A stretch of 64,000 nucleotides of DNA, taken from positions 15,504-79,503 of the forward strand of contig LBQD01000003.1 in the NCBI GenBank assembly GCA_000990585.1, read 5' to 3'. The stretch is from Candidatus Moranbacteria bacterium GW2011_GWE2_35_2- (lineage in GTDB: Bacteria > Patescibacteriota > Minisyncoccia > Moranbacterales > UBA9337). Both the position numbers and the translations under genes were made by a program. Below are positions 1 to 64,000 of this stretch, one piece after another; within the stretch, counting starts at the first letter, position 1, and every line of letters starts with the position of its first letter. A model generated the notes under the pieces. That model had not been told where the DNA came from, did not search any database, and was given only the letters and a program-made list of their open reading frames with translations.

Positions 1-1722
1 GACAGCGACGGCAATTCATCCATTGACGCCATTGCCTTTATTTCCGCCCGAGCAAGCTCAACATCTTTCACTGTCCAAGCCCGCGACGGAGCAAATCCGG
101 TCGCCGTTACCAACGACCAGGACTGGCAAATCTTCCGCGCTTACACCACGCTGGACAACGCCGAAGGCGGAGCGGAAAACACCGCCAACATTGACGACGA
201 TGTGGATGATTTTGACATCTCCGTCAGCCGAAATGACGGAAAAGATATTTACGCCAGCAACGAACAATGGAACATCGCGGCGTATGCGAATGGAACAACG
301 GCGGATACGAACGCGGTGACGATTGATAGTTGGACAACTTATCCGACTAATTATATCAAAATTTATACTCCGGTTTCGAGTTCTGAAGTTGGGACTAGCC
401 AGAGGCATAACGGGGTTTGGGACGATGGGAAGTATAAAATGGAAATTACCGGGAATTCTTCAGCAATAAATGCGGTATCTGGAAATGTTTGGGTTGACGG
501 TCTTCAGATAAAAAGAATGACATCATCATCGTTTGGAACTATTTATGGTATAACTAATTCTGGTGTTTTTAAAGTAAATAATAATATTATTAATCTTATT
601 GATAATTATACTAATACAACCAGGGCTATAAATAATGGCGCAAGCAATTTAAATTCTTATTATTGGAATAATATAATTTATGGAACTAATTTGGACTATG
701 GATATTATCAAGCATCTGCCTATGGATATTTATATAATAATTCCGTTATAGATGCGAATAATGGTTATTACAGTTCATTTTCCAATAAAATGACAGTAAA
801 AAATAATATTGCACAAGGAGGAGCCGACGGATTTTTCGCATCAAGCAGTTTATTTGGAGCAGGATCAGACTATAACGTATCTGATTTTGCCAACGACGCG
901 CCGTCGCCTTCGTATCGCACAAATCTGGCAACCGATGTCTCCTTTGTTGACGAAACTAATGAAGATTTTCATTTATCGTCATCTGATACTTTCGCCTGCG
1001 ATGCCGGGGTGAATTTGTGGGATGATTCTGCTTTGCCGATTCGAGAGGATATTGATGGTGATCCTCGATCGGAGCAAGGCGGATGGGACATCGGGGCGGA
1101 TGAGTTGATTACGTATCAAAGTAATGTTTCGGGACTCGGAACAGCGACAATGCAGATGTCACTCACGGAAAAAATGACAGATGGACTGGTGGGAATGTGG
1201 AGCTTTGACGGTCCCGATATATCGGGAACCACTGCCTACGATCGAAGCCCCGCCGGAGGAAACGACGGAACCATTACCGGAGCCACCCCCGCCATCGGTA
1301 AAAGAGGACAAGCACTTTCATTTAATGGAACGACGGATTTTGTGGATGCGGGAGATGTTGGCGCAGGAATACAAACTATTTCTTTTTGGATGAAAACTGA
1401 TGATGCGACTGACATAAAAATTTTGAATATAGACGGAACGGATCAAATTGAAATTGATGGAACGGGTAATATTTTGGCGACTAGCTTTCCATCTGCCACA
1501 ATTTATGTTGACGGCTCGGTTTCCGCGGCGGTCGACACTTCTTGGCATTTTGTAACCATCACTGATTCAACAGGCGTGAGTGCTTCCACTTTTCAAATCG
1601 GACAAGTTGCATCATCTTTCTTTGATGGAATAATTGATGAAGTTCGCATTTACAATCGAGTATTGAGTGTAGATGAAATTGGTAGATTGTATGATTTGGG
1701 GAATGTGGAATATGTGAGATGA
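1..1722 (+). CDS. Surface protein, 5'-partial: right-handed parallel beta-helix module followed by a LamG-like (concanavalin A-like lectin) jellyroll domain
   Basis: Frame 1 is open from base 1; the track ORF at 202 is an internal Met. The translation DSDGNSSIDAIAFISARASSTSFTVQARDG... duplicates module D of the 2390-7606 protein. It has NN-rich beta-helix rungs (YGYLYNNSVIDANNGYY) and FVDETNEDFHLSSSDT ... WDIGADE. The C-terminal half, LVGMWSFDGPDISGTTAYDRSPAGGNDGTITG...ALSFNGTTDFVDAGD...IDEVRIYNRVLSVDEI, is a classic LamG_3 signature. Confidence 0.8.
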   Translation, partial: DSDGNSSIDAIAFISARASSTSFTVQARDGANPVAVTNDQDWQIFRAYTTLDNAEGGAENTANIDDDVDDFDISVSRNDGKDIYASNEQWNIAAYANGTTADTNAVTIDSWTTYPTNYIKIYTPVSSSEVGTSQRHNGVWDDGKYKMEITGNSSAINAVSGNVWVDGLQIKRMTSSSFGTIYGITNSGVFKVNNNIINLIDNYTNTTRAINNGASNLNSYYWNNIIYGTNLDYGYYQASAYGYLYNNSVIDANNGYYSSFSNKMTVKNNIAQGGADGFFASSSLFGAGSDYNVSDFANDAPSPSYRTNLATDVSFVDETNEDFHLSSSDTFACDAGVNLWDDSALPIREDIDGDPRSEQGGWDIGADELITYQSNVSGLGTATMQMSLTEKMTDGLVGMWSFDGPDISGTTAYDRSPAGGNDGTITGATPAIGKRGQALSFNGTTDFVDAGDVGAGIQTISFWMKTDDATDIKILNIDGTDQIEIDGTGNILATSFPSATIYVDGSVSAAVDTSWHFVTITDSTGVSASTFQIGQVASSFFDGIIDEVRIYNRVLSVDEIGRLYDLGNVEYVR

Positions 1723-1978
1723 ATTTTAAATTGCACAAATTTTAAATTTTCAAACAATTCCGATAGGGTTGTGTGAATACGAGGGATTTAGGAGTTGTGA
1801 TGAGCGGGTGGGGAGAGTAGCTCAAATGACAAATTTCTAATTTCCAATGACAAATCAAAATAACAAAAAAAGATTTTTTATCAATGAGGGAGATGTGGTA
1901 AAATGGAGGAGTGGTGAGGTTTGGAGAGTAATATAAATTTTCAATTTCTAATTTTCAATTTTCAAACAATTTTAAATT

Positions 1979-2353
1979 TTGGAATTTATGAATTATAATC
2001 TGGAAGAAAGAACTAGGATTTTTAGCAAAGAAATAATTAGATTTTTGGTGAAAATAAAAAAGAATAGGATTAATGAAAACATCATTTCTCAATTAATAAG
2101 ATCCGCAACTAGCGTGGGTGCTAATTATTGCGAAGCCAACGGAGCCAGTTCAAAGAAAGATTTTAGCAATAAAATATTTATATGTCGCAAAGAAATACAA
2201 GAAACAAAATACTGGGTTGAACTCTTAGCCGAAGCCAGTCCGGAAGAAAAAGATAATTTGAAAAAACTTTGGAAAGAAGCTCATGAGTTGACATTAATTT
2301 TCAATAAAATTTCTAAAACATTAAAAGAAAAAAATTTGAAATTAAAAAATTAA
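1979..2353 (+). CDS. Four-helix-bundle protein of the 23S rRNA intervening-sequence (IVS) family
   Basis: QLIRSATSVGANYCEANGASSKKDFSNKIFICRKEIQETKYWVELL matches the conserved core of the IVS-encoded four-helix-bundle family (SxGANxAEA ... KDF ... KEakETkYWLeLL). The gene is flanked by inverted AT-rich repeats (1941-1978 and 2366-2393). Confidence 0.75.
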   Translation: MEFMNYNLEERTRIFSKEIIRFLVKIKKNRINENIISQLIRSATSVGANYCEANGASSKKDFSNKIFICRKEIQETKYWVELLAEASPEEKDNLKKLWKEAHELTLIFNKISKTLKEKNLKLKN

Positions 2354-2389
2354 ATCATTGAAAATTGTTTAGAAATTTAAAATTGAAAA

Positions 2390-5300
2390 TTGAAAATTAA
2401 AAACGCAATGCCAAAACTAAAACTTACAATATTATTCCTAGCCTTCATATTTCTTCCGACCATCGCTCATGGGGCGACTGAATTTATCTCCGTCATCGAT
2501 CCTGACAATGGTTCTGGAACAGATTACACTTCTCTTTCTGCTTGGGAAGCGGCGAATCAAGTTGATTTAACTGCGGCGACTACTTTGGTGATTGCCGGAA
2601 GTTTGACGCGTGGAACGATTGCTGATGGGACTCCGATAACCCAGACCACCTCGGGAGCCACGGCGGTTTGCGTCCATCACACTGAAACGCAAATGCTCAT
2701 CTCTACTCTTAGTGGAACTCCCAATGCCACCGACACTTGGTTTCCGACCGTTGATGGAAGCGACGCAACCAATGCTTGGACTCCGACCGATGCCGGCGAC
2801 AGTGCTATTGCGATTGCCAAATGCCGATCTACTTCTGGAACTGCCGACACAACTGCCGTTACCGTTGACGGTTGGACAACTTCCGCCGACAATTACATCA
2901 AAATCTGGACCGACCCAAGCGAGAATTATCGGCATCAGGGGAAGTGGGATGAGGGGAAGTATCGGCTGGAAGTTCCTCAGATATCCGGCGGAGGTAGTGG
3001 AATTAGAATTTTGGAAGAATATGTTTGGATTGATGGTTTACAAATCAAAAGAGTTATAACAACCGAGGCGGGGCAAGCCTGTGTCGCCGTAGGTGGGGCT
3101 TCTGGTGAAATTAAAATTTCTAATAATGTGTGTGAAATCAAAAATAACACTACATATTATGAATATGGTATTTATAAATATACACTATCTTCATCGGCAA
3201 CTTATAAAATTTGGAACAATGTAATATACGGAGTTGTAGATACTGACAATAATTCTGGAAGCGGAATGTATTTGGCAGCTGTAAGTCCTGTAGCAGAGAA
3301 TACTTATGTATATAACAATACAGTGGTTGGCTCATATTATGGAATTGCAAAAAGTGGTGGTACATGTATTTCCAAAAACAATATCGCCTACAACAACACC
3401 ATCGACTATTCCGGTACATTTGATTCATCCTCAACCAACAATCTTTCTAAAGACGCAACCGCTCCGCCATATAATACATATTATACCAACACCAGCGTTA
3501 TTTTCGCCGACGAAACCAATCAAGACTTTCATCTTGATTCCGCCGATACCGCCGCTCGCAATCAAGGCGCGATTCTTTACGACTCCGGCGATGATGCCAA
3601 TTTGAATTTTACAACCGACATCGACAACAATGCCCGCTTGGATAGCGCGGGGACTTGGGATATTGGGGCGGATGAGGGGATTACGAAAGTTTACCGCAGT
3701 GTCGGACCATCTGCCACGGCCGCCATCGCTACCGGTGCGACCTATGGCAATGTGGAAGTGAAGCCGGTGTATGTTTCCGGCTCAACCACTAACATCGCAG
3801 ATTATGTGGCGACTTTTTGGTCTGATTTGCCGATTAATGTCGGAGTAGGCGACGCTTTGCAATATGACGATGACGACGACGGAGATATTGACGCGTCCGA
3901 TTCTATTGTTTTTATCACCAAAAGAATTGATGCCTCGCATTTCAGCGTCCGCACCGCCAGCGGAACCGCGCCCGCCAGCACTCTTGCGCCGGATTCGAAT
4001 TGGTCAATTTTTCGCTCATACACTTCGCTTTTCAATGCCGAAGCCGGAGATGAGAATGATTCCATTGATGACGATTTGGAAGCGTTTGAAAGCTGGAGCG
4101 GAGGAAAAGATCTGCAAACAAGCCAGGAGCAATGGAATATCGCGGCGTATGCCGGACAAGGTGGCGTGGCAGATACGGTGGCGGTGGCTATTGATGGTTG
4201 GACGACGACAGCGGATTCATATATCAAAGTTTATACTCCGACTAGGAGCGATGAGGTTGGGGTGAGCCAGCGGCATAGTGGAGTATGGGATGCGACAAAA
4301 TACAATTTGTCGACGGGGACGGGAGTAGCTTCGGTGGATCTGAGGGAGAATTATACGGTTTTTGACGGTTTACAGATAACAAATTCCGGCACCGCCTCAA
4401 CGGATAATGATATTCTTGTTGCGGGATATATTAGCTTTACGAATGTGAAAAATTCCATCATTAAGGGTGGATATAATGGAATATATCATAGTGTGAGCAA
4501 TATTATTTATGGTGGAAATAAATTTTACGGAAATATTATTTATGAGACATATTATTCCGGGATAAGGATATATTTATCAGGCGCCACCCCATTGTCTTCG
4601 TATGTATATAATAATACCGTGTACAATTGCAATGCCAGTAATACAGCATGGAGAGGCGGAATAGAAACATTGAATGCTGATGTTGTCAAAAACAATATCT
4701 CAATGGAAAATGGAAATTTGGATTTTGTGAATGCCAATGGTCAATCCTACAACATATCCTCCGATGCAACTGCTGTCGGTACCGGAAGCCTTGCTAGTCA
4801 AACTCTTTCTAATATCGCTTTTGTTTCCACCACAAGCGGTATTGGCACCGACCTTTCCAACGACCCATACATACCATTCAATACCGACATTGATTCCGCT
4901 TGCTTGCGAAAAGATAAGCAATCAAGAGTATCCAATGGCGGGGATGATTCTTGCTACACAAGACCCAAAGGAACAAACTGGGATATCGGTGCGCATGAGC
5001 TTATTACGAAAATTTACCGAAGCGTCGCGCCGGATGCGGACGGGACTTTGGAAGCGCTCACCACCGGTGCAAGCAACGCAATGACTATCGCCAGCTCAAC
5101 CGCCACTTTCGCCACTGCTTTGGCGGACAACATCGGCGTGGGCGACGCTATTCAATATGACGCTGACGGCGACGGAGATATTGATGCGTCCGATTCCATC
5201 GTTTTCATTTCCGGCCGAACGGACAGCACCCACTTCACCGTCAAAACCGCCAGCGGAACCGTTCCAACCGCCGTTTCCGCCGACACGGATTGGAGCCTTT

Positions 5301-7606
5301 TTCGCGCCTACACCAGCCTTGCCAACGCCGAAACCGGAACGGAAAATTTGGCAATTGACGCGGATTTGCGGAATTTTGACACTGGCAACCGCGACCTTGC
5401 TTCAAACAGCGAGCAATGGAATATTGCGTGCTATGCTAATGGGACGACGGCGGATACGGTTGAGGTGACGATTAGCGGCTGGACAACTGCGGCGCAGAAT
5501 TATATCAAAATTTATACTCCGTATTTATCGATTGAAGTCGGAACGAGCCAGAGGCATCAAGGGGTTTGGGATGAAGAGAAGTACATCCATTTAAATGAAA
5601 TCAATAGCACGGCTGTTTCTAATACACGGATTGACGGTTTACAGATATATAGATCCGGTGATGACGGGGGTTATTACGTGCGTGGAATAAATTCCGGTCC
5701 GAAAGCGGAGATTAGTAATAATATTATTAAAGCCAACTTAACCGGTTCTCAGGTTCATATCGGTATTTCTGAAGGGTATGCCGGCGTGAATAAAATATTT
5801 AATAATATTATTTATGATTTTAATGGTAATGCTGGAAATGAGTATGGAATTTATATTACCGGTGGAACGAATTATGTATATAATAATACAATATATAACT
5901 GTGAATATGGTATAAGTCAACAATATAGTGGTACGATTTTAGTAGCTAAAAATAATATTATAAAAGGTTCTGGTAATGTCAATGCTTATGTTGGAACTTT
6001 TACTAATTCTGATTACAACGCCACGGATGGAACAGATGTGGGTGATGGAGGAGTGCATAGCAAGATTTCCCAAACATTTTCTTTTGTTGATGAAGCCAAT
6101 GATGATTTCCATCTCTCCCCATCCGACACCGCTGCCCGCAACTCCGGCGCGGATCTTTCTCAGGATTATAATTTGCCGATTATATCCGATATTGACGGAC
6201 ATACACGACCCGCCTCCGCCATAGGCTCTGGCGTGGCGATGGACATCGGCGCCGATGAATCCGCCACTCCGATTTACCGCTCCATCGCTCCCAGTATGTC
6301 AACTTATCTTGACCGCGGAGTGGATGAATCTGGAACCGACCTTTCCATCTCCGGCACGACAATGACTTTGGAAAACGCCGCTCCGGACAACGTGGGCGTG
6401 GGCGACGTTATCCAATATGACAGCGACGGCAATTCATCCATTGATGCCATTGCTTTTATTTCCGCCCGAGCAAGCTCAACATCTTTCACTGTTCAAGCCC
6501 GCGACGGCTCACAACCGGTTGCCGTGACCAACGATCAGGATTGGCAAATCTTCCGCGCCTACACCACGCTGGACAACGCCGAAGGCGGAGCGGAAAACAC
6601 CGCCAACATCGACGACGATGTGGACGATTTTGACATCTCAGTCAGCCGAGCCGACGGCAAAGATATCTACGCCAGCAACGAACAATGGAACATCGCGGCG
6701 TATGCGAATGGAACAACGGCGGATACAGCGGCGGTGACGATTAGCGGTTGGACAACTTATCCGACGAATTATATCAAAATTTATACTCCGGTTTCAGCGA
6801 GTGAAGTCGGGGTGAGTCAGAGGCATGAGGGGAAGTGGGATGATGGGAAGTATAATATGGTAGTAAATAATAATACGGCTTTTACAAATCAAGAAGATTT
6901 CTTCAGAGTTGATGGATTGCAAGTGGAGGTAATAAATCCTTCAGCTAACAGTCAGAATTGTTTGAACTTTACAGGACTAACAACAGGAGGAAAAATATAT
7001 GTCAGCAATAATATTCTGCGAGGTCATTCATCCGAAACTTATAATCAAAGAGGAATTTTTTATTATAGTACTATGCAAAGTGTAGATTTTTATATTTATA
7101 ATAATATCGTATATGATTTCTTGAATAATTCATCAAGTTATGGTTTTTATTTAGGAGGAACTATTAGTAATTGGTATGTATATAATAATACAGTCTATAA
7201 TTGTTATTATGGCCTTCTTGCTTTAGCAGGGGCGGATCCTTACTATTTTAATAATATTGTTCAAAATTGTACGGATGGATTCGGTTCTACGAGAGATGCT
7301 TCTTCTGATTTCAATATTTCCAATACATCTCAAGCAGACGCTGATTCAGTTAATGCCACCTTCAACGGATATAAAACAGTTTCCTTTATTGATGAATTTA
7401 ATGACAATTTCCACCTTGCTTCATATGATACGGCGGCGAAGGGGAATGGGGTGGATTTGTCGGGCGACAGCTACCTACCGTTTTCAACTGACGTCGACGG
7501 AGACACTCGCGTTCGTTGGGACATCGGCGCCGATGAATTCGGAGCGACCCAATCAATAAAATTCCGCGGAGATGTGAAAACGAGAGGGGATGTGAAGATA
7601 CGGTGA
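2390..7606 (+). CDS. Giant secreted surface protein (1738 aa) made of four tandem ~430-aa right-handed beta-helix (pectate-lyase-like/PbH1) modules
   Basis: Signal peptide MKIKNAMPKLKLTILFLAFIFLPTIAHG. There are four repeats of [WNIAAYA..ADT.AVTI.GWTT...NYIKIYTP...SQRH.G.WD..KY — NN-rich beta-helix rungs YVYNNT.YNC — DFHL.S.DTAA.N.G — WDIGA.E — IYRS.AP]. The DFHL...DIGAxE ending is typical of Beta_helix (PF13229-type) domains. Confidence 0.85.
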   Translation: MKIKNAMPKLKLTILFLAFIFLPTIAHGATEFISVIDPDNGSGTDYTSLSAWEAANQVDLTAATTLVIAGSLTRGTIADGTPITQTTSGATAVCVHHTETQMLISTLSGTPNATDTWFPTVDGSDATNAWTPTDAGDSAIAIAKCRSTSGTADTTAVTVDGWTTSADNYIKIWTDPSENYRHQGKWDEGKYRLEVPQISGGGSGIRILEEYVWIDGLQIKRVITTEAGQACVAVGGASGEIKISNNVCEIKNNTTYYEYGIYKYTLSSSATYKIWNNVIYGVVDTDNNSGSGMYLAAVSPVAENTYVYNNTVVGSYYGIAKSGGTCISKNNIAYNNTIDYSGTFDSSSTNNLSKDATAPPYNTYYTNTSVIFADETNQDFHLDSADTAARNQGAILYDSGDDANLNFTTDIDNNARLDSAGTWDIGADEGITKVYRSVGPSATAAIATGATYGNVEVKPVYVSGSTTNIADYVATFWSDLPINVGVGDALQYDDDDDGDIDASDSIVFITKRIDASHFSVRTASGTAPASTLAPDSNWSIFRSYTSLFNAEAGDENDSIDDDLEAFESWSGGKDLQTSQEQWNIAAYAGQGGVADTVAVAIDGWTTTADSYIKVYTPTRSDEVGVSQRHSGVWDATKYNLSTGTGVASVDLRENYTVFDGLQITNSGTASTDNDILVAGYISFTNVKNSIIKGGYNGIYHSVSNIIYGGNKFYGNIIYETYYSGIRIYLSGATPLSSYVYNNTVYNCNASNTAWRGGIETLNADVVKNNISMENGNLDFVNANGQSYNISSDATAVGTGSLASQTLSNIAFVSTTSGIGTDLSNDPYIPFNTDIDSACLRKDKQSRVSNGGDDSCYTRPKGTNWDIGAHELITKIYRSVAPDADGTLEALTTGASNAMTIASSTATFATALADNIGVGDAIQYDADGDGDIDASDSIVFISGRTDSTHFTVKTASGTVPTAVSADTDWSLFRAYTSLANAETGTENLAIDADLRNFDTGNRDLASNSEQWNIACYANGTTADTVEVTISGWTTAAQNYIKIYTPYLSIEVGTSQRHQGVWDEEKYIHLNEINSTAVSNTRIDGLQIYRSGDDGGYYVRGINSGPKAEISNNIIKANLTGSQVHIGISEGYAGVNKIFNNIIYDFNGNAGNEYGIYITGGTNYVYNNTIYNCEYGISQQYSGTILVAKNNIIKGSGNVNAYVGTFTNSDYNATDGTDVGDGGVHSKISQTFSFVDEANDDFHLSPSDTAARNSGADLSQDYNLPIISDIDGHTRPASAIGSGVAMDIGADESATPIYRSIAPSMSTYLDRGVDESGTDLSISGTTMTLENAAPDNVGVGDVIQYDSDGNSSIDAIAFISARASSTSFTVQARDGSQPVAVTNDQDWQIFRAYTTLDNAEGGAENTANIDDDVDDFDISVSRADGKDIYASNEQWNIAAYANGTTADTAAVTISGWTTYPTNYIKIYTPVSASEVGVSQRHEGKWDDGKYNMVVNNNTAFTNQEDFFRVDGLQVEVINPSANSQNCLNFTGLTTGGKIYVSNNILRGHSSETYNQRGIFYYSTMQSVDFYIYNNIVYDFLNNSSSYGFYLGGTISNWYVYNNTVYNCYYGLLALAGADPYYFNNIVQNCTDGFGSTRDASSDFNISNTSQADADSVNATFNGYKTVSFIDEFNDNFHLASYDTAAKGNGVDLSGDSYLPFSTDVDGDTRVRWDIGADEFGATQSIKFRGDVKTRGDVKIR

Positions 7607-7731
7607 TTAGGGTGCAGTGATTATGAGCGGATGGGGAGAGTAGTTCCAATGACAAATCAAATCAAAAATCCAAATGACGAAATATAGCAATCGGCTTGAT
7701 TTTTAGCGTATTTTATGCTAATATATTAGAT

Positions 7732-8034
7732 ATGAATAGCTTGAAGATCAAAGTTAATAAGTTGTTTTGGTTTTTAGGAAAGGGCGGGGATTTTTCCAAA
7801 GATCGACATTTGATTATCCATCAAACGCTGGCTTTGGGATCGATGCAGGACGTACAAAGACTTTTTCGGGAATACGGACAAGAGAGCATAACGCATGAAT
7901 TTCAAAAACCAGTTTCGGGTCTTTACACTCCCGCAGTGTTTCATTTTTTTGAGCATATCTTGGGTGTTGAAATAAAAAATAGCGGGCGATATATTAAAAA
8001 TATACATGGAAAAACTTCATTTAGACATTCTTGA
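7732..8034 (+). CDS. Small protein translationally coupled to the AbiEii-like nucleotidyltransferase; putative cognate antitoxin or partner
   Basis: ~100-aa ORF whose 3' end overlaps the start of the downstream NTase gene by 29 nt, an arrangement typical of toxin–antitoxin pairs. No recognisable motif. The alternative start 7696 is further upstream. Confidence 0.35.
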   Translation: MNSLKIKVNKLFWFLGKGGDFSKDRHLIIHQTLALGSMQDVQRLFREYGQESITHEFQKPVSGLYTPAVFHFFEHILGVEIKNSGRYIKNIHGKTSFRHS

Positions 8035-8653
8035 TCAAGAGAGAAAGAATATTTTCCAAAAACTTTCCGCTTTCCGATCAATCGGATATTTGTCAGGCGG
8101 AACAGCTTTGGCGTTGCAACTGGGACACCGGGTGTCATATGATTTTGATATTTTTTGCGCCAAAGAAATTCCAGCGATGTTCGCTGCTAAAGTTCAAAAA
8201 GAAATAGTTGTCCGTCAAGTGCTGGTGAATAATAGTGATGAATTTACATTTCTTACCGACCACGACATTAAAGTGTCTTTTATTTTCTATCCTTTTGATT
8301 TGAAAAAATACGTGTTTGAATTTCCAGACGTTCCTATGGAATTAATTTCCCCACTGGGTATTGCGATTACAAAGGCTTATGCGCTAAACAGGCGGAATGC
8401 TTGGCGTGATTATGTTGATTTGTATGTAATTTTGAAAAAAGAAATCACGACTCTGGAAAATATTGTCAATGCGGCTCGCATTGCGTATGGGGAATTGTTT
8501 AATGAAAAGCTTTTTTTATCGCAACTATTATACACGCAAGATATTTCAAAGGCGGAAATAGAGAATACGCAAATGCTTGAATCAGCGACGCTTTTTGAAG
8601 TTGTGTCTTTTTTTGAAAAAGAAGTCAAAGCATATTGGGAAAGAAAGCTGTAA
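8006..8653 (+). CDS. AbiEii/DUF1814-type nucleotidyltransferase (type IV TA / abortive-infection toxin family)
   Basis: GYLSGGTALALQLGHRVSYDFDIF matches the GGTAL...R.S.D.D motif of the AbiEii nucleotidyltransferase fold. Size is 215 aa. Confidence 0.6.
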   Translation: MEKLHLDILDQERKNIFQKLSAFRSIGYLSGGTALALQLGHRVSYDFDIFCAKEIPAMFAAKVQKEIVVRQVLVNNSDEFTFLTDHDIKVSFIFYPFDLKKYVFEFPDVPMELISPLGIAITKAYALNRRNAWRDYVDLYVILKKEITTLENIVNAARIAYGELFNEKLFLSQLLYTQDISKAEIENTQMLESATLFEVVSFFEKEVKAYWERKL

Positions 8654-8656
8654 TAA

Positions 8657-8757
8657 TAGCTGGCTCGGAATCGGAAATGAAACTTCCGATGTCAATTCTG
8701 ACGGAGTTGTGAATACGAGGGATTTGGGAATAATGATGAGCGGATGGGGAGAGTAGC
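8657..8757 (+). pseudogene. Orphan 3'-end fragment of a beta-helix/dockerin surface-protein gene
   Basis: ctggctcggaatcggaaatgaaacttccgatgtcaatt(c/t)(c/t)gacggagttgtgaatacgagggatttggg... is near-identical to 18703-18808 (the C-terminus of the 17319-18809 protein, ...LGIGNETSDVNSDGVVNTRDLG.MMSGW). Here it sits directly after the unrelated NTase gene. Confidence 0.8.
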
Positions 8758-8783
8758 TTATTTAAATGACAAATTTCCAATTA

Positions 8784-8925
8784 ACCCCCTCCCCTTTGAA
8801 GGGGAGGGTTGGGGAGGGGTTAGAAACTATGGATAACCAAAAATCCAAACAATTATGAAAAAACCTCAGAAACAAAGAAAGTTTCACACCTCCCCCAACC
8901 CCTCCTCCCGAGGAGGGGAGGAAAG
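8784..8925. repeat. Two GC-rich palindromic / G-quadruplex-type elements in an AT-rich intergenic region
   Basis: 8784-8821 CCCCCTCCCCtttgaaGGGGAGGGttGGGGAGGGG is a perfect hairpin and contains four G-runs (G4 A G3 TT G4 A G4). 8888-8922 cctcccccaacccctcctcccgaggaggggagg is a C-rich mirror of it, giving a G4 motif on the minus strand plus a hairpin. Confidence 0.6.
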
Positions 8926-8993
8926 CTAGTTGGAAACTATTGTGATATAATTTGTTTGTTGGATGTAAATAAAAAAATAATAGTAAAAATATT

Positions 8994-9563
8994 ATGAACA
9001 AAAAAGTGATTATTATTATCGCAGTTGCCGTTTTGATTTTGGGAGCGCTGGGAATTTGGAAGTTTTGGGGAGGGAAAGGCGATTCTTCGGAAGAAAATAC
9101 CAAACAAGTTTATCAAGCGATGGTGGCTGTTCGCGACCAGAAAAATTCCGATCCGGTGGAAGACGCACGCAATTCTCTTAAAGCTGGAGATGTGATTTTG
9201 GTCAAAAGCGGAGAAAACAATCCGTGGTCGGATACGGAAAAAGCGAGCAATTTGATCTTGAAAATGGAATTGAACGAGGAGCAGGCGCAGAAACTTGTCG
9301 AGTCGGTGACGGAAAAATTGGGAAAGGATGAAAAAAAGAGCCAATTGGCGGAATATGAAAAATCAATAAAAGAAAATAGCGGACAACTTGACGAAGAAGA
9401 AATGAAAAGATATGAAGAAGAATTGGACGGCCAGGAAAACGTCGTTGTTCTTCGAAAATACCGCATCGATTTCGACGAAATTGATTTTGTGCCGGAAAAA
9501 TGGAGCGGCACTCAGCTTTTTGATGGAAAAATTTTCAACTGGTCGATTGTGGAGAAAAAATAA
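8994..9563 (+). CDS. Hypothetical membrane-anchored protein with an acidic coiled-coil region
   Basis: N-terminal transmembrane segment IIIIAVAVLILGALGIW. No recognisable domain. Confidence 0.5.
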   Translation: MNKKVIIIIAVAVLILGALGIWKFWGGKGDSSEENTKQVYQAMVAVRDQKNSDPVEDARNSLKAGDVILVKSGENNPWSDTEKASNLILKMELNEEQAQKLVESVTEKLGKDEKKSQLAEYEKSIKENSGQLDEEEMKRYEEELDGQENVVVLRKYRIDFDEIDFVPEKWSGTQLFDGKIFNWSIVEKK

Positions 9564-9665
9564 CCAAGAGACTTTTCAGATAGATTTCAGTCCGGCGTTT
9601 GCGTAAAATCCTCTTTTTTAATATAATAGAGCTATTGAAACATTAAACAAGGAATTAATAAAAAT

Positions 9666-12263
9666 ATGGAAATAAAGGTAAATACGGGCTCCGGAATAAA
9701 AAAAAACGATGAATATTTGGAAAGAACCAGAATTGAAAAATTTGCTCCTTCTGCGGAAAGCAAAACGGAACGGGTTTTTGCTTCAAAAATCGAACCTAAG
9801 CGAAATGCTTTTGTTTCGGAAATAAAAAAGGAAGTTAGCGGAAAAGAAAAGAAAGGCTTCCTTCATTTTTTTGGCAACATATCCGACAAAATTATCGGAC
9901 TGAGTATTTTTATGATTTTTTTCGGAGTGCCATTATTTTTTACCGGAATTACTTTTCAGGGAATATCATTTGAAAAACAAATTTATTTTTATCTTTGGTT
10001 GTTGGTTGGATTGGTGGCATGGTTGGCAAAAAGCATTAAAACCGGTGAGATGAGAATTCGCAAAACTCCATTGGATATTCCTATTTTTTTGTTTTGGGGT
10101 GCCTATCTCGCTTCGCTGGCTTTTTCCGTCGACCACTGGCACAGCTTTTTTGGATTTTTCGGAGATCCGTCAAGAGGATTTTTGAATGTGACGGCTTTTG
10201 TGGTGGCGTATTATTTCTTTTTCTCCCATATTGAAAAAGAAAGAATAAAATTGGCATTGGGGGCGATTGTTGCGAGCGGAACACTGGTGTCGGCTTGGAC
10301 GATTGTTCGCTTGTTGAATCTGCAAATTATCCCACAAGTTGTTTTAGAAAATTCTCCCGCAAGTTTGTTGGGATCTTTTTCGGGACTGAATATTTTTTTG
10401 GGAGTTTTTGTTCTTTTGTCCGTTGGCGCTATTTTGAAAATTGTTTCTTTGGAAAAATTGTCTAGCACAAAGAAAATAGTAACAATAATTTTTCTTTTTA
10501 TAGCTCTTTTTTTCGGTGCGGCAGCTTTTGTTTTAGTGCAAAGTTTTGCTTTTTGGCCGGCAATCTTGATTGGGAGTGGAATTTTTTCTTTATATGCTTT
10601 TTCTCGGGTAATAAAAATGCCTTTTCATTGGATTTGGCTTCCAATGGCGGTTTTCGTTTTTTTTATGGCAATTTTTATGGTGGGAGACAGAAATCTGAAT
10701 TTGTCGCGCGTGAGTTTGCCGGCGGAAGTGAGTCTCTCTTACGGATTATCATGGGATATTATCAAGGAAGGGATGAAAGAGAGTGTTATTTCCGGATCGG
10801 GACCGGCGACATATGGATACGCTTTTTCAAAATTCAAACCGCAAGATTTCAATCTAAATCAATTTTACGACTTGCGTTTCTATCAAGGTTCCGGGTTATT
10901 GTTTGAATCGGTTCCGACGATTGGAATTTTGGGAACAGTCTTTTTGTTTTTGTTGGTTTTTTCCTATCTGAGTGTTTCTGTCTATTTGATTTCACGGGAA
11001 AAGGATAAGGAAAAAACATTATCTTTATCGTTTTTTTCCGCTTCCGTTATTTTGATTTTGGGAATATTTATTTCTAAGGCTTCCGGTCCGATTGTTTTAC
11101 TTGGATTTTTAGTATCGGCAATGGCATTACTTTCAATTATTTTGGAAAGTGAGGCGCAGGCTAATTATTTTGATTTGTCGCTCAAAGCTTCTCCGAAATA
11201 TGCACTTTCTTTGGCTTTTGTTTTTGTAGTGCTCAGCAGTGCAATTGTTTTTTCTTTTGTTTTTTTGGGCAAAGTGTTTGCCAGTGACGCATTGGCAGGG
11301 ATAGCAATTAAGGAAAGCCGTGAGGATAGGGAAAAAGCGGTGGAGAAAATGCAACGAGCAATTGCGCTTAATCCGAAAGAGGGAAGATATTATACTCGTT
11401 TAGGACAGGAATATTTGATTTTAACCAATGAGCAAGCAATCGGAAAAGATGCGAAAAATAATACAGAGAAGATCAAAAAATATTTAAGTAATTCCATTCT
11501 TCTTTTGAACAAAGGAAAGGAATTGATGAATAATGATTTGAACGCAGTCGAAGGTTTGGCGCAGGCGTATGAAAATGCAGGACTCTATGTTTTTGAATCG
11601 AACAAAAAAGCATTGGAAAATTATGAAAGAGCTGCCGAGCTTGATCCGAATAATCCGAATTTACAGGTCAAGATTGGAAAGGTGCGGATGACTCTTTCCG
11701 GCGCTATGGAAGATAATGATGAGAAAAAGGCGTATATGGAAGATACTAAAAAAGTCTTGGAAAAATCCGTAGAACTGAAAAAGAACTTTGCTGACGGATA
11801 TTATAATTTGGCATTGGCTCAGGAGCAGATGGGATCGCTAGATTCTTCGGTTGCAAATATGGAAAAAGCTGCGACGCTCAGTCCTTCTAATGTGAATGTG
11901 TTTTTCAATTTGGGAAGATTATATCAAAAGCGTTCCGGCGAAGAAGATTTGAAAAAAGCGGAAGCTATTTTCAAAAAGATATTGGAAATAAACAAGGATG
12001 ATGTTAATACCAATTTTAGTCTCGGGCTTTTGTTCGAAAAAACCAACCGCAAAAATGAAGCGATTGAGCAATATCGAAAAGTCATTGCCCTAATTGAAAG
12101 CGGACAGCAAAATGAAATTGCGAAGAAAAATATTGAGCAAATAAACGCAATGATTTCAAATATTCAAAAAGGACAAAACAACAATGTTCAGCAAGTAGAG
12201 GAAAATGTTCTAGAAAATCAAGAACAAAAAATTCCAGAAGTTGAGGTTATCGAAGGGGAATAG
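9666..12263 (+). CDS. Polytopic membrane protein with an O-antigen ligase/polymerase-like (Wzy_C) core and a C-terminal TPR repeat domain
   Basis: About 12 transmembrane segments are followed by TPR-like repeats (ALNPKEGRYYTRLGQEYL, AAELDPNNPNLQVKIGKV, ATLSPSNVNVFFNLGRLYQK). This architecture is common in CPR genomes. Confidence 0.6.
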   Translation: MEIKVNTGSGIKKNDEYLERTRIEKFAPSAESKTERVFASKIEPKRNAFVSEIKKEVSGKEKKGFLHFFGNISDKIIGLSIFMIFFGVPLFFTGITFQGISFEKQIYFYLWLLVGLVAWLAKSIKTGEMRIRKTPLDIPIFLFWGAYLASLAFSVDHWHSFFGFFGDPSRGFLNVTAFVVAYYFFFSHIEKERIKLALGAIVASGTLVSAWTIVRLLNLQIIPQVVLENSPASLLGSFSGLNIFLGVFVLLSVGAILKIVSLEKLSSTKKIVTIIFLFIALFFGAAAFVLVQSFAFWPAILIGSGIFSLYAFSRVIKMPFHWIWLPMAVFVFFMAIFMVGDRNLNLSRVSLPAEVSLSYGLSWDIIKEGMKESVISGSGPATYGYAFSKFKPQDFNLNQFYDLRFYQGSGLLFESVPTIGILGTVFLFLLVFSYLSVSVYLISREKDKEKTLSLSFFSASVILILGIFISKASGPIVLLGFLVSAMALLSIILESEAQANYFDLSLKASPKYALSLAFVFVVLSSAIVFSFVFLGKVFASDALAGIAIKESREDREKAVEKMQRAIALNPKEGRYYTRLGQEYLILTNEQAIGKDAKNNTEKIKKYLSNSILLLNKGKELMNNDLNAVEGLAQAYENAGLYVFESNKKALENYERAAELDPNNPNLQVKIGKVRMTLSGAMEDNDEKKAYMEDTKKVLEKSVELKKNFADGYYNLALAQEQMGSLDSSVANMEKAATLSPSNVNVFFNLGRLYQKRSGEEDLKKAEAIFKKILEINKDDVNTNFSLGLLFEKTNRKNEAIEQYRKVIALIESGQQNEIAKKNIEQINAMISNIQKGQNNNVQQVEENVLENQEQKIPEVEVIEGE

Positions 12264-12330
12264 AGCTAGGAATTAAGAATCAGGAATCAGGAATCAGGAA
12301 TTAAGAATTAGGAATTATTGATTAATAATT
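12264..12330. repeat. Seven tandem copies of the heptamer (T/C)A(G/A)GAAT followed by a 10-bp perfect inverted repeat and a T-run
   Basis: ctaggaat taagaat caggaat caggaat caggaat taagaat taggaat, then AGGAATTATTgatTAATAATTCCTaatttttta. This is a terminator-like hairpin between the convergent genes. Confidence 0.7.
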
Positions 12331-12331
12331 C

Positions 12332-14521
12332 CTAATTTTTTATCTTATCCGGACGGTGATTGGGGCAGTTTTTGTCAGAGCATCTTTCAGGGATGGTTTT
12401 TGTTCCTTCCATCATCAGCTTTCCGCAAAGCGGACATTTTTTTCCAGTTGGCTTGGCCTTGATAGCATAGCGGCAAGTTGGATAATTTGAACAAGCATAA
12501 AATATTCCAAAACGCCCTTTTCTTTCCATCATTTCTCCTTTTTGACACTCGGGACATTTGACTCCGGTTTTTCTTTTGGCAGCTTCTTCGGGATCTTCTT
12601 GAATAAATTTACATTTGGGAAAATTTGAGCAAGAAATGAATTTTCCGAATCTTCCTTCGCGAGTAACCAAAGCGCCTCCGCACTGAGGACATGTTTGTCC
12701 GGTTTTTTTCGGTCCTTCCATTTCTTTTCCTTCTTCGGTTCGGGCTCCTGCGCATTCGGGAAATTTCGAGCAACTCATAAATTTTCCATTTTTGCCAAGC
12801 TTCCAAACCATTGGAGCGTCACAAACAGGACATTTGAATTTTTCATCAACCTTTCCAAGGTCGGTGATTTTTTTGGTGTCTTTTTTGGATTTAATTTCCT
12901 TGGTAAAGGGAGTGTAAAAATCTTTGAGAATTTTTTCATATTCCGCTTTGCCTTCAGCAATGGAATCCAAATTATTTTCCATTTCAGCAGTAAAAGAATC
13001 GCTAATGTATTTTTCAAATTCTTTTTCCAAAAACGAACTTACTACATCTCCGGTGTCGGTGGGGTGGAGGGTTTTGTTGATTTTTTCCACATATCCGCGA
13101 TCTTGGATGGTTTTGATAATAGTGGCGTAGGTCGAGGGTCTTCCGATTCCTCTTTTTTCCAATTCTTTGACCAATCCGGCTTCGCTGTAGCGAGATAGCG
13201 GTTGTGTTTCTTTTTCAATACTGTCTATTGAAATAAATTTCAGTAAATCTCCGACGGAAATTTTCGGAAGCTGGACATCTTCGCTTTTGGCGGCGCTGTC
13301 GACAAGGAGCCAGCCGTCAAAAAGCGTGCGTGATCCGTTAATGACAAAATCCGGAATATTCTTGGAAATTATACTGGCTGAAATTCGCGTACGTAAAACT
13401 TTGGCATCAACCATTTGGGAAGAAACTGTTCTTTGCCAAATCAACCGGTAGAGTTTTTTTTGATCAGGGGTATCTCCGGCGTTTTGGTTGGTGCAGTCAG
13501 TCGGGCGAATCGCTTCGTGCGCTTCTTGGGCATTTTTGCTTTTGCGGGAATATTTTCTGAATCGATACAGATCCTTAGAGAAATTTTTCTCAATAGTTTT
13601 GGCGATTTGATTTTGCGCTTGTGAGCTCAATGTTGTGCTGTCGGTTCTCATATAGGTAATAGATCCCGCTTCATAGAGCTGTTGAGCGATGCGCATTGTT
13701 TGTGATGGGGAGAGTCCTAAGCGTGAGCTGGCGGTTTGTTGCAGAGTGGAGGTAATAAAAGGCGCGCGCGGTGAGCGTTTTATTTCAGTTTCTTTGACAT
13801 CAAAAACTTGCCAAGCTTCTTTTTTTCCGGCGGAGATTATACGATCAACTTCTTTTTTGTCACGCGGTTCTTTTGAGCAAGTGAAAGTTAGCTCATTTTC
13901 ATTTTTTGTCTTTAGATTGGCGGAAATAGTCCAAAACTTTTCCGGAGTAAAAGCGCGAATTTCTCGTTCGCGTTCCATAATAATTCGCAAAGCCGGAGAT
14001 TGAACGCGTCCGGCAGATAAGCCGTATCGAACTTTTTTCCAAATGAGTCCCGAAAGGTCATATCCGAAAAGTCGATCCAATACTCGGCGCGCTTCTTGAG
14101 CGCGAACCAATTTCTTGTCTATATCGCGCGGATGTTTTATTGCTTCTTGTACCGCTTCTTTGGTAATTTCATGGAAAATAACTCTCTTTAATTTTGTATT
14201 TTGAGATTTAGATTTTGAATTATTAAGCTGAATGGCTTGAGCTATGTGCCACGCAATCGCTTCTCCTTCACGGTCGGGGTCGGTTGCCAGTAGAATTTCT
14301 TCCGATTTTTCCGCAAGGGTTTTTATTTCCGTTACGATTTTTTCTTTGCCGGGAGAAATTTCATAATGCGGAATAAATCCATTGGGAATATTAATCGCAT
14401 CTTTGTTGCTTTTTGGAAGGTCGCGAACATGTCCTACTGAAGCGCGAACAGTATATTTTCCATCCAAATATTTTGTGATGGTTTTTGCTTTTGAAGGCGA
14501 CTCGACTATTAGTAGTTTCAT
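12332..14521 (-). CDS. topA: DNA topoisomerase I with C-terminal C4 zinc-ribbon repeats
   Basis: MKLLIVESPSKAKTITKYLDGKYTVRASVGHVRDLPKS (Toprim). The C-terminus has four CxxC...CxxC zinc ribbons (CPVCDAPM...CSKFPEC, CPQCGG..., CPECQKG..., CPLCGK...). Confidence 0.95.
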   Translation of the reverse strand: MKLLIVESPSKAKTITKYLDGKYTVRASVGHVRDLPKSNKDAINIPNGFIPHYEISPGKEKIVTEIKTLAEKSEEILLATDPDREGEAIAWHIAQAIQLNNSKSKSQNTKLKRVIFHEITKEAVQEAIKHPRDIDKKLVRAQEARRVLDRLFGYDLSGLIWKKVRYGLSAGRVQSPALRIIMEREREIRAFTPEKFWTISANLKTKNENELTFTCSKEPRDKKEVDRIISAGKKEAWQVFDVKETEIKRSPRAPFITSTLQQTASSRLGLSPSQTMRIAQQLYEAGSITYMRTDSTTLSSQAQNQIAKTIEKNFSKDLYRFRKYSRKSKNAQEAHEAIRPTDCTNQNAGDTPDQKKLYRLIWQRTVSSQMVDAKVLRTRISASIISKNIPDFVINGSRTLFDGWLLVDSAAKSEDVQLPKISVGDLLKFISIDSIEKETQPLSRYSEAGLVKELEKRGIGRPSTYATIIKTIQDRGYVEKINKTLHPTDTGDVVSSFLEKEFEKYISDSFTAEMENNLDSIAEGKAEYEKILKDFYTPFTKEIKSKKDTKKITDLGKVDEKFKCPVCDAPMVWKLGKNGKFMSCSKFPECAGARTEEGKEMEGPKKTGQTCPQCGGALVTREGRFGKFISCSNFPKCKFIQEDPEEAAKRKTGVKCPECQKGEMMERKGRFGIFYACSNYPTCRYAIKAKPTGKKCPLCGKLMMEGTKTIPERCSDKNCPNHRPDKIKN

Positions 14522-14626
14522 TGGAATTTTTAATTTTGCAATTTTTAGTTTTTAAATAAATCTTAATTTTTAATGTTTTAAAATTTTTGCATTAAAAATT
14601 ATTTATAAAATTAAAAAATTAAAAAT

Positions 14627-15706
14627 TTACATTAAGATATAATTTTGTCCTCCGATATTTTTTACCATACCCTTTATTTCCATTATTGACAAGGTGGAGA
14701 TGGCGGAGCCGGTTTTCATTCGGGATAATTTTATTATCTTATCAATGTGTAATGTTTCCTTGGAAAGTATTTCAAGGATTATTTTTTCCTCTGGAGAGGA
14801 TGGAATTATTTTTCTTACTTCTTGTGCGGCGAGACGTTTTTCTAAGTTTAATTCTTCTAAAATATCCCGAGCGGAAGATACTGGTTTGGCACCCGCTTTA
14901 ATCAGATTGTTAGCGCCGGTGGAAGTAGGCGAAAAAATTGGTCCGGGTACGGCAAAAACTTCGCGATTAAATTCCAGCGCCAAGTTGGCGGTAATTAGCG
15001 TCCCACTTTTTTCCGCCGCTTCGATAACAAGCGTTCCAATTGTCATTCCTGCCATAATTCGATTGCGTGCCGGAAAAGTTCCGATGCCGGCGGAAATACC
15101 CAATGGGTAGTCGCTTACTAGGGCACCTTGTTCAAGTATTCGTCGGGAAAGAGTGAAATTGGCAGTTGGTCCAATATTTTTATCATCTAATCCGCTACCT
15201 AAAATGGCAATGGTTTTTTCTCCGGCGGAAAGACAAGCATGGTGGGCGATTGCATCAACTCCCAGTGCCATTCCGCTCACAATCATAATTCCTGCTTGTG
15301 CCAGATCGCGAGCAAGCGACATCGCAACTTGCTGTCCATAAGGGGTTATTTTTCGCGAACCGACAATTGCCAGCATTGGTTTTTCGTTAAAGGAAAATTT
15401 TTTTCCTTTAACATAAAGTAGTTGCGGGGGATTGTGGATTTCTTTGAGAAGCTCAGGATAATCCGGATTGGAAATATCAAGGATGCGGATGTTTTCCTTT
15501 TTCAATTTTTCAAATTCCACATCCGGATCAATTTCTTTTCTTTTTGTCTCAATAATTGCTGATAATTTTTCCCCGATTCCGCTTTGGCTCAAATCGGAAA
15601 AAGAAGCTTTCCAAATATTTTCACCACTGCTAAAACAGTCGAGTAAAATTTTTATTTTCGCTGATCCGACTCCGTCGATTAAATTAAGAGCGTTGAGGTA
15701 TTTCAT
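14627..15706 (-). CDS. dprA: DNA processing protein DprA (Smf)
   Basis: Rossmann-like core IVSGMALGVDAIAHHACL...AILGSGLD and a C-terminal winged helix. Length and order fit the DprA family. Confidence 0.85.
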   Translation of the reverse strand: MKYLNALNLIDGVGSAKIKILLDCFSSGENIWKASFSDLSQSGIGEKLSAIIETKRKEIDPDVEFEKLKKENIRILDISNPDYPELLKEIHNPPQLLYVKGKKFSFNEKPMLAIVGSRKITPYGQQVAMSLARDLAQAGIMIVSGMALGVDAIAHHACLSAGEKTIAILGSGLDDKNIGPTANFTLSRRILEQGALVSDYPLGISAGIGTFPARNRIMAGMTIGTLVIEAAEKSGTLITANLALEFNREVFAVPGPIFSPTSTGANNLIKAGAKPVSSARDILEELNLEKRLAAQEVRKIIPSSPEEKIILEILSKETLHIDKIIKLSRMKTGSAISTLSIMEIKGMVKNIGGQNYILM

Positions 15707-15820
15707 TATTGAATTATAGCATATTCAAAAAATATTAAATTAGTGGTATAATTCGTTCAGGGTCAATATTTGTATGTTAGTAAATAAATTTAGTAATTTT
15801 TTCCAAAGGCGGATTAGCTT

Positions 15821-16903
15821 TTGGCTGAAGTAAAAAAACCTATGCAAATAAAAAATTTCAATGTATATTTTTTCATTTTGGCGCTGATTATTGCTTCGGT
15901 GATGGCTTTCTTTTTGATCAAGCCGTTTTTTACTGCGATTTTGGCAGCAGGGATTCTGGCGGTAGCATTTCATCATCAATATAAATTCTTTCTGAAAAAT
16001 ACCGGACAGAAAAAAAGTTTGAGCGCGATTGCTACTATCTTGTTGGTTCTTGTAATTATTATCGTTCCTTTGATTTCCGTGTTGGGGCTTTTGGCTAATG
16101 AGGCAAGCAACGCTTATCAGAGAATTTTATCCGATCGAGATTTTTATCAACGGCAAGTGGAGGGATCAATTGATTTATTAAGTCAAATTCCATTTTTCAA
16201 TCTTTTGGATCTAGATAGATTATTCGATCAAGATCAGCTTTCACAGTCTTTGAGAGATTTAAGTCAGGGTCTTTTAGGATTGATTCAGTCGGCGTATCAA
16301 AATGTTATTAAGTTTATCTTGCTTACTTTTGTAATGTTTTTCACTATGTATTATTTGCTCACGGAAGGAGAAAAATTGATTGATAAAGTGAAATACATCA
16401 GTCCGATTAGCGACAAATATGAGAATGTTTTGGTGGACAGATTTGTTTCAATGACAAGGGCGACGATTAAGGGAACAATTATTGTCGGATTGGTTCAAGG
16501 AATTTTGAGTGGACTTACTTTTGCTGTTGCTGGAATTTCTTCTCCTTTGATTTGGGGATTGGTACTCACGATTATTTCTATAATTCCGGCAATTGGTCCG
16601 GCGATTATAATGGTGCCGGCGGGAATAATTCTGCTTTTTTCCGGACAAATTTGGCAAGGAGTTTTTGTTTTGATTATGGCACTTGGGATTGTTTCAACAA
16701 TTGATAATATTTTACGACCTAAACTGGTTGGACGCGACACGCAAATGCATCCGCTACTAGTTTTCTTTGCAACTTTAGGAGGGATAATCGTTTTTGGACT
16801 GGTTGGGTTTATTATCGGTCCGATTGTAATGGCAATGTTTCTTGCTCTTTGGGAAATATATGCAAAAGAATTCAAAAAACAATTAAATGCTTTTAATAAG
16901 TAG
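15821..16903 (+). CDS. AI-2E family (PerM/UPF0118) transporter
   Basis: Eight-transmembrane topology with the characteristic AI-2E layout. The ORF track uses a TTG start at 15821; an ATG alternative is at 15842. Confidence 0.75.
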   Translation: MAEVKKPMQIKNFNVYFFILALIIASVMAFFLIKPFFTAILAAGILAVAFHHQYKFFLKNTGQKKSLSAIATILLVLVIIIVPLISVLGLLANEASNAYQRILSDRDFYQRQVEGSIDLLSQIPFFNLLDLDRLFDQDQLSQSLRDLSQGLLGLIQSAYQNVIKFILLTFVMFFTMYYLLTEGEKLIDKVKYISPISDKYENVLVDRFVSMTRATIKGTIIVGLVQGILSGLTFAVAGISSPLIWGLVLTIISIIPAIGPAIIMVPAGIILLFSGQIWQGVFVLIMALGIVSTIDNILRPKLVGRDTQMHPLLVFFATLGGIIVFGLVGFIIGPIVMAMFLALWEIYAKEFKKQLNAFNK

Positions 16904-16905
16904 AA

Positions 16906-18809
16906 ATGAATATAATAATTTTACTAAAACATAAGCTAAGTATATTTTTAGTTAGTTGTATATTTATTTATTTGGGATCGGTAGGTGTGTCGGCTGCCAG
17001 TTTTCCTGTTCTATTATTTTCCGATCTCACCGACGCTCCTGTTTCCGGCTGGGAAGGTTCGCCAACCAAAGGAGCAGCCATATCCATTTGGGGAAGAAAT
17101 CTTGGAACAGAAAGAGGTTCTTCCTATGTAACCATAGGAGGAGTCAATCTTACCAATGACAGTGATTATGCCGAATGGGGAGCGACAACTAACCCAACAA
17201 CTGCCAGCGGACAACAAAGAATAACTTTCTGGCTCAATTCTTCACTTTTTACACAAGAAATACTGGAAATATTTATTTTGTCAGTACGACAGGGAATGAT
17301 TCAAATGACGGGCTTAGTGTGGCGAGTGCTTGGACCACTTTTGGAAAGGCTCGTGAAACTGTTGTTGCAGGAGATGTTGTGTATTTTAAATCTGGAATAT
17401 GGACAGCTTATGATCATGGTTCAACGTGGGCCAATGCTGTGCTCTATTTTAGGACAACTTCCGGTGTTTCTAATCATAACAACGGGACATTAAATAATAG
17501 TATTGCTTTTTCTTCGTATCCCGGAGAGGTTGCGCAAATGTGTAATGGAAATAATGCCGATGGCGGAAATGCAACCAGTGGTTTTTATCGACATGGTGAT
17601 AGCGTGCAAGATCGCCTTGAATACTGGACCTTATCGAAGTTTAAAGTTGTAGCGTGGCATTATGGTTTCAAGTGGTCAAATATAGATTTAACCTATGATA
17701 ATAATCTTCGTATAATCGGTTGGGATGCCACAACAACCATTCCAAGAACGGATATAAATACCCCGGAATCTATTGGCGGACAAATAATGTCGCAAAACGG
17801 AGATCAGGATGATATTTATATTCTCGGAAATTATATGCACCATTCCGGATTGTCTTCAGAAGAAGATGAAGATAATTTTGGTTATAAAGTTCAATCAATA
17901 TATATTAGCGGATTTAACGGACAATATTCAAATATACATATAGGACATAATGATTTTGCTCATAACAGCGGAAATTTGCAGGTTTATGCGCACAATTCTT
18001 CTGATATTATTGATGATATTTATATTTATGATAATTGGTTTCATGATGGCGGAACAACGGGAATGGTTTTAAATGGCGGTGATGGATTAACTGAATATTC
18101 TTTTATTACGACGGCTTATGTTTATAATAATATTTTTTCAAATAATCTTAGTTATGCTGCCAAATTAACTGATGGGTCGACAGGAAGCCATGGGGGCACA
18201 TTTTATTTTTATAATAATACATGCTACAACAATAGTGATGCGGAAATTTTTAGTCCCAATCCTGCGGCATTGTATGTTGTAAATAATATCTTTCAAACAT
18301 CGGCGTTGGTTTATTTTTCTTATTCTCCGGGAGATGATTCTGGAAATTTTGGTTCTCATAATCTTTTTTATGGTTCTGTTGGTGCTATTCCAAGCTGGTC
18401 AACTAATAATATTATTATTAACCCTCTTTTCACCTCTCCTTCCACTAATGATTTCACTCTCCAATCAACTTCCCCCGCTATCAATGCAGGCACAACCCTC
18501 GCTTCGGTTCCCAACGACTTTCTCGGAGTCTCCCGTCCCCAAGGGATATCCTATGACATCGGAGCTTTTGAATATGTTAGCGCAGCCGAAGAAACCTGCA
18601 CCGACAACATCCAAAACCAAGACGAAACTGGAATCGATTGCGGAGGAGTATGTGAGGCTTGCGTCGTTCCGATAACTTATGGATTAAGCAACTTCATCTC
18701 CGCCATCACCAACTGGCTCGGAATCGGAAATGAAACTTCCGATGTCAATTCCGACGGAGTTGTGAATACGAGGGATTTGGGGGTGATGATGAGTGGGTGG
18801 TCAAATTAA
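16906..18809 (+). pseudogene. Secreted right-handed beta-helix protein with a Cys-rich motif and a dockerin-like C-terminal tail, interrupted by a -1 frameshift at a T5 tract
   Basis: A signal peptide ORF (16906-) in frame 1 runs into junk after ~17250. Frame 3 opens at 17193 and continues NTGNIYFVSTTGNDSNDGLSVASAWTTFGKARETVVAGDVVYF (a typical beta-helix N-cap) to ...SRPQGISYDIGAFEY...CTDNIQNQDETGIDCGGVCEAC...DVNSDGVVNTRDLGVMMSGWSN. Inserting one T at 17246-17250 restores a single ORF. Confidence 0.75.
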
Positions 18810-18826
18810 GACGGAAAAGGTAAGGT

Positions 18827-19711
18827 ATGAGTTTTTGGCAATTTTATCAAAATCTACCGCAATATATCGATCCGATTGCTTTTTCAATCGGTTTATTTGA
18901 AGTTCGGTGGTACTCTCTTTTATACATACTAGGAATAGCTGTTACTTATTGGGTTTTATTGATATTGATTAGAAGTATGAAAAATAAAATCTTAAAATTT
19001 CCAATTTCCAACTTTCAATTATCAAATGATCAATTTCAAAATTTGTTTTTGTATATTTTAAGCGGTATCTTGTTGGGAGGAAGATTTGGGTATGTTCTTT
19101 TTTATAATTTTTCATATTATTTTCACAATCCGCTGGAAATATTTTTACCTATTAATATTACTGGTTATGGATTGCGGTTTACCGGATTTTTTGGCATGAG
19201 TTATTTCGGGGCTTTGCTGGGTGCGGTATTGGCGGGCTATATTTTTTCAAAAAAATACAAAATTGATTTTTGGAATTTGGCGGATTTTATTTCTGTGGCA
19301 GTTCCAGTCGGATATTTTTTTGGCAGAGTCGGCAATTTTTTAAACGGCGAATTATATGGAAGAATTACGTCAGTTCCCTGGGGGATGTATTTTCCGGCGG
19401 GCGGAAATGTTTTGCGCCATCCATCGCAATTATATGAAGCGTTTTTTGAAGGCGTGGTTTTGTTTTTTATTATTATTTTGTTGCGAAATATGTTCCGCAA
19501 TCAATTACGGAAATATTATTTTTATGGAATATTATTTTTAATCTATATTTTCAGTTATGCTTTTTTTCGTTTCTTTTTGGAATTTTTTCGCAATCCGGAT
19601 GCACAAATCGGATTATTTTTTAACCGAATAAGCTTGGGACAAATATTGGCTTTTGTAGTAATGATACTTGCGCTTGTCATTTGGCAGAAGAAAAAAAACG
19701 TGGTAAGGTAA
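18827..19711 (+). CDS. lgt: Prolipoprotein diacylglyceryl transferase
   Basis: Lgt signature GRVGNFLNGELYGR plus the conserved membrane topology. Confidence 0.9.
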   Translation: MSFWQFYQNLPQYIDPIAFSIGLFEVRWYSLLYILGIAVTYWVLLILIRSMKNKILKFPISNFQLSNDQFQNLFLYILSGILLGGRFGYVLFYNFSYYFHNPLEIFLPINITGYGLRFTGFFGMSYFGALLGAVLAGYIFSKKYKIDFWNLADFISVAVPVGYFFGRVGNFLNGELYGRITSVPWGMYFPAGGNVLRHPSQLYEAFFEGVVLFFIIILLRNMFRNQLRKYYFYGILFLIYIFSYAFFRFFLEFFRNPDAQIGLFFNRISLGQILAFVVMILALVIWQKKKNVVR

Positions 19712-19739
19712 GCGAGAAGTCTATTGATAAAATAAATTT

Positions 19740-20168
19740 ATGTCTAAGAAAAATATTTTTTTGAGTTTATTGATTATTACTATCTTGTCTATGCTGACTT
19801 TTGTTATTTTTCAAGAAGAAGCGAATGCACCTGAGAGAGAAATAAGGGTAAATACAGAAGAGATTAATAATAACGAGCCGGAAAATATTTCAGCAAGCAA
19901 TGAAATTATTTATTATTACGGAGAGGAATGTCCGCATTGTCAAGACGTTTTAAGATTTTTGGAAGAAAATAAAATTTCTGAGAAAGTGGAATTCCAAAAA
20001 AAAGAGGTTTGGCATAATAAAAATAATTCTGAAGAAATGATGAAAAAGGTTGGAGAATGCGAATTAAACCCAGACACTGTCGGTGTTCCGTTTTTGTATG
20101 CTGAGGGAAAATGCTTGATTGGTACACCGAAAGTAGAAGGATTTTTCAAGTTAAAAGCCGGGATTTAG
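19740..20168 (+). CDS. Membrane-anchored thioredoxin-fold thiol-disulfide oxidoreductase
   Basis: N-terminal transmembrane segment and a CPHC redox motif (YYYGEECPHCQDV). Confidence 0.6.
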   Translation: MSKKNIFLSLLIITILSMLTFVIFQEEANAPEREIRVNTEEINNNEPENISASNEIIYYYGEECPHCQDVLRFLEENKISEKVEFQKKEVWHNKNNSEEMMKKVGECELNPDTVGVPFLYAEGKCLIGTPKVEGFFKLKAGI

Positions 20169-20177
20169 TCTCGGGGC

Positions 20178-20205
20178 TTGACAGGTTTTTGCAAACTGCT
20201 ACAAT
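20178..20205 (+). promoter_or_regulatory. Candidate sigma70-type promoter upstream of the 16S rRNA gene
   Basis: TTGACA (20178-20183), 16-nt spacer, TACAAT (20200-20205). It lies ~380 nt upstream of the mature 16S 5' end. Confidence 0.4.
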
Positions 20206-20582
20206 GGATATTGCTAGTAAATAATTTGTTTGATTATTTAAAAGCCTTCGCAAAATTGAAATTTAAAACTCGGGATTGTCTGAAAAATACATCCCTTGGC
20301 ACAAAATAATCATTGTGCTTATGGATGTGTTTTTTGTTCGTAAATATTCGAGCGAAATTCAAGAACTTTGACAATTGAATCCTAGTTAATAAAACTAGCG
20401 TAAATAATCGCAATTTTTTGCGGTTAGTCCTTTGGCACGCCAAAGCTTCTTTGAAGCGTAGGCGGCCTATATCCGCCGTTGCTCTTATGAGCTATGGCGT
20501 GACGAAGTTAGAGTCTATTCAAAACTAAAGAATTTATTTTCTTTTTTATACGAATGAATAAGTATTTATACTTGTCATTCTT

Positions 20583-22123
<1,541 letters not shown>

Positions 22124-22136
<13 letters not shown>

Positions 22137-22432
22137 TAGGGAGATTTTGATAGAATTCTAGAGCATTACACATAAAGGCATACTAATTTCAAGTTAGTTG
22201 CTGTGGAATGTGGATTTTATCTGCTGGTCGTAACTTATGGATTTATCCGTAAGTAACAGCAACGGCAAAGCCAAGCCAAATAAAAATGGTAGTCGTATGT
22301 TTGTACAAGCATATGCATTGATTCAGTAATGAATCTCTCAAATAGGCTTCTAACCTAGGACTGACCGCAAAAGATTTTGATATTTACGAAAACTTTATTC
22401 TAAAACACCCGCAAGGGTGTTTTTTGTGTGGA
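22124..22432 (+). ncRNA. Structured 16S 3'-trailer element ending in a rho-independent terminator (copy 1 of 2)
   Basis: Conserved core cagcaacggcaaagccaagccaaataaaaatggtagtcgtatgtttgtacaagcatatgca plus GATTCA-GTAA-TGAATC hairpin, ending in the terminator aacacccGCAAgggtgttttttg. A second copy lies at 28937-29236. Confidence 0.55.
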
Positions 22433-22537
22433 AAAATTTGCTTCACTTTATTTCAAGAGAGTTAATGTGAATTGAACTTTATTAGAATTAAGTTTATAAT
22501 ATATTTACCTGATGAAGTTGAATAAATTACTAAAACA

Positions 22538-23824
22538 ATGAACAAAAAAAACATAATATTTAAATTATTAATATGGGCAGGCGGTTTAGTTGTCATTTTC
22601 TGCCTAATATGGACATTTGTATTATGGGGTACTCCCATATTTTCTTTTAGGGAAGCCTATTTGTCTTTGGTTAGCCGTGATTATGTTGGTGATTTACTTA
22701 TTAAGGAAGAAATTGAAAAAGGTAAAAAATATGATAGTAATCCTAATAATGTTTTTCTTCCAAAAATGGAATTAGACATTGGCATAAGTAATGAAAATTT
22801 TCCGAATATATTCAAGCAAAATGAATTTAAAAATCTTTTAGAGAGAAATCAAAAATATTTAGAAAAATTTGTTACCGTTCAATTGAGCGACGAAAACAAA
22901 AATGATTTATTTGTCCTTAACCCAGAAAATGGTTCTGTTTTGCAGATTTGGAATAATAGTAATATCGTCAATATCTATTCAGGAAAAGGAAATGTTCAGA
23001 ATTATGCTCTTGAAATCCCAGAATTTTCCAATAATGCGAAACTTTTTAATAATTCATTATCGTGTGCATGGTATTCGGAAGTAAATGTTTATTGTAAGAT
23101 GAGAGTTTTAGTTGATAAGCCAAAAGAATCTGTAAGGGAAGGATATGCAACAAGGGATGATGTGGTAGTTATGTATGCAATTGATGTTTCTAATGAAAGA
23201 GTTGTCTATCTAGGTAAGACACCATTTGATGTTAGGGGTAGATGGGATAAATTTCTGGCCTTTTACGATGGACATTACTTACCCTTAGTTGAAAATAAAA
23301 ATGAGATAACTATTTACGATACACGTCTTTCCGAAATTCAAACTGTAAAATTTTCTTATTCTGAGACTCCTCAATATTTCGAGTGTTCTTGGGTTGACGA
23401 TGAAAATATTTTCTGTGCCTTGTATTATCCAGAAAAGAAAAAACAAATAACAAAATTTTTTCTTTATGATGTATTAAGCAATAATTATATAAATCTTGGG
23501 GAAGAACAGTTTGACAATTCTGCTTATTCTGCCTCTGGTCTTGGACTCGGAAATTTTAAGGAAGGAAAATTAATTTCTCATCCTACAAAGAATGCACTTG
23601 TTTACGAGAATTGCATACGATGGGGAGCTGATTTAGGAACCACTATGGAAGGAGAGTGTAAAAGAAATAAAATTAGCCTTGTGAAAGATGAAAAAATAAT
23701 TACTTTAATTGAAAGTGAGACATCAAATAAAAGATATGCAATTGATAGCGATGAAGAAGGATTTATTTTATATGAAATTGCAAGTGATAATGAAATTGAA
23801 AGTAAGTATAGGCTTAAACTATGA
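22538..23824 (+). CDS. Hypothetical membrane-anchored protein (428 aa), very AT-rich
   Basis: N-terminal transmembrane segment. No recognisable motif. Confidence 0.5.
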   Translation: MNKKNIIFKLLIWAGGLVVIFCLIWTFVLWGTPIFSFREAYLSLVSRDYVGDLLIKEEIEKGKKYDSNPNNVFLPKMELDIGISNENFPNIFKQNEFKNLLERNQKYLEKFVTVQLSDENKNDLFVLNPENGSVLQIWNNSNIVNIYSGKGNVQNYALEIPEFSNNAKLFNNSLSCAWYSEVNVYCKMRVLVDKPKESVREGYATRDDVVVMYAIDVSNERVVYLGKTPFDVRGRWDKFLAFYDGHYLPLVENKNEITIYDTRLSEIQTVKFSYSETPQYFECSWVDDENIFCALYYPEKKKQITKFFLYDVLSNNYINLGEEQFDNSAYSASGLGLGNFKEGKLISHPTKNALVYENCIRWGADLGTTMEGECKRNKISLVKDEKIITLIESETSNKRYAIDSDEEGFILYEIASDNEIESKYRLKL

Positions 23825-23964
23825 TAAAAATCTGTTTTTTTCAAGACACATTAAGGGTTTAACGGAGTTAAGTAATTATGTGGATGGTAAATAAAATAGC
23901 TCAAGAAATAAAATTTTAACGATATGGCAATAATGGCTGAAATTGGTGGTAAATTATTTTAAAT

Positions 23965-24621
23965 ATGGATAACATAAAAGCAATAATATTTGATATGGAC
24001 GGAGTAATTGTAGCCTCCGAACCTATCCACGAAAAAGCGGAAGCAGAAACTTGCCGTGAGTTCGGTATGGAAGTTCCCAAAAAAGAATGGGACGGTTTTA
24101 GGGGTAAAAAGCTGGAGGATATCTTCTCTTATGTCAGTCAAAAATATGGAACAGGAAACGAACCCATTGAAAAAATGATCCAGCGCAAGATTGAGTTATA
24201 TCTTTCGTATGCTTTGCGAGATATGCAATTAGTGGAGGGCGCGTATGAATTTTTACAGGAATTAAAGAAAAGTCAAAAATATCGCTATGCCCTTACAACT
24301 TCAGGAAGAAAAATTCAGCAAGATAAAATTCTGGCAAAGTTCAATCTGGCTGATTTTTTTGACATTATGATTACGGCAGACGATGTTAATAACGGGAAAC
24401 CACATCCGGAGCCATATATGATTACAGTCAAAAAACTAAACGAGCAATCAAGCGAATGTTTGGTAATAGAAGATTCGGATAATGGTATTCTTTCCGCTAA
24501 ATCGGCTGGTTGTCAGGCGTGTGGCATCACGACAACTTTTACCAAGGAACGCTTGGAATCTGTTGGTGCGGATATGGTGGTTTCTAGTTTCTCTGAATTA
24601 TCAAAAGTTTTGTTTGAATAA
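23965..24621 (+). CDS. HAD-IA family hydrolase (beta-phosphoglucomutase/phosphatase-like)
   Basis: IIFDMDGVIV motif I, the T/S motif II, K and the DD motifs (EDSDNG). Confidence 0.85.
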   Translation: MDNIKAIIFDMDGVIVASEPIHEKAEAETCREFGMEVPKKEWDGFRGKKLEDIFSYVSQKYGTGNEPIEKMIQRKIELYLSYALRDMQLVEGAYEFLQELKKSQKYRYALTTSGRKIQQDKILAKFNLADFFDIMITADDVNNGKPHPEPYMITVKKLNEQSSECLVIEDSDNGILSAKSAGCQACGITTTFTKERLESVGADMVVSSFSELSKVLFE

Positions 24622-24641
24622 TAAAAATTAAACAAATAGTT

Positions 24642-24743
24642 ATGGAAATATCAGACTTATTAAACCAGAGCAGACAAATTTGGGGCAAACACAAAAATTA
24701 ACCCTCTCGCAAATTATCGTCAGAATGGGGAAAGTTTTTGACT
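24642..24743 (+). pseudogene. Truncated duplicate of the 5' end of the MazG-like gene at 27705
   Basis: atggaaatatcagacttattaaaccagagcagacaaatttggggcaaacacaaaaattaaccctctcgcaaattatcgtcagaatggggaaagtttttg is ~90% identical to 27705-27803. A 1-nt indel gives MEISDLLNQSRQIWGKHKN* and a premature stop. Confidence 0.75.
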
Positions 24744-24956
24744 TCGTGTGCCACGAAGGTAATGTGTTGTTGCCTTAAGAATTAAGCGACACAATATGAA
24801 CAAAAAGAAATTCCTCTCTTTTGAAAAAGTTTACAGAAGCGGGCTGACGAACTTGTCTGATGATGAGGTAGGTATATGCCGGACATCAATGAAATCAGAT
24901 TTTTGTAGTATTAAAATATGGATGGGAATTTACCAAAAAAGATAAGGAATAACAAA

Positions 24957-26027
24957 TTATTCAGAGAAATAATTATTTACCGCAAACTCGAATTGTTGGA
25001 GGAATATTTCTTTTATATATGAAATATTATTTTGTTCGTAAAATAATATCATAGCCTTTTTATATTCTACAGAGTCTATATTTCGATATGAAAGCATAGC
25101 CTTGTTGCTGGCATAGAGGATGGCATTGGCGATAATGCGCGAGGTGCGCTTGTTGCCGTCTTCAAATGGTTGTATATAGGCAATCATAACCAAAACAACA
25201 AAAGCCTTTATAAAAGGATTATTTACTTTCAAAAGGGTCTTTTCCAGTTTTTTCATAGCCGTGTCAATTTCATCTCTTTTCGGCAATGGTCTGTAAATCG
25301 TTCCGGTTATTCCAACCGGATGATTTCGAAAGTCTTTTCTGATATCTATGCCTTCGGTCAGCAGTTCGTGGATTTTTTTGATTTTATCAAGGCTAATATT
25401 TTTGAAATAATCTCTATTGTTCAAAATAAAATCAAGCGCTTTTTTGTGATTAAGTATCATTTGCGCTTCTGTTTTATTTTTTCCTTCGGCGAAACGCATT
25501 TCTTTGATAAGCGCTTCAGTTTCCAAAAGAGTGTAGGTATTTCCTTCGATTTCAGATGACTTCCATGATAATTCAATAATCAGGCGCTCCCATTCTTTTT
25601 TCAAAATCGCCGGACTTTCTTTGCTTAATTTATTTTCTGTTTGAGTATATTTTTCATTGGTTGCATCCAGCTTCTCCAATTCTTCTTTCGAAAAAATGTC
25701 ATCGTCCAGAATGGAAAATATATCATCTCTAAATGATGGACTGGCTTTTCTTTCTGAAAAGGGCAGGGAAAAGTATTTTTCCGTGTCAATTTTCTCAAGA
25801 GATAGGTATTTTTTTGTTATTTCATATATTACCGATCTTCCCGCTCCCTTTTTTTTAAGGATTCTATTTTTTTCTAAATATGACAGATCGCGAACAACTG
25901 TTAGCCGTGAAACATTAAAACTTTTTGCGATAACGAAAAAAACATCTTTTGTCTGAAAAGATTTTTTCTCTTTTGCAAAATCAAGAATGAATTGTTGCCG
26001 CTTGTTTAAATCTGGATATATTGGCAT
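24957..26027 (-). CDS. Fic/DOC family protein with an N-terminal winged-HTH and a degenerate Fic motif
   Basis: The C-terminus carries IQPFEDGNKRTSR where the canonical motif is HPFx(D/E)GNGRxxR: the catalytic His is replaced by Gln, and GNGR by GNKR. The N-terminal ~70 aa is a DNA-binding-like wHTH. Confidence 0.75.
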   Translation of the reverse strand: MPIYPDLNKRQQFILDFAKEKKSFQTKDVFFVIAKSFNVSRLTVVRDLSYLEKNRILKKKGAGRSVIYEITKKYLSLEKIDTEKYFSLPFSERKASPSFRDDIFSILDDDIFSKEELEKLDATNEKYTQTENKLSKESPAILKKEWERLIIELSWKSSEIEGNTYTLLETEALIKEMRFAEGKNKTEAQMILNHKKALDFILNNRDYFKNISLDKIKKIHELLTEGIDIRKDFRNHPVGITGTIYRPLPKRDEIDTAMKKLEKTLLKVNNPFIKAFVVLVMIAYIQPFEDGNKRTSRIIANAILYASNKAMLSYRNIDSVEYKKAMILFYEQNNISYIKEIFLQQFEFAVNNYFSE

Positions 26028-26445
26028 AATTGTATCATTTTATTGAATAATTACATCGTAATTGTATCATTTATGATACAAAAGTCAAATTAGTAGGCTT
26101 AATAATGATACAAAAAACGGATTGATAAGGCTTTATTGCGCAGCATTGTTTTTGTTTTGAAGAATGAAAAACACTATTTTTTTTGTTATCTAACGTGTAT
26201 TATAGCACACCTTTATCAAGGCGGAAAATTGGGTTATACTGAAAATATGAAATTGTTGCTAACTTCAACGGGATTAACAAATGAAAACATAAGAAATTTC
26301 TTTATTTCTCAATTTGACAGGTTGATGTTGAGGCTTTCAAAGAAAAAAGAAAAGGCGAGCCAGTAATTGAATTAACCGATGACCAAGCTATCTTTGTGGG
26401 AGGGGATAATTATAAATTTGTAGGGGATTTAGAAGAAATAAAATT

Positions 26446-27027
26446 ATGAACATTTGTATTTTTGGCGACAGTATAACCGAGGGATACTATGATGAGGAAA
26501 AAAATGGTTGGGTCAATCGCCTAAAAGCTATTTTCAGCGATGATGAAATATGCAACCTTGGAATTTCAGGAGATTCAACTGAAGATTTGCTCAAGCGGTT
26601 TGATGCGGATATTAAAGATAAAAATCCAGAGATGATTATCTTTGCGATTGGCACAAACGATTCTGTATATTTACCAGCTGAAAAACGAAATTATGTTGAT
26701 TTTAATAAATTCAATGAAAATCTAAAGACCCTCATAGAGAAATCAAGACAGTTCACGAGCAATATCGTTTTTGTCGGATTAACGCCAGTTGATGAAAGTT
26801 TGACCAAGCCTATTCCTTGGGAAATTGAAATGCATTACACGAATGAAGAGATAGGGAAATATAACAAAGCCATCAGGCAGATTTGCGAAGACGAAAAACT
26901 GAAGTTTATTGATATTTTTGATGATTTGGCGAGTATCAATTATAAAGAAATGCTTTCCGATGGTCTGCACCCCAATGCAGTGGGTCACGAATGGATGGCG
27001 AATAAAATAGCTAAAGAATTAAAATAA
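26446..27027 (+). CDS. SGNH/GDSL-family hydrolase (lipase/acylhydrolase-like)
   Basis: Block I GDSITEG, GTND, and DGLHPN (the catalytic D..H). Confidence 0.85.
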   Translation: MNICIFGDSITEGYYDEEKNGWVNRLKAIFSDDEICNLGISGDSTEDLLKRFDADIKDKNPEMIIFAIGTNDSVYLPAEKRNYVDFNKFNENLKTLIEKSRQFTSNIVFVGLTPVDESLTKPIPWEIEMHYTNEEIGKYNKAIRQICEDEKLKFIDIFDDLASINYKEMLSDGLHPNAVGHEWMANKIAKELK

Positions 27028-27033
27028 TAAATT

Positions 27034-27393
27034 ATGGAATTCAAGCATTTTGAAACAAGTTTAGAAAAAGAGAATGAGTATCCAAAGCTGGTCAGGGATA
27101 AAATCCCTGAAGTTGTTCAAGGGAAAACAGGGAAAGAAGTAAAAACGAGGATTATGGAAGATGAAGAATATCGGAAATACTTATTGAAAAAAGTTGAAGA
27201 GGAGGCACACGAATTGGCAAATGCTGAGGGAATAGAACATATAACTGAAGAGTTGGCTGATGTGATGGAGCTAATAGACACTATTTTGGAAGTTAATGGA
27301 CTGGATTTAGAAACAATACGCAAGGCACAAAAAGCTAAAGCCGAGATAAGAGGAGGCTTCAAGGGTAAGATTTTAATGTTGGAAAAAGTATAA
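27034..27393 (+). CDS. MazG-like / PRA-PH-type nucleoside triphosphate pyrophosphohydrolase
   Basis: YPKLVRDKIPE...EEAHELA...EELADVMELIDTILEVNGLDLE...RGGF is the all-alpha NTP pyrophosphatase signature. Confidence 0.7.
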   Translation: MEFKHFETSLEKENEYPKLVRDKIPEVVQGKTGKEVKTRIMEDEEYRKYLLKKVEEEAHELANAEGIEHITEELADVMELIDTILEVNGLDLETIRKAQKAKAEIRGGFKGKILMLEKV

Positions 27394-27397
27394 TCTT

Positions 27398-27700
27398 ATG
27401 TTTAAAGAATACATCGCATATTTAAAAGACAACCCAAAAGGTTACTGGTTCAAACGAAAACTCTACGGCTGGGGATGGACGCCAACGAAATGGCAGGGAT
27501 GGTGTGTCATATTTCTCTATATCTTACTCATCCTGAGTCTCGTGCTTACCAGAGAAGAGGCTATCCCAGGAAATCCTGATTCAGGAAGTAATTTCTTGAC
27601 ATTCGCACTACCAATCATTGTTTTGACTATCCTTCTCATCGTTGTTGCCTATAAAAAAGGAGAAAAACCACGTTGGCAGTGGGGTAAACCAAAAAAATAA
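27398..27700 (+). CDS. Small hypothetical membrane protein, Trp-rich
   Basis: Two predicted transmembrane segments. No recognisable motif. Confidence 0.4.
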   Translation: MFKEYIAYLKDNPKGYWFKRKLYGWGWTPTKWQGWCVIFLYILLILSLVLTREEAIPGNPDSGSNFLTFALPIIVLTILLIVVAYKKGEKPRWQWGKPKK

Positions 27701-27704
27701 AATT

Positions 27705-27983
27705 ATGGAAATTTCAAACTTATTAAAACAAACTAGACAAATTTGGGGCAAACAAAAATTAACCCTCTCGCAAATTATCGTCAGAATGGGGAAAGTTTTT
27801 GGTGATATTTGTCGTTGGGAGAGGGATGCATCAAAGGACAAGAAAATTCATACAAAGCAGGAATTAAAAAAGGAAATGGGCAATATGATTCTCTCGTCTA
27901 TCCGCTGGTGTGATGACCTTGGATTTAATCCTGAGGATTGCATTAAGGAAGCAATGAGTGCCCAGAAGAAGTTTGAGAAATAA
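27705..27983 (+). CDS. MazG-family small nucleotide pyrophosphohydrolase
   Basis: LSQIIVRMGKVFGDICRWERD...KEMGNMILSSIRWCDDLGFNPEDCIKEA matches the MazG EExxE/D helical core. Start chosen at the ATG at 27705 with an RBS-like aaaataaaatt upstream. Confidence 0.65.
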   Translation: MEISNLLKQTRQIWGKQKLTLSQIIVRMGKVFGDICRWERDASKDKKIHTKQELKKEMGNMILSSIRWCDDLGFNPEDCIKEAMSAQKKFEK

Positions 27984-28394
27984 ATGAAGAAAGCCTTTCA
28001 AAAAACACTTGAAACATTGAAAATATCCCTGCCAATAATCATTGGTATTTTAATGCTGATTAGCATTATCAATCCTCTGTTTGAAAAATACTATCCCAAG
28101 ATATTCACTGGCAACTATTTTATTGACCCTTTGATTGGGGCTGTGGCTGGTAGCATTTCTTTTGGTATTCCAATTGCCAGTTATGTGACTGGTGGGGAAT
28201 TGTTGAAAGAAGGAGTGAGTCTTTTGGCGGTCACTGCGTTTATCTTGGCTTGGAGCACAGTTGGGGTTATGTTTATGCCTTTGGAAATTTCCAATTTGGG
28301 CAAAAAGTTTGCTATTTGGAGAAACTCACTGAATTTCATCAGTTCAATCATCATTGCTATCCTAACCATCATTACCTTGAAAATTATCCTATGA
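27984..28394 (+). CDS. Permease subunit 1 of a split DUF318/COG0701-type membrane permease
   Basis: Four transmembrane segments. Its stop overlaps the start of the next gene in an ATGA arrangement. It lies next to arsR-arsM. Confidence 0.5.
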   Translation: MKKAFQKTLETLKISLPIIIGILMLISIINPLFEKYYPKIFTGNYFIDPLIGAVAGSISFGIPIASYVTGGELLKEGVSLLAVTAFILAWSTVGVMFMPLEISNLGKKFAIWRNSLNFISSIIIAILTIITLKIIL

Positions 28395-28915
28395 TAGATA
28401 AAATAAAAAAACTACCAGGTGGAGTCAAATTTATGCTAAGTATGGCAGTGGTGTATTTGATTGCGATTTTTGTAGATAAATCCTTTGTATTAAGTTCATT
28501 CAATAAATTTGTCCAAACTTTGATTGAATTGTTGCCAATCCTTGTGTTGGTTTTTGGGGTCATCTTTATCGTAAATATATTTCTGAACCCAGAAACAATC
28601 AAAAAGCACTTGGGACACGATTCAGGATTGAAAGGCTGGTTTTATGCCAGTTTAGGTTCAGTGTTAATAGTCAGCCCTCCATACGTAATTTTTCCGTTAC
28701 TCGGTCAATTGAAAAAACACGGAATGAAATACTCCCTGATGGCAGTTTTTCTTGGCAACAGGAATGTCCAACCAGCCTTTTTGCCAGTGATGGTGTATTA
28801 TTTCGGTTTGCCATTTACGGTGGTGATTTCTGTCTATATTTTAATCTTTTCAGTTTTAAGCGGTATTGTTATGGGGAGGGTAATGGAAGAGAATGATTTG
28901 GTTAAAATGGCTTAA
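28391..28915 (+). CDS. Permease subunit 2 of the split DUF318/COG0701-type permease
   Basis: MIDKIKKLPGG... with 4–5 transmembrane segments. ATGA overlap with the upstream subunit. Confidence 0.5.
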   Translation: MIDKIKKLPGGVKFMLSMAVVYLIAIFVDKSFVLSSFNKFVQTLIELLPILVLVFGVIFIVNIFLNPETIKKHLGHDSGLKGWFYASLGSVLIVSPPYVIFPLLGQLKKHGMKYSLMAVFLGNRNVQPAFLPVMVYYFGLPFTVVISVYILIFSVLSGIVMGRVMEENDLVKMA

Positions 28916-28936
28916 CTTCTCTGATTCCTCCCACGA

Positions 28937-29236
28937 ATCACCTCCTTTCTAGGGAGATTTTGATACTAACTGAGAGTATCACACACAAAAGTCGCTTTGA
29001 TTCAAATTAAAGCGATGTGGGGTATAGTTAGTATCCGCTGGTCGTAATGTGGAATTTATTCTGCATAACAGCAACGGCAAAGCCAAGCCAAATAAAAATG
29101 GTAGTCGTATGTTTGTACAAGCATATGCAGTTGATTCAGCAATGAATCGCTCGGATAGACTCTTATAGGACTAATCGCAATAGGTTGTGATAACATATAC
29201 TTTTTGCAAAGAACACCTTAAATGGTGTTTTTTGCG
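28937..29236 (+). ncRNA. Second copy of the 16S 3'-trailer structured element, without a 16S gene
   Basis: atcacctcctttctagggagattttgata, then a variable ~60 nt, then the near-identical core cagcaacggcaaagccaagccaaataaaaatggtagtcgtatgtttgtacaagcatatgcagttgattcaGCAAtgaatc. It ends in the terminator aacaccTTAAATggtgttttttg. Confidence 0.55.
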
Positions 29237-29463
29237 TTGGGAAAAATCGGATTATACTCCGCTCCACTTTTAAAATTATGGCTTATTTTAACTAGGTATT
29301 TTAATCTAGAAATCGTTTCCAAACTATTAGGCTATTACGTGCAAAAAAATCAAGGCAGGGGAGACCCTGTTTTTTGAGTGGAAAGATTTAACTATCTTTC
29401 GCTTTGCTTGACCATAATATCTATCAGGCGTAGTATTCTAATATAAATTAGAATAGTTTTGTT

Positions 29464-29772
29464 ATGGAATTCAGATGTTGTGCTAAAAATTCTAAGGAAC
29501 AAAAAGATGTCAGTCAGACATATGCTTTTTTGCGAGCCATTGCCGACCCCAATAGATTAAAGATTCTTTGTTTCCTTCAGAAAGGTTCAAAATGTGTCTG
29601 TGAAATCGTGCCAGCAATAGGGATATCAGATAAGTTGGCTTCGCATCATCTCAAGCAACTCAAGAAAGCGGAACTCATAAAAGACCAGCGCCAAGGCAAT
29701 TTCATCTATTATTCTCTGAATCGAAAAGCCATTAAAAATTATAAATCGTTATTTAATCAAATAATCAAATAA
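29464..29772 (+). CDS. arsR: ArsR/SmtB-family metalloregulator
   Basis: LRAIADPNRLKILCFLQKGSKCVCEI...LASHHLKQLKKAELI: an HTH with the CVC metal-binding site. Confidence 0.85.
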   Translation: MEFRCCAKNSKEQKDVSQTYAFLRAIADPNRLKILCFLQKGSKCVCEIVPAIGISDKLASHHLKQLKKAELIKDQRQGNFIYYSLNRKAIKNYKSLFNQIIK

Positions 29773-29774
29773 AT

Positions 29775-30527
29775 ATGCAAGACGAAAAAATCAAAGAAGT
29801 GGTCAAAAAATCATACGCTAAAATTGCATCTCAAAATAGCGGATGCGGTTGTAGTTGTAACTGTGGAACGTATGCGGATAATGAACAAATTGCCAAGAGC
29901 ATCGGTTATTCAGATGAAGAAATAAATACAGTTTCCGAGGCTAATTTGGGGCTGGGTTGCGGTAATCCTATTGCGATGGGTGAAATAAAAGAGGGGGATA
30001 TCATTTTGGATTTAGGTTCCGGGGCTGGATTTGATTGTTTTTTAGCTTCTAAAAAAGTGGGTGAAACTGGCAGAGTGATTGGTGTGGATATGACCGAAGA
30101 GATGATTGCCAAAGCTGAGGAGAACGCTGAAAAATATGGTTATAAAAATGTAGAATTCAAGCTAGGGGAAATTGAAAATCTGCCAATTGAGGACAATTCA
30201 ATTGATGTGGCAATCAGTAATTGCGTAATTAATCTTGTTCCCGACAAGGAAAAAGCGTTTAGAGAAATTTACCGAGTTTTGAAAAAAGATGGAAAAATTT
30301 ATCTCTCAGACATTGTTCTTTTGGATAATATTGCCGATGAGCTAAAAAGCGATGAAGAACTATTGGCTGGTTGCGTTGGAGGGGCATTGCTCCGAGATGA
30401 ATATATGGAAATTATTAAAAAGGCTGGATTTGAAGTGAAAATTTTGTCAGAGGATAAGGACATCAGCAAAAGACAATATCAGGGAATACCGCTGGAAAGT
30501 TTGAAAATAGAAGCGATAAAGAAGTGA
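29775..30527 (+). CDS. arsM: Arsenite S-adenosylmethionine methyltransferase
   Basis: Conserved Cys cluster (CGCSCNCG ... LGLGCGNP) and the SAM motif ILDLGSGAGFD. Confidence 0.8.
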   Translation: MQDEKIKEVVKKSYAKIASQNSGCGCSCNCGTYADNEQIAKSIGYSDEEINTVSEANLGLGCGNPIAMGEIKEGDIILDLGSGAGFDCFLASKKVGETGRVIGVDMTEEMIAKAEENAEKYGYKNVEFKLGEIENLPIEDNSIDVAISNCVINLVPDKEKAFREIYRVLKKDGKIYLSDIVLLDNIADELKSDEELLAGCVGGALLRDEYMEIIKKAGFEVKILSEDKDISKRQYQGIPLESLKIEAIKK

Positions 30528-30537
30528 ATTAAAGTAT

Positions 30538-31644
30538 ATGAGTATGAGAATTATAAAAAATGAAGACTTGGGATGGGATGATTTTTTTGAATCCAAAAGA
30601 GCCGAAATGGGATTGGGCGATTTTTCTGTTGCCAGAGTTATTGCTGAATATAAGGGTGCGTATAAGGTCAAAAATGAAAACGGTGAATTTTTGGCAAAAA
30701 TTACTGGTAAGCAAATGCTTGAGGCAGAATCCAGGGAAGATTATCCTGCCGTTGGCGATTGGGTTGCTATGTCTGAGCTTGATAATGAACAGGCGGTAAT
30801 CCAGGCGGTTTTACCAAGAAAATCAACAATCAAAAGGAGATTTGGCGACAAAAATAAAAGTGGCGAAAAAAATGATGTCCAAATTATCGCCACGAATGTT
30901 GGCATTGCTTTTATTGTGGAGTCTGTCGGCAGGGATTATAATGTAAACCGTCTTGAAAGATATTTGGTTATTGCCAAAGATGCAAGCATAAAACCTGTCA
31001 TAGTGATCAATAAAACGGACTTGATTTTGGATGAAGAGTCGGATTCCAAATTAGCGGAAATAAAAAACAGACTGGAAGACGTTGATGTGATTTTTACCAG
31101 CGCCGTAAATAATGAAGGCTTGGATAAATTGAAAGCTTATATCCAAAAGGGTGAAACCTGCTGTTTTCTCGGTTCCTCCGGTGTGGGAAAATCATCACTT
31201 ATCAATAAACTGCTAGGAAAAGATGATATCAAGACCGGGGATGTCAGTTCGTATTCAGACAGAGGGAAACACATTACTACAAACAGGGAGATGTATTTTT
31301 TGGAGAGTGGCGGAATCGTGATAGACAATCCGGGAATCAGAGAGGTTGGCATAGCGGATGCTAATGCAGGAATAAATAGCATATTTGATGAAATAGAAAT
31401 TTTCGCCAAAAAATGCAGATATGTCGATTGCACGCATATTCATGAACCGGATTGTGAAGTTTTGAAAGCATTAAAAGGCGGGGCATTGGATGAAGATAAA
31501 TATTCCAATTACATAAATTTAAAAAAAGAAACCGAGTATTTTGAAATGAGCCGGTCAGAAAAAAGAAAAAAAAATCGGGATTTCGGAAAATTTCTCAAGA
31601 GAGCGAAAAAAGATTTTAGTAAATTCGGACATAAAGATTTTTAA
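30538..31644 (+). CDS. rsgA: Ribosome small-subunit-dependent GTPase A (circularly permuted GTPase with a zinc finger)
   Basis: The permuted order G4 (NKTD), G1 (GSSGVGKSS), G3 (DNPG), then [14 protein letters not shown]. Confidence 0.9.
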
Positions 31645-31976
31645 TTGGCAATGCGTCGCTTTGCTTTTGGGAATAATCACTCCGTTTTGTACTTGCTCGG
31701 CTATTCCGCTATTTCTTGGGTTTCTGGAAGTGGGTGTGCCGCTCGGAATAAATTTTTCATTCTTGGTTGCTTCACCACCGAATCGGAGTGTGGTTTGCGG
31801 TTATGCGGGCAGACTTTTTGGCGGAGTACGCTTCGTTTGATAAATGGTACGTTGTGCCTTTGGCGGTTCTAATTGGAATAATACTATGTTCAATTTGATT
31901 TTATGATATATTTTTCTGTACAAAGGTATTTCTTTTGTGATATAATAAAAATAATATTAAAATTAATTCTAAAAAA

Positions 31977-32669
31977 ATGAAAAAAACAATAATTATCGCA
32001 TTACTTATGATGTTTGGAATTGTTTCTCAGATAAAAGCAGTCGGTGTTAATTCTATGCAAGATGAAAATGGACAAGGACAGGTTAGTTTGCCTGTTGAGG
32101 TGGATGAAAATGGAAATGCTGTTATGACTCAGGAGCAGAATCAAGTGAAAAATGAAAGAGAAAATACTCAAATTCAAACGCAGGAGGAAAATACTATCCA
32201 AACTCGATATGACTCCGTTGATAAAGCACGTATGAATGAATTTAATTCTAAACTATCGGAACAAAGGCGAAGCAAAGTAGCTAATACTGTTCAATCTATG
32301 CTTCAAATAGCCGACCAAGATGGCGGAGTTGGACAGCAGTTGAAGGCTATTGCTCAAAATCAGAATCAAAATCAATTGAAGTTAGAACAAAATGTTGAAA
32401 AGATTCAGATTCGGGGAGGTTTCACTAAGTTTTTTGTAGGACCTGATTATGGTAAAATTAAAGATACTCAAAAAATATTAGAACAAAATAAAGAGCAAAT
32501 TCGCCAGCTAAATCAAATTCGTACCCAACTTTCCAACCAAGGCGACCAGCAGCAATTAACTGAGCAAATCAATATTTTGGAGCAAGTTAATCAGGAAATT
32601 GAGATATTATTGGCGGATGCTCAAGAGGGGTTTAGCTTGTTCGGATGGTTTAATAAGTTGATTTCATAA
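31977..32669 (+). CDS. Secreted Q/N-rich coiled-coil protein
   Basis: Signal peptide MKKTIIIALLMMFGIVSQIKA, then Q/E/N-rich heptads. A rho-independent terminator follows at 32683-32712 (aaaaccgccaaagcaggcggttttttt). Confidence 0.6.
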   Translation: MKKTIIIALLMMFGIVSQIKAVGVNSMQDENGQGQVSLPVEVDENGNAVMTQEQNQVKNERENTQIQTQEENTIQTRYDSVDKARMNEFNSKLSEQRRSKVANTVQSMLQIADQDGGVGQQLKAIAQNQNQNQLKLEQNVEKIQIRGGFTKFFVGPDYGKIKDTQKILEQNKEQIRQLNQIRTQLSNQGDQQQLTEQINILEQVNQEIEILLADAQEGFSLFGWFNKLIS

Positions 32670-32778
32670 AATTTTCATATACTAAAAACCGCCAAAGCAG
32701 GCGGTTTTTTTGTTAACATTAAAGATAAATGAATTGTAATAATTAGTATTATGTTTAAGAATAAGCTATATTTTAAAT

Positions 32779-33954
32779 ATGATAAAAAATAATGAAAAAT
32801 CATCAATCAATGTGATTAAGGAAATTTTTACTATAATAATTATTATTGTAGTTGTATTATTTGCGATTTTTCTTAATTTTTATTTGTATTATAAATATTT
32901 TAACAATGAAAAAGACGGCGAAATAGTGAAAGATGAAATTGAGGTTGAGATTATGGATAAAAAAGATGGTTCTGTTAGAGAAATTTCAGATAGTGAAATA
33001 GAAGAGGATATAATAGAAAATGATGCTGAGCAAGTTGAAATAACTGAAGAAGATATATATTTAGAAGAGCCGGAGGAAGTTGTTGAGGAGTCGCCTATAA
33101 TTCCGATAGATCTTCCCTTGCCTGTTTTCAAAAAGAATAATTCTGATGAGTTAAGAATAGGATTTATTACTGATTTACATGTCGGAAGTAGTGTTGATGG
33201 AATTGGAAATAGATTTTTGAAGTCAGATTTTGTTAATAGGATAAATTATTTCATTGAGAAAATGAATAATAGCTTTGTGCCTAATTTTATTATCACCGGT
33301 GGTGATATTATAGAAGGCACAAAGGTTAGTTCAGATAAGGGAATAGCAGAACTTTCGTTAGTGAAAAAAATTTTTGATAGAACAATATTAAAAAAATATT
33401 GGGTAGTCGGCAACCATGATTTGCGTTCGGTAACCAAAAAACAGTTTATGCAATCGCTGGATATTGATTATGCGAGCAAGACTTTTGAAATAGGAAATTA
33501 CAAAATAATAATTCTGGACAGTAATTTTTCAAAAGACAACGAGGATGTTATTCCCGGGAGTGGTTATACTAGAGGACATATATCAGAAAAACAAATTAAA
33601 TTTCTTGAAAAAGAATTGAAAAATACTGACAAAAGAACGATAATTTTTATGCATCATCCTCCGCTTTGGAGTATTGATGGAAAATCTAATTTTGGGTTTC
33701 CAGATAACGCCAAGGAGTTGCAGGAGATTTTTTCTAAGAACAAAGTATTTGCGGTTTTTGCGGGACATATCGAAGATTTGTTTTTGCAGGAAATTGACGG
33801 AGTCAAATATTTTATTTCCCCTGGAATTTTGAAAAATGAGAAATATCCAGGAGCGTTTTCCGAGATAACAATCAAAAAAGGGAAAATGATTATAGATATG
33901 AGCTATTTGAAAAGCGATGGTAATTATCGCACAATTCGCATAAAAGAAGAATAA
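32779..33954 (+). CDS. Membrane-anchored calcineurin-like metallophosphoesterase
   Basis: N-terminal transmembrane segment, then GFITDLHVG, GGDIIEG, VVGNHD, MHHPP and GH motifs. Confidence 0.8.
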   Translation: MIKNNEKSSINVIKEIFTIIIIIVVVLFAIFLNFYLYYKYFNNEKDGEIVKDEIEVEIMDKKDGSVREISDSEIEEDIIENDAEQVEITEEDIYLEEPEEVVEESPIIPIDLPLPVFKKNNSDELRIGFITDLHVGSSVDGIGNRFLKSDFVNRINYFIEKMNNSFVPNFIITGGDIIEGTKVSSDKGIAELSLVKKIFDRTILKKYWVVGNHDLRSVTKKQFMQSLDIDYASKTFEIGNYKIIILDSNFSKDNEDVIPGSGYTRGHISEKQIKFLEKELKNTDKRTIIFMHHPPLWSIDGKSNFGFPDNAKELQEIFSKNKVFAVFAGHIEDLFLQEIDGVKYFISPGILKNEKYPGAFSEITIKKGKMIIDMSYLKSDGNYRTIRIKEE

Positions 33955-34164
33955 AATTTTCAGATTAAAATATATAGTCAGACAAATTTAATTGTGAATT
34001 TGTATATTAAAGCAGTTATTTCTTAGACTTCATTACGAGTTTATTTTTTGAAAATAAGCATATTTTATTGCTAAATTTGACTAAATGGGATAAATTATAA
34101 AGTAGAATATTAATTAATTACGATAGCTAAAAAGCTAAAAAGCTGAAAGCTACAAGCTAAAAAA

Positions 34165-35616
34165 ATGCGAGAAGATATTTTGCAGACAAAATTGGAAAAA
34201 CTGAATAATTTGAAACAAGCTGGAATAGATGTTTTTCCGGAAAAATCCGAGCGTTCGATGAATAATTTCGAGGCTTTGGATGATTTTGATAAAATCAAAA
34301 AAACGATAATTTTGGTTGGGCGAGTGCGGTCAATGCGCGTGATGGGCGGATCGACGTTTGTTCATATTGAAGATGAGTCGGAAAAAATTCAATTATTTTT
34401 GAATAAGAAAAATATTCCCGAAGGCAAATACAGGTTATTCGTAAAAAATATTGAATTGGGAGATTTTGTCCAAGTAAGCGGAAAACTTTTCAAAACAAAA
34501 AAGGAAGAGAAGAGTTTGGAGGTGCATGATTGGAAAGTTCTGAGCAAAAATATCCGACCGATTCCGACCGAACATTTTGGCATCAAAGATACGGAAGAAC
34601 TTTTGCGAAGGAGATATTTGGATTTGCTTTCTAACGCGGAAACGCGGAAAATTTTTCGCAAGAAGAATATTTTTTGGCAAACTATTCGTAATTTTTTGGT
34701 TAGTGAAGGATTTTTAGAAGTGCAGACTCCGGTCTTGGAACATATTCCCGGGGGAGCGGAGGCTGATCCTTTTGTCACGCATTACAACGCTTTGGATGAG
34801 GATTTATATTTGCGTATTTCTTTGGAACTCCCACTCAAAAGGCTTTTGGTGGGAGGATATGAAAAAGTTTTTGAAATTGGCAGGGTTTTTCGCAATGAAG
34901 GAATGGATCGGGAGCATCTTCAGGAATTTGATCATATGGAATTTTACTGGGCTTATTCGGATTTATCCAAGGGAATGGAATTTTCCGAGAGGCTTTTTAA
35001 GACTATTATTATTAATGTTGTTGGGGGATATGAAACTGAATTTGAAGGTAATAAAATAGATTGGAACAAACCTTTTCCAAGAGTGGACTACTTTGAAGCT
35101 TTCAAAAAAGAGACAGGGTTGGATTTAAATGAAGCGGACTTGTCCGCCGAAGCTTTAAAAGCGAAGGCGGATGAACTGGGAATCAAATATGAGAAAGAAT
35201 ATGGAAAGGGAAGGATGATCGATACGATTTACAAAAAAACTGTTCGCCAAAAAATGATTCAGCCGTGTTTTTTGGTCGGGCATCCGATTGAGGTTTCTCC
35301 TTTGGCAAAAAGCGATCCAAATAATCCGAAAAAGGTTTTGCGGATGCAATTGGTGGCGGGAAAAAGTGAACTTTGCAATGCTTTTTCCGAACTTAATGAT
35401 CCAATTGAACAAAGAAAAAGATTTGAGGATCAGGTAAAACTTCGCGAGGCGGGAGACAAGGAGGCGCAAATGCTGGATGAGGATTTTATTGAGGCGATGG
35501 AATATGGAATGCCCCCGGCCTTCGGTTTCGGTTTCTCCGAACGTCTTTTCGCCTTCCTGATGAACAAATCCGTTCGAGAAACAGTAATCTTTCCACCAGT
35601 GAGGAGTAAGGAATAA
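34165..35616 (+). CDS. lysS: Lysyl-tRNA synthetase, class II
   Basis: N-terminal OB fold, then LYLRISLELPLKRLLVGGYEKVFEIGRVFRNEG (motif 2) and GFGFSERL (motif 3). Confidence 0.9.
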   Translation: MREDILQTKLEKLNNLKQAGIDVFPEKSERSMNNFEALDDFDKIKKTIILVGRVRSMRVMGGSTFVHIEDESEKIQLFLNKKNIPEGKYRLFVKNIELGDFVQVSGKLFKTKKEEKSLEVHDWKVLSKNIRPIPTEHFGIKDTEELLRRRYLDLLSNAETRKIFRKKNIFWQTIRNFLVSEGFLEVQTPVLEHIPGGAEADPFVTHYNALDEDLYLRISLELPLKRLLVGGYEKVFEIGRVFRNEGMDREHLQEFDHMEFYWAYSDLSKGMEFSERLFKTIIINVVGGYETEFEGNKIDWNKPFPRVDYFEAFKKETGLDLNEADLSAEALKAKADELGIKYEKEYGKGRMIDTIYKKTVRQKMIQPCFLVGHPIEVSPLAKSDPNNPKKVLRMQLVAGKSELCNAFSELNDPIEQRKRFEDQVKLREAGDKEAQMLDEDFIEAMEYGMPPAFGFGFSERLFAFLMNKSVRETVIFPPVRSKE

Positions 35617-35622
35617 ATTATT

Positions 35623-36492
35623 ATGAAAAACAAGAATATTGGAGTTTTGATTTATACCTACAATAGAGTGGATGATGCCAGGATAAACATGGAAATTATC
35701 AGAAATGTTTGGCAAAAGGATGTTTTTTTTGATAACGTAAAAATTATCCATTCTTTTAACGGAAAAAAAGAGTGGTATCCCGAAAGATATCTAGAAGATT
35801 ATCTAATAACAACAAAAAATACTTGGCATTTTCAAGGCGCATCAGATTTGATTGATGTTGGTATAAAAAAATTTAAAAATGATGTTGATTATGTAATTAT
35901 CTTAGCTGCTGATACATGGCTTATTAATCCAAATTATTTAAAGGATATTATAAATAAAATGGATAAGGAAGGGCTTCTTTTGACTACTTGCGCTTGGGGA
36001 GTGGCTGAAAAAAATGATATAAAAGATGTTGGTATGGCAGTTGATTTTTTTATTGTTAATTTAAAATGGGCGAGAAAATATAAAATGTTTCCTGTTAATT
36101 ATGGAGAGTTTTATAAAAAATACGGAGAATTGTTTTTGTATAAAAATGGTGGAAATGTAATGCTGGAGAAATTAACGTTGATGCGTTTTATGACAGCGAT
36201 TGCAAGGGAGCAAAAATTTGGCGGTTCAGCTAGAAAAAGAGCTTTTGAGAGAATATTTATTTTAAAAGACAGAGAACCTGTACATTCTCATATTAATGGA
36301 GATGGGAATTGGGAGAGAAAAATGTATTGGCCAGAAATGGGTCTTTTGACACACCATGAAGTGGCACCTAAAAAAGAGATTTTTAAAGAAAATAAAATAA
36401 ATGAGGGCTATAATATTGAAAAATTATTAGAAAGTGATGATTTAGAATATTTTAATAATGGATTCACTAAAGGAAAATATAGTGCTAATTAA
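35623..36492 (+). CDS. Hypothetical protein (289 aa)
   Basis: ORF directly coupled to lysS. No recognisable motif. A nucleotide-sugar transferase-like fold is only a guess. Confidence 0.4.
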   Translation: MKNKNIGVLIYTYNRVDDARINMEIIRNVWQKDVFFDNVKIIHSFNGKKEWYPERYLEDYLITTKNTWHFQGASDLIDVGIKKFKNDVDYVIILAADTWLINPNYLKDIINKMDKEGLLLTTCAWGVAEKNDIKDVGMAVDFFIVNLKWARKYKMFPVNYGEFYKKYGELFLYKNGGNVMLEKLTLMRFMTAIAREQKFGGSARKRAFERIFILKDREPVHSHINGDGNWERKMYWPEMGLLTHHEVAPKKEIFKENKINEGYNIEKLLESDDLEYFNNGFTKGKYSAN

Positions 36493-36638
36493 TTTAAAAT
36501 AATATGGGAATTGTCGTTGAGTTTAATCCGGATTTGGCGCTGAGATACATTACTTGACTTAATGGTGTTTTCGTGTATAATGAGCTGTTGAAGCAGTAGT
36601 TATTTAAAAAATATTGTTAATACATAATAGGTGAACGC

Positions 36639-37004
36639 ATGGATAATGAAAGAAAAGATTTTTCTTTGTTTGGTATGCTTGTATTGGCGTTGGTTATTTT
36701 TTTAGTGATTATCTCTGAAATGTGGGATTTTTTAAGGAGTTTAATGCTCATAAAAATAACTGAATTTGAAAAAACTGAGAAAAAAATCATTTTTAGAAAG
36801 AAGAAAAAGGAATTGTTTGTTCTCGAGAAGTATGACAAGTATGCTGTAGGTTTTGGAAAGAATACGATAACGTTCGAATATTTCGGATGTGCTCTGCAAG
36901 GGGATTGTCATAATTTCAGAATTTCTCAAGAAAATAGAGAAAGACTAAAAAAGATACTTACGCCTTCACATCTTTTGTATGAAGGAGATGCGTATCGTTT
37001 CTAA
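36639..37004 (+). CDS. Hypothetical small membrane-anchored protein
   Basis: Transmembrane segment near the N-terminus. No motif. Confidence 0.35.
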   Translation: MDNERKDFSLFGMLVLALVIFLVIISEMWDFLRSLMLIKITEFEKTEKKIIFRKKKKELFVLEKYDKYAVGFGKNTITFEYFGCALQGDCHNFRISQENRERLKKILTPSHLLYEGDAYRF

Positions 37005-37019
37005 AAAAAGGAGATAAAA

Positions 37020-37241
37020 ATGAAAAAATGTGTGATAGGTTTTCTGTCTTCAGGAATAGCAGCATGCATTTTTATCGTGGTAGCACTTATTTTTGCTATT
37101 TTCAATATGGATAGTGGTGTTGCTACTTGCCTGTGTGGTACTGCGTTTTCGTTTGTAATATGTGTGATGTTTTTCATCAAATTTTATTTGTGTGGACATT
37201 CAATGACAGACATAAAGGAGCTATTATGTGATTGTGAATAA
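37020..37241 (+). CDS. Hypothetical small membrane protein (73 aa), Cys-rich
   Basis: Two transmembrane segments. Confidence 0.3.
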   Translation: MKKCVIGFLSSGIAACIFIVVALIFAIFNMDSGVATCLCGTAFSFVICVMFFIKFYLCGHSMTDIKELLCDCE

Positions 37242-37776
37242 TATTGTGAAAATGTGCGAGGATAAAGCTTGCCAATCAGTTGATTGTCGCGAGCTTTTTT
37301 ATTTGTCAAAATGGGTTATTTGCAGTATTGTTTAAATGTAATATTTTTCTATAAATTATGGGAATTGTCGTTGAATTTAATCCGGATTTAGCGTTGATGG
37401 ATATTTCGGAGCATAAATCCGGAAAAAGGAAAATCCAAGAATGTGTACCGGAGAACCTCAAGGCGGGAGAGGTTTTTGAATTTCTCAAAAAAGGTCAAAG
37501 ATTGTATTGACTCAGTGATAGCGAGTTTTGGAGTGGCGGTCAAATTCCGCTTTGTAAAACCGGAGGCGATGAAAAATTGTCCCGTCCGATTGCCAGCATA
37601 AAAATCCTGGAATCGACCCATTTTTTGGAAAACGGAGAAATTTGGACAAAAGGAAAATATAAAGTCATCGATGTTTTCGATGAAAACGACCCGAAAATAA
37701 ATTTCGAAAGCTTGAAAAGAGTGATATAGTGAAAGCACAAAACATAAAAAACTTAACAAATGAACCTGAAATTTAT

Positions 37777-37807
37777 ATATTACCATATTTCGTAATATGG
37801 TAATAAG
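37777..37807. promoter_or_regulatory. 31-nt palindromic site (ATATTACCATAT-ttcgta-ATATGGTAATAAG), copy 1, upstream of the yerC-like gene
   Basis: 9-bp inverted-repeat arms TTACCATAT/ATATGGTAA with a 6-bp spacer. Identical to 38300-38330. Lies 59 nt upstream of the regulator's ATG. Confidence 0.55.
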
Positions 37808-37865
37808 ATAAATATAGGTGTGAAATATAGGTAAAAATAAAATTATTCTAAATATAAATAAAAAA

Positions 37866-38276
37866 ATGTCCAAGGTTAATCCGTATCAAATTGACAGTAA
37901 AGAAAAATATATCGTTATAAATGATATGTTTGAAGTTATTTCCGGATTAAAAACAAAAAAAGAAATCGTGGACTTTTTTTTGGGTTTATTTACTCCTAGT
38001 GAATCCCTGATGATTGCCAGAAGGATACAAATTGCCAAGATGCTGTTGGATGAAGAAAATTATGAATCAATAAGAAAGAAGCTGGGAGTTGGAAATAATA
38101 ATATCCAGCAAGTTGATCGATGGATTCACAGGGAAGGAAGTGATTATGAAAAAATGATTAAAAATAAGATAGGAAAATTAAAAAATAAAGAAGGGAGTAA
38201 AAAATATTATAACCCTGAAAAAAGCCTATTGGATAAATATCCATATCACAGATTCATTAAAAATTTATTTAATTAG
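37866..38276 (+). CDS. TrpR-like / YerC-YecD family DNA-binding protein
   Basis: FFLGLFTPSESLMIARRIQIAKMLLDEENYESIRKKLGVGNNNIQQVDRW matches the TrpR_YerC/YecD helix-turn-helix core. Confidence 0.7.
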   Translation: MSKVNPYQIDSKEKYIVINDMFEVISGLKTKKEIVDFFLGLFTPSESLMIARRIQIAKMLLDEENYESIRKKLGVGNNNIQQVDRWIHREGSDYEKMIKNKIGKLKNKEGSKKYYNPEKSLLDKYPYHRFIKNLFN

Positions 38277-38299
38277 TCAGATAAATTTTTTCAATATAC

Positions 38300-38330
38300 A
38301 TATTACCATATTTCGTAATATGGTAATAAG
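38300..38330. promoter_or_regulatory. 31-nt palindromic site, copy 2, between the yerC-like gene and the CYTH gene
   Basis: Identical to 37777-37807. Lies 33 nt upstream of the CYTH start codon. Confidence 0.55.
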
Positions 38331-38362
38331 GAAAATTTAGTTATGACGAAACCTTTTAAAAT

Positions 38363-38950
38363 ATGCAAATAGAATATGAGGCGACATTTGCGGATGTTGA
38401 TAAAAATGAAGTTCGGGAAAGATTGGAAAAATCCGGAGCCATTTTGAAGCGGCCGGAATTTTTGCAAAAGCGAATAACTTTTAATTTGCCAAAAGGACAT
38501 GAAATTGAAGGTGGATGGCTACGGGTTCGCGATGAAGGAGATAAGATTACTATGACTCTTAAAGTTGTTGATGGCAATAAAATTCATAATCAAAAAGAGA
38601 CAATCTTAGTAGTTGATAGTTTCGATGAAGCTGTTAATTTTTTGGAAGGTATTGGTTGCAAGAAAAAATCATATCAAGAAACCAAAAGAGAACTTTGGCT
38701 TTTGGATGATGTGGAAATTACGATTGATGAATGGCCGTTTCTCGAACCCTGCGTTGAAGTTGAGGGAAAATCGGAAAAGGCGGTGAAAAATGTTTCTGAA
38801 AAAATCGGATTTGATTATGGGCAAGCTTTGTTTTGTTGTGTGACGACCTTGTATAATATGAAATATGGTACGCCGGAAGAAGTTATCAATAATCAGATTG
38901 CGGAAATAACTTTTGAAGGCGATAATCCGTTTGAAAAATTAAAAATATGA
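38363..38950 (+). CDS. CYTH-domain protein (triphosphate tunnel metalloenzyme)
   Basis: N-terminal EYEATF (the ExExK-like start), WLRVRDEGDKITMTLK, EIEVEV-like acidic strands. Size ~190 aa. Confidence 0.65.
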   Translation: MQIEYEATFADVDKNEVRERLEKSGAILKRPEFLQKRITFNLPKGHEIEGGWLRVRDEGDKITMTLKVVDGNKIHNQKETILVVDSFDEAVNFLEGIGCKKKSYQETKRELWLLDDVEITIDEWPFLEPCVEVEGKSEKAVKNVSEKIGFDYGQALFCCVTTLYNMKYGTPEEVINNQIAEITFEGDNPFEKLKI

Positions 38951-39534
38951 AAAAGGTTATTTTGGCTACAACTTCGCCGTATCGGCAGGAACTTTTCCGT
39001 CTGATCGGAATTGAGTTTGAAGCTATCGGCAGCGATGTTGATGAGAAATTTGACGGGAGGCCGAATGGTCCGGATGAGCTAGTGGAAGAGCTTGCGCGGC
39101 AAAAAGCGCAGGCGGTGGCAGAAAAAGTCAACAAGGGGATTGTTGTCGGTTTTGATTCCGTCGGGTGGTTCGGCGGAAAGATATTGGAAAAACCAAAATC
39201 AAAAGAAGAAGCGATGGAAAGATTAAAGAATCTTTCCGGAAGTTCATTTCAATTTTACACCGGAATTTTTTTAGTTGATGCTGAAAACGGGAGGACTATG
39301 AAATCCGTTGTGAAAACCGATGTAAATATGCGAGATATCGATGAAAAAGAAATTGAAAAATATCTGAGTCAAGACGATAAATTCAGCACTTATGCGCTTG
39401 GGTTTGATCCGCTCGTGCATTACAGCGCGACTTTTGTGAAAAATATTTCCGGCAGTTATAATAATCTGACCCGGGGAATTCCAATTGAATGCGTTGTGGA
39501 GATGCTTAAGAAAATGGGAGTGATAATTGATTGA
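38947..39534 (+). CDS. maf: Maf-like nucleoside triphosphate pyrophosphatase
   Basis: KVILATTSPYRQELFRLIGIEFEAIGSDVDE...GFDSV...KP. Its start overlaps the CYTH stop (ATGA). Confidence 0.85.
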   Translation: MKKVILATTSPYRQELFRLIGIEFEAIGSDVDEKFDGRPNGPDELVEELARQKAQAVAEKVNKGIVVGFDSVGWFGGKILEKPKSKEEAMERLKNLSGSSFQFYTGIFLVDAENGRTMKSVVKTDVNMRDIDEKEIEKYLSQDDKFSTYALGFDPLVHYSATFVKNISGSYNNLTRGIPIECVVEMLKKMGVIID

Positions 39535-39555
39535 TAATAATAAAAAAATAATTTT

Positions 39556-39930
39556 ATGAAAATAGAAATTATCGGGAGTTCCGTTTTTGCAAAACAAATG
39601 GTCAAATATCGCGATAAACTTATTGCGCTTGGACATGAAAATAATCTGCATGAGCATTATGTCGCGCAAGCAAAAGGAGAAATGAAAGATGTGATTGAAA
39701 GAATGAATGTCGAACACGCACAGGTTAAAATTGAAAATGATTATATTAAATACCACTACAATAAAATTGTGGAAAGCGATGCTGTTCTGGTTTTGAATTT
39801 TGATAAAAATGGAGTGAAAAATTATGTAGGCGGAAATACACTTATGGAGTTGGGATTTGCCTATGTGCATAATAAGAAAATTTTTCTGCTTAATCCGATT
39901 CCGGAGATGGCGTACAAGGATGAAATTTAG
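39556..39930 (+). CDS. Hypothetical protein (124 aa)
   Basis: MKIEIIGSS...; no confident motif. A Rossmann-like nucleoside 2-deoxyribosyltransferase-like fold is possible. Confidence 0.4.
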   Translation: MKIEIIGSSVFAKQMVKYRDKLIALGHENNLHEHYVAQAKGEMKDVIERMNVEHAQVKIENDYIKYHYNKIVESDAVLVLNFDKNGVKNYVGGNTLMELGFAYVHNKKIFLLNPIPEMAYKDEI

Positions 39931-40013
39931 GCAGTGCAACCGATTGTTATTGAGGGTGATTTGAATAAAATAAAATGAAGTATTTTTTTAATTCGTTTAA
40001 TGTTTGAAAAAAT

Positions 40014-40610
40014 ATGGATAAAAATAAGATTGAGAAGTTGGAAAAAAAAATAAAAAAGATGCATTTGAATCCGGCGCAGGGGGATTTGAAGGGATTTGAT
40101 TGGGAAATGCGCAAAGAATACCTTTCTGGATTTTGGGAATATCATGTTCAAAAAGTCGTGGAGTACGCGGATAAGCTTGCAAAAAAGTATAATGCTGACG
40201 GAGATATCGCGCATCTCGGCGCGCTTCTTCATGACATCTCACTGGTGGATGATGAAAAAATGCATGATGAGTTGGGCGCGATAAAAGCGAAAAAAATCCT
40301 GCTTGAAGAGGGATTTGACGAAGAAACGGCACAGAAAGTTTCCGATATCGCACTTAAACATAGATGCCAGAAGTTTGTTCCTGAAACTTTGGAAGAAAAA
40401 ATCGTGGCGACGGCGGACACGATGTCACATTTTTTGCCGTCATATTATCTTGGAATCGCTGTGATTGCCAGAGAAGATTATGCAAACGTTGTTGCCAAAA
40501 AAAACATCGAAAAACTAGAACAAAGTTATCGAGAAAAGATATTTTTTGAAGATGAAAGAAAAGAGTTTCAAGGAAAAATCAAAGAATTTCGAAAATGGTT
40601 CGGGAATTAA
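40014..40610 (+). CDS. HD-domain phosphohydrolase
   Basis: H...HD motif (HLGALLHDISLVDD) and a downstream D. Confidence 0.75.
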   Translation: MDKNKIEKLEKKIKKMHLNPAQGDLKGFDWEMRKEYLSGFWEYHVQKVVEYADKLAKKYNADGDIAHLGALLHDISLVDDEKMHDELGAIKAKKILLEEGFDEETAQKVSDIALKHRCQKFVPETLEEKIVATADTMSHFLPSYYLGIAVIAREDYANVVAKKNIEKLEQSYREKIFFEDERKEFQGKIKEFRKWFGN

Positions 40611-40623
40611 TTTTAAATCAGAG

Positions 40624-41217
40624 ATGAAGATTCTAATTGCAACGACAAATGAAAACAAGCTTGACCAGTTTCGAGAAATTTTCAAAATCCATGGGGCTGA
40701 TTTTGAATTATTGTCGCTCCAAGACGTTGAAATTTTCGATGATGTCGAGGAAAATGCTGAAACGCTAATGGAAAATGCGAAAAAGAAAGCGGAGTATTTC
40801 GGAAAAAAGTCCAGTTTGATTTCTTTGTCTGATGACACCGGTCTTTTTGTTGATGCGCTTTCCGGCGCTCCGGGACTTCATTCGAAAAGATGGCACAAAG
40901 GAAGCGATTTTGATCGATGTTTGAAATTGCAGGAAAAATTGAAACATATTCCGGAAAAGGAAAGGACTTGCCGATATATCGGCGCTTTGGCGATTTATAA
41001 TCCTGAAAATGATGAATTTTTTGAATTTGAAAACAAGGCGGAAGGATATATTACGGATGATTTTCGCGGTGAAGCGGATTTTGGATATGACAAAATTTTT
41101 CATTCTTTGCATTTTGGAAAAAATTATGCCCAACTTTCGGAAAAAGAAAAAGCGCAAATCAGCCATCGGGGATTGGGAATAAAAAAATATTTGGACAGTT
41201 TGAAAAAAAATGAATAA
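40624..41217 (+). CDS. rdgB: Non-canonical purine NTP pyrophosphatase (RdgB/Ham1/ITPase family)
   Basis: KILIATTNENKL...SLSDDTGL.VDAL.G.PG..S.R..., FGYD, SHRG. Start chosen at the ATG at 40624; the track ORF starts upstream at 40546. Confidence 0.8.
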   Translation: MKILIATTNENKLDQFREIFKIHGADFELLSLQDVEIFDDVEENAETLMENAKKKAEYFGKKSSLISLSDDTGLFVDALSGAPGLHSKRWHKGSDFDRCLKLQEKLKHIPEKERTCRYIGALAIYNPENDEFFEFENKAEGYITDDFRGEADFGYDKIFHSLHFGKNYAQLSEKEKAQISHRGLGIKKYLDSLKKNE

Positions 41218-41629
41218 AATAAAAAAAAAGAAAGTGATGGTTTTTGGGACTTTTGATATTTTTCATCCGGGACATCGGAGTTTTTTGAATCAGGCGAAAA
41301 AATATGGAAATTATTTGATTGTGGTTGTAGCAAGAGATAAAACAGTCAAAGTTTTCAAAAAACAAGATACGAAAAATAAGGAGAAAGTACGAACGAAGAT
41401 GATTCAAGAAAGTGCTTTGGCGGATGAGGTGATTTTGGGGAGTTTGGGAGATAAATATGCAATCATAAAAAAGCGCAAACCGAATGTGATTTGTTTGGGA
41501 TACGACCAGGAATTTTTTATTGAAAATTTAAAAAGTAAATTAAAAGAATTTGGATTAATCAAAACGGAAATTATTCGATTGAAATCATATAAACCGGAAA
41601 TATATAAATCTTCAAAATTAAGGAAATAG
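41210..41629 (+). CDS. Cytidylyltransferase-like small nucleotidyltransferase (RibL/TagD-like)
   Basis: VMVFGTFDIFHPGHRSFL matches the (H/T)xGH cytidylyltransferase signature. Confidence 0.65.
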   Translation: MNKIKKKKVMVFGTFDIFHPGHRSFLNQAKKYGNYLIVVVARDKTVKVFKKQDTKNKEKVRTKMIQESALADEVILGSLGDKYAIIKKRKPNVICLGYDQEFFIENLKSKLKEFGLIKTEIIRLKSYKPEIYKSSKLRK

Positions 41630-41700
41630 AACATTTTTTCTTGTTGCAAAAAAATCTTCAAAATGTTAATATATCTTTATATTAAAGGAGAAAAAACTTT

Positions 41701-43017
41701 ATGCTGGATATTAAATTTATTAGAGAAAACAGTGCGGAATTGAAAAAGGCCATTGAAAACAAGAATATTGATCTTGATTTGGAGCGTCTTTTGAATTTGG
41801 ATAAGGAGAGAGTGAAGATGATGCAGGAAATCGAAGAGCTTCAGGCTCAGAAAAATAAAATAAACGAAGAAATACAGAAATCTAAAGATAAAAAATCAGT
41901 TATTGAAAAGGGAAAAGAAATAAAAGAGAAACTTTCCAGATTAGAGCCACTTGGCGAGAAATTACAAAAAGAATTTGAAGATTTGATGATAAAAGTTCCA
42001 ACTATTCCTTCAGAAGATACGCCGATTGGGAAGGATAGCAGTGAAAATGTGGAAATCGAAAAATGGGGAGAGATTGTGCAATTTACTTTCGCGCCAAAAA
42101 CACATATTCAAATTGCTAAAGATTTGGACATTATTGATTTTGATCGTGGAGCAAAAGTTGCCGGATACCGCGGATATTATATGAAAAATGAGGGAGCGCT
42201 TTTGCAAATGGCTTTGATGATGTTTGCGTTGGAAAAATTAATTCAAAAAGGCTTTGTTCCGATTATTCCTCCGACATTAGTCAAAGAATTTGTGCTTTGC
42301 GGGACGGGATATTTTTCCGGAAGAAATTTCAATCCAGAAATTGATGAAATTTACAAAATTGAAAATATCGATAAAACGGAAGACGGAAGGGCAAATAAAG
42401 AAAACAAATTTTTGGTTGGAACCGCTGAGCCATCCTTATTGGCTTATTATGCCAATGAAATTTTGGACGCGTCAAAACTTCCTGTGAAATTTTGCGGTTT
42501 TTCCCAATGCTATCGCAGTGAAATCGGAAGTTATGGAAAAGATACAAAAGGATTATATCGCGTGCATGAGTTTATGAAAGTGGAGCAAATTTGTATGACA
42601 GAAAACAATATTGAACAATCGAATAAAATGCATTTGGAAATGGTGGAAATTTCCAAAGAACTTCATCGGGAATTAGGATTGCCATATCGCGTACTGAGTA
42701 TTTGTACCGGAGATATGAGTGCGGGAAAATACAAGATGTTTGACTTGGAGGCGTGGATGCCGGGAATGAATCGTTGGGGGGAAACCGGATCGGCTTCTAA
42801 TTTTTTGGATTGGCAGGCGCGTCGGTTGAATGTGAAATACAAAGATACGGACGGAAAAAACAAATTTGTGCATATGATAAACAATACTGCTATACCGTCG
42901 CCGAGAATGATAATTTCAATTCTGGAAAATTACCAGCAGGCTGATGGAAGTGTTGTGATTCCGGAAGTGCTCAGAAAGTGGATGCCGGGAGGCGTGGAAA
43001 AAATCGAAGCAAAATAA
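41701..43017 (+). CDS. serS: Seryl-tRNA synthetase
   Basis: N-terminal coiled-coil arm, class II motifs (FRSEIGS..G.DT.GL.R.HEF.KVE) and GSAS... Confidence 0.9.
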   Translation: MLDIKFIRENSAELKKAIENKNIDLDLERLLNLDKERVKMMQEIEELQAQKNKINEEIQKSKDKKSVIEKGKEIKEKLSRLEPLGEKLQKEFEDLMIKVPTIPSEDTPIGKDSSENVEIEKWGEIVQFTFAPKTHIQIAKDLDIIDFDRGAKVAGYRGYYMKNEGALLQMALMMFALEKLIQKGFVPIIPPTLVKEFVLCGTGYFSGRNFNPEIDEIYKIENIDKTEDGRANKENKFLVGTAEPSLLAYYANEILDASKLPVKFCGFSQCYRSEIGSYGKDTKGLYRVHEFMKVEQICMTENNIEQSNKMHLEMVEISKELHRELGLPYRVLSICTGDMSAGKYKMFDLEAWMPGMNRWGETGSASNFLDWQARRLNVKYKDTDGKNKFVHMINNTAIPSPRMIISILENYQQADGSVVIPEVLRKWMPGGVEKIEAK

Positions 43018-43035
43018 TAATAATAAAATTTTTTA

Positions 43036-43370
43036 TGGGAAAGTTTATTTCATGGAGCGAATTCAAAGAATTTTTGGGAGAGTATAAGATTTTGAGCGTG
43101 GGAATTGCGTTTATAATGAGTCAGGCGATAAATGATTTTGTGAAATCTTTCGTCGATTATATTTTTATGCCTTTTTTAGATCCGCTTACGCCGGATGAAA
43201 CTTGGGAAGCAGCGGTTTTTCACATAGGAAAGATAGAAATTTCATGGGGAATATTTCTAAGCAAATTTATCTATCTTGCTTTAGTTTCGATCATAGTTTT
43301 TGTTTTTATAAGAAAGATTTTAAAGGCGGATGTCAATAGCAATGCTAAAAAAGATTTGGTGAAAAAGTAA
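43036..43370 (+). CDS. mscL: Large-conductance mechanosensitive channel
   Basis: FKEFLGEYKILSVGIAFIMSQAINDFVKSFVDYIFMPFL matches the MscL TM1/periplasmic-loop consensus. Start chosen at the internal ATG at 43036. Confidence 0.7.
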
Positions 43371-43415
43371 AAAATACAACTTATATCAAATTTATAAAAA
43401 TAAAAAATATATAAA

Positions 43416-44048
43416 ATGAAAAAACAAACAAAAATATTATTATGGATATTGCCGGTGTTTATTTCTTCTGTTCTCTTGCATAACATTATATATGCTTTTT
43501 TTAAAATTGAAGAATCTTTATTTTTTATTTTATCCTTGGTGTCAGTGGCATTTTTTGTTTTATTATTTGTTTCAATCATGATCCATCTTTTATTGGATAT
43601 TGTCTTTAAAAAAGAAAAAAATAAGAATGTTGTATGTGTGACGAAAAATGCCAAAAATACGAATGAAAAAAATTCGCGCAAAAAGGATTCTATCGGGGGT
43701 CGGGCGGCGGATAAAATAACGGGAATAATCGGAAGTTGGAAATTTTTAATTATTCAAACAACATTTCTTTCGATTTGGATTATTGTTAATATTGTTGCGT
43801 GGTTTTGGCACTGGGATCAGTATCCTTTTATTTTACTTAATTTGGTTCTTAGTTTTCAGGCAGCTTATGCGGCGCCGATAATTATGATGAGTCAAAATCG
43901 CGCAGCAGAACTTGATCGAAAAAAATGGGAGATAGATTTGGCGACTGATCGAAAGGCGGAGCGAGAAATTTGTGCTATTCAAAGAAAATTAGAACAGTTG
44001 GATAGGGAAAAAATTGATAGGATTCTGGAAATTTTGAAGAAAAAATAG
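43416..44048 (+). CDS. DUF1003-family membrane protein
   Basis: WKFLIIQTTFLSIWIIVNIVAWFWHWDQYPFILLNLVLSFQAAYAAPIIMMSQNRAAELDRKKWEIDL is the DUF1003 signature. Confidence 0.65.
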   Translation: MKKQTKILLWILPVFISSVLLHNIIYAFFKIEESLFFILSLVSVAFFVLLFVSIMIHLLLDIVFKKEKNKNVVCVTKNAKNTNEKNSRKKDSIGGRAADKITGIIGSWKFLIIQTTFLSIWIIVNIVAWFWHWDQYPFILLNLVLSFQAAYAAPIIMMSQNRAAELDRKKWEIDLATDRKAEREICAIQRKLEQLDREKIDRILEILKKK

Positions 44049-44062
44049 AAATTAAAAACCAT

Positions 44063-44692
44063 ATGCTGTATTTTTTGGATTTATTGGGAACGTTTGCATT
44101 TGCGGTGACGGGGGCGTACAAGGCTAAGGGTGCGCGATTGCATATTTTCGGCGTGATTTTTTTGGGAATTATTACGGCAGTTGGCGGGGGAACTTTTCGC
44201 GACGTGGCGATTGGCAGGACTCCGCTTTTTTATTTTCAAGATGCTAACTATTTACTTCTTGCGATTCTGGCGGGAGTGGTGATTTATTTTGCGCCGACGT
44301 TTTTCGCCAAGCAATATTCACTTTTTCGTTTTATTGATTCGGTTGGCTTGGCAGCTTTCGTGATTATTGGAGTTTCGGTTGCTAATTTATCTTTGTTTGG
44401 TGGTGATCATTTTTCTTTTATTTCGCTTTTGGTTTCGGTTTTTCTGGGAATGCTTACTGGGTTTGGTGGGGGAATTATTCGCGACGCGATTATGGGAGGC
44501 GTTCCGCTTTCGCTCACACATGGATCGAATTATGTTTTTTCGGCATTTTGGGGCGCGCTGTCTTTTTATCTTTTGAAAAACATCAATATGGGTCTGGCGA
44601 TTGCAGTTTCTTTTGCGATAACTTTGATTTTGCGGGAAGTGGTTTCAAAATACGGAATATATAATCGACTGATAAAAAGTAAAAATGAATAA
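44063..44692 (+). CDS. UPF0126 (TRIC/YadS/YicG-type) trimeric cation-channel family membrane protein
   Basis: Two repeated UPF0126 domains (FAVTGAYKA... and the GGG.RD motif present twice). Confidence 0.7.
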   Translation: MLYFLDLLGTFAFAVTGAYKAKGARLHIFGVIFLGIITAVGGGTFRDVAIGRTPLFYFQDANYLLLAILAGVVIYFAPTFFAKQYSLFRFIDSVGLAAFVIIGVSVANLSLFGGDHFSFISLLVSVFLGMLTGFGGGIIRDAIMGGVPLSLTHGSNYVFSAFWGALSFYLLKNINMGLAIAVSFAITLILREVVSKYGIYNRLIKSKNE

Positions 44693-45947
44693 AAAAATGT
44701 ACGCCCAAAGCGAAAATAAAAAACTGAAATTTCCAAAAGGTTTTTTGTGGGGGACGGCGATTTCGGCGTATCAAGTTGAGGGAAACAATACGCATGCTGA
44801 TTGGTGGAAATGGGAGCAAAAGGGAAAAATAAAGATAAAATCCGGAAATGCTTGTGATTATTATCGCCGATTTAAATCTGATCACGATTTTTTGCAAGAG
44901 TTGGGGTGTAATACTTTTCGTCTTTCAGTCGAATGGGCGAGGGTTGAACCTGAGGAGGGAAAATTTTCTAAAAAAGAATTGGCGCATTATCGCGAAGTGC
45001 TTTTGGATTTGAAAAAAAGAGATATTAAAATTCAATTGACATTATGGTGGTGGACCAGCCCGATTTGGTTTTCGGAGAAATATGGATTTCACAAGAAAAA
45101 ATCAGTAGAAGTTTTTGCCAGATATGCACAAAAAGTTGTTGATGAGTTGGGCGATTTGATAGATATATATCAAACTTTTAATGAGCCAATGGTTCCCTTG
45201 GGGCAGGGATATTTGTCCGGACAATTTCCTCCCGGAATTAGAAATCCATGGAAACTTTTAAAAGCGGCGAATAATATCGCTAAGGCGCATAAGAGAGTAT
45301 ATGAAATTATAAAAAATAAATATCCAGAGGTTGAGGTCGGCATTAGTTATTTGTATAATTGGTATGAGTCGGAAAATTTGGGATTTTTAATTGCAATAGT
45401 CAACAGGGTTTCGAAGTGGTTTCGGGTTGATTTGATTGATGGTAAAATTGGAGAAAATTTGGATTTTATTGGAGTTCAATATTATCGTTTGGGAAAAATA
45501 AAATATGATTGGGGAAATATGGGTAAATTAGACGCGAAAAATCAAATATATTATGGATTTACGATTGAAGAAGATAAAAATAATTTGATGAAATGGATTT
45601 CTTATCCAGAGGGAATCTATCGAGTTCTAACGGAGATAAAAAAAAATCGCAATACTCCGATATATATTACTGAAAATGGAGTGCCAACTGATGTTGGACT
45701 TAATGATCAGGAAAGAATTGTATTTATTAAAGAGCATCTAAAATATATGCATAAGGCGATTTCCGAAGGAGTGGATGTGCGAGGGTATAATCATTGGTCG
45801 CTTCTGGATAATTTCGAATGGCTTTATGGCTACACTCCAAGATTTGGATTAGTCGAAATTGATTTTAGTACAATGGAGCGAAAGCCGAGAAAAAGTTTCT
45901 ATGAATACGCCAAGATTTGCAAAAATAACGAATTGGATTTGAATTAA
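44685..45947 (+). CDS. Glycoside hydrolase family 1 (beta-glucosidase/beta-galactosidase)
   Basis: FLWGTAISAYQVEG, NEP (the acid/base) and ITENG (the nucleophile). Confidence 0.9.
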   Translation: MNKKMYAQSENKKLKFPKGFLWGTAISAYQVEGNNTHADWWKWEQKGKIKIKSGNACDYYRRFKSDHDFLQELGCNTFRLSVEWARVEPEEGKFSKKELAHYREVLLDLKKRDIKIQLTLWWWTSPIWFSEKYGFHKKKSVEVFARYAQKVVDELGDLIDIYQTFNEPMVPLGQGYLSGQFPPGIRNPWKLLKAANNIAKAHKRVYEIIKNKYPEVEVGISYLYNWYESENLGFLIAIVNRVSKWFRVDLIDGKIGENLDFIGVQYYRLGKIKYDWGNMGKLDAKNQIYYGFTIEEDKNNLMKWISYPEGIYRVLTEIKKNRNTPIYITENGVPTDVGLNDQERIVFIKEHLKYMHKAISEGVDVRGYNHWSLLDNFEWLYGYTPRFGLVEIDFSTMERKPRKSFYEYAKICKNNELDLN

Positions 45948-45970
45948 TTTTTTTTATACGAAATATCATT

Positions 45971-46612
45971 ATGAGAAATATATATTCAAAATTTGTACAG
46001 ATAAACAGAGTGATTCGCTTTTTGATTATATCAGACTTGTTTATCATTGGAGGGTTTGCCTTAATTGCTCCAATTTTTGCTATTTATATAACCGGATCCA
46101 TTGAAGGAGCGGATTTGAGGGTTTTAGGAATAGCCGAGGCGATATATCTTTTCACTAGGAGTTTTTTTCAGATTCCGGCAGCTTCATTGATTGATAGGAT
46201 ACAAGGAGATAAGGATAATTTTTGGGCGATTATTATTGGTGTTTCACTTTATGCCGTGGTTTCTCTTTCATATTTAATAGTGACTAGTCCTTTACAGTTA
46301 TATTTAGTCCAGTTTTTATATGGGTTGGGAGCGGCGATAGCTGTTCCGGCTTGGATGTCGGTTTTTATGAAAAATGTCGACAGTCAGCACGAAGGATTGG
46401 AGTGGGGGGTATATGATACTTCTGTGGGATTAGGAAGTGCCGCCGCCGCTTTTTTTGGCGGGGTGATTTCTGATAAATTTGGTTTTGCTCCTGTTTTTAT
46501 TTCTATTGCAGTTTTGTCCGTTTTGGGGATAATAATGTTGTTTTTTGTTAAAGATCAGATTTGTTTTAAAGACGTATGCCTAAATAAAGAGAGTAAAGAT
46601 GATGGGTTGTAA
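45971..46612 (+). CDS. Half-size MFS-like transporter (6 transmembrane segments)
   Basis: Six hydrophobic helices with an MFS-like loop motif. Possibly a truncated or half transporter. Confidence 0.5.
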   Translation: MRNIYSKFVQINRVIRFLIISDLFIIGGFALIAPIFAIYITGSIEGADLRVLGIAEAIYLFTRSFFQIPAASLIDRIQGDKDNFWAIIIGVSLYAVVSLSYLIVTSPLQLYLVQFLYGLGAAIAVPAWMSVFMKNVDSQHEGLEWGVYDTSVGLGSAAAAFFGGVISDKFGFAPVFISIAVLSVLGIIMLFFVKDQICFKDVCLNKESKDDGL

Positions 46613-46645
46613 TAGTTTTTATTCGTGGCTATAATATCTTAAAAT

Positions 46646-47086
46646 ATGAAGATTGTATTATTAAAGGATGTAAAAAAGTTGGGACGCGCTGGGGAAATTA
46701 AAGAAGTGGCTGAAGGATATGCGCGTAATTTTTTGTTTGCGCGAAAGTTGGCAGAGGCGGCAACCGAAAGTGTGATACAAAACATTAATCAGGTTAAATT
46801 GAAACAAGAAGAAAAGAAAAAATTAGAACAGAAAAAGATTCAAGAAATTGCCAATAAACTGAAAAATAAGCGAATTATTATTCGGTCCAAGGGCAGTGGA
46901 AAGAAACTTTTTGGTTCTGTGAGTGGCAAAGAGGTTGTTTTGGCATTAAAAAATGAAGGATTTGAAATTGATCAAAAAGGTGTTATACTGGACAAAGTGA
47001 TAAAAGAAGTTGGAGAGCATAAGGTGAAAATTAATCTGGGCGGAGGGGTATATCGTGAGATTTTAGTGGAGATTGTAAGCGTTTGA
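46646..47086 (+). CDS. rplI: Ribosomal protein L9
   Basis: [30 protein letters not shown] is the L9 N-domain. Confidence 0.9.
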
Positions 47087-47164
47087 AAGTAAAGAATAAT
47101 CCTTTTAATTTTTGTGGAATTTTAATAATTTTTTTAAGTCGCAGGGGGTGCGGCTCTTTGTTTT

Positions 47165-48799
47165 ATGAAAAACAGAAAATACATTTTTGTGATCGGGGGA
47201 GTAATGAGCGGGGTTGGAAAAGGAATTACAACATCTTCAATCGGAACAATATTGAAAGCGCGCGGATATAAAATAACCGCAATGAAAATTGATCCCTATT
47301 TGAATGTGGATGCCGGAACAATGAATCCGACCGAGCATGGAGAAACTTTCGTTCTTGATAGTGGATTGGAATGTGATCAGGATATGGGAAATTACGAAAG
47401 GTTTTTGGACGTGGAAGCACTTCCTTCGGAAAACTATATGACTTCTGGAATGGTCTATCAATCCGTAATCAATAAAGAGCGCAATTTGGAATATGGTGGA
47501 AAATGCGTAGAAGCTGTTCCGCATATTCCGCAAGAAATAATCGAGAGAATTGAAAAAGCTTCCCGACAGGCAGATTCGGAAATAACCTTGATTGAGATTG
47601 GAGGAACAGTTGGAGAATATCAAAATATTCTTTTTATTGAAGCGGCAAGAATGATGAAGCTTAGAAATCCCGAAAACGTTATGTTTGTTTTAGTGAGCTA
47701 TTTGCCAATTCCATCCAAAGTAGGAGAAATGAAAACCAAACCGACGCAATATGCAGTGCGAACATTAAATTCATACGGAGTTCAACCAGATGTTATTGTT
47801 GCCAGAAGCGAAACTTTTTTAGACAAAAAGAGAAAAGAAAAAATTGCTATTTCTTGTAATGTTCCTGAGCGGTATGTTATTTCTGCTCCGGATATCGAGT
47901 CAATTTATGAAGTGCCGATTAATTTCGAGCGTGATGATTTAAGTCGATTGATTTTGAAAAAATTAGGTCTTAAATCGCGAAAAAGTGATTTGAAACAGTG
48001 GTATGATTTGGTGGAGAATATTAAAAAATCTAAAAAACCGGTGAAAATTGGGATGGTGGGAAAATATTTTGGAACTGGTGATTTTGTATTGAGTGATGCG
48101 TATATTAGCGTCATTGAAGCGGTAAAGCATGCGTGTTATGCAAATAACGTGAAGCCTAAATTGAGTTGGATTAACAGTGAGCAATTTGAAAAAGAGCCGG
48201 AAAAAATTAAAAATTTGAAAGAATACGACGGAGTGATTGTTCCGGGTGGATTCGGTAGTCGGGGAATTGAAGGAAAGATAAAGGCGATTGAGTTTTGTCG
48301 AGAAAATAAAATTCCGTTTCTCGGGCTTTGTTATGGAATGCAATTGGCGGTAATTGAATTTTCCCGTCACAAGTTAGGATTAAAGGACGCTCATACTACC
48401 GAGGTTGATCGTGATACAAAAAATCCAGTAATTGATATTATGCCGGAGCAGAAGAAAAATTTGGAAGACAAAAATTACGGTGCTACGATGAGACTCGGCG
48501 GTTATGTTGCAAATCTGAAAAAGGGAACTATCGCACAAAAAGCTTATGGAAAAACTAAAATTTCCGAACGGCACAGACATCGTTGGGAAGTTAATCCTGC
48601 ATATATCGAGAAAATTGAAAAAGGCGGAATGATATTTTCCGGAAAATCTCCGGATGGAAAATTGATGGAAATTATCGAGCTTCCCGAGTCCGAACATCCG
48701 TTCTTTTTGGCAACACAATTTCATCCGGAATTGAAGTCTTCACCCCTTAAATCTCATTCTTTATTTTTGAAATTTATCAGAGTGGCAATAGGCAAATGA
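47165..48799 (+). CDS. pyrG: CTP synthase
   Basis: KYIFVIGGVMSGVGKGI..., and the glutamine amidotransferase domain with GLCYGMQ. Confidence 0.95.
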   Translation: MKNRKYIFVIGGVMSGVGKGITTSSIGTILKARGYKITAMKIDPYLNVDAGTMNPTEHGETFVLDSGLECDQDMGNYERFLDVEALPSENYMTSGMVYQSVINKERNLEYGGKCVEAVPHIPQEIIERIEKASRQADSEITLIEIGGTVGEYQNILFIEAARMMKLRNPENVMFVLVSYLPIPSKVGEMKTKPTQYAVRTLNSYGVQPDVIVARSETFLDKKRKEKIAISCNVPERYVISAPDIESIYEVPINFERDDLSRLILKKLGLKSRKSDLKQWYDLVENIKKSKKPVKIGMVGKYFGTGDFVLSDAYISVIEAVKHACYANNVKPKLSWINSEQFEKEPEKIKNLKEYDGVIVPGGFGSRGIEGKIKAIEFCRENKIPFLGLCYGMQLAVIEFSRHKLGLKDAHTTEVDRDTKNPVIDIMPEQKKNLEDKNYGATMRLGGYVANLKKGTIAQKAYGKTKISERHRHRWEVNPAYIEKIEKGGMIFSGKSPDGKLMEIIELPESEHPFFLATQFHPELKSSPLKSHSLFLKFIRVAIGK

Positions 48800-48875
48800 T
48801 AATGATTGTTATTAGTAACTGTTGACTTATAATGGCTTTATGATAGGCTTTTTATGATATTGCCCCAAGAGCCTT

Positions 48876-49895
48876 ATGAAGAAAAAAAACGTAAATTTTT
48901 GGAAAAGAGCAACTAATGTTTTTCATGGTGTCTTTTTTTGTAAAAAAAACATTAAAAGAGATATTATCATAATTGTTGTTGCAATTTTTTTTATTATTAT
49001 CATAATTATTGGTATCAACTATTCTCTTGGAATAAGTTTTGAAAAGAGATTTTCTAAAAAAATTACTGATAGCTATATTTCAGGAAAAGGTATGGCTCTT
49101 GAAGAAGATATTTATCATAGTGTTCAAGAAATTCAACGAAATATTGATATAGGTGAGTGGAAAAATTATCAAAGTCGGTGGTATGGTTTTGAGGTAAAAT
49201 ATCCAGATAGCGGATGGGAAATTCCTAGGAGTTTTTCTGGTATCGCTTCTTCGAAATGGGAATATCGTTTTCAGTTTCGCAAAAACGCGGAAAATATAGA
49301 TGAGCAGAATCCATATGTTGGATTTGATGTGGTTGTGTATAACTTAACCAAAGCAAGGGAACTTTCTGATACAGAAGAGTTTCCGCAATTAAAAAACGTT
49401 GATTTGAAGGAAGATGATGAATGTGAAACTATTAACGGGCATATTATAGAAACCGGGGACTATCCAGCGGAAGAAATATACATTCCTCCGGCTGATAACT
49501 GTTATAACTCTACATTGTTTTTTAGTTTTACCAAAGGTGATTATTCATATAATCTTGTCCCTGCAGTGCGGGATGGATTTTCTTTATTAGGCGATCCGAT
49601 GATTGAAATTGCAGATAAATTCCCAGAGTTTTTTTCCGTGGTGTCTACTTTAGACTCAATTGATATTGTAAGGCCAAAGCCTAAGCCTCCAGTTCCGAAG
49701 ATTACTGCTAGACATCCTGTTTCATATAAAAATATAAACGGAAAATTGGTTTGCGCCAAGAAAAATGACAAACCTTCCAAGAGTGCCAAAGATAAAAAGA
49801 AACATTTGGATTTGGAATGCTGTCTTGATCCTGACGAATATCCTAATCCATGGTGCTATTATGATCCTGAAAAATATGGAAAATATTTAAAATAA
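48876..49895 (+). CDS. Hypothetical membrane-anchored extracytoplasmic protein
   Basis: Transmembrane segment IIIIVVAIFFIIIIIIGI. No motif. Confidence 0.45.
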   Translation: MKKKNVNFWKRATNVFHGVFFCKKNIKRDIIIIVVAIFFIIIIIIGINYSLGISFEKRFSKKITDSYISGKGMALEEDIYHSVQEIQRNIDIGEWKNYQSRWYGFEVKYPDSGWEIPRSFSGIASSKWEYRFQFRKNAENIDEQNPYVGFDVVVYNLTKARELSDTEEFPQLKNVDLKEDDECETINGHIIETGDYPAEEIYIPPADNCYNSTLFFSFTKGDYSYNLVPAVRDGFSLLGDPMIEIADKFPEFFSVVSTLDSIDIVRPKPKPPVPKITARHPVSYKNINGKLVCAKKNDKPSKSAKDKKKHLDLECCLDPDEYPNPWCYYDPEKYGKYLK

Positions 49896-49929
49896 AAAAA
49901 TTAATATTAATTATTCTTTAAATAAAAAA

Positions 49930-51708
49930 ATGAAAGAGTGGATTGGAAAAAATTACAAATGGGTTATAATCTTTGCAGTCGTTGCTTTCGGTATTTTTTT
50001 GCGAAGTTATGAGTTCTCTGATTGGCTTCACTTTGAGCTGGATCAGTCTAGGGACATTAAGGTTATTAATTTGGCAATAGAGGAAGGTCCAGGGTATTTG
50101 CCTTTGTTAGGTCCTCGTGCGGGAGGAACTTTTTTAAGACTTGGTCCGACATTTTATTATTTGGAATATTTGTCGGCGCTAGTTTTTGGAGATACGCCCG
50201 CTGGAGTTGCCGTGGTAGTGCTTATTTTTGCTATCGCCTCAATTCCTTTGTTTTATTATTTTTGTCGGCAGTATTTTAATCAAAAAGTAGCTTTGTTTTT
50301 GATGGCAGTTTTTACATTATCTTTTTATTTAATTGCATATTCAAGGTTTGCATGGAATCCGAATCCTATTCCGTTTTTTACGATTTTAATATTTTTATCT
50401 TTAATAAAAATAACTGATTCTAACGAAAGAAGAAAAAATATTTGGGCGTATATTCTTTCGGTTTCCATGGCGGTAGCTTTTCATTTGCATTTTCTATTTA
50501 TGATAGCCGTGGCTGTTTCTGTTGCAGTCTATCTTGTAATAAATAGACCAAAATTAAAAGCGAAAACATGGGCTATTTCTGTTGTAATATTTCTTCTTAT
50601 AAATTCCCCGATGATAATTAACGATATTAAGACTGGCGGGAAAAATTTCCAGGAATTTTTTAGTGCTATAGTAAACAAATCTTCAAAAAAAGAGAATTAT
50701 TTGATAAAAAAGATTTATCGCGATTTCAATGAACACTCGACAAAATATTCTCTTATTTTATTAGGAAATGAGCAATTTAATCTTACCAATATTAAATTTA
50801 AAAAGAATAATTGGTATCAGCCTAGATTTGTTTGTGAGGATGAGTGCAGAAAAAATTTGCCAATGGAAGTTTTCGGAATGATTATTTTTTCTGGTGGATT
50901 GTGGTTGCTTATTTATCGTTTTAGAAAGGAGAAAGATGAAAAAAGAAGAAGATTTTTGATGATAAATCTTATTTATTCAGGGGTTGTTTTTATTGTTTTT
51001 ATTCCTTTAGCGCTCTATTTGTCGCCGAGATTTTTTATTATTTCGGCGATAATGCCTTTTATTTTTCTTGGACTGCTTTTGGAGCTTATTGACAGTAAAA
51101 AATGGATATTTAAAAATTGGATTATTTTCAGTATTGTTTTGGTGATAATTTTGCTTAATATGCATTCTGTGGAAAAATATTTTACGCTTCTTAAAAATGC
51201 TCCGATTAAGCCTATGAAAGTAAATACAGATTTGTTTGTGGATGAAAGTGCTATTATAACTTTGGAACAACAAAAAATAATCGATAGATATATTGAAAGT
51301 TTTTATAATAAAAACGGCCATCCTGTTTATATAAGTAGTAATCCGAGATATGAGCGCTCATTATTATATCATCTTGACAGGATGGGTATAAAACAAAAGA
51401 GTTTTAATGATGGCAGTAAGGTGTATAGAAATGGTAATTATTTTTTGGTGTATATAACTCTTTCCAATATGAAAACAGATACGGTTAAATTTTTGCATAA
51501 ATTTAACATTAAAGAAGTTAAGGAGTTTGGTTCGCTTACGGTTTTTCATATTATTCCGAAAGAAAATGCGATAGATGCGCAAGAGCAGGTGATCAAAAAA
51601 ATTATAAGTAGTAGCGATGTGGGAAATTCTCAGCGTCCCAGAAGATATAGATGGAACGAAATATTTAAGGCAAAAGATTTCTATATTGAAGAGGAAATCG
51701 ATAACTGA
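49930..51708 (+). CDS. GT39/ArnT-like polytopic glycosyltransferase (dolichyl-phosphate-mannose protein mannosyltransferase-like)
   Basis: About 11 transmembrane segments with a DxD-like loop and a C-terminal soluble domain. Confidence 0.55.
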   Translation: MKEWIGKNYKWVIIFAVVAFGIFLRSYEFSDWLHFELDQSRDIKVINLAIEEGPGYLPLLGPRAGGTFLRLGPTFYYLEYLSALVFGDTPAGVAVVVLIFAIASIPLFYYFCRQYFNQKVALFLMAVFTLSFYLIAYSRFAWNPNPIPFFTILIFLSLIKITDSNERRKNIWAYILSVSMAVAFHLHFLFMIAVAVSVAVYLVINRPKLKAKTWAISVVIFLLINSPMIINDIKTGGKNFQEFFSAIVNKSSKKENYLIKKIYRDFNEHSTKYSLILLGNEQFNLTNIKFKKNNWYQPRFVCEDECRKNLPMEVFGMIIFSGGLWLLIYRFRKEKDEKRRRFLMINLIYSGVVFIVFIPLALYLSPRFFIISAIMPFIFLGLLLELIDSKKWIFKNWIIFSIVLVIILLNMHSVEKYFTLLKNAPIKPMKVNTDLFVDESAIITLEQQKIIDRYIESFYNKNGHPVYISSNPRYERSLLYHLDRMGIKQKSFNDGSKVYRNGNYFLVYITLSNMKTDTVKFLHKFNIKEVKEFGSLTVFHIIPKENAIDAQEQVIKKIISSSDVGNSQRPRRYRWNEIFKAKDFYIEEEIDN

Positions 51709-51821
51709 TAAGCATAAATTTTCTTGATATTATTCTGGCCTCCTTATCTGGCGGAGGTTTTTTAGTTTCATTGATTTATAAAAGTATGGTATAATTAAAA
51801 AATAATCTCATTTGGATTAAA

Positions 51822-53423
51822 ATGGGACTTCAAAGGATAATATCAACAAAGAAAGGTATCATATTTGTTTTCGTGGGATTTTTAGTTTTTAGTTGGATTT
51901 TTTCAGGTTGTTTACAAATCGGAAAGTTTCCTCCTGAAATAAAAAAAGCATTAGCTGATTCGACCGCGGAATATCCATCGGCAAATAATGGAGGTTGGGA
52001 TGCTGATGAAAGTAATGCTTATACAGATGATACTTCATACGCTTCCACGACTCCTAATACAAATTCGACTGAATCTGTTGAATATGGAAGTTTTGGATTT
52101 GATTCTTTGATTCCCACAGGCTCAACTATAAATTCCGTAACAATAGAATTAGTGTGGTATATGAGTACTTCGGCTTCCAATGCTACATTACGGGTGGATG
52201 CACTTGTAAATAATGGAGTTGTGGGAACGCAAGAATCCGATACGACAGAACCGACATCTGATAAAACTACATCTTATGAGAATGACTATGGATCATGGAG
52301 CAGGGATGATCTTTTGGATGGAGTTTTCGAGGTACGGGTGGGGGCGCAGAGAGGCGGCGGTAGTACCGGATATACTATGTATCTGGATTACGTAAAAGTC
52401 ACGGTGGATTATTCAGCATTAACCACCCCAACTGTTTCCACTCAGGCCGCATCAAGCGTGGAAATTTCTACAGCAACGGGAAATGGAAATATCATCAGTA
52501 CTGGTGGAGAAAATGCTGACAAACGAGGATTTGTTTATGACACTTCAACAAAAAGTTTACCTGGTAATGTTGCTCCAACCTCATCTGGTTATGCATATTA
52601 TGCCGAAGATTCGGGAAGCTATGGAACGGGCGCATTCACTAAGGGTTTGAGCAGTTTGAGTGCTAATGTTACTTACTATATTCGCGCTTATGCACATAAT
52701 TCAGCGGGTTATAGTTATGGAGGAGAGGTTAATTTTCTTACTAAGCCTGATTCACCATCAACTATTAACTTTACTAATATTTGTTTGGATTCTTTGAGAA
52801 TTAATTGGATAGCTCCAGCAGGTGGAGCCAGTAGTTATAAAATAGAACGTTGCGAAGGAACTGGTTGCAGTGATTTCTTGCAAATTACTTCCGGAGAGAC
52901 AAATGTTTATTACGATGATTCCGGACTTAGCGCTGGAACTACATATAGATATCGAGTGCGGGCAACTAATGCTACGGGCGATAGTGATTACTGTGCTCCG
53001 GATGAAACAACAACAGAAGCTGCCTCTATTTCGATAGTAGTAGAGGATGGAAGTGGGACTGTTTCGTATGGCATAGTGAATACTTCTCAAAACACAACCA
53101 GCTCCGGCGTTGATCAAACGCAAACAGTCAGGAATAATGGAAATGTTGCTGAAGATTTTGATATTAAAGGTCAGGATTCAGAGGATTGGATTTTGGCGGG
53201 GGTTGCCGGCGATGCCTCATATAAACACGAATGGTGCACTAGTAGTTGCGATTCCAGTCCGATTTGGAATGTCATGACAACGACTTATGATAGTGATTAT
53301 TTATCTACTAATATTCCGGTTGATGGTACGGTTAGTTTTGATTTAAAAATTACAATTCCAACCGCTAATCCGGGAACAAATCAGCAGACTGTGGATGTTT
53401 TTGTTCGTGCCACGCAACATTGA
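51822..53423 (+). CDS. Surface protein with an Fn3 domain and a C-terminal beta-sandwich domain paralogous to 53563-54060
   Basis: N-terminal transmembrane/signal segment. Fn3: PDSPSTINFTNICLDSLRINWIAP...YRYRVRATNATGDS. The C-terminal domain is VSYGIVNTSQNTTSSGV...EDFDIKG...WILAG...TIPTANPGT. Confidence 0.6.
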   Translation: MGLQRIISTKKGIIFVFVGFLVFSWIFSGCLQIGKFPPEIKKALADSTAEYPSANNGGWDADESNAYTDDTSYASTTPNTNSTESVEYGSFGFDSLIPTGSTINSVTIELVWYMSTSASNATLRVDALVNNGVVGTQESDTTEPTSDKTTSYENDYGSWSRDDLLDGVFEVRVGAQRGGGSTGYTMYLDYVKVTVDYSALTTPTVSTQAASSVEISTATGNGNIISTGGENADKRGFVYDTSTKSLPGNVAPTSSGYAYYAEDSGSYGTGAFTKGLSSLSANVTYYIRAYAHNSAGYSYGGEVNFLTKPDSPSTINFTNICLDSLRINWIAPAGGASSYKIERCEGTGCSDFLQITSGETNVYYDDSGLSAGTTYRYRVRATNATGDSDYCAPDETTTEAASISIVVEDGSGTVSYGIVNTSQNTTSSGVDQTQTVRNNGNVAEDFDIKGQDSEDWILAGVAGDASYKHEWCTSSCDSSPIWNVMTTTYDSDYLSTNIPVDGTVSFDLKITIPTANPGTNQQTVDVFVRATQH

Positions 53424-53562
53424 TGGGATTTATTATTTTTAGAGATAGATTATCCTGTGGATAAGTTATTGCTTGACATTCAAAAATATGGTATAATAAA
53501 ATATATTTAATCTTAATTATTGCTTGTAATTTTAAAAGCAATAAAAAGGTAAAACAAAAAAT

Positions 53563-54060
53563 ATGAAAGTATTAATTTGTCATATTGCTGTCGTTGTATT
53601 GATGGCAATATTTGTCGGCACAGCAGTTCTTGGTGCCGATAGCGGTCAGGTTGCTGCAACAGTTACTGCGTCGGTAATTGCAGTTACCGTTAGTGATGGG
53701 GGTGTGGCGTACGGAACTGTCGCCACTTCAGAAGATACAACATCTTCTGGCGTTAATGATACTCAAACAATAACAAATACCGGAACGGTCAATGAAGATT
53801 TTGAAATTAAGGGGGTTGATACTACCCACTGGACATTAGCCGGAGCCGCCGGTGATGCTACATATGCTCATAAAACTTGTATTGCTGATTGCGATACTAC
53901 ACCAAGTTGGACAGCAATGACAACGAGTTATACTGATTTGGATACAGGGAAAACACCTTCAGCAACTACAGCACTTGATCTTCAGATAACAGTTCCGACT
54001 GCTAATGCGGGAACGGCTCAGGAAACGGCGAATGTTGACATTTTAGCGACAGCTAGCTAG
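53563..54060 (+). CDS. Small secreted protein, paralog of the C-terminal domain of the upstream Fn3 protein (possible WxL/fimbrial-like surface subunit)
   Basis: Signal peptide, then VAYGTVATSEDTTSSGVNDTQTITNTGTVNEDFEIKGVDTTHWTLAGAAGDATYAHK...ITVPTANAGTAQETANVDILA. About 45% identical to 51822-53423 residues ~405-533. Confidence 0.5.
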   Translation: MKVLICHIAVVVLMAIFVGTAVLGADSGQVAATVTASVIAVTVSDGGVAYGTVATSEDTTSSGVNDTQTITNTGTVNEDFEIKGVDTTHWTLAGAAGDATYAHKTCIADCDTTPSWTAMTTSYTDLDTGKTPSATTALDLQITVPTANAGTAQETANVDILATAS

Positions 54061-54117
54061 TATTTCTGGTATATTCTTGAAAATAGATAGTTTGGTAAAT
54101 TTGATTAAGATATTATA

Positions 54118-54744
54118 ATGCAAAAAAACTGTTTTCTTGTTTTGATATTAGCAGGAGTAGTTTTTATTCCCGGTATAATCTTGGCGTCGCTTGGAGTTGG
54201 AGTAGGGACGGGAAAAATTGAGTTTGATCAACCATTAAAAATGGGAGGAATTTATATTTCTCCTCCTTTAAATGTAATCAATACCGGTGACGAAGCGGCG
54301 GATTATGGGGTTTCTATTGAATATAAACAAGATCAACCTAGAATATCTCCACCTAAAGATTGGTTTTCTTTTGAGCCCGAGTTTTTTCATTTAGATCCTG
54401 GGCAATCGCAGGTTGTGCAGGTGAAAATAAGTATTCCTGTTAAATCTCATCCCGGAGAATATTTCGCTTATCTCGAGGGGCATCCTGTGCGAAAAATAGA
54501 TACATCCGGAGGTGCTTCCATTGGAATTGGAGCGGCGGCAAAATTGTATTTTGAAATTTCTCCTGCTAATATATTCCAAGGATTTTATTATCGTGCCGTT
54601 TCAGTTATAAAAAATAATGCCCCATGGTCATATATTATTTTGTTAGTACTGGTTGCAAGTATTTTAATAAATATTTTCAAAAAATATTTTTCTTTTAATA
54701 TTGGAATTACTCGAAAAAAAGTAGAAAAAATAGAAACTGAATAA
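54118..54744 (+). CDS. Secreted beta-sandwich protein with a C-terminal transmembrane anchor (DUF916-like topology)
   Basis: Signal peptide, a central domain, and a C-terminal transmembrane segment WSYIILLVLVASILINIF followed by a KK tail. Confidence 0.45.
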   Translation: MQKNCFLVLILAGVVFIPGIILASLGVGVGTGKIEFDQPLKMGGIYISPPLNVINTGDEAADYGVSIEYKQDQPRISPPKDWFSFEPEFFHLDPGQSQVVQVKISIPVKSHPGEYFAYLEGHPVRKIDTSGGASIGIGAAAKLYFEISPANIFQGFYYRAVSVIKNNAPWSYIILLVLVASILINIFKKYFSFNIGITRKKVEKIETE

Positions 54745-54768
54745 AAATGAAAAATAAAAATTATTTCA

Positions 54769-55788
54769 ATGAATTTATACAAAAGAATTTATTTTTTTTT
54801 GCTAAGTTTGACGGTTTCAGTATTTTTTGCTAACTTCTTGCTGTTTTTTTCAGTAGCAAAAGCAAATATTTCAGGAGTAATTACGACTACGGTGGCAGTG
54901 GGAGTATGTGGCAATAATATTGTTGAACTCGGAGAGAATTGCGACAGGTCATCTCTTGATGGTCAGACTTGTCAAAGTTTGGGATATGATGAGGGGGTTT
55001 TGAGTTGTACTGTCGGATGTGATTTTAATGTTTCCGAATGTATTAATTCGGAACCGGATAAGGGCAGTGTTATTTTTTCAGGAAAATCTTATCCATTAAG
55101 TGTCGTTAAGATTTTGAAAGATGGTCAAATTGCTGCCACTACGGCAGCTGACATCAATGGAAACTTTCAATCAACACTTTCCAATTTAATTATCGGATCA
55201 TATTCTTTTGCCATTTATGCTTACGATACTAATAACAATAAATCCAAAGCTGTTACATATAGGAAAAAAATAACAAAAGATGAAATTGAAAATATTTCAG
55301 ATATTCTGATACCTCCCACTATAGACATCGATGATGATGATGTTGACATTGGAGATAAAATTATGTTTTTCGGACAAAGTATTCCTAGATCAACATTGAC
55401 AATTCGCATAATTTCTGATGATGATTATTGGTCTTACCATGTGGTTGCTGGTAATAATGGATATTATTCTTATAAATTGGATACTGAAGATTTCGATGAA
55501 GATGATTACTCGGCTTATGCTTGGGCAACAATAAATGAAATGGTAAGTGATAATAGCACCGATGTATTATTTGAAATTGACCAAGCTTTATCCGATTCGA
55601 GAGATGAGTCGTCCAATGACTTGGCAACAGTTGATTTTAATGAAGATTCCAGGGTGAATATAATTGATTTTTCAATGCTCTTACATTGGTTTAATCGCAC
55701 AAATTTTCCATCCAAAATTGACATAAACAATGATAACAAAGTGAATATATTGGATTTTAGTATTATGATGTATCATTGGACGGGTTAA
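54769..55788 (+). CDS. Secreted protein with an N-terminal myxo-type Cys-rich repeat and a C-terminal tandem dockerin-like F-hand pair
   Basis: CGNNIVELGENCDRSSLDGQTCQ...C...C, then a C-terminal DFNEDSRVNIIDFSMLLHWF + DINNDNKVNILDFSIMMYHW: two ~22-aa Ca-binding-loop repeats of dockerin type. Confidence 0.65.
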   Translation: MNLYKRIYFFLLSLTVSVFFANFLLFFSVAKANISGVITTTVAVGVCGNNIVELGENCDRSSLDGQTCQSLGYDEGVLSCTVGCDFNVSECINSEPDKGSVIFSGKSYPLSVVKILKDGQIAATTAADINGNFQSTLSNLIIGSYSFAIYAYDTNNNKSKAVTYRKKITKDEIENISDILIPPTIDIDDDDVDIGDKIMFFGQSIPRSTLTIRIISDDDYWSYHVVAGNNGYYSYKLDTEDFDEDDYSAYAWATINEMVSDNSTDVLFEIDQALSDSRDESSNDLATVDFNEDSRVNIIDFSMLLHWFNRTNFPSKIDINNDNKVNILDFSIMMYHWTG

Positions 55789-55798
55789 TTTTTTAAGT

Positions 55799-56737
55799 AT
55801 GAAAAAAAATAAAGTTATCAAATTGTATATTTTTTTTCTGATAATTTTCGGAATTTTTTCTGATAGCTACGCTCAGGCTTCCGAAGTTTTCATAGAATCG
55901 GAGGGATATTTTGAAAAAGAAGAAAAAATGTATGAAATAGCAGTTTTTATTGACAATGAGGGAAAAAATATCAATGCTTTAGAGGGCGAAATGTTTTTCA
56001 TGAATGATGATTTTGATTTTCAAAAAATAATAGATGGAGGATCTATTATAAATTTTTGGATAGAAAATCCACGAAAGGTATCCGATGGAAAGATTATTTT
56101 TTCAGGAGGAATTCCGGGAGGATATAATGGAAATAAAGGTTTCTTGTTTTCTGTTGTTTTTAGTGCCTCTAAGAATGTGATAATGAATGACACAGCAGAA
56201 ATATCACTTCAGAATTTAAGAGTGTATTTGAATGATGGTAAAGGAACTATGGAAAACCTGAATGATTTTAAAGTCGTCATAAAATTAAATGAAATAAATT
56301 TGAAAGAAAAAGTGATTGACGAAAAACCCCCGGAGATTTTTGCTCCATATATAACACGAGATCCGAATTTATCCGACGAACAATGGATTGTAATTATGAG
56401 TGCTCAGGATAAAGGTGACGGTGTCGATTATTATGAAGTTTATGAATCTGAGAAAAAGCATGATATGGAGGAGATTATCAATGATAATTCTATACCATGG
56501 AAAACGGTTGAAGATAAAAATATTTATATTTTGCAGGATCAAAAACTTGGAAGTTATATTTATGTAAAAGCAGTGGATAAGGCGGGAAATGCAAGAGTGG
56601 TTTTTGCAACACCGGCTATTAGTGAAAAAAAACAACTCTTTAATTATAAGGTTATTTTAGGTATAATAATGGTAGTTATTATCGGAATTGCGCTACTGTT
56701 TGAATTTTTTGTTTTTCGGGAAAGAAAAATAAAATAG
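55799..56737 (+). CDS. Cohesin-like domain surface protein with a C-terminal transmembrane anchor
   Basis: Signal peptide. Cohesin-like beta-sandwich (YEIAVFIDNEGKNINALEGEMFFMNDDFDFQKIIDGGSIINFW...GFLFSVVFSA). Ig-like domain (YYEVYE...VKAVDKAGN). Transmembrane segment ILGIIMVVIIGIALLF plus a basic tail. Confidence 0.6.
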   Translation: MKKNKVIKLYIFFLIIFGIFSDSYAQASEVFIESEGYFEKEEKMYEIAVFIDNEGKNINALEGEMFFMNDDFDFQKIIDGGSIINFWIENPRKVSDGKIIFSGGIPGGYNGNKGFLFSVVFSASKNVIMNDTAEISLQNLRVYLNDGKGTMENLNDFKVVIKLNEINLKEKVIDEKPPEIFAPYITRDPNLSDEQWIVIMSAQDKGDGVDYYEVYESEKKHDMEEIINDNSIPWKTVEDKNIYILQDQKLGSYIYVKAVDKAGNARVVFATPAISEKKQLFNYKVILGIIMVVIIGIALLFEFFVFRERKIK

Positions 56738-56751
56738 AAATAAATAAAATT

Positions 56752-58803
56752 ATGTTTGTATTGACGAAAATAAAAATTATTGTGTTTATCGGATTTTTAT
56801 TTTTTTTATTTGCGACAGAGAGAGAAAAAACTTTAGCTGCTACATTATCATTAACTCCAAGCAGTGGATCATTTGAAATTGGAAGTACTTTTGATGTTTC
56901 TATTATTCTTAATACAGAAGGAAAAAATATTAATGCGGTTAAAGCGTCGCTACTTTTTCCGCCTAATGATTTGCAGGTAGTTTCACCATCCGTCGGACGT
57001 TCGATAGCAAGTGTTTGGGCTGTTTCTCCGACATATGATAATAATGCGGGAACAATAAATTTGGAATGCGGATTTCCTAATGGAATAAATGCAACAAGTG
57101 GGCTTATTACTACAATTACTTTTCGAGTTAAGGGGAATGGATCTGTTATTTTAAGATTCAAAGATGATTCAAAAGTTCTTTTAGATAATGGCAAAGGAAC
57201 TGATGATTTGAATCAGATTAATAATGGTGTATATACTTTGATTCTACCTTCTCCAAATGGTCCAGAAGTTATTTCTGAAACACACACTGATCAGTCGCGC
57301 TGGTATAAGGAATCCTCGGTTATTTTAAAATGGGTCGATCCGGACCCGGAATTAACTGAAAATTATAGTTATATTATAAATGATATTCCGGATGATATTC
57401 CGGATGATATTGCCGAGGGCGATAAAAATAATATATCATATAAAAGTCTTCCTGATGGACGTAATTATTTTCATATTAAGGCTTTAAATAAGGATAAAGT
57501 TTGGGGAGGAACTACTCATTATGCTATTAATATAGATACTATTCCACCAGCTGAATTTCCTGTTGATATCTTTCCTTCAAATAAGACTTCAAGAAGAAAT
57601 CCTATCATTCAGTTTATTACTACTGATAATTTTTCTGGCATTGATCATTATGAGGTAAAAGTTGTTCCTTTGAGTAATGTTAATGATTATAGTCAAGAAA
57701 ATCAAGATAAGCAGATAATGTTTATTGAAGCAAAAAGTCCTTATTCAATTCAAAATTTGGAAATCGGGAGTTATGATGTTATTGTACGTTCTTATGATAC
57801 GGCGGGAAATTATCATGATTCCATTCAAAAATTAAAAATTACTAATACTGCTTTTCAGTTTATCGGTGATGATGGATTGACAATAGGGGAGCGGGAAATT
57901 ATTTCTTGGCGTTGGGTTTTATTAGTATTTTTGGCTATTATATTTTTTTTGGCATATACTGTTTGGCGTCTTAAACATCATCATAAAAAAATCGAAAAAG
58001 ATATAATTGATAAAAAATTGCCGCCGGAGATTAGAAAAAAGATAGAGGAATTAAAGCGGTTGAAAGAAAAATATAAAGGAATAGTAATTATATCTTTTAT
58101 AATTGTTGGTAGTTTATTTTCGAATTTTTCAGTTAAAGCTGAAGATAATTTTTTAGAAATAAATCCTCCGCTGATAACTACGATTTCAAAAAATATTTCC
58201 AATAATGAAATTTTTTATGCTGGAGGAAGAGTGGAAACAGCCGAAACTAAGATAATTCTTTATATCAAAAATAGTAAAACAGGCGAAACCTTTAATAAAG
58301 AATTTTCAACGGACAATAAGGGGGAGTGGTTTTATCGCAATGACGGATTTCTTTCGGACGGGGAGTATATTCTATGGGCACAAAGTAAGGTAGGACAACA
58401 ATTAAGTCCTCCAAGTCCTCAAGTCAAAATGTTTGTAAATAAAACAGCTATTCAAATAGGCGCTTCCAGAATAAGCTATGAGTTATTGCTTTTCTTGATT
58501 ATAAGTGTATTAATTTGCATTATCTTAGTATTAATTTTTTATATATCGGTATCTATTAAAAAGATAAAAAAAAGATCTCTATTATTTAGAAAAGAGATTG
58601 ATGAGGTTGAAAGTGTTGTACATAAGGGATTTATGATGTTGCATCGTGAGATTAGTAATGAATTGAAAATTATTGGAAGAAATAAGCGTAAATCTTTTTG
58701 TGAAAAAGAAGATGCTCATAAGGAGCATTTGATGAATGATTTGATAAAAATAGAGCGTCATATTGAAAAGGAGCTTAATGATGTCGAGAGGTTGCTAGGG
58801 TAG
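56752..58803 (+). CDS. Large cohesin-like scaffold protein with four predicted transmembrane segments
   Basis: Cohesin-like: LSLTPSSGSFEIGSTFDVSIILNTEGKNINAVKASLLFPPNDLQVVSPSVG...GLITTITFRVKGNGSVILRF. Ig-like domains follow. Transmembrane segments at ~aa 10-30, 388-408, 445-462 and 600-622, with a coiled-coil C-terminal tail. Confidence 0.6.
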   Translation: MFVLTKIKIIVFIGFLFFLFATEREKTLAATLSLTPSSGSFEIGSTFDVSIILNTEGKNINAVKASLLFPPNDLQVVSPSVGRSIASVWAVSPTYDNNAGTINLECGFPNGINATSGLITTITFRVKGNGSVILRFKDDSKVLLDNGKGTDDLNQINNGVYTLILPSPNGPEVISETHTDQSRWYKESSVILKWVDPDPELTENYSYIINDIPDDIPDDIAEGDKNNISYKSLPDGRNYFHIKALNKDKVWGGTTHYAINIDTIPPAEFPVDIFPSNKTSRRNPIIQFITTDNFSGIDHYEVKVVPLSNVNDYSQENQDKQIMFIEAKSPYSIQNLEIGSYDVIVRSYDTAGNYHDSIQKLKITNTAFQFIGDDGLTIGEREIISWRWVLLVFLAIIFFLAYTVWRLKHHHKKIEKDIIDKKLPPEIRKKIEELKRLKEKYKGIVIISFIIVGSLFSNFSVKAEDNFLEINPPLITTISKNISNNEIFYAGGRVETAETKIILYIKNSKTGETFNKEFSTDNKGEWFYRNDGFLSDGEYILWAQSKVGQQLSPPSPQVKMFVNKTAIQIGASRISYELLLFLIISVLICIILVLIFYISVSIKKIKKRSLLFRKEIDEVESVVHKGFMMLHREISNELKIIGRNKRKSFCEKEDAHKEHLMNDLIKIERHIEKELNDVERLLG

Positions 58804-58827
58804 ATATCTTGTAAATATTACTGAATT

Positions 58828-59412
58828 ATGGAATCTTTGCTAATGCATTTTTTGGATAATTATCGCATATTGGTTTATTTTGTGATATTTTTGGCGATGA
58901 TTATTGAAGGGGATGTTATTTTGTTTGTATCTTTTTTTCTGGTGCATTATGGTAGACTTGATTTGGCGACAGTTATTACAGTTTCGGTGTCGGGAGTAAT
59001 GGTCGGCAATGTTTTGTGGTATCGTTTTGGAAGGTATTTGGAAAAAATAGATTTTATTGAAAGGCGAGCGCAAAAATTTACTTTTTTAATTGATCGACAA
59101 TTAGGAAAAAATTCTTTTCGAATGATTTTACTTTCAAAGTTTACTTACGGACTTCATCATCTTACCATAATGCGTGCCGGAGCGGTAAAGGGTATCAATT
59201 TTTTTCAATATTTCAAAAGAGATTTCGTTGCGACATTGATTTGGATTTCGGTGATTGGTGGGTTGGGATATGCGTTTGCCGCTTCGATTTTATTGATTAA
59301 ACATTATTTTCGTTTTGCTCAAATTGTGATTCTAATTCTGTTTTTGTTGATTATTTTTTCTTTTAGAATTTTTTCTATGATTGGAAAAAAAGCAATTGTT
59401 ATTAAAAAATAA
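58828..59412 (+). CDS. DedA/TVP38-family membrane protein
   Basis: Five to six transmembrane segments and the DedA-like G...G / F.R motifs. Confidence 0.5.
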   Translation: MESLLMHFLDNYRILVYFVIFLAMIIEGDVILFVSFFLVHYGRLDLATVITVSVSGVMVGNVLWYRFGRYLEKIDFIERRAQKFTFLIDRQLGKNSFRMILLSKFTYGLHHLTIMRAGAVKGINFFQYFKRDFVATLIWISVIGGLGYAFAASILLIKHYFRFAQIVILILFLLIIFSFRIFSMIGKKAIVIKK

Positions 59413-59426
59413 ATTTATGAAATTTT

Positions 59427-60053
59427 ATGAATAAAAGAGAAAAAGTACAATATGTAATTATTGTGATTTTAAAAAGTTTAATTGGAGCTTTGATTGTTCT
59501 TAGCGCTGTTCAAATGAATTTATTTCTTTCAATTATGTCGGCCTTTGTCTTGTTTCTAACTTTTTTGCCGGCGATAATCAGTCGAAGTTTTCGTATAAAT
59601 CTTCCAATTGAAATAGATTTGATTCTTGCATTAATGTTGTATTTGCACTATGCATTAGGAGAATATAATGGATTTTATGTAAAACTTTCATGGTGGGATA
59701 TTCTTCTTCATGGCGGAAATAGTATTATTATTGGAATGATCGGATTAGCTTTTGGATATTCGCTTTTGATGACCAGCCGTATAAAAGCCAAGCCGATTTT
59801 TGTTTCTTCTTTTTCGGTTTTTTTAGCGGTTTTTGTTGGTGTTTTGTGGGAGATTTTTGAATTCGGAATGGATCAAATTTTTGGATTCAATATGCAAAAA
59901 AGCGGATTGGTGGATACAATGACTGATTTGATGGTTGATGTTTCCGGGGCGATGGTTGTGGGAATCGGAGGTTTTCTTTATCTCAAAAGATCAGGACCAT
60001 CTCTCTTGCACAAGTTTATCCTTCGGATAATTCGAGAATTCAAGCAAAAATAA
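59427..60053 (+). CDS. Hypothetical polytopic membrane protein
   Basis: Six predicted transmembrane segments. No motif. Confidence 0.45.
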   Translation: MNKREKVQYVIIVILKSLIGALIVLSAVQMNLFLSIMSAFVLFLTFLPAIISRSFRINLPIEIDLILALMLYLHYALGEYNGFYVKLSWWDILLHGGNSIIIGMIGLAFGYSLLMTSRIKAKPIFVSSFSVFLAVFVGVLWEIFEFGMDQIFGFNMQKSGLVDTMTDLMVDVSGAMVVGIGGFLYLKRSGPSLLHKFILRIIREFKQK

Positions 60054-60091
60054 AAACAACCTCTTTTGTGAGATTGTTTTTATTTTATGTG

Positions 60092-60165
60092 TGGGCGATC
60101 CAGGACTCGAACCTGGGACCTCAGCATTATCAGTGCTGCGCTCTAACCACCTGAGCTAATCGCCC
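60092..60165 (-). tRNA. tRNA-Ile (anticodon GAU)
   Basis: Reverse complement: GGGCGATTAGCTCAGGTGGTTAGAGCGCAGCACTGATAATGCTGAGGTCCCAGGTTCGAGTCCTGGATCGCCCA. Cloverleaf with the anticodon loop cuGAUaa. Confidence 0.95.
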
Positions 60166-60213
60166 TTAAAAACGAAAATGCTGCGCCGCGTGATGAGCGT
60201 AGCGAATTTTACG

Positions 60214-60289
60214 TGGTGGACCGGACAGGACTTGAACCCGCTACCTCCTCGGTGCAAGCGAGGCGCTCTACCAGGTGAGCTACCGGCCC
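60214..60289 (-). tRNA. tRNA-Ala (anticodon UGC), CCA encoded
   Basis: Reverse complement: GGGCCGGTAGCTCACCTGGTAGAGCGCCTCGCTTGCACCGAGGAGGTAGCGGGTTCAAGTCCTGTCCGGTCCACCA. G3:U70 Ala identity pair. Confidence 0.95.
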
Positions 60290-60377
60290 TAAAATAAAGA
60301 TAATAAAAAAACAGCGTTGCATTTCCTTATGTATTATACATTTAAAAAATAATTTGTCCAGTCTTGATGCCTGTTGA

Positions 60378-60445
60378 ATTTGACAAAATTTGAATAATGC
60401 GATACATTTAAATTATTAAAAAAGCCCTGAGGGGCTTTTAAAAAA
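60378..60445 (+). promoter_or_regulatory. Candidate promoter (TTGACA-17-TACATT) plus a leader hairpin with a T-run just upstream of secE
   Basis: ttgacaaaatttgaataatgcgatacattt, then aaaaGCCCTgaggGGCtttt (60418-60440) immediately before the secE RBS gggaaaaatATG. Confidence 0.3.
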
Positions 60446-60454
60446 GGGAAAAAT

Positions 60455-60637
60455 ATGAATAAAGTCATAGATTTTATCAGAGAGGCAAAAGCGGAATTGA
60501 TGAAGGTTAATTGGCCGACAAAAAAACAAACCATAAATTATACAATGGTTGTTGTTGTTTTAAGTCTAGTCGTAGCTGTTTTTTTAGGAGGGTTGGATTA
60601 TTTATTCAGCAGTATTTTGAAAGCATTTATTATCTAA
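60455..60637 (+). CDS. secE: Preprotein translocase subunit SecE
   Basis: 60 aa with a single transmembrane segment; the KVNWPTKKQ motif; conserved position before nusG. Confidence 0.85.
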   Translation: MNKVIDFIREAKAELMKVNWPTKKQTINYTMVVVVLSLVVAVFLGGLDYLFSSILKAFII

Positions 60638-60700
60638 AAATAATAATTTTTAATTTTCAATCCGCCGGTTGGCGGATTAGAAATTAGAAATTGATATAAT

Positions 60701-61246
60701 ATGGCAAAGCAAACACAACATCACGGGAGGGCTTGGTATGTCCTGCATACTTATTCCGGATATGAAGATAATGTGTGTCGGAATCTTAAGCAAAGAATTG
60801 AATCGATGGATATGCAGGATTTGATTTTTGACGTTATGGTTCCCACTGAAAAAAGAATCAAAATTAAGGGAGGAAAAAGGGTGGTAGTGGAGGAAAGAAT
60901 TTATCCCGGATATGTTTTAGTAGATATGATTGTAACGGACGCATCTTGGTATGTAGTTCGAAATACTCCGAATGTTACTGGTTTTATTGGATTGGGAACA
61001 ACTCCGACTCCGATTGATCCTGCGGAAATTCAGATACTTAAAAAGAGGATGGGAGTGGCGGAACCGAAATTCAAGATTGATGTCAGAGCTGGAGATTCTG
61101 TTAAGATTACTGAGGGACCGTTTAAAGATTTTGATGGAAAAATTCAAGAAATCGATGAAGAAAAAGGAAAGGTCAAAGTATTAGTTTCAATTTTCGGAAG
61201 AGAAACGCCAGTTGAATTGGACTTTTTGCAAATTAAAAAAATATAA
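60701..61246 (+). CDS. nusG: Transcription termination/antitermination factor NusG
   Basis: NGN domain (WYVLHTYSGYE) and a C-terminal KOW (GDSVKITEGPFKDFDGKIQEID). Confidence 0.9.
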   Translation: MAKQTQHHGRAWYVLHTYSGYEDNVCRNLKQRIESMDMQDLIFDVMVPTEKRIKIKGGKRVVVEERIYPGYVLVDMIVTDASWYVVRNTPNVTGFIGLGTTPTPIDPAEIQILKKRMGVAEPKFKIDVRAGDSVKITEGPFKDFDGKIQEIDEEKGKVKVLVSIFGRETPVELDFLQIKKI

Positions 61247-61268
61247 TATTTTTTAAAATTATTGTAAT

Positions 61269-61691
61269 ATGGCAAAGGAAATAATGACAGTTGTAAAATT
61301 GCAAGTTCAGGCAGGCAAGGCAAATCCTGCACCTCCGATCGGTCCGGCATTGGGACAGCACGGACTTAATATTGCCGATTTTTGCAGTCGCTTTAATGAG
61401 GCGACAAAAGATAGAATGGGGGATGTTATTCCGGTGGAAATTACCGTATATAGTGATCGTTCGTTTACGTTTATTATGAAAACTTCTCCGGCGGCGGATT
61501 TGCTAAAAAAAGCGGCAAAAGTTGAAAAAGGAGCCGGAAATCCTTTGAAAGATAAGGTTGGAAAAGTGACTAAAGAGCAAATTCGTGAAATTGCCGAAGC
61601 AAAAATGGAGGATTTGAATGCGGATGATGTTGAGGGTGCGATAAAAATAATCGAAGGAACAGCAAGAAGTATGGGAATCAAGGTTGAATAA
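61269..61691 (+). CDS. rplK: Ribosomal protein L11
   Basis: [27 protein letters not shown]. Confidence 0.95.
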
Positions 61692-61749
61692 TAATTTTTT
61701 AATTTGTGGGAGATTTTCTTAAAAATCATTATTACCACGAAATAATCGT

Positions 61750-62424
61750 ATGAAAAGAGGAAAAAAATATTTGGCGGGAGTTGGGAAGATTGAGAAAAAT
61801 AAAATTTATTCCGTGAGTGAAGCAGTTAGATTGGTTAAAGAAAATAAAATTGCCAGATTTGATGAATCTGTTGAGATTCATATTCGAATGGACATTGATC
61901 CGAAAAAAGGAGATCAGCAAGTTCGCGGAGCAACAGTATTGCCTCACGGAACCGGAAAAATAAAGAAAATTGCCGTAGCGACAACAATTAGAATTGATGA
62001 GGCGAAAAAGTCCGGAGCGGATATAGTTGGAGCAGAAGACTTGATTGAAAAAATAAAAGGCGGAAAAATTGAATTTGATATTTTAGTGGCAACACCGGAA
62101 ATGATGCCGAAATTAGCTCCGATTGCCAAAATATTAGGACCGAAAGGCTTGATGCCAAGTCCGAAAGCGGAAACGGTAACTGATAAAATTGCCGAAACAG
62201 TCGAGATGCTCAAAAAAGGAAAGGTGAATTTCAAGAATGATAATACTGGAAATTTGCACCAAGTAATTGGGAAAGTTTCTTTTGATGAAAAGAAGTTGGA
62301 GGAAAATTTGATTTCTTTTGTGAATGCTTTACAAAAATCCAAACCGATCGGAGTGAAAGGCAAATTTATTATTGGAATTTCTGTTTGTTCAACGATGGGA
62401 CCGGCAGTTAAAATTAGCTTGTAG
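61750..62424 (+). CDS. rplA: Ribosomal protein L1
   Basis: KRGKKYLAGVGKIEKNKIYSVSEAVRLVKE...FDESVEIHIRMDIDPKKGDQQVRG. Confidence 0.95.
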   Translation: MKRGKKYLAGVGKIEKNKIYSVSEAVRLVKENKIARFDESVEIHIRMDIDPKKGDQQVRGATVLPHGTGKIKKIAVATTIRIDEAKKSGADIVGAEDLIEKIKGGKIEFDILVATPEMMPKLAPIAKILGPKGLMPSPKAETVTDKIAETVEMLKKGKVNFKNDNTGNLHQVIGKVSFDEKKLEENLISFVNALQKSKPIGVKGKFIIGISVCSTMGPAVKISL

Positions 62425-62435
62425 TTTATAGATTT

Positions 62436-62476
62436 TTAGTGTAGTAGAATATGAGAACCTTGCTTTGTCAAGGTTC
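62436..62476 (+). terminator. Rho-independent terminator after rplA
   Basis: GAGAACCTTGctttgtCAAGGTTCTtttgtttttat. Confidence 0.7.
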
Positions 62477-62600
62477 TTTTGTTTTTATATTTTGTAATTT
62501 TGGTTGACATAAAACAGCTTATTGCCTAAAATAATATACGTGTCCGAGAATATCTTGTAAAGATATTCAAAAGGCGCTAATTATTTTTTCATTTGAAACA

Positions 62601-63161
62601 ATGACAAAAAAAAGAATTGTAATTGGGCTGGTCGGAGCAACTGGAAGCGGGAAAGATACGGTTGCCAAATATTTGAAAGAAAAATACAATGTTCAGTTAA
62701 TGAGATTTGCAGATCCCCTCAAAGAAACTCTTTCGATTTATTTCGATGAATTTTCCAAGGAAGACCAGCAGTGGCTGGCGGAAGAATTTATCAATCGTTT
62801 CGGACCGGATATTTTGCCTCGCGCTCTTCGCAAGAGAATCGATAATGGAGAGGGTGTGATTGTTGTTAATGGAGTGAGGCTCTGGGAGGATTTTCATTTT
62901 ATTAAATCATATACCAACAGTTTTATTATTTACGTAAAGCTGGATCAAAAAATTCGTTTTGAAAGAATTAAGGGTCGAGGAGAAAAGACTGATGACAATA
63001 CCCTGACTTTTGAGCAATTCCAAAAATCGGAAAATGTTACCACCGAGAAAGACGTTCCGGAAATCGGAGAAAAGGCCGATTTCATAATTGATAATAGTAA
63101 GGATCTTGAATATCTTCTTTCTGAATCGGACAAGGTGATGGAAAAAATAATGAGCGCGTAA
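62601..63161 (+). CDS. P-loop nucleotide kinase-like protein (paralog 1)
   Basis: Walker A IGLVGATGSGKDT; ~185 aa; mononucleotide-kinase-like length and lid region. Confidence 0.45.
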   Translation: MTKKRIVIGLVGATGSGKDTVAKYLKEKYNVQLMRFADPLKETLSIYFDEFSKEDQQWLAEEFINRFGPDILPRALRKRIDNGEGVIVVNGVRLWEDFHFIKSYTNSFIIYVKLDQKIRFERIKGRGEKTDDNTLTFEQFQKSENVTTEKDVPEIGEKADFIIDNSKDLEYLLSESDKVMEKIMSA

Positions 63162-63166
63162 TAAAA

Positions 63167-63709
63167 ATGCAAAAAATAATCTTTGGTCTTGCCGGAGAAG
63201 TGGCAAGTGGAAAAGGAACAGTTTCAAAATATTTACAGGAAAAGCATGGAGCAAAAGTTCGTCGTTTTTCTGATTTTTTGCGTATTACTTTGGATGCTTG
63301 GCATCTGGAGATAAAGCGAGAAAATCTCGCTAAGCTTTCTTTGATAATGCGCCAAGGTTTCGGGGAAGATGTTTTTTCTAAGGCGATAGTTCAGGGTGTT
63401 CTTGGCGACAAAGAAAATATTGTAATTGTTGATGGAATTAGAAGAATTGAGGATATTGAAGATTTGAAAAAGCTGGAAGGATTTAAGTTTGTCTATGTGG
63501 AAACGAGCTTGGAAAAAAGATACGAAAGAATAATCAAACGGGGAGAAAATTCTGATGACAAGACAAAAACTTTCGAGCAGTTCAAAAAAGACCATGAATT
63601 GGAAACTGAAGTAGGCATCAAGGAGCTCAAAACCCACGCTGATGTTATTATCGAAAATAACGGAACTCTTGAAGATCTGCAAAAACAAATTGACGAATTA
63701 GTGAAATAA
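63167..63709 (+). CDS. P-loop nucleotide kinase-like protein (paralog 2)
   Basis: Walker A FGLAGEVASGKGT. Collinear similarity to the upstream paralog (…VDGIRRIEDIEDLKKLEGFKFVYVETSLEKRYERIIKRGE… vs …VNGVRLWEDFHFIKSYTNSFIIYVKLDQKIRFERIKGRGE…). A terminator follows at 63720-63746. Confidence 0.45.
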   Translation: MQKIIFGLAGEVASGKGTVSKYLQEKHGAKVRRFSDFLRITLDAWHLEIKRENLAKLSLIMRQGFGEDVFSKAIVQGVLGDKENIVIVDGIRRIEDIEDLKKLEGFKFVYVETSLEKRYERIIKRGENSDDKTKTFEQFKKDHELETEVGIKELKTHADVIIENNGTLEDLQKQIDELVK

Positions 63710-63786
63710 TGCGAAAATAAGCCAACCAAAAACGGTTGGTTTTTAGTTACTTTAACAATAATAAATAAAAAAGAGGAGCTAGGAAA

Positions 63787-64000
63787 TGAATGGATATAAA
63801 ATAAGAACTGAATATATTCCTGCTTGTTACGAGCTTAGAGTTACCAGGACTGGCGTATGCCTTGATATGCATGAAGAAATGGTAGATTTTCTAGGGGATA
63901 CTTTGAAAGATGATTCTCCAGTGCTGAAAAGTATTAAGGAGGATAAAGGATGGAATTTTCTGTCTATTACGAGGGGTGATAATTTTGGATTTGATGGTGT
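63787..64000 (+). CDS. Hypothetical protein, 3'-partial
   Basis: ATG at 63787 preceded by aggagctagg (RBS-like). The ORF runs off the end of the window. Confidence 0.4.

What the first reader, a model, noticed from the sequence alone, without database searches (positions are those of the whole stretch)
28937..29236. Second copy of the structured 16S trailer RNA element, with compensatory hairpin changes, far from any rRNA
The ~300 nt that follow the 16S (22124-22432) recur at 28937-29236, starting exactly at the last 14 nt of the 16S (ATCACCTCCTTTCT…gggagattttgata). A 75-nt core is near-identical: cagcaacggcaaagccaagccaaataaaaatggtagtcgtatgtttgtacaagcatatgca. A GATTCA-GNRA-TGAATC hairpin keeps its stem while the tetraloop changes GTAA→GCAA. 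An upstream hairpin changes both arms (cttatGGATttATCCgtaag vs atgtGGAATttATTCtgcat). Both copies end in an intrinsic terminator. Stems are conserved while loops vary, which argues for a functional structured RNA. Candidates are an rRNA processing/trailer element or a small ncRNA that was duplicated, here sitting upstream of arsR.
Basis: seen in the sequence. Interest (0 to 1): 0.65.

Follow-up and report, generated by a model that had tools for sequence, protein, structure and literature searches.

The report
Orphan 16S tail-and-trailer repeat
The second copy is real: it is a detached duplicate of the last 14 bases of the 16S rRNA gene plus its structured trailer. It sits at the far edge of a 6.5-kb block of accessory genes just downstream of the only 16S gene in the window, and related Moranbacteria carry one to about a dozen such copies in the same region.

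Summary
Observation confirmed. Window 28937-29247 repeats 22124-22437 (77% over 320 nt, E 1e-58). The repeat starts exactly at the last 14 nt of the 16S, and a 64-nt block is 100% identical. The same DNA appears in at least four independent assemblies, so it is not a chimera.

Copy 1 is the working 16S trailer: its 3' part pairs over 44 nt with the 16S leader. Copy 2 has no 16S. It begins 22 nt after the stop codon of an intact permease gene, and it lies only 6.8 kb downstream of the same 16S on the same strand, so it is not "far from any rRNA".

Related Moranbacteria have the same orphans, all co-oriented and all starting at CACCTCC. Most are preceded by a conserved non-16S motif, TCTCCCACGAAT. 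They separate small accessory or defence gene blocks downstream of the 16S (13 segments in L147, 10 in L016). Other relatives show the uninterrupted state, 16S-trailer-rsgA or 16S-trailer-recombinase.

The fold is real (27 pairs with changes on both sides). The 64-nt core, however, is identical only within this genome and 40-71% identical elsewhere.

Best reading: copy 2 is a recombination seam or duplicated attachment-type site of an insertion at the 16S 3' end, now probably acting as a terminator, and not a separate sRNA gene. The recombination mechanism is inferred.

The parts
20388..20487 (+). 16S leader segments complementary to the trailer: 20388-20431 pairs with 22357-22399, and 20475-20487 pairs with 22254-22266. 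This is the pre-16S processing stem.
   Evidence: Inverted repeats I1, I4 and I17. blastn 44 nt at 80%. The nhmmer trailer profile hits 20389-20520 on the minus strand. Duplex energy -41.6 kcal/mol with copy 1 and -33.5 with copy 2.
20580..22135 (+). The only 16S rRNA gene in the window. It is not linked to a 23S.
   Evidence: Rfam RF00177, 1327 bits, full length; no LSU match anywhere in the window.
22124..22432 (+). Copy 1: the last 14 nt of the 16S plus the working trailer. It contains an anti-SD/GGGAG hairpin (22129-22143), a long hairpin, the 64-nt core (22254-22317), a GNRA hairpin, the leader-pairing segment (22357-22399) and a terminator (22404-22425).
22433..28918 (.). Accessory gene block between the two copies: 428-aa membrane-anchored protein, HAD hydrolase, Fic (minus strand), GDSL lipase, 119-aa, 100-aa, 92-aa and 136-aa proteins, and a 174-aa half-size YraQ/ArsP_1 permease. 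It contains no recombinase. An internal duplicated fragment links 24630-24740 and 27691-27801.
   Evidence: Pfam. ORFs. tblastn with the L069 recombinase finds nothing in the window. Parts of the block sit at other positions in relatives. The permease is full length: its 80 homologues are 150-188 aa.
28919..28936 (+). Junction motif ctgattcctcccacgaat. It is not 16S sequence, but it is conserved in front of orphan copies in other species, with the consensus (a)TCTCCCACGAAT.
28937..29236 (+). Copy 2, the orphan. It contains the 16S-tail mimic (28937-28950), an anti-SD/GGGAG hairpin (28942-28956), a long hairpin (about 28962-29035), the core (29066-29129), a GATTCA-GCAA-TGAATC hairpin (29133-29148), the leader-complementary segment (29167-29191) and a terminator (29212-29233).
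   Evidence: It matches 58 of 59 consensus pairs.
29344..29390 (+). A second terminator-like remnant (ggcaggggagaccctgttttttgag). It resembles the 3' end of the orphan element in relative L012, and homology with L012 starts here.
29464..31644 (+). Genes downstream of copy 2: arsR (29464-29772), an SAM methyltransferase (29775-30527) and rsgA (30538-31644). rsgA is the gene that directly follows the genuine 16S trailer in relative L148.
   Evidence: Pfam. L148 16S-trailer-rsgA.

Best explanation
Copy 2 is an orphaned copy of the 16S 3' tail plus trailer. It marks the distal seam of a roughly 6.5-kb accessory gene block that lies between the single 16S gene and its downstream neighbours, arsR, a methyltransferase gene and rsgA.

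In this Moranbacteria clade the stretch downstream of the 16S is a hypervariable region. Small accessory, toxin-antitoxin and defence gene blocks are separated by co-oriented repeats, and each repeat is a version of the 16S tail plus trailer. The likely origin (inferred) is recombination at or near CACCTCC/TTTCTAGGGAG in the 16S tail. The 16S keeps, or is given, one functional trailer, and the other copy is left stranded at the far end of the inserted DNA, as happens with islands that insert into the 3' end of tRNA or tmRNA genes.

Shown here:
- a duplication with a sharp boundary at the 16S tail;
- the same boundary in many orphans from at least eight related populations;
- uninterrupted arrangements in other relatives;
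- co-orientation and clustering of the copies next to the 16S;
- recent sequence exchange between the two window copies.

Inferred:
- the event is site-specific rather than homologous;
- which of the two copies is the older one;
- copy 2 now serves mainly as the intrinsic terminator or insulator of the upstream permease operon, and as a substrate for further recombination.
For: 1. Boundary. Identity to the 16S starts at the same base in window copy 2 and in the full-tail orphans of L013, L016 (three copies), L018, L021 and L147, and also in L142/L143. What precedes it is never 16S: TCTCCCACGAAT in five genomes and CGCCGTCAAA in L142/L143.

2. Uninterrupted versus interrupted sites.
- L148 has a genuine 16S, its trailer and then rsgA without a break. 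L016, L147, L021, L013 and the window have an orphan upstream of rsgA with other genes in front of it.
- L069 has 16S-trailer-recombinase. L142 has more than 9.7 kb of defence-like genes, then an orphan, then the same recombinase. The L069 trailer and the L142 orphan are 77% identical across 350 nt, running into the gene.

3. Arrays. nhmmer finds 13 trailer-like segments over 15 kb after the 16S of L147 and 10 in the 11.4 kb of L016. All are on the 16S strand and sit between blocks of 1-3 genes (NTase/HepT, Fic, AbiEii, HEPN). The only reverse-strand hits are the 16S leaders.

4. Variable content. Window genes from the block occur elsewhere in relatives. The GDSL segment lies downstream of rsgA in L012, and the 100-aa gene is 89% identical in DNA to L013 over exactly the ORF.

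5. Split tails. Some tails read CACCTCC, then 18-55 nt, then TTTCTAGGGAG, and some elements have only the right half. This places breakpoints inside the tail.

6. Core identity. The 64-nt core is 100% identical only within this genome.

7. The gene in front of copy 2 is intact.

8. Copy 2 is not an artefact.
Against: - No recombinase is encoded in the window block. Pfam on its nine ORFs and tblastn of the window with the L069 recombinase found none.
- The recombinase next to the trailer in L069, L142 and L143 is so widely conserved (65-89% identity) that it may be a housekeeping Xer and not an island integrase.
- Elements also lie downstream of rsgA in L016, L021 and L147. A simple model in which everything inserts at the 16S tail cannot explain this without extra shuffling.
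- Copy 1 pairs better with the leader than copy 2 (-41.6 versus -33.5 kcal/mol), so copy 2 is not obviously the older, co-adapted trailer.
- A direct repeat flanking an insertion does not by itself tell which copy came in with the insertion.
- No uninterrupted site was found for this species itself.
- Orphans show no structural decay (55-58 of 59 pairs), which would also fit selection on the RNA.
Confidence: 0.6

Rival explanations
1. Copy 2 and its relatives are functional RNA modules in their own right. One version: a 3'-UTR or leader element that displays a 16S anti-Shine-Dalgarno mimic (CACCUCCUUU) in a hairpin loop closed by CUCCC/GGGAG. Another version: a decoy for the pre-16S leader or for 16S-maturation factors, which would regulate neighbouring genes such as rsgA (a 30S maturation GTPase) or the arsR operon.
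For: - The fold is conserved with strong covariation, and orphans keep 55-58 of 59 pairs.
- The orphan-specific TCTCCC...GGGAGA inverted repeat would place the anti-SD in a loop.
- The leader-complementary segment is retained in every orphan.
- An orphan or a true trailer sits upstream of rsgA in seven related populations.
Against: - Orphans also precede unrelated genes (a recombinase, Fic, unknown ORFs) and follow unrelated genes.
- Copy number ranges from 1 to 13 per locus among close relatives.
- A strong terminator separates copy 2 from arsR, and arsR and a methyltransferase lie between copy 2 and rsgA.
- The association with rsgA is explained by the 16S-trailer-rsgA gene order seen in L148.
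- The variable hairpins differ freely between copies.
- No Rfam match.
- No expression data are available.
Confidence: 0.15
2. The elements are a modular intergenic repeat family that carries a terminator, comparable to BOX, REP or BIME repeats. They spread by ordinary homologous recombination or duplication with neighbouring genes. In this view the 16S trailer is just one member or the source of the family, and the 16S tail is not a special target.
For: - The build is modular: tail, GGTCG box, variable hairpins, AGGACAACCGCAAAAG box and terminator, with module swapping between copies.
- Many partial copies lack the tail.
- Breakpoints between the window and L012 fall at the terminator end and not at the tail.
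- Patchy 100% blocks indicate recombination between copies.
Against: - Every full copy starts at the same base of the 16S tail.
- All copies are co-oriented with the 16S and cluster within about 15 kb of it. The 64-kb window has only the two copies, and L149, a 20-kb Moranbacteria-type locus elsewhere in a genome, has none on the forward strand.
- The core pattern was not found in representative genomes.
Confidence: 0.17
3. Copy 2 is the relic of a second rRNA operon whose 16S body was deleted.
For: It keeps the 16S tail, a complete trailer and a terminator.
Against: - No leader copy and no other rRNA fragment lie near it.
- The same 12-14-nt boundary recurs in many orphans, up to 13 elements per locus in relatives, preceded by a conserved non-rRNA motif.
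- An intact gene ends 22 nt upstream.
Confidence: 0.03
4. The duplicate is an assembly or binning artefact.
For: The source is a metagenome-assembled genome.
Against: An identical structure appears in at least four assemblies made from different samples and deposited by different sources, and 24 contigs carry it. The copies are only 77% identical, so they would not collapse or mis-join.
Confidence: 0.01

Closest known systems
Genomic islands and prophages integrated in the 3' end of tRNA or tmRNA genes (attL/attR with a replacement 3' end)
   Same: - A direct repeat starts inside the 3' end of a stable-RNA gene.
- One copy completes the gene and the other is stranded at the far end of accessory or defence genes.
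- Relatives show the uninterrupted site.
- Tandem arrays of displaced fragments occur.
   Different: - The target is the 16S rRNA gene.
- The repeat is about 300 nt and includes the whole structured trailer and terminator, at 77% identity, not a short exact core.
- The window block has no integrase.
- The blocks are very small (1-9 genes).
- Elements also occur beyond the presumed chromosomal flank (rsgA).
Integron cassette arrays (intI, attI, attC)
   Same: - Co-oriented arrays of small, often promoter-poor cassettes rich in toxin-antitoxin and unknown genes.
- The cassettes are separated by structured repeats that are conserved at their ends and variable in the middle.
- Cassette content is shuffled between close relatives.
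   Different: - No intI was identified.
- The repeats lack the RYYYAAC/GTTRRRY ends.
- The repeats contain intrinsic terminators and an rRNA-derived sequence.
- The array is anchored at a 16S gene and not at attI.
Bacterial pre-16S leader-trailer processing stem (RNase III substrate) and anti-SD-sequestering 3' extension
   Same: Copy 1 has exactly this. Copy 2 retains every module, including the GGGAG that pairs with the anti-SD and a 25-nt segment complementary to the leader.
   Different: Copy 2 is not attached to a 16S and has no leader of its own.
Modular intergenic repeats such as BOX, REP/BIME and Correia elements
   Same: Multi-copy, modular and hairpin-rich, located after genes, with possible effects on termination or mRNA stability.
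   Different: - Strictly co-oriented and clustered next to the 16S.
- No terminal inverted repeats and no target-site duplications.
- Derived from an rRNA tail plus trailer.

Membership tests
Pre-16S 3' trailer (processing stem with the leader) | Directly continues from the 3' end of a 16S gene | tested here: not met
   Copy 1 meets this (22136 follows the 16S). Copy 2 follows a permease gene, and only the last 14 nt of the 16S are present.
Pre-16S 3' trailer (processing stem with the leader) | Long complementarity to the 16S leader | tested here: inconclusive
   Copy 1 gives a 44-nt helix at -41.6 kcal/mol. Copy 2 gives about 25 bp at -33.5 kcal/mol with the same leader, acting in trans only. 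There is no leader copy near copy 2.
attL/attR of an element integrated in the 3' end of a stable-RNA gene | A direct repeat that begins inside the gene's 3' end and flanks accessory DNA | tested here: met
   22124 and 28937 both start at ATCACCTCCTTTCT, with a 29-nt exact stretch. 6.5 kb of accessory genes lie between them.
attL/attR of an element integrated in the 3' end of a stable-RNA gene | Integrase encoded within the element | tested here: not met
   Pfam finds no recombinase in the nine ORFs, and tblastn with the L069 recombinase finds nothing in the window. Relatives have tyrosine recombinases nearby (L013 at 4010-4921; L069, L142 and L143 right after the trailer).
attL/attR of an element integrated in the 3' end of a stable-RNA gene | Uninterrupted site in relatives | tested here: met
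   L148 has 16S-trailer-rsgA and L069 has 16S-trailer-recombinase. This was not found for the same species.
attL/attR of an element integrated in the 3' end of a stable-RNA gene | Excision or integration activity (circular form, precise polymorphism) | not testable with these tools
   This needs read-level data or an experiment.
Integron | IntI-type integrase next to the array | tested here: not met
   None in the window. The IntI-specific insertion was not examined in the recombinases of relatives.
Integron | attC sites with RYYYAAC ... GTTRRRY ends | tested here: not met
   Read directly from the sequence: the elements start with TCTCCCACGAAT-CACCTCCTTTCTAGGGAG and end in a terminator.
Any Rfam family | Covariance-model match | tested here: not met
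   The best E-value in 28800-29500 is 0.25, on an unrelated microRNA model. Nothing reaches a gathering score.
MITE or REP-like dispersed repeat | Dispersed copies in both orientations, with terminal inverted repeats | tested here: not met
   All hits are co-oriented with the 16S and clustered. The window has two copies and L149 has none on the forward strand.

The most novel reading that the evidence does not exclude
Moranbacteria (Candidate Phyla Radiation) use the 3' tail of their single 16S rRNA gene as a dedicated site-specific insertion point for small gene cassettes. Each incoming cassette carries a replacement tail plus trailer that must still pair with the resident 16S leader. Displaced trailers pile up as an integron-like array of accessory and defence genes, possibly driven by the conserved tyrosine recombinase that is encoded right after the trailer in some lineages.
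Probability: 0.3. Interest if true: 0.85.

Novelty: new variant of a known kind. Interest (0 to 1): 0.62.

Why it matters
If the 16S tail really is a recombination target, several things follow.

- It would be a case where an rRNA gene, and not a tRNA or tmRNA gene, anchors gene acquisition.
- It would show mobile DNA that has to supply a working rRNA-processing trailer.
- It would identify the main accessory and defence gene hotspot in a group of tiny-genome, uncultured bacteria.
- It would explain why assemblies of these genomes so often break just downstream of the 16S.
- It is a caution that ITS or trailer-like sequences in these genomes are not reliable markers of rRNA operon number.

Even on the conservative reading, the finding documents a lineage-wide, structured, rRNA-derived repeat family. 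I found no description of it in the searchable literature.

Tried and rejected
- **Genome-contig scan** with a 21-mer of the identical core: only seven unrelated chance hits.
My upstream-motif filter scored 115 of 120 matches as genuine 16S ends from many phyla, because AGGGAGA right after the 16S is common. Only L069 was useful. None of the other lineages showed a duplicated trailer.
- **Viral-contig scan**: three unrelated hits, with no phage or provirus attP.
- **Truncated arsP idea:** I suspected copy 2 had cut a permease gene. This is rejected, because the 174-aa protein is full length for its family. The ArsP_1-like piece after rsgA is a separate pseudogene remnant.
- **Integrase next to the 16S as proof of an island:** weakened. 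The L069 recombinase family is conserved at 65-89% identity across Moranbacteria and may be a housekeeping Xer.
- **Cis partners:** I looked for leader-like sequences that could pair with the orphans. There are none apart from the true 16S leaders.
- **Which copy is ancestral:** neither leader pairing nor hairpin types in relatives decided it.
- **Terminator scan:** the simple scan did not list the two main terminators. They are visible in the folds.
- **Literature:** searches found nothing on 16S-targeted insertion or on CPR cassette arrays.

Full report
**What is in the window**

Rfam finds one full-length bacterial 16S at 20580-22135 (+). There is no 23S in the window, and the only other RNA genes are tRNA-Ala and tRNA-Ile far away on the other strand. 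Protein names attached to identical sequences place the DNA in Candidatus Moranbacteria bacterium GW2011_GWE2_35_2, a Candidate Phyla Radiation genome from Rifle groundwater.

The roughly 300 nt after the 16S (copy 1) recur at 28937-29247 (copy 2). blastn gives 76.9% identity over 320 columns, E 8e-59 (alignment). Similarity starts exactly at ATCACCTCCTTTCT, the last 14 nt of the 16S, and ends a few bases past a terminator in both copies.

Identity between the copies is patchy:

| Segment (copy 1 coordinates) | Identity |
|---|---|
| Tail, 22124-22152 | 29/29 |
| Hairpin region, 22153-22253 | 57% |
| Core, 22254-22317 | 64/64 |
| GNRA hairpin, 22318-22340 | 87% |
| Leader-pairing segment, 22341-22400 | 67% |
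| Terminator, 22401-22432 | 73% |
| Flanks | about 36% (random) |

Shuffles never give two matches, and profile searches find no third copy in the 64 kb. The same DNA across both copies is present in two GenBank MAGs and in ENA assemblies of two different samples, and 24 contigs carry it. It is not an assembly chimera.

**What copy 1 is**

The 16S leader at 20388-20431 is complementary to 22357-22399 (44 nt, 80%), and 20475-20487 is complementary to 22254-22266. This is the classical leader-trailer helix of pre-16S RNA (established knowledge: the RNase III processing stem).

Directly after the 16S, GGGAG can pair with the anti-Shine-Dalgarno CUCC. That feature is widespread: 115 of 120 metagenome matches to CACCTCCTTTCTAGGGAGA have a 16S helix-45 motif just upstream and so look like genuine 16S ends, and they come from many phyla. 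Copy 1 is therefore an ordinary, working trailer with its own terminator.

**What copy 2 is not**

- It has no 16S body and no leader copy.
- It matches no Rfam family.
- It does not truncate a gene. It starts 22 nt after the stop codon of a 174-aa YraQ/ArsP_1 half-size permease, whose 80 homologues are all 150-188 aa.
- It is not far from an rRNA gene. It is 6.8 kb downstream of the same 16S, on the same strand.

Nine accessory-type genes lie between the copies: a 428-aa membrane-anchored protein, HAD, Fic, GDSL, small unknown proteins and the permease pair. arsR, a methyltransferase gene and rsgA follow copy 2.

**Relatives**

I used RsgA homologues and a recombinase to fetch contigs of related Moranbacteria.

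- Orphan copies of the 16S tail plus trailer, with no 16S in front, occur in L013 (8998-9260, 71-73% identical to copy 2), L012, L016, L018, L021, L142, L143 and L147.
- In every full-tail copy the similarity to the 16S starts at the same base, CACCTCC.
- What precedes it is never 16S. It is (a)TCTCCCACGAAT in the window (tTCCTCCCACGAAT), L013, L016 (twice), L018, L021 and L147, each time after a different upstream gene. It is CGCCGTCAAA in L142 and L143.
- L148 shows a genuine 16S end, its trailer and then rsgA without interruption.
- L069 shows a genuine 16S end (97% identical to the window's), its trailer and then a tyrosine recombinase. In L142 the same recombinase is preceded by an orphan that is 77% identical to the L069 trailer across 350 nt, and more than 9.7 kb of defence-like genes stand where the 16S would be.
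- L147 has the whole picture on one contig: a 16S, its true trailer, and then 13 trailer-like segments over 15 kb. All are on the 16S strand and separate blocks of 1-3 genes (NTase/HepT, two Fic genes, a cation-efflux protein, AbiEii), with rsgA in the middle. L016 has 10 segments in 11.4 kb.
- The only reverse-strand profile hits are the 16S leaders.
- Some tails are split (CACCTCC, then an 18-55-nt GC hairpin, then TTTCTAGGGAG), and some elements have only the right half.
- Gene content is shuffled. The window's GDSL segment lies downstream of rsgA in L012. The window's 100-aa gene is 89% identical in DNA to L013 over exactly the ORF. Window-L012 homology begins at a terminator remnant 97 nt after copy 2.

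**RNA structure**

On an alignment of two true trailers and five orphans, RNAalifold predicts a long three-part hairpin, a short hairpin and several small helices.

| Measure | Observed | Partners slid by 1-3 columns |
|---|---|---|
| Cells forming a standard pair | 92% | 37-44% |
| Pairs with changes on both sides | 27 | 5-13 |

None of 500 shuffles reached the observed values.

Two points limit what this shows. First, true trailers and orphans share this structure, and orphans fit it at least as well (55-58 of 59 pairs, against 48-50 for the true trailers; five of the seven rows are orphans, which biases the consensus). The covariation shows that trailers are structured, not that an orphan works as an independent RNA. 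Second, the 64-nt block that looked like a conserved core is identical only within this genome and 40-71% identical to the other species. That pattern points to recent exchange between the two copies (gene conversion or a shared crossover segment) rather than long-term constraint.

**Interpretation**

The simplest account that covers all of this has three parts. The stretch downstream of the single 16S is a hypervariable accessory region in this clade. Its seams are copies of the 16S tail plus trailer. Copy 2 is the seam at the far end of the one block present in this genome.

Several features resemble islands that integrate in the 3' end of tRNA or tmRNA genes and bring a replacement 3' end, and they also recall integron arrays:
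- the fixed start at CACCTCC;
- the conserved non-rRNA motif in front of it;
- the split tails;
- the co-orientation of all copies;
- the uninterrupted and interrupted arrangements in relatives.

On that model an incoming block would have to supply a trailer that still pairs with the resident leader. That would explain why the tail, the GGTCG box and the leader-complementary box are kept while the hairpins vary.

This mechanistic step is inferred, and several observations count against it:
- The window block has no recombinase.
- The recombinase next to the trailer in L069, L142 and L143 is conserved like a housekeeping gene.
- Elements also lie beyond rsgA.
- Copy 1 pairs better with the leader than copy 2 (-41.6 versus -33.5 kcal/mol).
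- A repeat-flanked insertion cannot by itself tell which copy is older.

A homologous-recombination repeat family and a functional-RNA role (an anti-SD mimic in a hairpin loop, or a leader decoy) remain open at lower probability. A relic second operon and an artefact are effectively excluded.

For the present-day function of copy 2, I commit to the intrinsic terminator and insulator of the upstream permease operon, plus a recombination substrate. This is inferred from its intact stem and T-run at 29212-29233 and from its position.

**Novelty**

No Rfam family matches. Five literature searches found nothing on insertion at 16S tails or on such arrays in CPR bacteria; the library is not exhaustive. 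I rate this a new variant of a known kind: island or cassette attachment at the 3' end of a stable-RNA gene, here a 16S with a full replacement trailer.

Noticed in passing
window 20580-22135 and 60091-60289: The 16S is not followed by a 23S or by spacer tRNAs. tRNA-Ala(TGC) and tRNA-Ile(GAT), the usual spacer tRNAs, sit together about 38 kb away on the opposite strand with no rRNA next to them.
   Followed up: no
window 21605-21775 and 2317-2411: The 16S carries an AT-rich insertion of about 135 nt, bracketed by a 19-nt inverted repeat (21605-21623 / 21757-21775). A similar AT-rich repeat occurs at 2317-2411 in inverted orientation (78% over 95 nt).
   Followed up: no
window about 21471 versus L001/L002 1948-2006: Other assemblies of the same population have about 57 extra bases inside the 16S at this point. 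This is either a population indel or an assembly difference within the 16S.
   Followed up: no
window 24630-24740 and 27691-27801: An 89% identical repeat (50 nt exact) covers the end of the 100-aa gene and the start of the 92-aa gene. The first copy is a truncated fragment after the HAD gene and next to the inverted Fic gene, which is a sign of rearrangement inside the block.
   Followed up: partly
window 31650-31900: A frameshifted remnant of a YraQ/ArsP_1-type permease (motif [24 protein letters not shown]) lies directly after rsgA. One public annotation calls it an 88-aa gene.
   Followed up: partly
window 1-7000; 1772-1822, 8708-8758, 18761-18811: There are large internal DNA repeats in the first 7 kb, probably repeated domains of big surface proteins. 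A conserved roughly 50-nt 3' coding motif (translates to ..VNTRDLG..MSGWGE) is shared by three separate genes.
   Followed up: no
L147 1299-1602 and 2580-3345; L148 176-826: Relatives carry group I introns in the 16S, one with a LAGLIDADG gene only 44 nt before the 16S 3' end. L148 has a LAGLIDADG ORF plus a group II intron domain just before the last roughly 130 nt of the 16S.
   Followed up: no
L069 (reverse strand), L142 10001-10933, L143 270-1202: A 310-aa tyrosine recombinase sits immediately after the 16S trailer or its orphan. Its homologues are 65-89% identical across Moranbacteria, and many lie on very short contigs, as expected for genes next to an assembly-breaking repeat.
   Followed up: partly
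L147, L016, L021 and L019 after element terminators; window 29245-29262: A further conserved box (GGAAACGAACTATTTCAAGGGAGATATTTGGAGTCCGCTCCGCT; window has ggattatactccgctccac) follows many element terminators, just ahead of the next gene's promoter-like sequence.
   Followed up: no
L022-L141 (metagenome hits): AGGGAGA directly 3' of the 16S, able to pair with the anti-Shine-Dalgarno, is found after genuine 16S genes of many unrelated phyla. It is often followed about 40-60 nt later by an AGGTCG box.
   Followed up: partly
L019/L020 start; L021 start; L143 start: Contigs of several related populations end inside or just before a trailer-like element upstream of rsgA or the recombinase (21 contigs for L019's protein). 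This suggests the repeat regularly breaks short-read assemblies.
   Followed up: no

What the first reader, a model, noticed from the sequence alone, without database searches (positions are those of the whole stretch)
37777..38330. Two identical 31-nt palindromic sites bracketing a TrpR/YerC-like regulator: candidate operator controlling a nucleotide house-cleaning operon
ATATTACCATATttcgtaATATGGTAATAAG (9-bp inverted arms, 6-bp spacer) occurs twice, 100% identical. One copy is 59 nt upstream of the yerC/trpR-like gene and one is 33 nt upstream of the CYTH gene, which begins a co-directional run CYTH–Maf–(hyp)–HD–RdgB/Ham1–cytidylyltransferase–SerRS. This is the architecture of an autoregulated repressor that also gates the downstream operon.
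Basis: partly seen in the sequence, partly recalled or inferred. Interest (0 to 1): 0.55.

Follow-up and report, generated by a model that had tools for sequence, protein, structure and literature searches.

The report
Self-bracketing operator pair of a TrpR-like regulator
Two identical 28-bp palindromes flank a small TrpR/YerC-like regulator gene in a Moranbacteria (CPR) genome, and about 60 related genomes show the same flanking arrangement with lineage-specific palindromes, so these are most likely the regulator's own operators, controlling itself and the nucleotide house-cleaning genes downstream.

Summary
The 31-mer occurs exactly twice, at 37777-37807 and 38300-38330, with zero expected by chance. 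It is a perfect palindrome with 12-bp arms and a 4-nt spacer, not 9+6. The gene between the copies is a Trp_repressor/YerC-YecD family protein. The downstream run CYTH-Maf-hyp-HD-Ham1-cytidylyltransferase-SerRS is confirmed.

The core TTACCATAT-N6-ATATGGTAA recurs 55 times in 18 Patescibacteria MAGs with GC 0.30-0.63. That is 1-10 copies per genome, always including the flanks of the yerC-like gene where it is present.

Among 66 distinct homologues, 55 share an exact word of at least 14 nt between their up- and downstream flanks. Only 12 of 389 control genes do. The palindrome differs between lineages but keeps the same distance from the dyad.

Genes behind the sites are enriched for HD, CYTH, MazG, Maf, TatD, TagA/WecG and TagD-like enzymes.

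Binding, direction of regulation and effector are untested. The protein is not TrpR and not the histidine repressor HisR. I rate it a new variant of a known kind.

The parts
37777..37807 (.). Site 1. The 31-nt exact repeat containing the perfect 28-bp palindrome 37778-37805 (12-bp arms, TCGT spacer). Proposed auto-operator of the yerC-like gene.
   Evidence: (I15). A homologous position upstream of yerC-like genes is seen.
37753..37781 (+). Sigma-70-like promoter candidate TTAACA-17-TATATT. Its -10 overlaps the left edge of site 1, so a predicted transcription start would fall inside the palindrome.
   Evidence: 10 of 12 matches; consensus scan only. Analogous TTGACA-17-TATAAA lies just before a site in L022, and TTGACA lies 12 nt before the site in L059.
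37866..38276 (+). 136-aa TrpR-fold, YerC/YecD-family protein. The putative recognition helix is GVGNNNIQQVDRW (residues about 74-86). It carries a conserved C-terminal extension, ..SLLDKYPYHRFIKNLF.
   Evidence: Pfam; NCBIfam; PDB sequence search; AF2 model; Foldseek; homologues.
38300..38330 (.). Site 2. An identical 31-mer (palindrome 38301-38328), 23 nt after the yerC-like stop codon and 32 nt before the CYTH start. Proposed operator or roadblock gating the downstream gene run.
   Evidence: (I16). The conserved position just after the yerC-like stop (median 27 nt) is shown.
38363..38950 (+). CYTH-domain protein, the first gene behind site 2. It is absent in the closest relative L014, where site 2 directly precedes maf.
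   Evidence: CYTH also lies behind sites in L002, L078, L130.
38947..39534 (+). Maf nucleotide pyrophosphatase. It overlaps the CYTH stop by 4 nt.
   Evidence: Maf lies directly behind a site in L014 and L047.
39556..39930 (+). 124-aa protein with only a sub-threshold Nuc_deoxyrib_tr match.
   Evidence: E 0.0032, 18 bits against cut-off 28.8; no NCBIfam hit.
40014..40610 (+). HD-domain phosphohydrolase.
   Evidence: HD genes lie behind sites in L029, L047, L123.
40546..41217 (+). Ham1/RdgB-type non-canonical NTP pyrophosphatase. The listed TTG start overlaps the HD gene, so the true start is probably further downstream.
41210..41629 (+). Small cytidylyltransferase-like protein (TagD/RibL-like size).
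   Evidence: The same family lies directly behind the downstream site in L068, L135, L138.
41701..43017 (+). Seryl-tRNA synthetase, at the end of the co-directional run. It is the syntenic anchor of the island, and its membership of the regulated unit is uncertain.

Best explanation
The two palindromes are operators for the 136-aa TrpR-fold YerC-like protein encoded between them.

Proposed mechanism (inferred): a dimer, or possibly two tandem dimers given the 28-30-bp length, binds each site through the helix-turn-helix. Site 1 overlaps the -10 and start region of the regulator's own promoter and gives negative autoregulation. Site 2 lies 23 nt after the regulator's stop codon and 32 nt before CYTH. 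It blocks either initiation or read-through into the CYTH-Maf-(hyp)-HD-Ham1-cytidylyltransferase run. As in TrpR and HisR, occupancy is probably set by a small-molecule ligand, which is unknown here.

What is shown:
- The sites exist, are far beyond chance, and sit at these positions.
- The protein has the TrpR/YerC fold.
- The site-gene-site arrangement is conserved across the protein family with lineage-specific site sequences.
- Further copies lie before other genes in related genomes.

What is inferred: binding, repression rather than activation, ligand control, and the extent of the transcription unit.
For: (1) The sites are exact, unique in the window and perfectly palindromic.

(2) Protein family. 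Pfam Trp_repressor scores 47.1 bits and TIGR02531 YerC/YecD scores 42.4 against a 42.2 cut-off. The closest solved structures are the YerC-like proteins 3FRW, 3G1C and 3KOR (target TM about 0.8), followed by E. coli TrpR (TM about 0.7). Family precedent is strong: TrpR and HisR (the B. subtilis YerC orthologue) bind 20-bp palindromes, and hisR is preceded by its own site in about half of genomes (PMC9413887).

(3) Genome-scale recurrence. The core TTACCATAT-N6-ATATGGTAA occurs 55 times in 18 Patescibacteria MAGs of GC 0.30-0.63. The flanks are conserved out to a 30-bp palindrome. A yerC-like gene starts 7-72 nt downstream in 9 of 9 loci that carry a site next to a yerC-like gene.

(4) Flanking statistic. 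55 of 66 distinct homologues (34-97% identity) share an exact word of at least 14 nt between both flanks, against 12 of 389 control ORFs. The median distances are 48 nt from site to ATG, 27 nt from stop to site, and 43 nt from site to the next gene.

(5) Lineage-specific sequences. The site sequence differs between lineages, for example TAATCCATTAATGGATTA in L067 (recognition helix SSQMIHNT), CAATATACTAGTATATTG, CTATGATAT..ATATCATAG and CCCACGTTCTAGAACGTGGG. All copies within a locus change together.

(6) Shared geometry. Aligned on the dyad, all variants keep the same layout: C at -9, A-T-A-T-A at -7 to -3, and variable bases at -8 and -10 to -12.

(7) A residue-base association. Base -8 is A only when residue 78 is Ala or Ser (6 of 6). 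With Arg, Gln, Asn or His at residue 78, base -8 is C in 16 of 18 cases. Fisher p = 3.6e-5, not corrected for phylogeny.

(8) Separate control of neighbouring genes. L047 has four sites, one each before yerC, HD, a 138-aa protein and Maf. In the closest relative L014, site 2 precedes maf directly because CYTH is absent.

(9) Promoter overlap. Promoter-like hexamers place the -10 and start at the left arm in the window, L022 and L059.
Against: There is no experimental binding or expression data.

A global Mantel test of recognition-helix identity against operator identity was not significant (rho 0.035; 497 of 2000 permutations reached it). Only near-identical proteins clearly share operators, so co-variation with the helix is qualitative.

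No sigma-70-like promoter was detected at site 2.

Sites often lie only 2-30 nt after the preceding stop codon. One exact site in a close relative lies between the convergent 3' ends of gatB and miaA (L028), and one is intragenic (L029). Not every copy can be a promoter operator.

The identity of the downstream gene is not conserved. In the 52-gene target set, TagA/WecG occurs 7 times and serine hydrolase 4-5 times. The target set is therefore not limited to house-cleaning genes.

Nearby repeats could in principle be homogenised by recombination, although remote copies on other contigs argue against this.
Confidence: 0.72

Rival explanations
1. The same protein binds, but site 2 (and perhaps site 1) works as a protein roadblock or insulator, or through site1-site2 looping, rather than by promoter occlusion. 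In tightly packed co-directional CPR genomes, the pair would isolate the regulator gene from upstream read-through and meter read-through into the next genes.
For: No promoter-like hexamers were found at site 2, and no terminator lies between yerC and CYTH on the + strand. The downstream site tracks the yerC stop codon (median 27 nt), whatever gene follows. In L047 the intergenic gaps are almost entirely filled by the palindrome. L068 has three tandem sites upstream of yerC. Centre-to-centre spacing is about 470-650 bp.
Against: Spacing is set by gene length and is not phased. Site 1 does overlap a good promoter-like element, as do sites in L022 and L059. Remote single sites lie 10-90 nt before gene starts, as expected for ordinary operators.
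Confidence: 0.18
2. The palindromes act at the RNA level, as hairpins that terminate, attenuate or stabilise transcripts. Their association with yerC would then be incidental or reflect an RNA-binding role.
For: Each copy folds into a 12-bp hairpin of -12 to -15 kcal/mol, z = -4 to -5.5. Many copies lie a few nt after a stop codon, and one lies between convergent genes.
Against: No U-tract follows the stem, and there is no Rfam family. All copies in a genome share the same sequence, not merely the same pairing. The AT-rich sequence is kept unchanged in genomes of 60% GC. Imperfect copies show recurrent A/T differences at one arm position (CCATAT against CCTTAT, for example in L085, L087, L115), which break pairing instead of compensating. 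Bases keep a fixed distance from the dyad across lineages, as expected for a dimeric DNA binder. The encoded protein has a DNA-binding TrpR fold.
Confidence: 0.06
3. The palindrome is bound by a different factor, or is a lineage-specific promoter element (its arm TGGTAATAT resembles an extended -10). The YerC-like gene would then be just one member of that regulon.
For: The right arm reads TG-G-TAATAT/TAATAA, similar to TGnTATAAT. The target genes are heterogeneous.
Against: Variant palindromes in other lineages, such as CCCACGTTCTAGAACGTGGG and TGTCCATATAACCACATATGGACA, have no -10 resemblance yet occupy the same two positions around the yerC-like gene. The 83% against 3% flanking contrast singles out this gene. 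Sigma-70 recognition is not expected to change this fast (established knowledge).
Confidence: 0.04

Closest known systems
HisR (B. subtilis YerC orthologues; histidine repressor, TrpR family; PMC9413887)
   Same: Both belong to the Pfam/NCBIfam family PF01371 and TIGR02531. The best structural matches are HisR-type proteins (3G1C, 3FRW). Both have a palindromic operator with an unconserved centre, and the regulator gene is often preceded by its own site.
   Different: - Operator: CCATAT..ATATGG type, 24-30 bp, against cacTTTAnnnnnnTAAAgtg.
- Recognition helix: GVGNNNIQQV against GASTATISRV.
- Helix 2: the HisR acidic positions compared (FFEDVCTINE..FEV) are mostly replaced (FFLGLFTPSE..IQI).
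- Size: a conserved C-terminal extension of about 35 aa.
- Targets: nucleotide hydrolases, TagA/TagD-like enzymes and others, and no his genes.
- Architecture: a second site immediately downstream of the regulator gene is the rule.
E. coli TrpR (tryptophan repressor) and its trpR/trpEDCBA/aroH operators
   Same: Both share the fold (Foldseek target TM about 0.7) and a dimeric helix-turn-helix logic. Both are autoregulated through an operator overlapping their own promoter. TrpR dimers can bind in tandem on long operators. An Arg equivalent to TrpR Arg54 is invariant here (R53; alignment by eye, inference).
   Different: It scores far below the TrpR equivalog cut-off (20.3 against 67.25 bits). 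Identity is 13-14%. The operator differs from TGTACTAGTTAACTAGTACA. The DNA-contacting residues I79/A80/T81/T83/R84 are replaced by N/N/N/Q/Q. There are no trp genes in the neighbourhood.
NrdR and NrdR-boxes (nucleotide-sensing repressor of ribonucleotide reductase genes)
   Same: It offers a functional analogy only: a small repressor with AT-rich palindromic boxes that controls nucleotide-pool genes.
   Different: The protein family is unrelated (zinc ribbon plus ATP-cone), the box sequence is different, and the boxes occur as phased tandem pairs upstream of nrd genes. This comparison rests on recalled knowledge and was not tested here.

Membership tests
Trp_repressor superfamily (Pfam PF01371) | Match to the family HMM above the gathering threshold | tested here: met
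   47.1 bits against cut-off 27, covering residues 19-100 and profile positions 4-86 of 88. All 86 close homologues carry PF01371.
Trp_repressor superfamily (Pfam PF01371) | TrpR-type all-helical fold with the helix-turn-helix as helices D and E | tested here: met
   The AF2 model has pLDDT 85-94 over residues 11-90. The top Foldseek PDB hits are 3FRW, 3KOR and 3G1C (target TM 0.74-0.84), followed by about 30 E. coli TrpR entries (TM 0.66-0.76).
YerC/YecD family (NCBIfam TIGR02531) | Score above the curated cut-off | tested here: met
   42.4 bits against cut-off 42.2, which is borderline.
TrpR proper (NCBIfam TIGR01321 equivalog) | Score above the equivalog cut-off | tested here: not met
   20.3 bits against 67.25.
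TrpR proper | Operator of the TGTAcTnGTnnACnAgTACA type next to trp/aro genes | tested here: not met
   The sites are TATTACCATATT-TCGT-AATATGGTAATA. The neighbours are CYTH, Maf, HD and Ham1.
HisR (histidine repressor) | Operator consensus cacTTTAnnnnnnTAAAgtg (PMC9413887) | tested here: not met
   The dyad-aligned consensus of 37 operators of this subfamily is C-C-A-T-A-T-A at positions -9 to -3. The window sites agree.
HisR (histidine repressor) | Sites upstream of his biosynthesis or histidine transport genes | tested here: not met
   Among 52 genes directly behind sites, no histidine biosynthesis enzyme or histidine transporter family appears among the 25 Pfam families listed of 42. PRA-PH (3 members) is the short MazG-like NTP pyrophosphohydrolase type of 107-120 aa.
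HisR (histidine repressor) | Conserved acidic residues in helix 2, proposed to bind histidine | tested here: not met
   In the HMMER alignment to 3FRW and 3G1C, FFEDVCTINELLSLSQRFEV aligns with FFLGLFTPSESLMIARRIQI, so only one of the four acidic positions compared is kept. The feature itself is taken from PMC9413887.
HisR (histidine repressor) | Histidine-dependent DNA binding | not testable with these tools
   This needs an EMSA with and without L-histidine.
Autoregulated palindrome-binding repressor (functional class) | Cognate palindromic site in the regulator's own 5' region, conserved across orthologues | tested here: met
   9 of 9 TTACCATAT-type loci. There are 70 upstream sites in 60 loci. 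The median distance to the ATG is 48 nt.
Autoregulated palindrome-binding repressor (functional class) | Protein binds the site and lowers transcription | not testable with these tools
   This requires an EMSA or footprint and a reporter or transcript assay.

The most novel reading that the evidence does not exclude
This CPR-specific long YerC-like subfamily would be a principal transcription factor of Moranbacteria and related Patescibacteria. Its operators evolve fast and always enclose its own gene. The pair would act as a ligand-controlled gate (roadblock or insulator) in promoter-poor, co-directional genomes. It would couple an unknown metabolite signal, plausibly a nucleotide or nucleotide-derived compound, to nucleotide-pool sanitation (Maf, Ham1, HD, MazG, NUDIX, CYTH) and to enzymes using nucleotide-activated envelope precursors (TagA/WecG, TagD-like, RfbA). 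The roughly 25 natural protein-operator variants with fixed geometry would then amount to a readable recognition code for the TrpR-type helix, for example residue 78 Ala/Ser with A, Arg/Gln/Asn/His with C, and Asp with G at base -8.
Probability: 0.25. Interest if true: 0.7.

Novelty: new variant of a known kind. Interest (0 to 1): 0.5.

Why it matters
I know of no experimentally defined transcription factor-operator pair for Candidate Phyla Radiation bacteria, which are largely uncultivated. My searches of the held literature found nothing on TrpR/YerC-like regulators in Patescibacteria.

This finding gives a concrete pair that can be tested in vitro: a 136-aa protein and a 31-mer. It also gives a provisional regulon linking nucleotide house-cleaning enzymes and cell-envelope nucleotide-sugar enzymes.

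It widens the TrpR family beyond amino-acid repressors (Trp, His) to a subfamily with a different operator, a C-terminal extension and a different target set.

The many natural operator variants with conserved geometry are useful material for studying how helix-turn-helix specificity evolves.

Tried and rejected
- **Further sites in the window.** A PWM scan and a 3-mismatch scan found none. A weak hit at 7670 from an 18-mer probe is spurious.
- **Global helix-operator co-variation.** The Mantel test was not significant. An all-against-all mutual-information scan gave top pairs at residues 67, 70 and 74 that look phylogenetic rather than contact-based. I therefore keep only the single chemically sensible residue 78/base -8 association, and only as a lead.
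- **RNA family or tRNA explanation.** No Rfam hit came near a gathering score. There are no tRNA genes next to the sites that lack a neighbouring ORF.
- **Generic repeat or mobile cassette.** Copy number is low. The yerC island is syntenic between LysRS and SerRS. Similarity between the two window copies decays right outside the site (54 nt at 87%).
- **Non-Patescibacteria matches.** The 19 matches of the core pattern outside Patescibacteria (Flavobacterium, Veillonella, Acinetobacter and others) are single copies, often intragenic. About 9 or more chance hits are expected for 18 fixed bases in 596 Gb (my own estimate).
- **P0068 contigs.** These returned gene tables but no DNA.
- **L066/L067.** They have no TTACCATAT site at up to 4 mismatches. 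This led to the discovery of their different palindrome.
- **Literature.** Searches for YerC in CPR and for CPR regulons returned nothing relevant.
Full report
**1. Observation**

The 31-mer ATATTACCATATTTCGTAATATGGTAATAAG occurs at 37777-37807 and 38300-38330 and nowhere else in the window, even with 3 mismatches. None were expected in shuffled sequence. The looser core TTACCATAT-N6-ATATGGTAA gives the same two hits against 0.08 expected.

The arms are 12 bp (TATTACCATATT / AATATGGTAATA), fully complementary, around a 4-nt spacer (I15/I16). Similarity between the two copies extends to 54 nt at 87% and then decays (D2), so this is not a large duplication.

A PWM built from 52 related sites scores both copies at 43.4 of a possible 46.4 bits, while the next best position in 64 kb scores -6.

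The 136-aa product of 37866-38276 is Trp_repressor PF01371. It is followed by CYTH, Maf, a 124-aa protein with only a sub-threshold deoxyribosyltransferase match, HD, Ham1, a small cytidylyltransferase-like protein and SerRS. All are co-directional, with overlaps or gaps of at most 83 nt.

**2. Source of the window**

The region is 92-94% identical at the nucleotide level to a contig of a Candidatus Moraniibacteriota MAG (L014, JALNYX010000015) and about 79% identical further out. All close protein homologues come from Moranbacteria/Parcubacteria-type metagenome bins. The window is therefore from a Moranbacteria (Patescibacteria/CPR) genome with GC 0.36.

**3. The palindrome in other genomes**

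A scan of one genome per species (596 Gb) with the core pattern returned 65 loci. Forty-six of them, carrying 55 sites, belong to 18 Patescibacteria-type MAGs. Three of these are labelled 'uncultured Bdellovibrionales', but one of the three (CAZRUH, locus L047) carries the YerC-like gene, and I treat all three as Patescibacteria-like on that basis. These MAGs have 1-10 exact-core copies each.

The rest are single copies in unrelated bacteria, often inside genes. That number is about what chance gives for 18 fixed bases in this much DNA (my estimate).

The sites are conserved unchanged in genomes from GC 0.30 to 0.63. In the GC-rich MAG JAGWYL the palindrome even extends to 36-48 bp. The consensus over 52 sites is a 30-bp palindrome, aTA-TTACCATAT-TAYRTA-ATATGGTAA-TAt.

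In every locus that holds a site next to a yerC-like gene, including every pair of sites 500-550 bp apart, a YerC-like gene starts 7-72 nt after one site (cluster 0: L003, L014, L030, L038, L045, L047, L059, L064 and the window).

L047 is especially telling. Four sites precede four consecutive genes: yerC-like, HD, a 138-aa protein and Maf. In L014, the closest relative, the CYTH gene is missing and site 2 sits directly before maf. The site therefore goes with the head of the downstream unit, not with a particular gene.

**4. The site-gene-site arrangement is a family trait and the sequence is lineage-specific**

I fetched 80 metagenome loci encoding homologues of 34-60% identity. Almost every one has a palindrome both upstream and just downstream of the gene, identical within a locus but different between lineages. 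Examples:
- GTTACAATATttcagTATATTGTAAC
- GAATCCATATATCCATTTATGGATTC
- TGTCCATATAACCACATATGGACA
- CAATATACTAGTATATTG
- CTATGATATAATGTAATATCATAG
- CCCACGTTCTAGAACGTGGG
- TAATCCATTAATGGATTA (L066/L067/L082, which have no TTACCATAT site)

Quantitatively, 55 of 66 distinct genes share an exact word of at least 14 nt between their 260-nt flanks (39 share at least 20 nt). Only 12 of 389 other ORFs in the same loci do.

The geometry is tight:
- Site to ATG: median 48 nt.
- Stop to downstream site: median 27 nt.
- Downstream site to next start: median 43 nt.
- The next gene is co-directional in 43 cases and convergent in 5.

When 37 well-formed operators are aligned on their dyad, they show one common architecture. 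C is at -9 (0.78), A-T-A-T-A occupies -7 to -3 (0.72-0.86), and the lineage-specific bases are at -8 and -10 to -12. This is what a conserved dimeric DNA binder with drifting specificity would leave.

**5. Is the enclosed protein the binder?**

The case rests on four points.

(a) Only this gene is flanked in this way.

(b) It has a TrpR fold. The AF2 model is confident over residues 11-90. The top Foldseek hits are the YerC-like structures 3FRW, 3KOR and 3G1C, followed by E. coli TrpR.

(c) There is family precedent. TrpR and HisR bind 20-bp palindromes and often autoregulate (PMC9413887).

(d) Protein and site change together. Near-identical proteins have near-identical operators, and different recognition helices go with different operators.

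I tried to make point (d) quantitative and must report that a global Mantel test was not significant (rho 0.035). Operator identity saturates near the AT-rich baseline except for protein pairs with at least 90% helix identity.

One position-specific association is chemically sensible. Base -8 is A only when residue 78 (the equivalent of TrpR Ala80) is Ala or Ser (6 of 6). With Arg, Gln, Asn or His, base -8 is C in 16 of 18 cases. With Asp it is G, C or T. Fisher p = 3.6e-5. This is not corrected for shared ancestry, and I treat it as a lead.

**6. Target genes**

For the TTACCATAT lineages, genes within reach of remote sites include GatB, Tgt, UvrC, family-4 UDG, RfbA, riboflavin synthase, PRPP synthetase, HtrA, DUF488, DUF167, DUF1761, a serine hydrolase and an uncharacterised 118-aa protein.

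Across all lineages, I scanned 52 genes directly behind sites:

| Family | Members |
|---|---|
| WecG/TagA | 7 |
| Ser_hydrolase | 4-5 |
| Cytidylyltransferase-like | 3 |
| HD | 3 |
| CYTH | 3 |
| MazG-type PRA-PH | 3 |
| TatD | 2 |
| Maf | 2 |
| NUDIX | 2 |
| SDR | 2 |
| DUF3467 | 2 |
| Tag glycosylase | 1 |

In 140 background ORFs from the same loci, none of WecG, HD, CYTH, Maf or MazG reached two members. NUDIX (6) and Ser_hydrolase (3) were present as neighbours.

The theme is nucleotide-pool hydrolases plus enzymes using nucleotide-activated envelope precursors, but the set is variable. The interval between LysRS and SerRS is a variable island of such genes in several lineages.

**7. Mechanism**

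Site 1 overlaps a promoter-like TTAACA-17-TATATT whose -10 ends at 37781. Clear TTGACA boxes lie at compatible distances before sites in L022 and L059. A bound protein would therefore cover the -10 and start region, which is classical autorepression.

At site 2 no promoter-like hexamers and no terminator were found. It may block a weak promoter or act as a roadblock to read-through from the yerC promoter.

Context analysis in low-GC relatives shows that sites lie in short tandem intergenic gaps (21 of 31), often only 2-30 nt after the preceding stop. One lies between convergent gatB and miaA, and one is intragenic. Some copies therefore cannot be promoter operators, which keeps the roadblock/insulator variant alive.

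An RNA-hairpin reading has some support: dG of -12 to -15 kcal/mol. It is disfavoured for several reasons. There is no U-tract and no Rfam family. Copies within a genome share sequence identity rather than just pairing. Imperfect copies show recurrent pair-breaking A/T differences at one arm position. AT-rich sequence is retained in GC-rich genomes.

**8. Comparison with known systems**

The protein passes Pfam PF01371 and, barely, TIGR02531 YerC/YecD (42.4 against 42.2). It fails the TrpR equivalog (20.3 against 67.25).

B. subtilis YerC is HisR, the histidine repressor (PMC9413887). This protein is not HisR by any testable criterion:
- The operator is different.
- The recognition helix is GVGNNNIQQV against GASTATISRV.
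- The acidic helix-2 positions compared are largely absent.
- No his genes lie behind the sites.
- It carries a conserved C-terminal extension of about 35 aa (L122, K124, Y125 and H128 are nearly invariant). AF2 leaves this extension unstructured in the monomer.

The subfamily comprises about 108 clusters at 50% identity with E up to 1e-10, and 719 with E up to 1e-3. I found no literature on it.

**9. Verdict**

This is a new variant of a known kind: a TrpR-family repressor with a palindromic auto-operator. Three features appear undescribed. The first is the near-universal site-gene-site arrangement. The second is the fast-diverging operator with fixed geometry. The third is a target set centred on nucleotide sanitation and nucleotide-sugar enzymes in CPR bacteria.

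The effector is unknown.

Noticed in passing
window 37358-37729 (+); fragment at 36503-36543: A 123-codon ORF (MGIVVEFNPDLAL...) just upstream of site 1 carries an in-frame TGA at 37508-37510. Orthologues in L014 (93% identity) and L019 have Trp (TGG) at that position, so this copy is a pseudogene or contains a sequencing error. The family has no Pfam or NCBIfam match. In L019 a TTACCATAT site lies 44 nt before this gene. A 41-nt copy of its 5' end (93%) sits at 36503-36543 and is followed by stop codons.
   Followed up: partly
window 38363-38950 versus L014:2002-2062: The CYTH gene behind site 2 is absent in the closest relative (92-94% nt identity on both sides). A recent insertion or deletion has therefore changed which gene sits first behind the operator.
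   Followed up: yes
L028:6414-6437 (JALNYX010000006, same MAG as L014): An exact copy of the palindrome fills the 55-nt gap between the convergent 3' ends of gatB and miaA. In two other MAGs (L009, L027) a site lies upstream of gatB instead.
   Followed up: partly
L009, L021, L026, L057, L058, L062 (CAZRUH); L013, L034, L037 (JAGWYL): Many exact sites lie within about 30-130 nt of contig ends, and several share identical flanks. The assemblies seem to break at this repeated perfect palindrome, so site counts per MAG are lower bounds.
   Followed up: no
L002:4200-4247, L055, L013 (MAG JAGWYL, GC about 0.60): In this GC-rich genome the palindrome is extended to 36-48 bp (AAAGGCAAAATG-TTACCATATATACATATATGGTAA-CATTTTGCCTTT). 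No yerC-like gene was seen in the 8-kb loci fetched around these sites.
   Followed up: no
window 34165-43017; L066-L069 and the gene tables: The interval between lysyl- and seryl-tRNA synthetase genes is a variable island of small nucleotide-metabolism genes (HD, NUDIX, Maf, CYTH, dNK-like, MazG-like, cytidylyltransferase). The yerC-like gene is embedded in it across several Moranbacteria lineages.
   Followed up: partly
L068/L069:9756-9915 and 10443-10466: One lineage (P0070, seen on more than 100 contigs) has three tandem sites spaced 59-77 bp apart upstream of the yerC-like gene, plus one downstream before a cytidylyltransferase-like gene. The centre of these sites is asymmetric (TTACCATAC-AACTAC-ATATGGTAA).
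   Followed up: no
window 38344-38373: A 9-codon ORF (ATGACGAAACCTTTTAAAATATGCAAATAG), preceded by AAGGA, lies between site 2 and the CYTH start and overlaps that start in another frame. Its significance is unknown.
   Followed up: no

What the first reader, a model, noticed from the sequence alone, without database searches (positions are those of the whole stretch)
51822..58803. Candidate cohesin–dockerin-type cell-surface assembly system
Two adjacent genes (55799-56737, 56752-58803) encode cohesin-like beta-sandwich domains on transmembrane-anchored scaffold proteins. The gene just upstream (54769-55788) ends in a textbook duplicated dockerin F-hand (DFNEDSRVNIIDFSMLLHWF / DINNDNKVNILDFSIMMYHW). 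Elsewhere in the window, the large beta-helix surface proteins end in a dockerin-like DVNSDGVVNTRDLGVMMSGW tail. Together these look like a non-cellulosomal cohesin–dockerin display system: dockerin-tagged beta-helix 'cargo' docking onto membrane-anchored cohesin scaffolds, in a small-genome CPR-like organism. Such organisms are thought to live attached to host cells, so this could be their attachment or decoration machinery. The cluster also contains an Fn3 protein, two paralogous small secreted beta-sandwich subunits and a C-terminally anchored DUF916-like protein. The 683-aa scaffold has an unusual topology: extracellular cohesin, a transmembrane segment, a cytoplasmic basic linker, a second transmembrane segment, a second extracellular Ig-like module, a third transmembrane segment, and a cytoplasmic coiled-coil tail.
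Basis: partly seen in the sequence, partly recalled or inferred. Interest (0 to 1): 0.85.

Follow-up and report, generated by a model that had tools for sequence, protein, structure and literature searches.

The report
Conserved membrane cohesin–dockerin module in Patescibacteria
A tiny-genome (CPR/Patescibacteria) bacterium carries a three-gene set, conserved across many lineages of the phylum, that encodes a secreted dockerin-tagged protein next to two membrane-anchored cohesin proteins: the protein 'plug and socket' known from cellulosomes, here apparently reused as a fixed cell-envelope complex instead of an enzyme rack.

Summary
The six ORFs are real and at the stated coordinates. The window is Candidatus Moranbacteria GW2011_GWE2_35_2-. 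g4 (54769-55788) ends in a double-F-hand dockerin that passes Pfam's cut-off. g5 and g6 miss Pfam Cohesin themselves, but their families hit it (12/40 and 30/40), the two are paralogs, and AlphaFold models superpose on solved cohesins (TM 0.71-0.76).

Main new result: dockerin protein, then short cohesin protein, then long cohesin protein is a conserved module. All 61 related loci with enough upstream DNA have the dockerin gene. 60 of 61 have the second cohesin (3 as g5-g6 fusions). Only the dockerin is constant in g4 homologs, and no enzymes are attached. So this is a fixed-stoichiometry envelope complex, not a cellulosome.

g1-g3 resemble a Firmicutes WxL cluster, and g3 is a WxLIP/DUF916 homolog.

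The 'DVNSDG' tails are a real shared C-terminal tag (five adjacent secreted proteins in a related contig) but score below the dockerin threshold. Whether they dock on these cohesins is untested. Binding and function are inferred, not shown. Verdict: new variant of a known kind; interest 0.64.

The parts
51822..53423 (+). g1: 533-aa secreted large surface protein. Fn3 domain at aa 310-390 (nt 52749-52991). C-terminal g2-type domain at aa ~395-533 (nt 53004-53420).
   Evidence: ORF. Pfam fn3 42.2 bits. The C-terminal domain aligns with g2 at 51% identity and shares an invariant W-x-L motif. g1/g2/g3-like genes recur upstream of the triad in L026, L039 and L072.
53563..54060 (+). g2: 165-aa small secreted protein made of a signal peptide plus one g2-type beta domain. 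By architecture it is the 'small' partner of g1.
   Evidence: No Pfam or PDB sequence match.
54118..54744 (+). g3: 208-aa WxLIP/DUF916-like protein. It has a signal peptide, one Ig-like domain and a C-terminal TM anchor. Most relatives are 300-345 aa with two domains.
   Evidence: Hydropathy. A g3-like gene lies directly upstream of the dockerin gene in 20/63 loci. 2/13 family members hit PF06030 WxLIP_PGBD. The family profile hits EfmWxLIP1 9i25/9i1y at E 2.1e-5.
54769..55788 (+). g4: 339-aa secreted dockerin protein. It has a signal peptide, a Cys-rich repeat, Ig-like domains (Big_6) and a C-terminal dockerin (aa 262-339, nt 55552-55785; F-hands at 55633-55692 and 55720-55779).
   Evidence: Pfam Dockerin_1 33.3 bits vs cut-off 22.9, and Big_6 28.6 bits. 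Ca-ligand positions are conserved in 72 orthologous tails. 62/68 tails hit Dockerin_1. The family profile hits solved type I dockerins, 1daq E 1.9e-9.
55799..56737 (+). g5: 312-aa short cohesin anchor. Signal peptide; cohesin aa 27-165 (nt 55877-56293); Ig/Fn3-like domain aa 175-272 (nt 56321-56614); C-terminal TM helix aa 283-311 (nt 56645-56731).
   Evidence: 12/40 family members hit Pfam Cohesin. The family profile hits R. flavefaciens cohesin 5aoz at E 0.0034. hhalign vs the g6 family: probability 100%, E 1.4e-48. AF2 pLDDT 91.4. Foldseek top hits are all cohesins, e.g. 2w1n E 1.2e-10 and 2jh2_C TM 0.76.
56752..58803 (+). g6: 683-aa long polytopic cohesin anchor. Signal peptide; cohesin aa 28-167 (nt 56833-57252); two Ig-like domains aa 170-365 (nt 57259-57846); TM1, basic cytoplasmic loop and TM2 aa 383-461 (nt 57898-58134); fourth extracellular Ig domain aa 473-575 (nt 58168-58476); TM3 plus cytoplasmic helical tail aa 576-683 (nt 58477-58800).
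   Evidence: Family at ~45% full-length identity across Patescibacteria. 30/40 members hit Pfam Cohesin. AF2 pLDDT 75.7. The N-terminal domain superposes on type I cohesins 6kgf_C (TM 0.76, rmsd 2.5 A) and 2vn5_C/2vn6_A (TM 0.71-0.73). Topology. Per-domain conservation.
18741..18800 (+). Single F-hand (DVNSDGVVNTRDLGVMMSGW) in the C-terminal tag of ORF 17319-18809. This is a possible, unproven second class of docking tag.
   Evidence: Pfam Dockerin_1 16.6 bits, below cut-off, model positions 20-51 only. The tag matches the second F-hand of the triad-dockerin HMM at E 3e-5. It is preceded by a choice-of-anchor Q domain, 51.3 bits vs cut-off 25. The same ~45-aa tag ends five adjacent secreted proteins in L085.
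8688..8753 (+). Orphan copy of the same single-F-hand tag, separated from the 1738-aa surface-protein ORF by an AbiEii cassette.
   Evidence: (20.3 bits).

Best explanation
The region is one same-strand cell-envelope gene cluster of a Moranbacteria (Patescibacteria/CPR) genome.

Its 3' half (g4-g6) is a three-gene module conserved across many Patescibacteria lineages:
- g4 is a secreted protein whose only constant part is a C-terminal type-I-like double-F-hand dockerin.
- g5 is a single-pass membrane protein that displays one cohesin.
- g6 is a paralogous polytopic membrane protein. It displays one cohesin plus three Ig-like domains outside the cell and has helical segments in the cytoplasm.

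Proposed mechanism (inferred, not shown): after Sec export and signal-peptide cleavage, the Ca2+-loaded dockerin of g4 docks on the cohesin of g6 and/or g5 at the outer face of the cytoplasmic membrane. This would give a defined complex of one dockerin protein and two cohesin anchors, tied through g6 to the cytoplasm. One possibility is that the internally symmetric dockerin bridges the two cohesins.

It is a structural or organising envelope complex, not an enzyme-display scaffold. There are no tandem cohesins and no dockerin-borne enzymes, and the extracellular domains are unusually conserved.

The 5' half (g1-g3) resembles a Firmicutes WxL cluster by architecture: a large and a small secreted protein sharing a C-terminal domain, plus a membrane-anchored WxLIP/DUF916 homolog. 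It probably supplies the variable, outward-facing part.
For: Shown:
- Dockerin membership of g4.
- Cohesin homology and fold of g5 and g6.
- Topology.
- Synteny. Of 61 loci with at least 2.6 kb upstream of the g6 homolog, 61 have a dockerin protein upstream, 57 a separate g5-type gene and 3 a g5-g6 fusion.
- Dockerin-HMM hits elsewhere in those ~1 Mb number only 3, so the adjacency is not chance.
- g4 homologs range from 161 to 485 aa, and only the signal peptide and dockerin are constant.
- Natural g5-g6 fusions in several lineages keep both cohesins extracellular.
- g4, g5 and g6 are separated by 10-14 bp.
- The only cohesin-type and full dockerin ORFs in the 64-kb window are these three.
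- g6's extracellular domains are 51-55% identical across distant lineages.
- g3 is homologous to WxLIP.
- The large + small + WxLIP gene pattern matches the WxL-cluster definition in PMC10599100.

Inferred: physical binding, Ca2+ dependence, stoichiometry, and function.
Against: - No binding or complex model could be obtained.
- The window's own g5 and g6 do not hit Pfam Cohesin.
- Simultaneous binding of two cohesins by one dockerin has no support in the literature I could search.
- The window's own cytoplasmic tail is poorly conserved (32% identity), although the family-wide tail is conserved.
- The dockerin HMM used for the 61/61 count was built from tails in the same loci. The independent Pfam count is 62/68.
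- g2 shows no detectable WxL homology.
- The window's g3 has only one of the two WxLIP domains.
Confidence: 0.72

Rival explanations
1. First reader's model. g5 and g6 are general display scaffolds. Many dockerin-tagged surface proteins, including the beta-helix / choice-of-anchor-Q proteins with the single-F-hand 'DVNSDG' tag, dock on them to decorate the cell or attach it to a host. In a variant, the conserved g6 cohesin holds g4 while the more variable g5 cohesin (35% vs 54% identity) holds lineage-specific tags.
For: - The tag is real and shared. In L085, five consecutive signal-peptide proteins of different N-terminal content all end in the same ~45-aa tag.
- The tag follows a choice-of-anchor Q domain, 51.3 and 50.5 bits vs cut-off 25. 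From my own knowledge of NCBIfam naming, that domain class precedes interchangeable C-terminal anchoring signals.
- The tag matches the second F-hand of the triad dockerin HMM (E 2e-6 and 3e-5), with all Ca-ligand positions present.
- g5 and g6 are the only cohesins in the window.
- The g5 cohesin is more variable than the g6 cohesin.
Against: - The tags have one F-hand and fall below Pfam's dockerin cut-off in every case: 14.5-20.3 bits vs 22.9.
- The segment upstream of the F-hand is not significantly similar to dockerin helix 1 (shuffle p ~0.18).
- Positions 10-11 of the F-hand are T-R in the tag and I-I / I-L in g4. In type I dockerins these are specificity positions (established knowledge of the family), so the same socket is unlikely.
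- No such tails occur on other ORFs in ~1 Mb around the triads of 83 loci.
- A homolog search with the tag found only two close relatives, so the tag is lineage-restricted while the triad is found across many lineages.
- Each anchor has only one cohesin.
Confidence: 0.3
2. A small cellulosome-like polysaccharide-degrading complex. Cohesin/dockerin genes in another CPR organism were interpreted this way (Bell et al. 2022, PMC9123182).
For: Cohesin and type-I-like dockerin domains are present. A CPR organism was reported to express such genes.
Against: - No glycoside hydrolase, CBM or other catalytic domain occurs on g4 or any cluster gene.
- There is one cohesin per protein, with no tandem scaffoldin.
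- Minimal g4 homologs are a signal peptide, a ~55-aa module and the dockerin.
- The anchors are integral membrane proteins with cytoplasmic segments.
Confidence: 0.03
3. The cohesin-fold domains do not bind the neighbouring dockerin. They bind something else, such as cell-wall glycan or each other, and the dockerin protein has a different partner. The gene linkage would then reflect a shared pathway and not direct contact.
For: No interaction data exist. The cohesin domains are too diverged for Pfam to recognise in the window proteins. Cohesin-like folds with other roles exist; for example, the fold search also returns the collagen-binding ACE19 subdomain.
Against: - Adjacency is strict in 61/61 loci.
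- The best structural matches of both domains are cohesins crystallised with dockerins (2vn5, 6kgf, 4dh2, 5nrk).
- The dockerin profile hits the partner chains of some of those same complexes (2vn5_B, 6kgc_B).
Confidence: 0.1

Closest known systems
Non-cellulosomal cohesin-dockerin pairs of Clostridium perfringens glycoside-hydrolase toxins (GH84C cohesin+Fn3 module 2w1n; cohesins 2jh2, 2vo8; mu-toxin dockerin 2jnk/2ozn)
   Same: A single cohesin followed by an Fn3/Ig domain, which is the same two-domain layout as g5 (top Foldseek hit 2w1n, E 1.2e-10). A double-F-hand Ca-binding dockerin; the triad dockerin profile hits 2jnk at E 2.7e-4. The pair is used for protein-protein assembly unrelated to cellulose.
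   Different: In C. perfringens the modules sit on secreted enzymes that complex with one another. Here the cohesins are on integral membrane proteins, the dockerin protein carries no enzyme, and the three genes form a fixed module conserved across many lineages of a phylum.
Cellulosome cell-surface anchoring scaffoldins with type I cohesins (e.g. C. thermocellum OlpC, 4dh2; C. cellulolyticum and C. acetobutylicum CohA-Doc complexes 2vn5/2vn6, 6kgf)
   Same: A cell-surface cohesin receives a type-I-like dockerin. These are the best structural matches of the g6 cohesin (TM 0.71-0.76). The dockerin has two near-symmetric repeats, as in dual-binding-mode dockerins.
   Different: Anchoring is by TM helices, not by SLH domains or sortase. 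There are no tandem cohesins, no enzymes and no CBM. g6 adds a second extracellular domain between TM2 and TM3 and a cytoplasmic helical tail.
Archaeoglobus fulgidus non-cellulosomal cohesin (2xdh), and the survey of non-cellulosomal cohesin/dockerin modules in the three domains of life (Peer et al. 2009; cited from my own knowledge, not read here)
   Same: Cohesin/dockerin modules occur in organisms with no cellulolytic lifestyle. 2xdh is among the g5 fold hits.
   Different: Those are scattered modules of unknown partnership. Here the partner genes are adjacent and co-conserved.
WxL clusters of Lactobacillales/Bacillales (small WxL + large WxL + WxLIP = DUF916-DUF3324-TM; Hassan et al. 2023, PMC10599100)
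   Same: g1 is large, with N-terminal binding-type domains and a C-terminal domain shared with g2. g2 is small, with that domain only. g3 is an Ig-fold protein with a C-terminal TM helix and is homologous to WxLIP.
   Different: The g2-type domain has no detectable WxL homology and only one invariant W-x-L motif. The window's g3 has one domain, not two. WxL clusters are reported almost only in Firmicutes and are not linked to cohesin/dockerin genes.
Reports of cohesin/dockerin genes in CPR (Bell et al. 2022, PMC9123182: expressed in Ca. Shapirobacterales and read as a cellulosome; Wang et al. 2023, PMC10633639: essential dockerin-domain protein SEML1_0315 in a Saccharibacterium)
   Same: Cohesin or dockerin domains have been noted in CPR genomes. 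NCBI already names many g5/g6 homologs 'cohesin domain-containing protein'.
   Different: Neither paper describes the conserved dockerin + two-cohesin module or the polytopic anchor. SEML1_0315 is a stand-alone 927-aa protein in a different gene context.

Membership tests
Cohesin (Pfam PF00963) | The protein's own sequence matches the curated family model | tested here: not met
   g5 and g6 give no Cohesin hit at E<=1 and no NCBIfam hit.
Cohesin (Pfam PF00963) | Homology to recognised cohesins through the protein's own family | tested here: met
   30/40 g6-family members (best E 7.8e-7) and 12/40 g5-family members (best E 4.1e-8) hit PF00963. The window proteins are 42-61% and 30-55% identical to those members. 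The g5 profile hits solved R. flavefaciens cohesins at E 0.0034.
Cohesin (Pfam PF00963) | Cohesin beta-sandwich fold that superposes on solved cohesins | tested here: met
   g6 N-terminal domain: 6kgf_C TM 0.76 / 2.5 A, 2vn5_C TM 0.73, 2vn6_A TM 0.71, 21% identity. g5: 16 of the top 21 PDB hits (13 of the top 16) are cohesin modules, with 2jh2_C at TM 0.76 / 3.3 A.
Cohesin (Pfam PF00963) | Binds a dockerin in a Ca2+-dependent way | not testable with these tools
This needs AF-Multimer or biochemistry.
Dockerin type I (Pfam PF00404), g4 | Match to the curated model above the gathering score | tested here: met
   33.3 bits (whole protein) and 37.3 bits (tail alone) vs cut-off 22.9. 62/68 orthologous tails hit at E<=1e-3. 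The profile hits 1daq/2mte at E 1.9e-9.
Dockerin type I (Pfam PF00404), g4 | Two ~22-residue repeats, each a Ca-binding loop (D1, N3, D5, N/D9, D12) followed by a helix | tested here: met
   DFNEDSRVNIID and DINNDNKVNILD in g4. These positions are 81-99% conserved in 72 tails, counting N/S/D at position 3 of repeat 2 (N alone 67%), and lowest at D5 of repeat 2.
Dockerin type I (Pfam PF00404), single-F-hand 'DVNSDG' tags | Match above the gathering score and a duplicated F-hand | tested here: not met
   14.5-20.3 bits, below 22.9, covering only model positions 20-52. There is one F-hand. The upstream segment is not significantly dockerin-like.
Cellulosome | Scaffoldin with tandem cohesins, and dockerins borne by carbohydrate-active enzymes | tested here: not met
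   One cohesin per protein. g4 and its homologs carry no catalytic domain.
WxL cluster (at least 1 WxLIP plus 2 WxL proteins within four genes; PMC10599100) | WxLIP: PGBD (DUF916) + HBD (DUF3324) + C-terminal TM helix | tested here: inconclusive
   The g3 family profile hits EfmWxLIP1 at E 2.1e-5 over ~150 residues. 2/13 members hit PF06030. A C-terminal TM is present. However, the window's g3 (208 aa) has a single domain, while relatives of 300-345 aa have two.
WxL cluster (at least 1 WxLIP plus 2 WxL proteins within four genes; PMC10599100) | Two WxL-domain proteins (one small, one large) with the dual Trp-x-Leu motif | tested here: not met
   The small/large architecture is mirrored by g2/g1. 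But there is no Pfam WxL hit at E<=5 and no PDB hit, and only one invariant W-x-L motif.
Choice-of-anchor Q domain proteins (NCBIfam NF041518) | Match above the curated cut-off, located just before a C-terminal anchoring signal | tested here: met
   ORF 17319-18809: 51.3 bits vs 25 at aa 375-419, followed by the tag. Two of five tagged L085 proteins also pass.

The most novel reading that the evidence does not exclude
The dockerin-cohesin-cohesin module is a core, housekeeping envelope machine of Patescibacteria. In this reading a secreted dockerin protein clamps a single-pass and a polytopic cohesin anchor into one transmembrane complex. That complex would link the cell surface (and, in some lineages, WxL-like or dockerin-tagged surface proteins and the giant surface proteins encoded just upstream) to a conserved cytoplasmic coiled coil. 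The cohesin-dockerin pair would then serve in envelope organisation or outside-in coupling, not in enzyme display. It would be the first cohesin-dockerin system with an integral-membrane, cytoplasm-reaching scaffold and conservation across many lineages of a phylum.
Probability: 0.35. Interest if true: 0.8.

Novelty: new variant of a known kind. Interest (0 to 1): 0.64.

Why it matters
Patescibacteria make up a large share of bacterial diversity, yet their envelope biology is almost unknown and most of their conserved surface proteins are 'hypothetical'.

This result provides a defined, testable three-protein module:
- It is present across many lineages of the phylum.
- It has clear domain boundaries and a predicted interaction, one dockerin with one or two cohesins.
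- Its anchor spans the membrane.

It extends the cohesin-dockerin principle from secreted or wall-bound enzyme scaffolds to an integral-membrane complex of fixed composition. It also corrects the tempting reading of CPR cohesin/dockerin genes as cellulosomes.

Further, it links a WxLIP (DUF916) homolog, so far reported almost only from Firmicutes, to this module. It identifies a short dockerin-like C-terminal tag shared by arrays of secreted proteins.

All of these leads can be checked with recombinant domains, without cultivating the organism.

Tried and rejected
1. Single-sequence searches of g5 and g6 against Pfam, NCBIfam and PDB found no cohesin hit. The full-length g6 family profile against PDB sequences also found nothing significant. 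Cohesin only emerged from per-member Pfam scans, the g5 profile and fold search.

2. Complex modelling.

4. I tested the idea that the tag is a dockerin with a degenerate first repeat. Similarity of the upstream halves is not significant (p ~0.18), so I dropped it.

5. WxL identity of g2 and the g1 C-terminus is not supported by Pfam or PDB. I keep it only as an architectural analogy.

6. SEML1_0315, the essential dockerin protein of Southlakia, is not an ortholog candidate. It is a stand-alone 927-aa protein between unrelated genes.

7. Promoter and terminator scans are no better than shuffled sequence (45 vs 38.8 +/- 5.1), so no operon boundaries can be claimed from them.

8. A literature search for dockerins that bind two cohesins at once found nothing relevant.

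9. Giant ORFs upstream of the triad in other loci show no detectable similarity to the window's large proteins.

Full report
**Observation**

The gaps between them are 139, 57, 24, 10 and 14 bp. I call them:
- g1: 51822-53423, 533 aa
- g2: 53563-54060, 165 aa
- g3: 54118-54744, 208 aa
- g4: 54769-55788, 339 aa
- g5: 55799-56737, 312 aa
- g6: 56752-58803, 683 aa

g5 is 100% identical to a protein of Candidatus Moranbacteria bacterium GW2011_GWE2_35_2-, so the 'CPR-like organism' guess is right.

**Dockerin**

g4 ends in DFNEDSRVNIIDFSMLLHWF … DINNDNKVNILDFSIMMYHW. It scores 33.3 bits on Pfam Dockerin_1 against a curated cut-off of 22.9, and it also has a Big_6 Ig domain. In 72 distinct orthologous tails, the Ca-ligand positions of both F-hands (D1, N3, D5, N/D9, D12), a D-F/L-S-I motif at the start of each helix, and the terminal Trp are nearly invariant. 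62 of 68 tails hit Dockerin_1 on their own. The family profile finds solved type I dockerins (CelS 1daq E 1.9e-9; also 2vn5_B, 6kgc_B and the C. perfringens dockerin 2jnk). Membership is met.

**Cohesins**

Neither g5 nor g6 hits Pfam Cohesin, NCBIfam or PDB sequences as a single sequence. Their families do:
- g6 belongs to a large family with ~45% identity over the full length across many Patescibacteria lineages. Many members are named 'cohesin domain-containing protein' by NCBI.
- 30 of 40 sampled g6-family members hit PF00963.
- 12 of 40 g5-family members hit PF00963, and the g5 profile hits Ruminococcus flavefaciens cohesins (5aoz, E 0.0034).

g5 and g6 are paralogs (hhalign probability 100%, E 1.4e-48). 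g5 residues 1-270 align to g6 residues 1-363, and g6 has one extra inserted domain.

AlphaFold models support the fold:
- g6 (pLDDT 75.7): the N-terminal domain superposes on type I cohesins 6kgf_C (TM 0.76, 2.5 A), 2vn5_C (TM 0.73) and 2vn6_A (TM 0.71, 21% identity).
- g5 (pLDDT 91.4): the top PDB hits are almost all cohesins. They are led by the cohesin+Fn3 double module of C. perfringens GH84C (2w1n, E 1.2e-10), which has the same two-domain layout as g5.

Both are therefore diverged cohesins, shown by transitive homology and by fold.

**Topology**

g5 has a signal peptide and a C-terminal TM helix, as do 38 of 40 family members.

g6 has four hydrophobic segments (2-20, 383-401, 443-461, 578-596), as do 32 of 40 family members. 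The charge distribution is as follows:
- The TM1-TM2 loop averages 10.7 K+R against 4.7 D+E in about 40 residues.
- The 25 residues after TM3 hold 6.8 K+R.
- The 25 residues before TM1 hold 2.7 K+R.
- The 118-residue domain between TM2 and TM3 is net acidic.

The model shows beta domains at 30-164, 172-261, 271-363 and 474-575, and long helices from 386, 425 and 576. This is a prediction, not a measurement.

**Synteny, the main new result**

Three look-ups of distant homologs all showed a dockerin-ending protein, then a ~300-aa cohesin protein, then a ~680-aa cohesin protein.

A scan of one genome per species gave 80 more loci. They come from Staskawicz-, Jorgensen-, Specht-, Sungii-, Buchanan-, Nomura-, Doudna-, Brenner-, Veblen-, Lloyd-, Kaiser-, Niyogi-, Vogel- and Liptonbacteria and others.

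Of 61 loci with at least 2.6 kb upstream of the g6 homolog:
- 61 have a dockerin protein upstream.
- 57 have a separate g5-type gene.
- 3 have a g5-g6 fusion.
- 2 have extra paralogs.
- 1 has no detectable g5.

Only 3 other dockerin-HMM hits occur anywhere else in this ~1 Mb. The dockerin HMM was built from tails in these same loci. The independent Pfam count (62/68) covers that caveat.

The dockerin proteins are 161-485 aa long. The minimal ones are a signal peptide, a ~55-aa module or a Cys-rich repeat, a Gly-rich linker and the dockerin, so the dockerin is the only constant part.

In the fusions, the g5 TM helix is followed by a short basic loop, and the g6 signal segment then acts as a second TM helix. 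Both cohesins therefore stay outside.

An exhaustive HMMER search found 2,397 clusters (at 50% identity) with E<=1e-30. These include many 400-470-aa single-pass 'cohesin-Ig-Ig-TM' forms.

**What it most likely is**

The best-supported reading is a cognate cohesin-dockerin complex of fixed composition at the outer face of the membrane. The secreted g4 would dock through its Ca-loaded dockerin on g6 and/or g5. Because one near-symmetric dockerin is always encoded with two cohesin anchors, and the anchors are sometimes fused, the dockerin may bridge the two. That step is speculative, and I found no precedent for it.

It is not a cellulosome. There is no tandem cohesin, no enzyme and no CBM.

The four extracellular domains of g6 are 51-55% identical between the window protein and 36 distant members, and the family's cytoplasmic tail is also conserved. 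That argues for conserved self-partners and a housekeeping envelope role, and against direct recognition of variable host surfaces. Binding, Ca dependence, stoichiometry and function are all inferred.

**The upstream half of the cluster**

g3-like genes (usually 300-345 aa: two Ig-like domains plus a C-terminal TM) lie directly upstream of the dockerin gene in 20 of 63 loci. Two of 13 members hit PF06030 (WxLIP_PGBD), which, as far as I recall, is the former DUF916. The family profile hits the solved E. faecium WxLIP1 (9i25/9i1y, E 2.1e-5).

In Firmicutes, a WxLIP is encoded with a small WxL protein and a large protein that carries the same domain at its C-terminus (PMC10599100). g2 (small) and g1 (large, Fn3, with a g2-type C-terminal domain) mirror that pattern and share one invariant W-x-L motif. 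No WxL homology is detectable, though. This is an architectural analogy plus one real homolog (g3), not a membership.

In 22 other loci a different small N-terminal-TM protein family takes the place of g3. In 22 of 44 loci a very large ORF lies just upstream.

**The 'cargo' tails**

The DVNSDGVVNTRDLGVMMSGW tails contain one F-hand. They score 16.6 and 20.3 bits on Dockerin_1, below the cut-off, and match only the second half of the model. They match the second F-hand of the triad-dockerin HMM (E 2e-6 and 3e-5).

One tail ends ORF 17319-18809, where it follows a choice-of-anchor Q domain (51.3 bits vs 25). The other is an orphan fragment beyond an AbiEii cassette.

A DNA scan for the tag found a related contig (L085) in which five consecutive signal-peptide proteins (440-637 aa, with different N-terminal parts) all end in the same ~45-aa tag.

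Points against docking on g5/g6:
- The scores are below threshold, and there is only a single F-hand.
- Positions 10-11 are T-R in the tag against I-I / I-L in g4.
- No such tails occur near the triads elsewhere.
- The tag is lineage-restricted.

I give this model about 0.3.

**Novelty**

Non-cellulosomal cohesin/dockerin modules are known. NCBI already labels many homologs as cohesin-domain proteins. CPR cohesin/dockerin genes have been mentioned twice: once read as a cellulosome (PMC9123182) and once as an essential stand-alone dockerin protein in a different context (PMC10633639). No paper in the searchable library describes the conserved dockerin + two-cohesin module, its polytopic anchor, or its link to a WxLIP homolog.

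I rate it a new variant of a known kind, with interest 0.64.

Noticed in passing
window 7570-8756: An AbiEii toxin gene (8006-8653, Pfam 49 bits) with a small upstream ORF sits between a degraded, out-of-frame copy of the F-hand tag at the end of the 1738-aa surface-protein ORF (…GAVIMSGWGE*, 7620-7644) and an intact orphan copy (8660-8756). The orphan copy is ~95% identical in DNA to the tag of ORF 17319-18809. It looks as if a toxin-antitoxin cassette was inserted or recombined at the tag, duplicating it.
   Followed up: partly
window 16906-18809: ORFs 16906-17493 (TIG domain) and 17319-18809 (choice-of-anchor Q + tag) overlap in different frames. Both match a single intact 637-aa protein in L085 (E 4.6e-37 and 4.7e-84). 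The window gene is probably one ~634-aa gene with a frameshift or an assembly error.
   Followed up: partly
L085 173-8631: An array of five adjacent genes (440, 588, 637, 621 and 525 aa), each with a signal peptide and the same ~45-aa C-terminal tag ending in a single F-hand. The N-terminal parts differ (TIG, DUF5123-like, choice-of-anchor Q, or nothing recognisable).
   Followed up: partly
L039 3270-6089, L072 6977-9790, L070 2019-4523; proteins P0024, P0037, P0038, P0047: Natural fusions of the short and long cohesin anchors (834-980 aa). The g5 TM helix, a short basic loop and the g6 signal segment form a helical hairpin.
   Followed up: yes
L001 6178-6555 and 23 other ORFs in 22 loci: A conserved small protein family (125-180 aa; N-terminal TM; consensus …VGKLVVLPEDEQPTIATVSDPEKLKDQAFFAKAKKGDKVLIYTKAKKAILYDPSENKIVEVAPLNIG) lies directly upstream of the dockerin gene in many loci that lack a g3-like gene. 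It is absent from the window.
   Followed up: partly
22 of 44 related loci (e.g. L001 1-6070, L021 753-5471, L056 3-4970): A very large ORF (700 to more than 2000 aa within the fetched stretch, often cut by the locus end) ends within 3 kb upstream of the dockerin gene. These ORFs lack dockerins and show no detectable similarity to the window's large proteins.
   Followed up: partly
window 20580-22135 (+) and 60091-60289 (-): A complete 16S rRNA gene stands alone. tRNA-Ile(GAT) and tRNA-Ala(TGC), which usually lie in the 16S-23S spacer, are 38 kb away on the other strand, just downstream of the cluster. The rRNA genes appear unlinked.
   Followed up: no
window 3866 and 5159 (within ORF 2390-7606): Two internal EF-hand-like acidic loops (YDDDDDGDIDASDSIVFI / YDADGDGDIDASDSIVFI) occur in repeated segments of the 1738-aa surface protein. 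They are not C-terminal and not dockerin tails.
   Followed up: no
window 8770-8930: G/C-rich inverted-repeat-like sequences (cccctcccctttgaaggggagggttggggagggg … cccccaacccctcctcccgaggaggggagg) lie just downstream of the orphan tag.
   Followed up: no
window 53473-53502: The best sigma-70-like match on the cluster's strand (TTGACA-18-TAAAAT, 11/12) lies in the g1-g2 gap, ~60 bp before g2. This would suit separate, strong expression of the small subunit, but the scan as a whole is not above shuffled background.
   Followed up: no
minimal g4 homologs, e.g. L024 5287-5772, L029 467-967, L036 4216-4737: Many short dockerin proteins share a ~55-aa N-terminal module (TDFSSxNFxVKDPVIxPGAGFATSxxFQLWSSLGQEAIGxSxxxxFxLKSGFLYF). 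Others, like the window's g4, have a Cys-rich repeat (CGNxxxExGExCD…C…GY/F…G.L.C…C.F..S.C).
   Followed up: no
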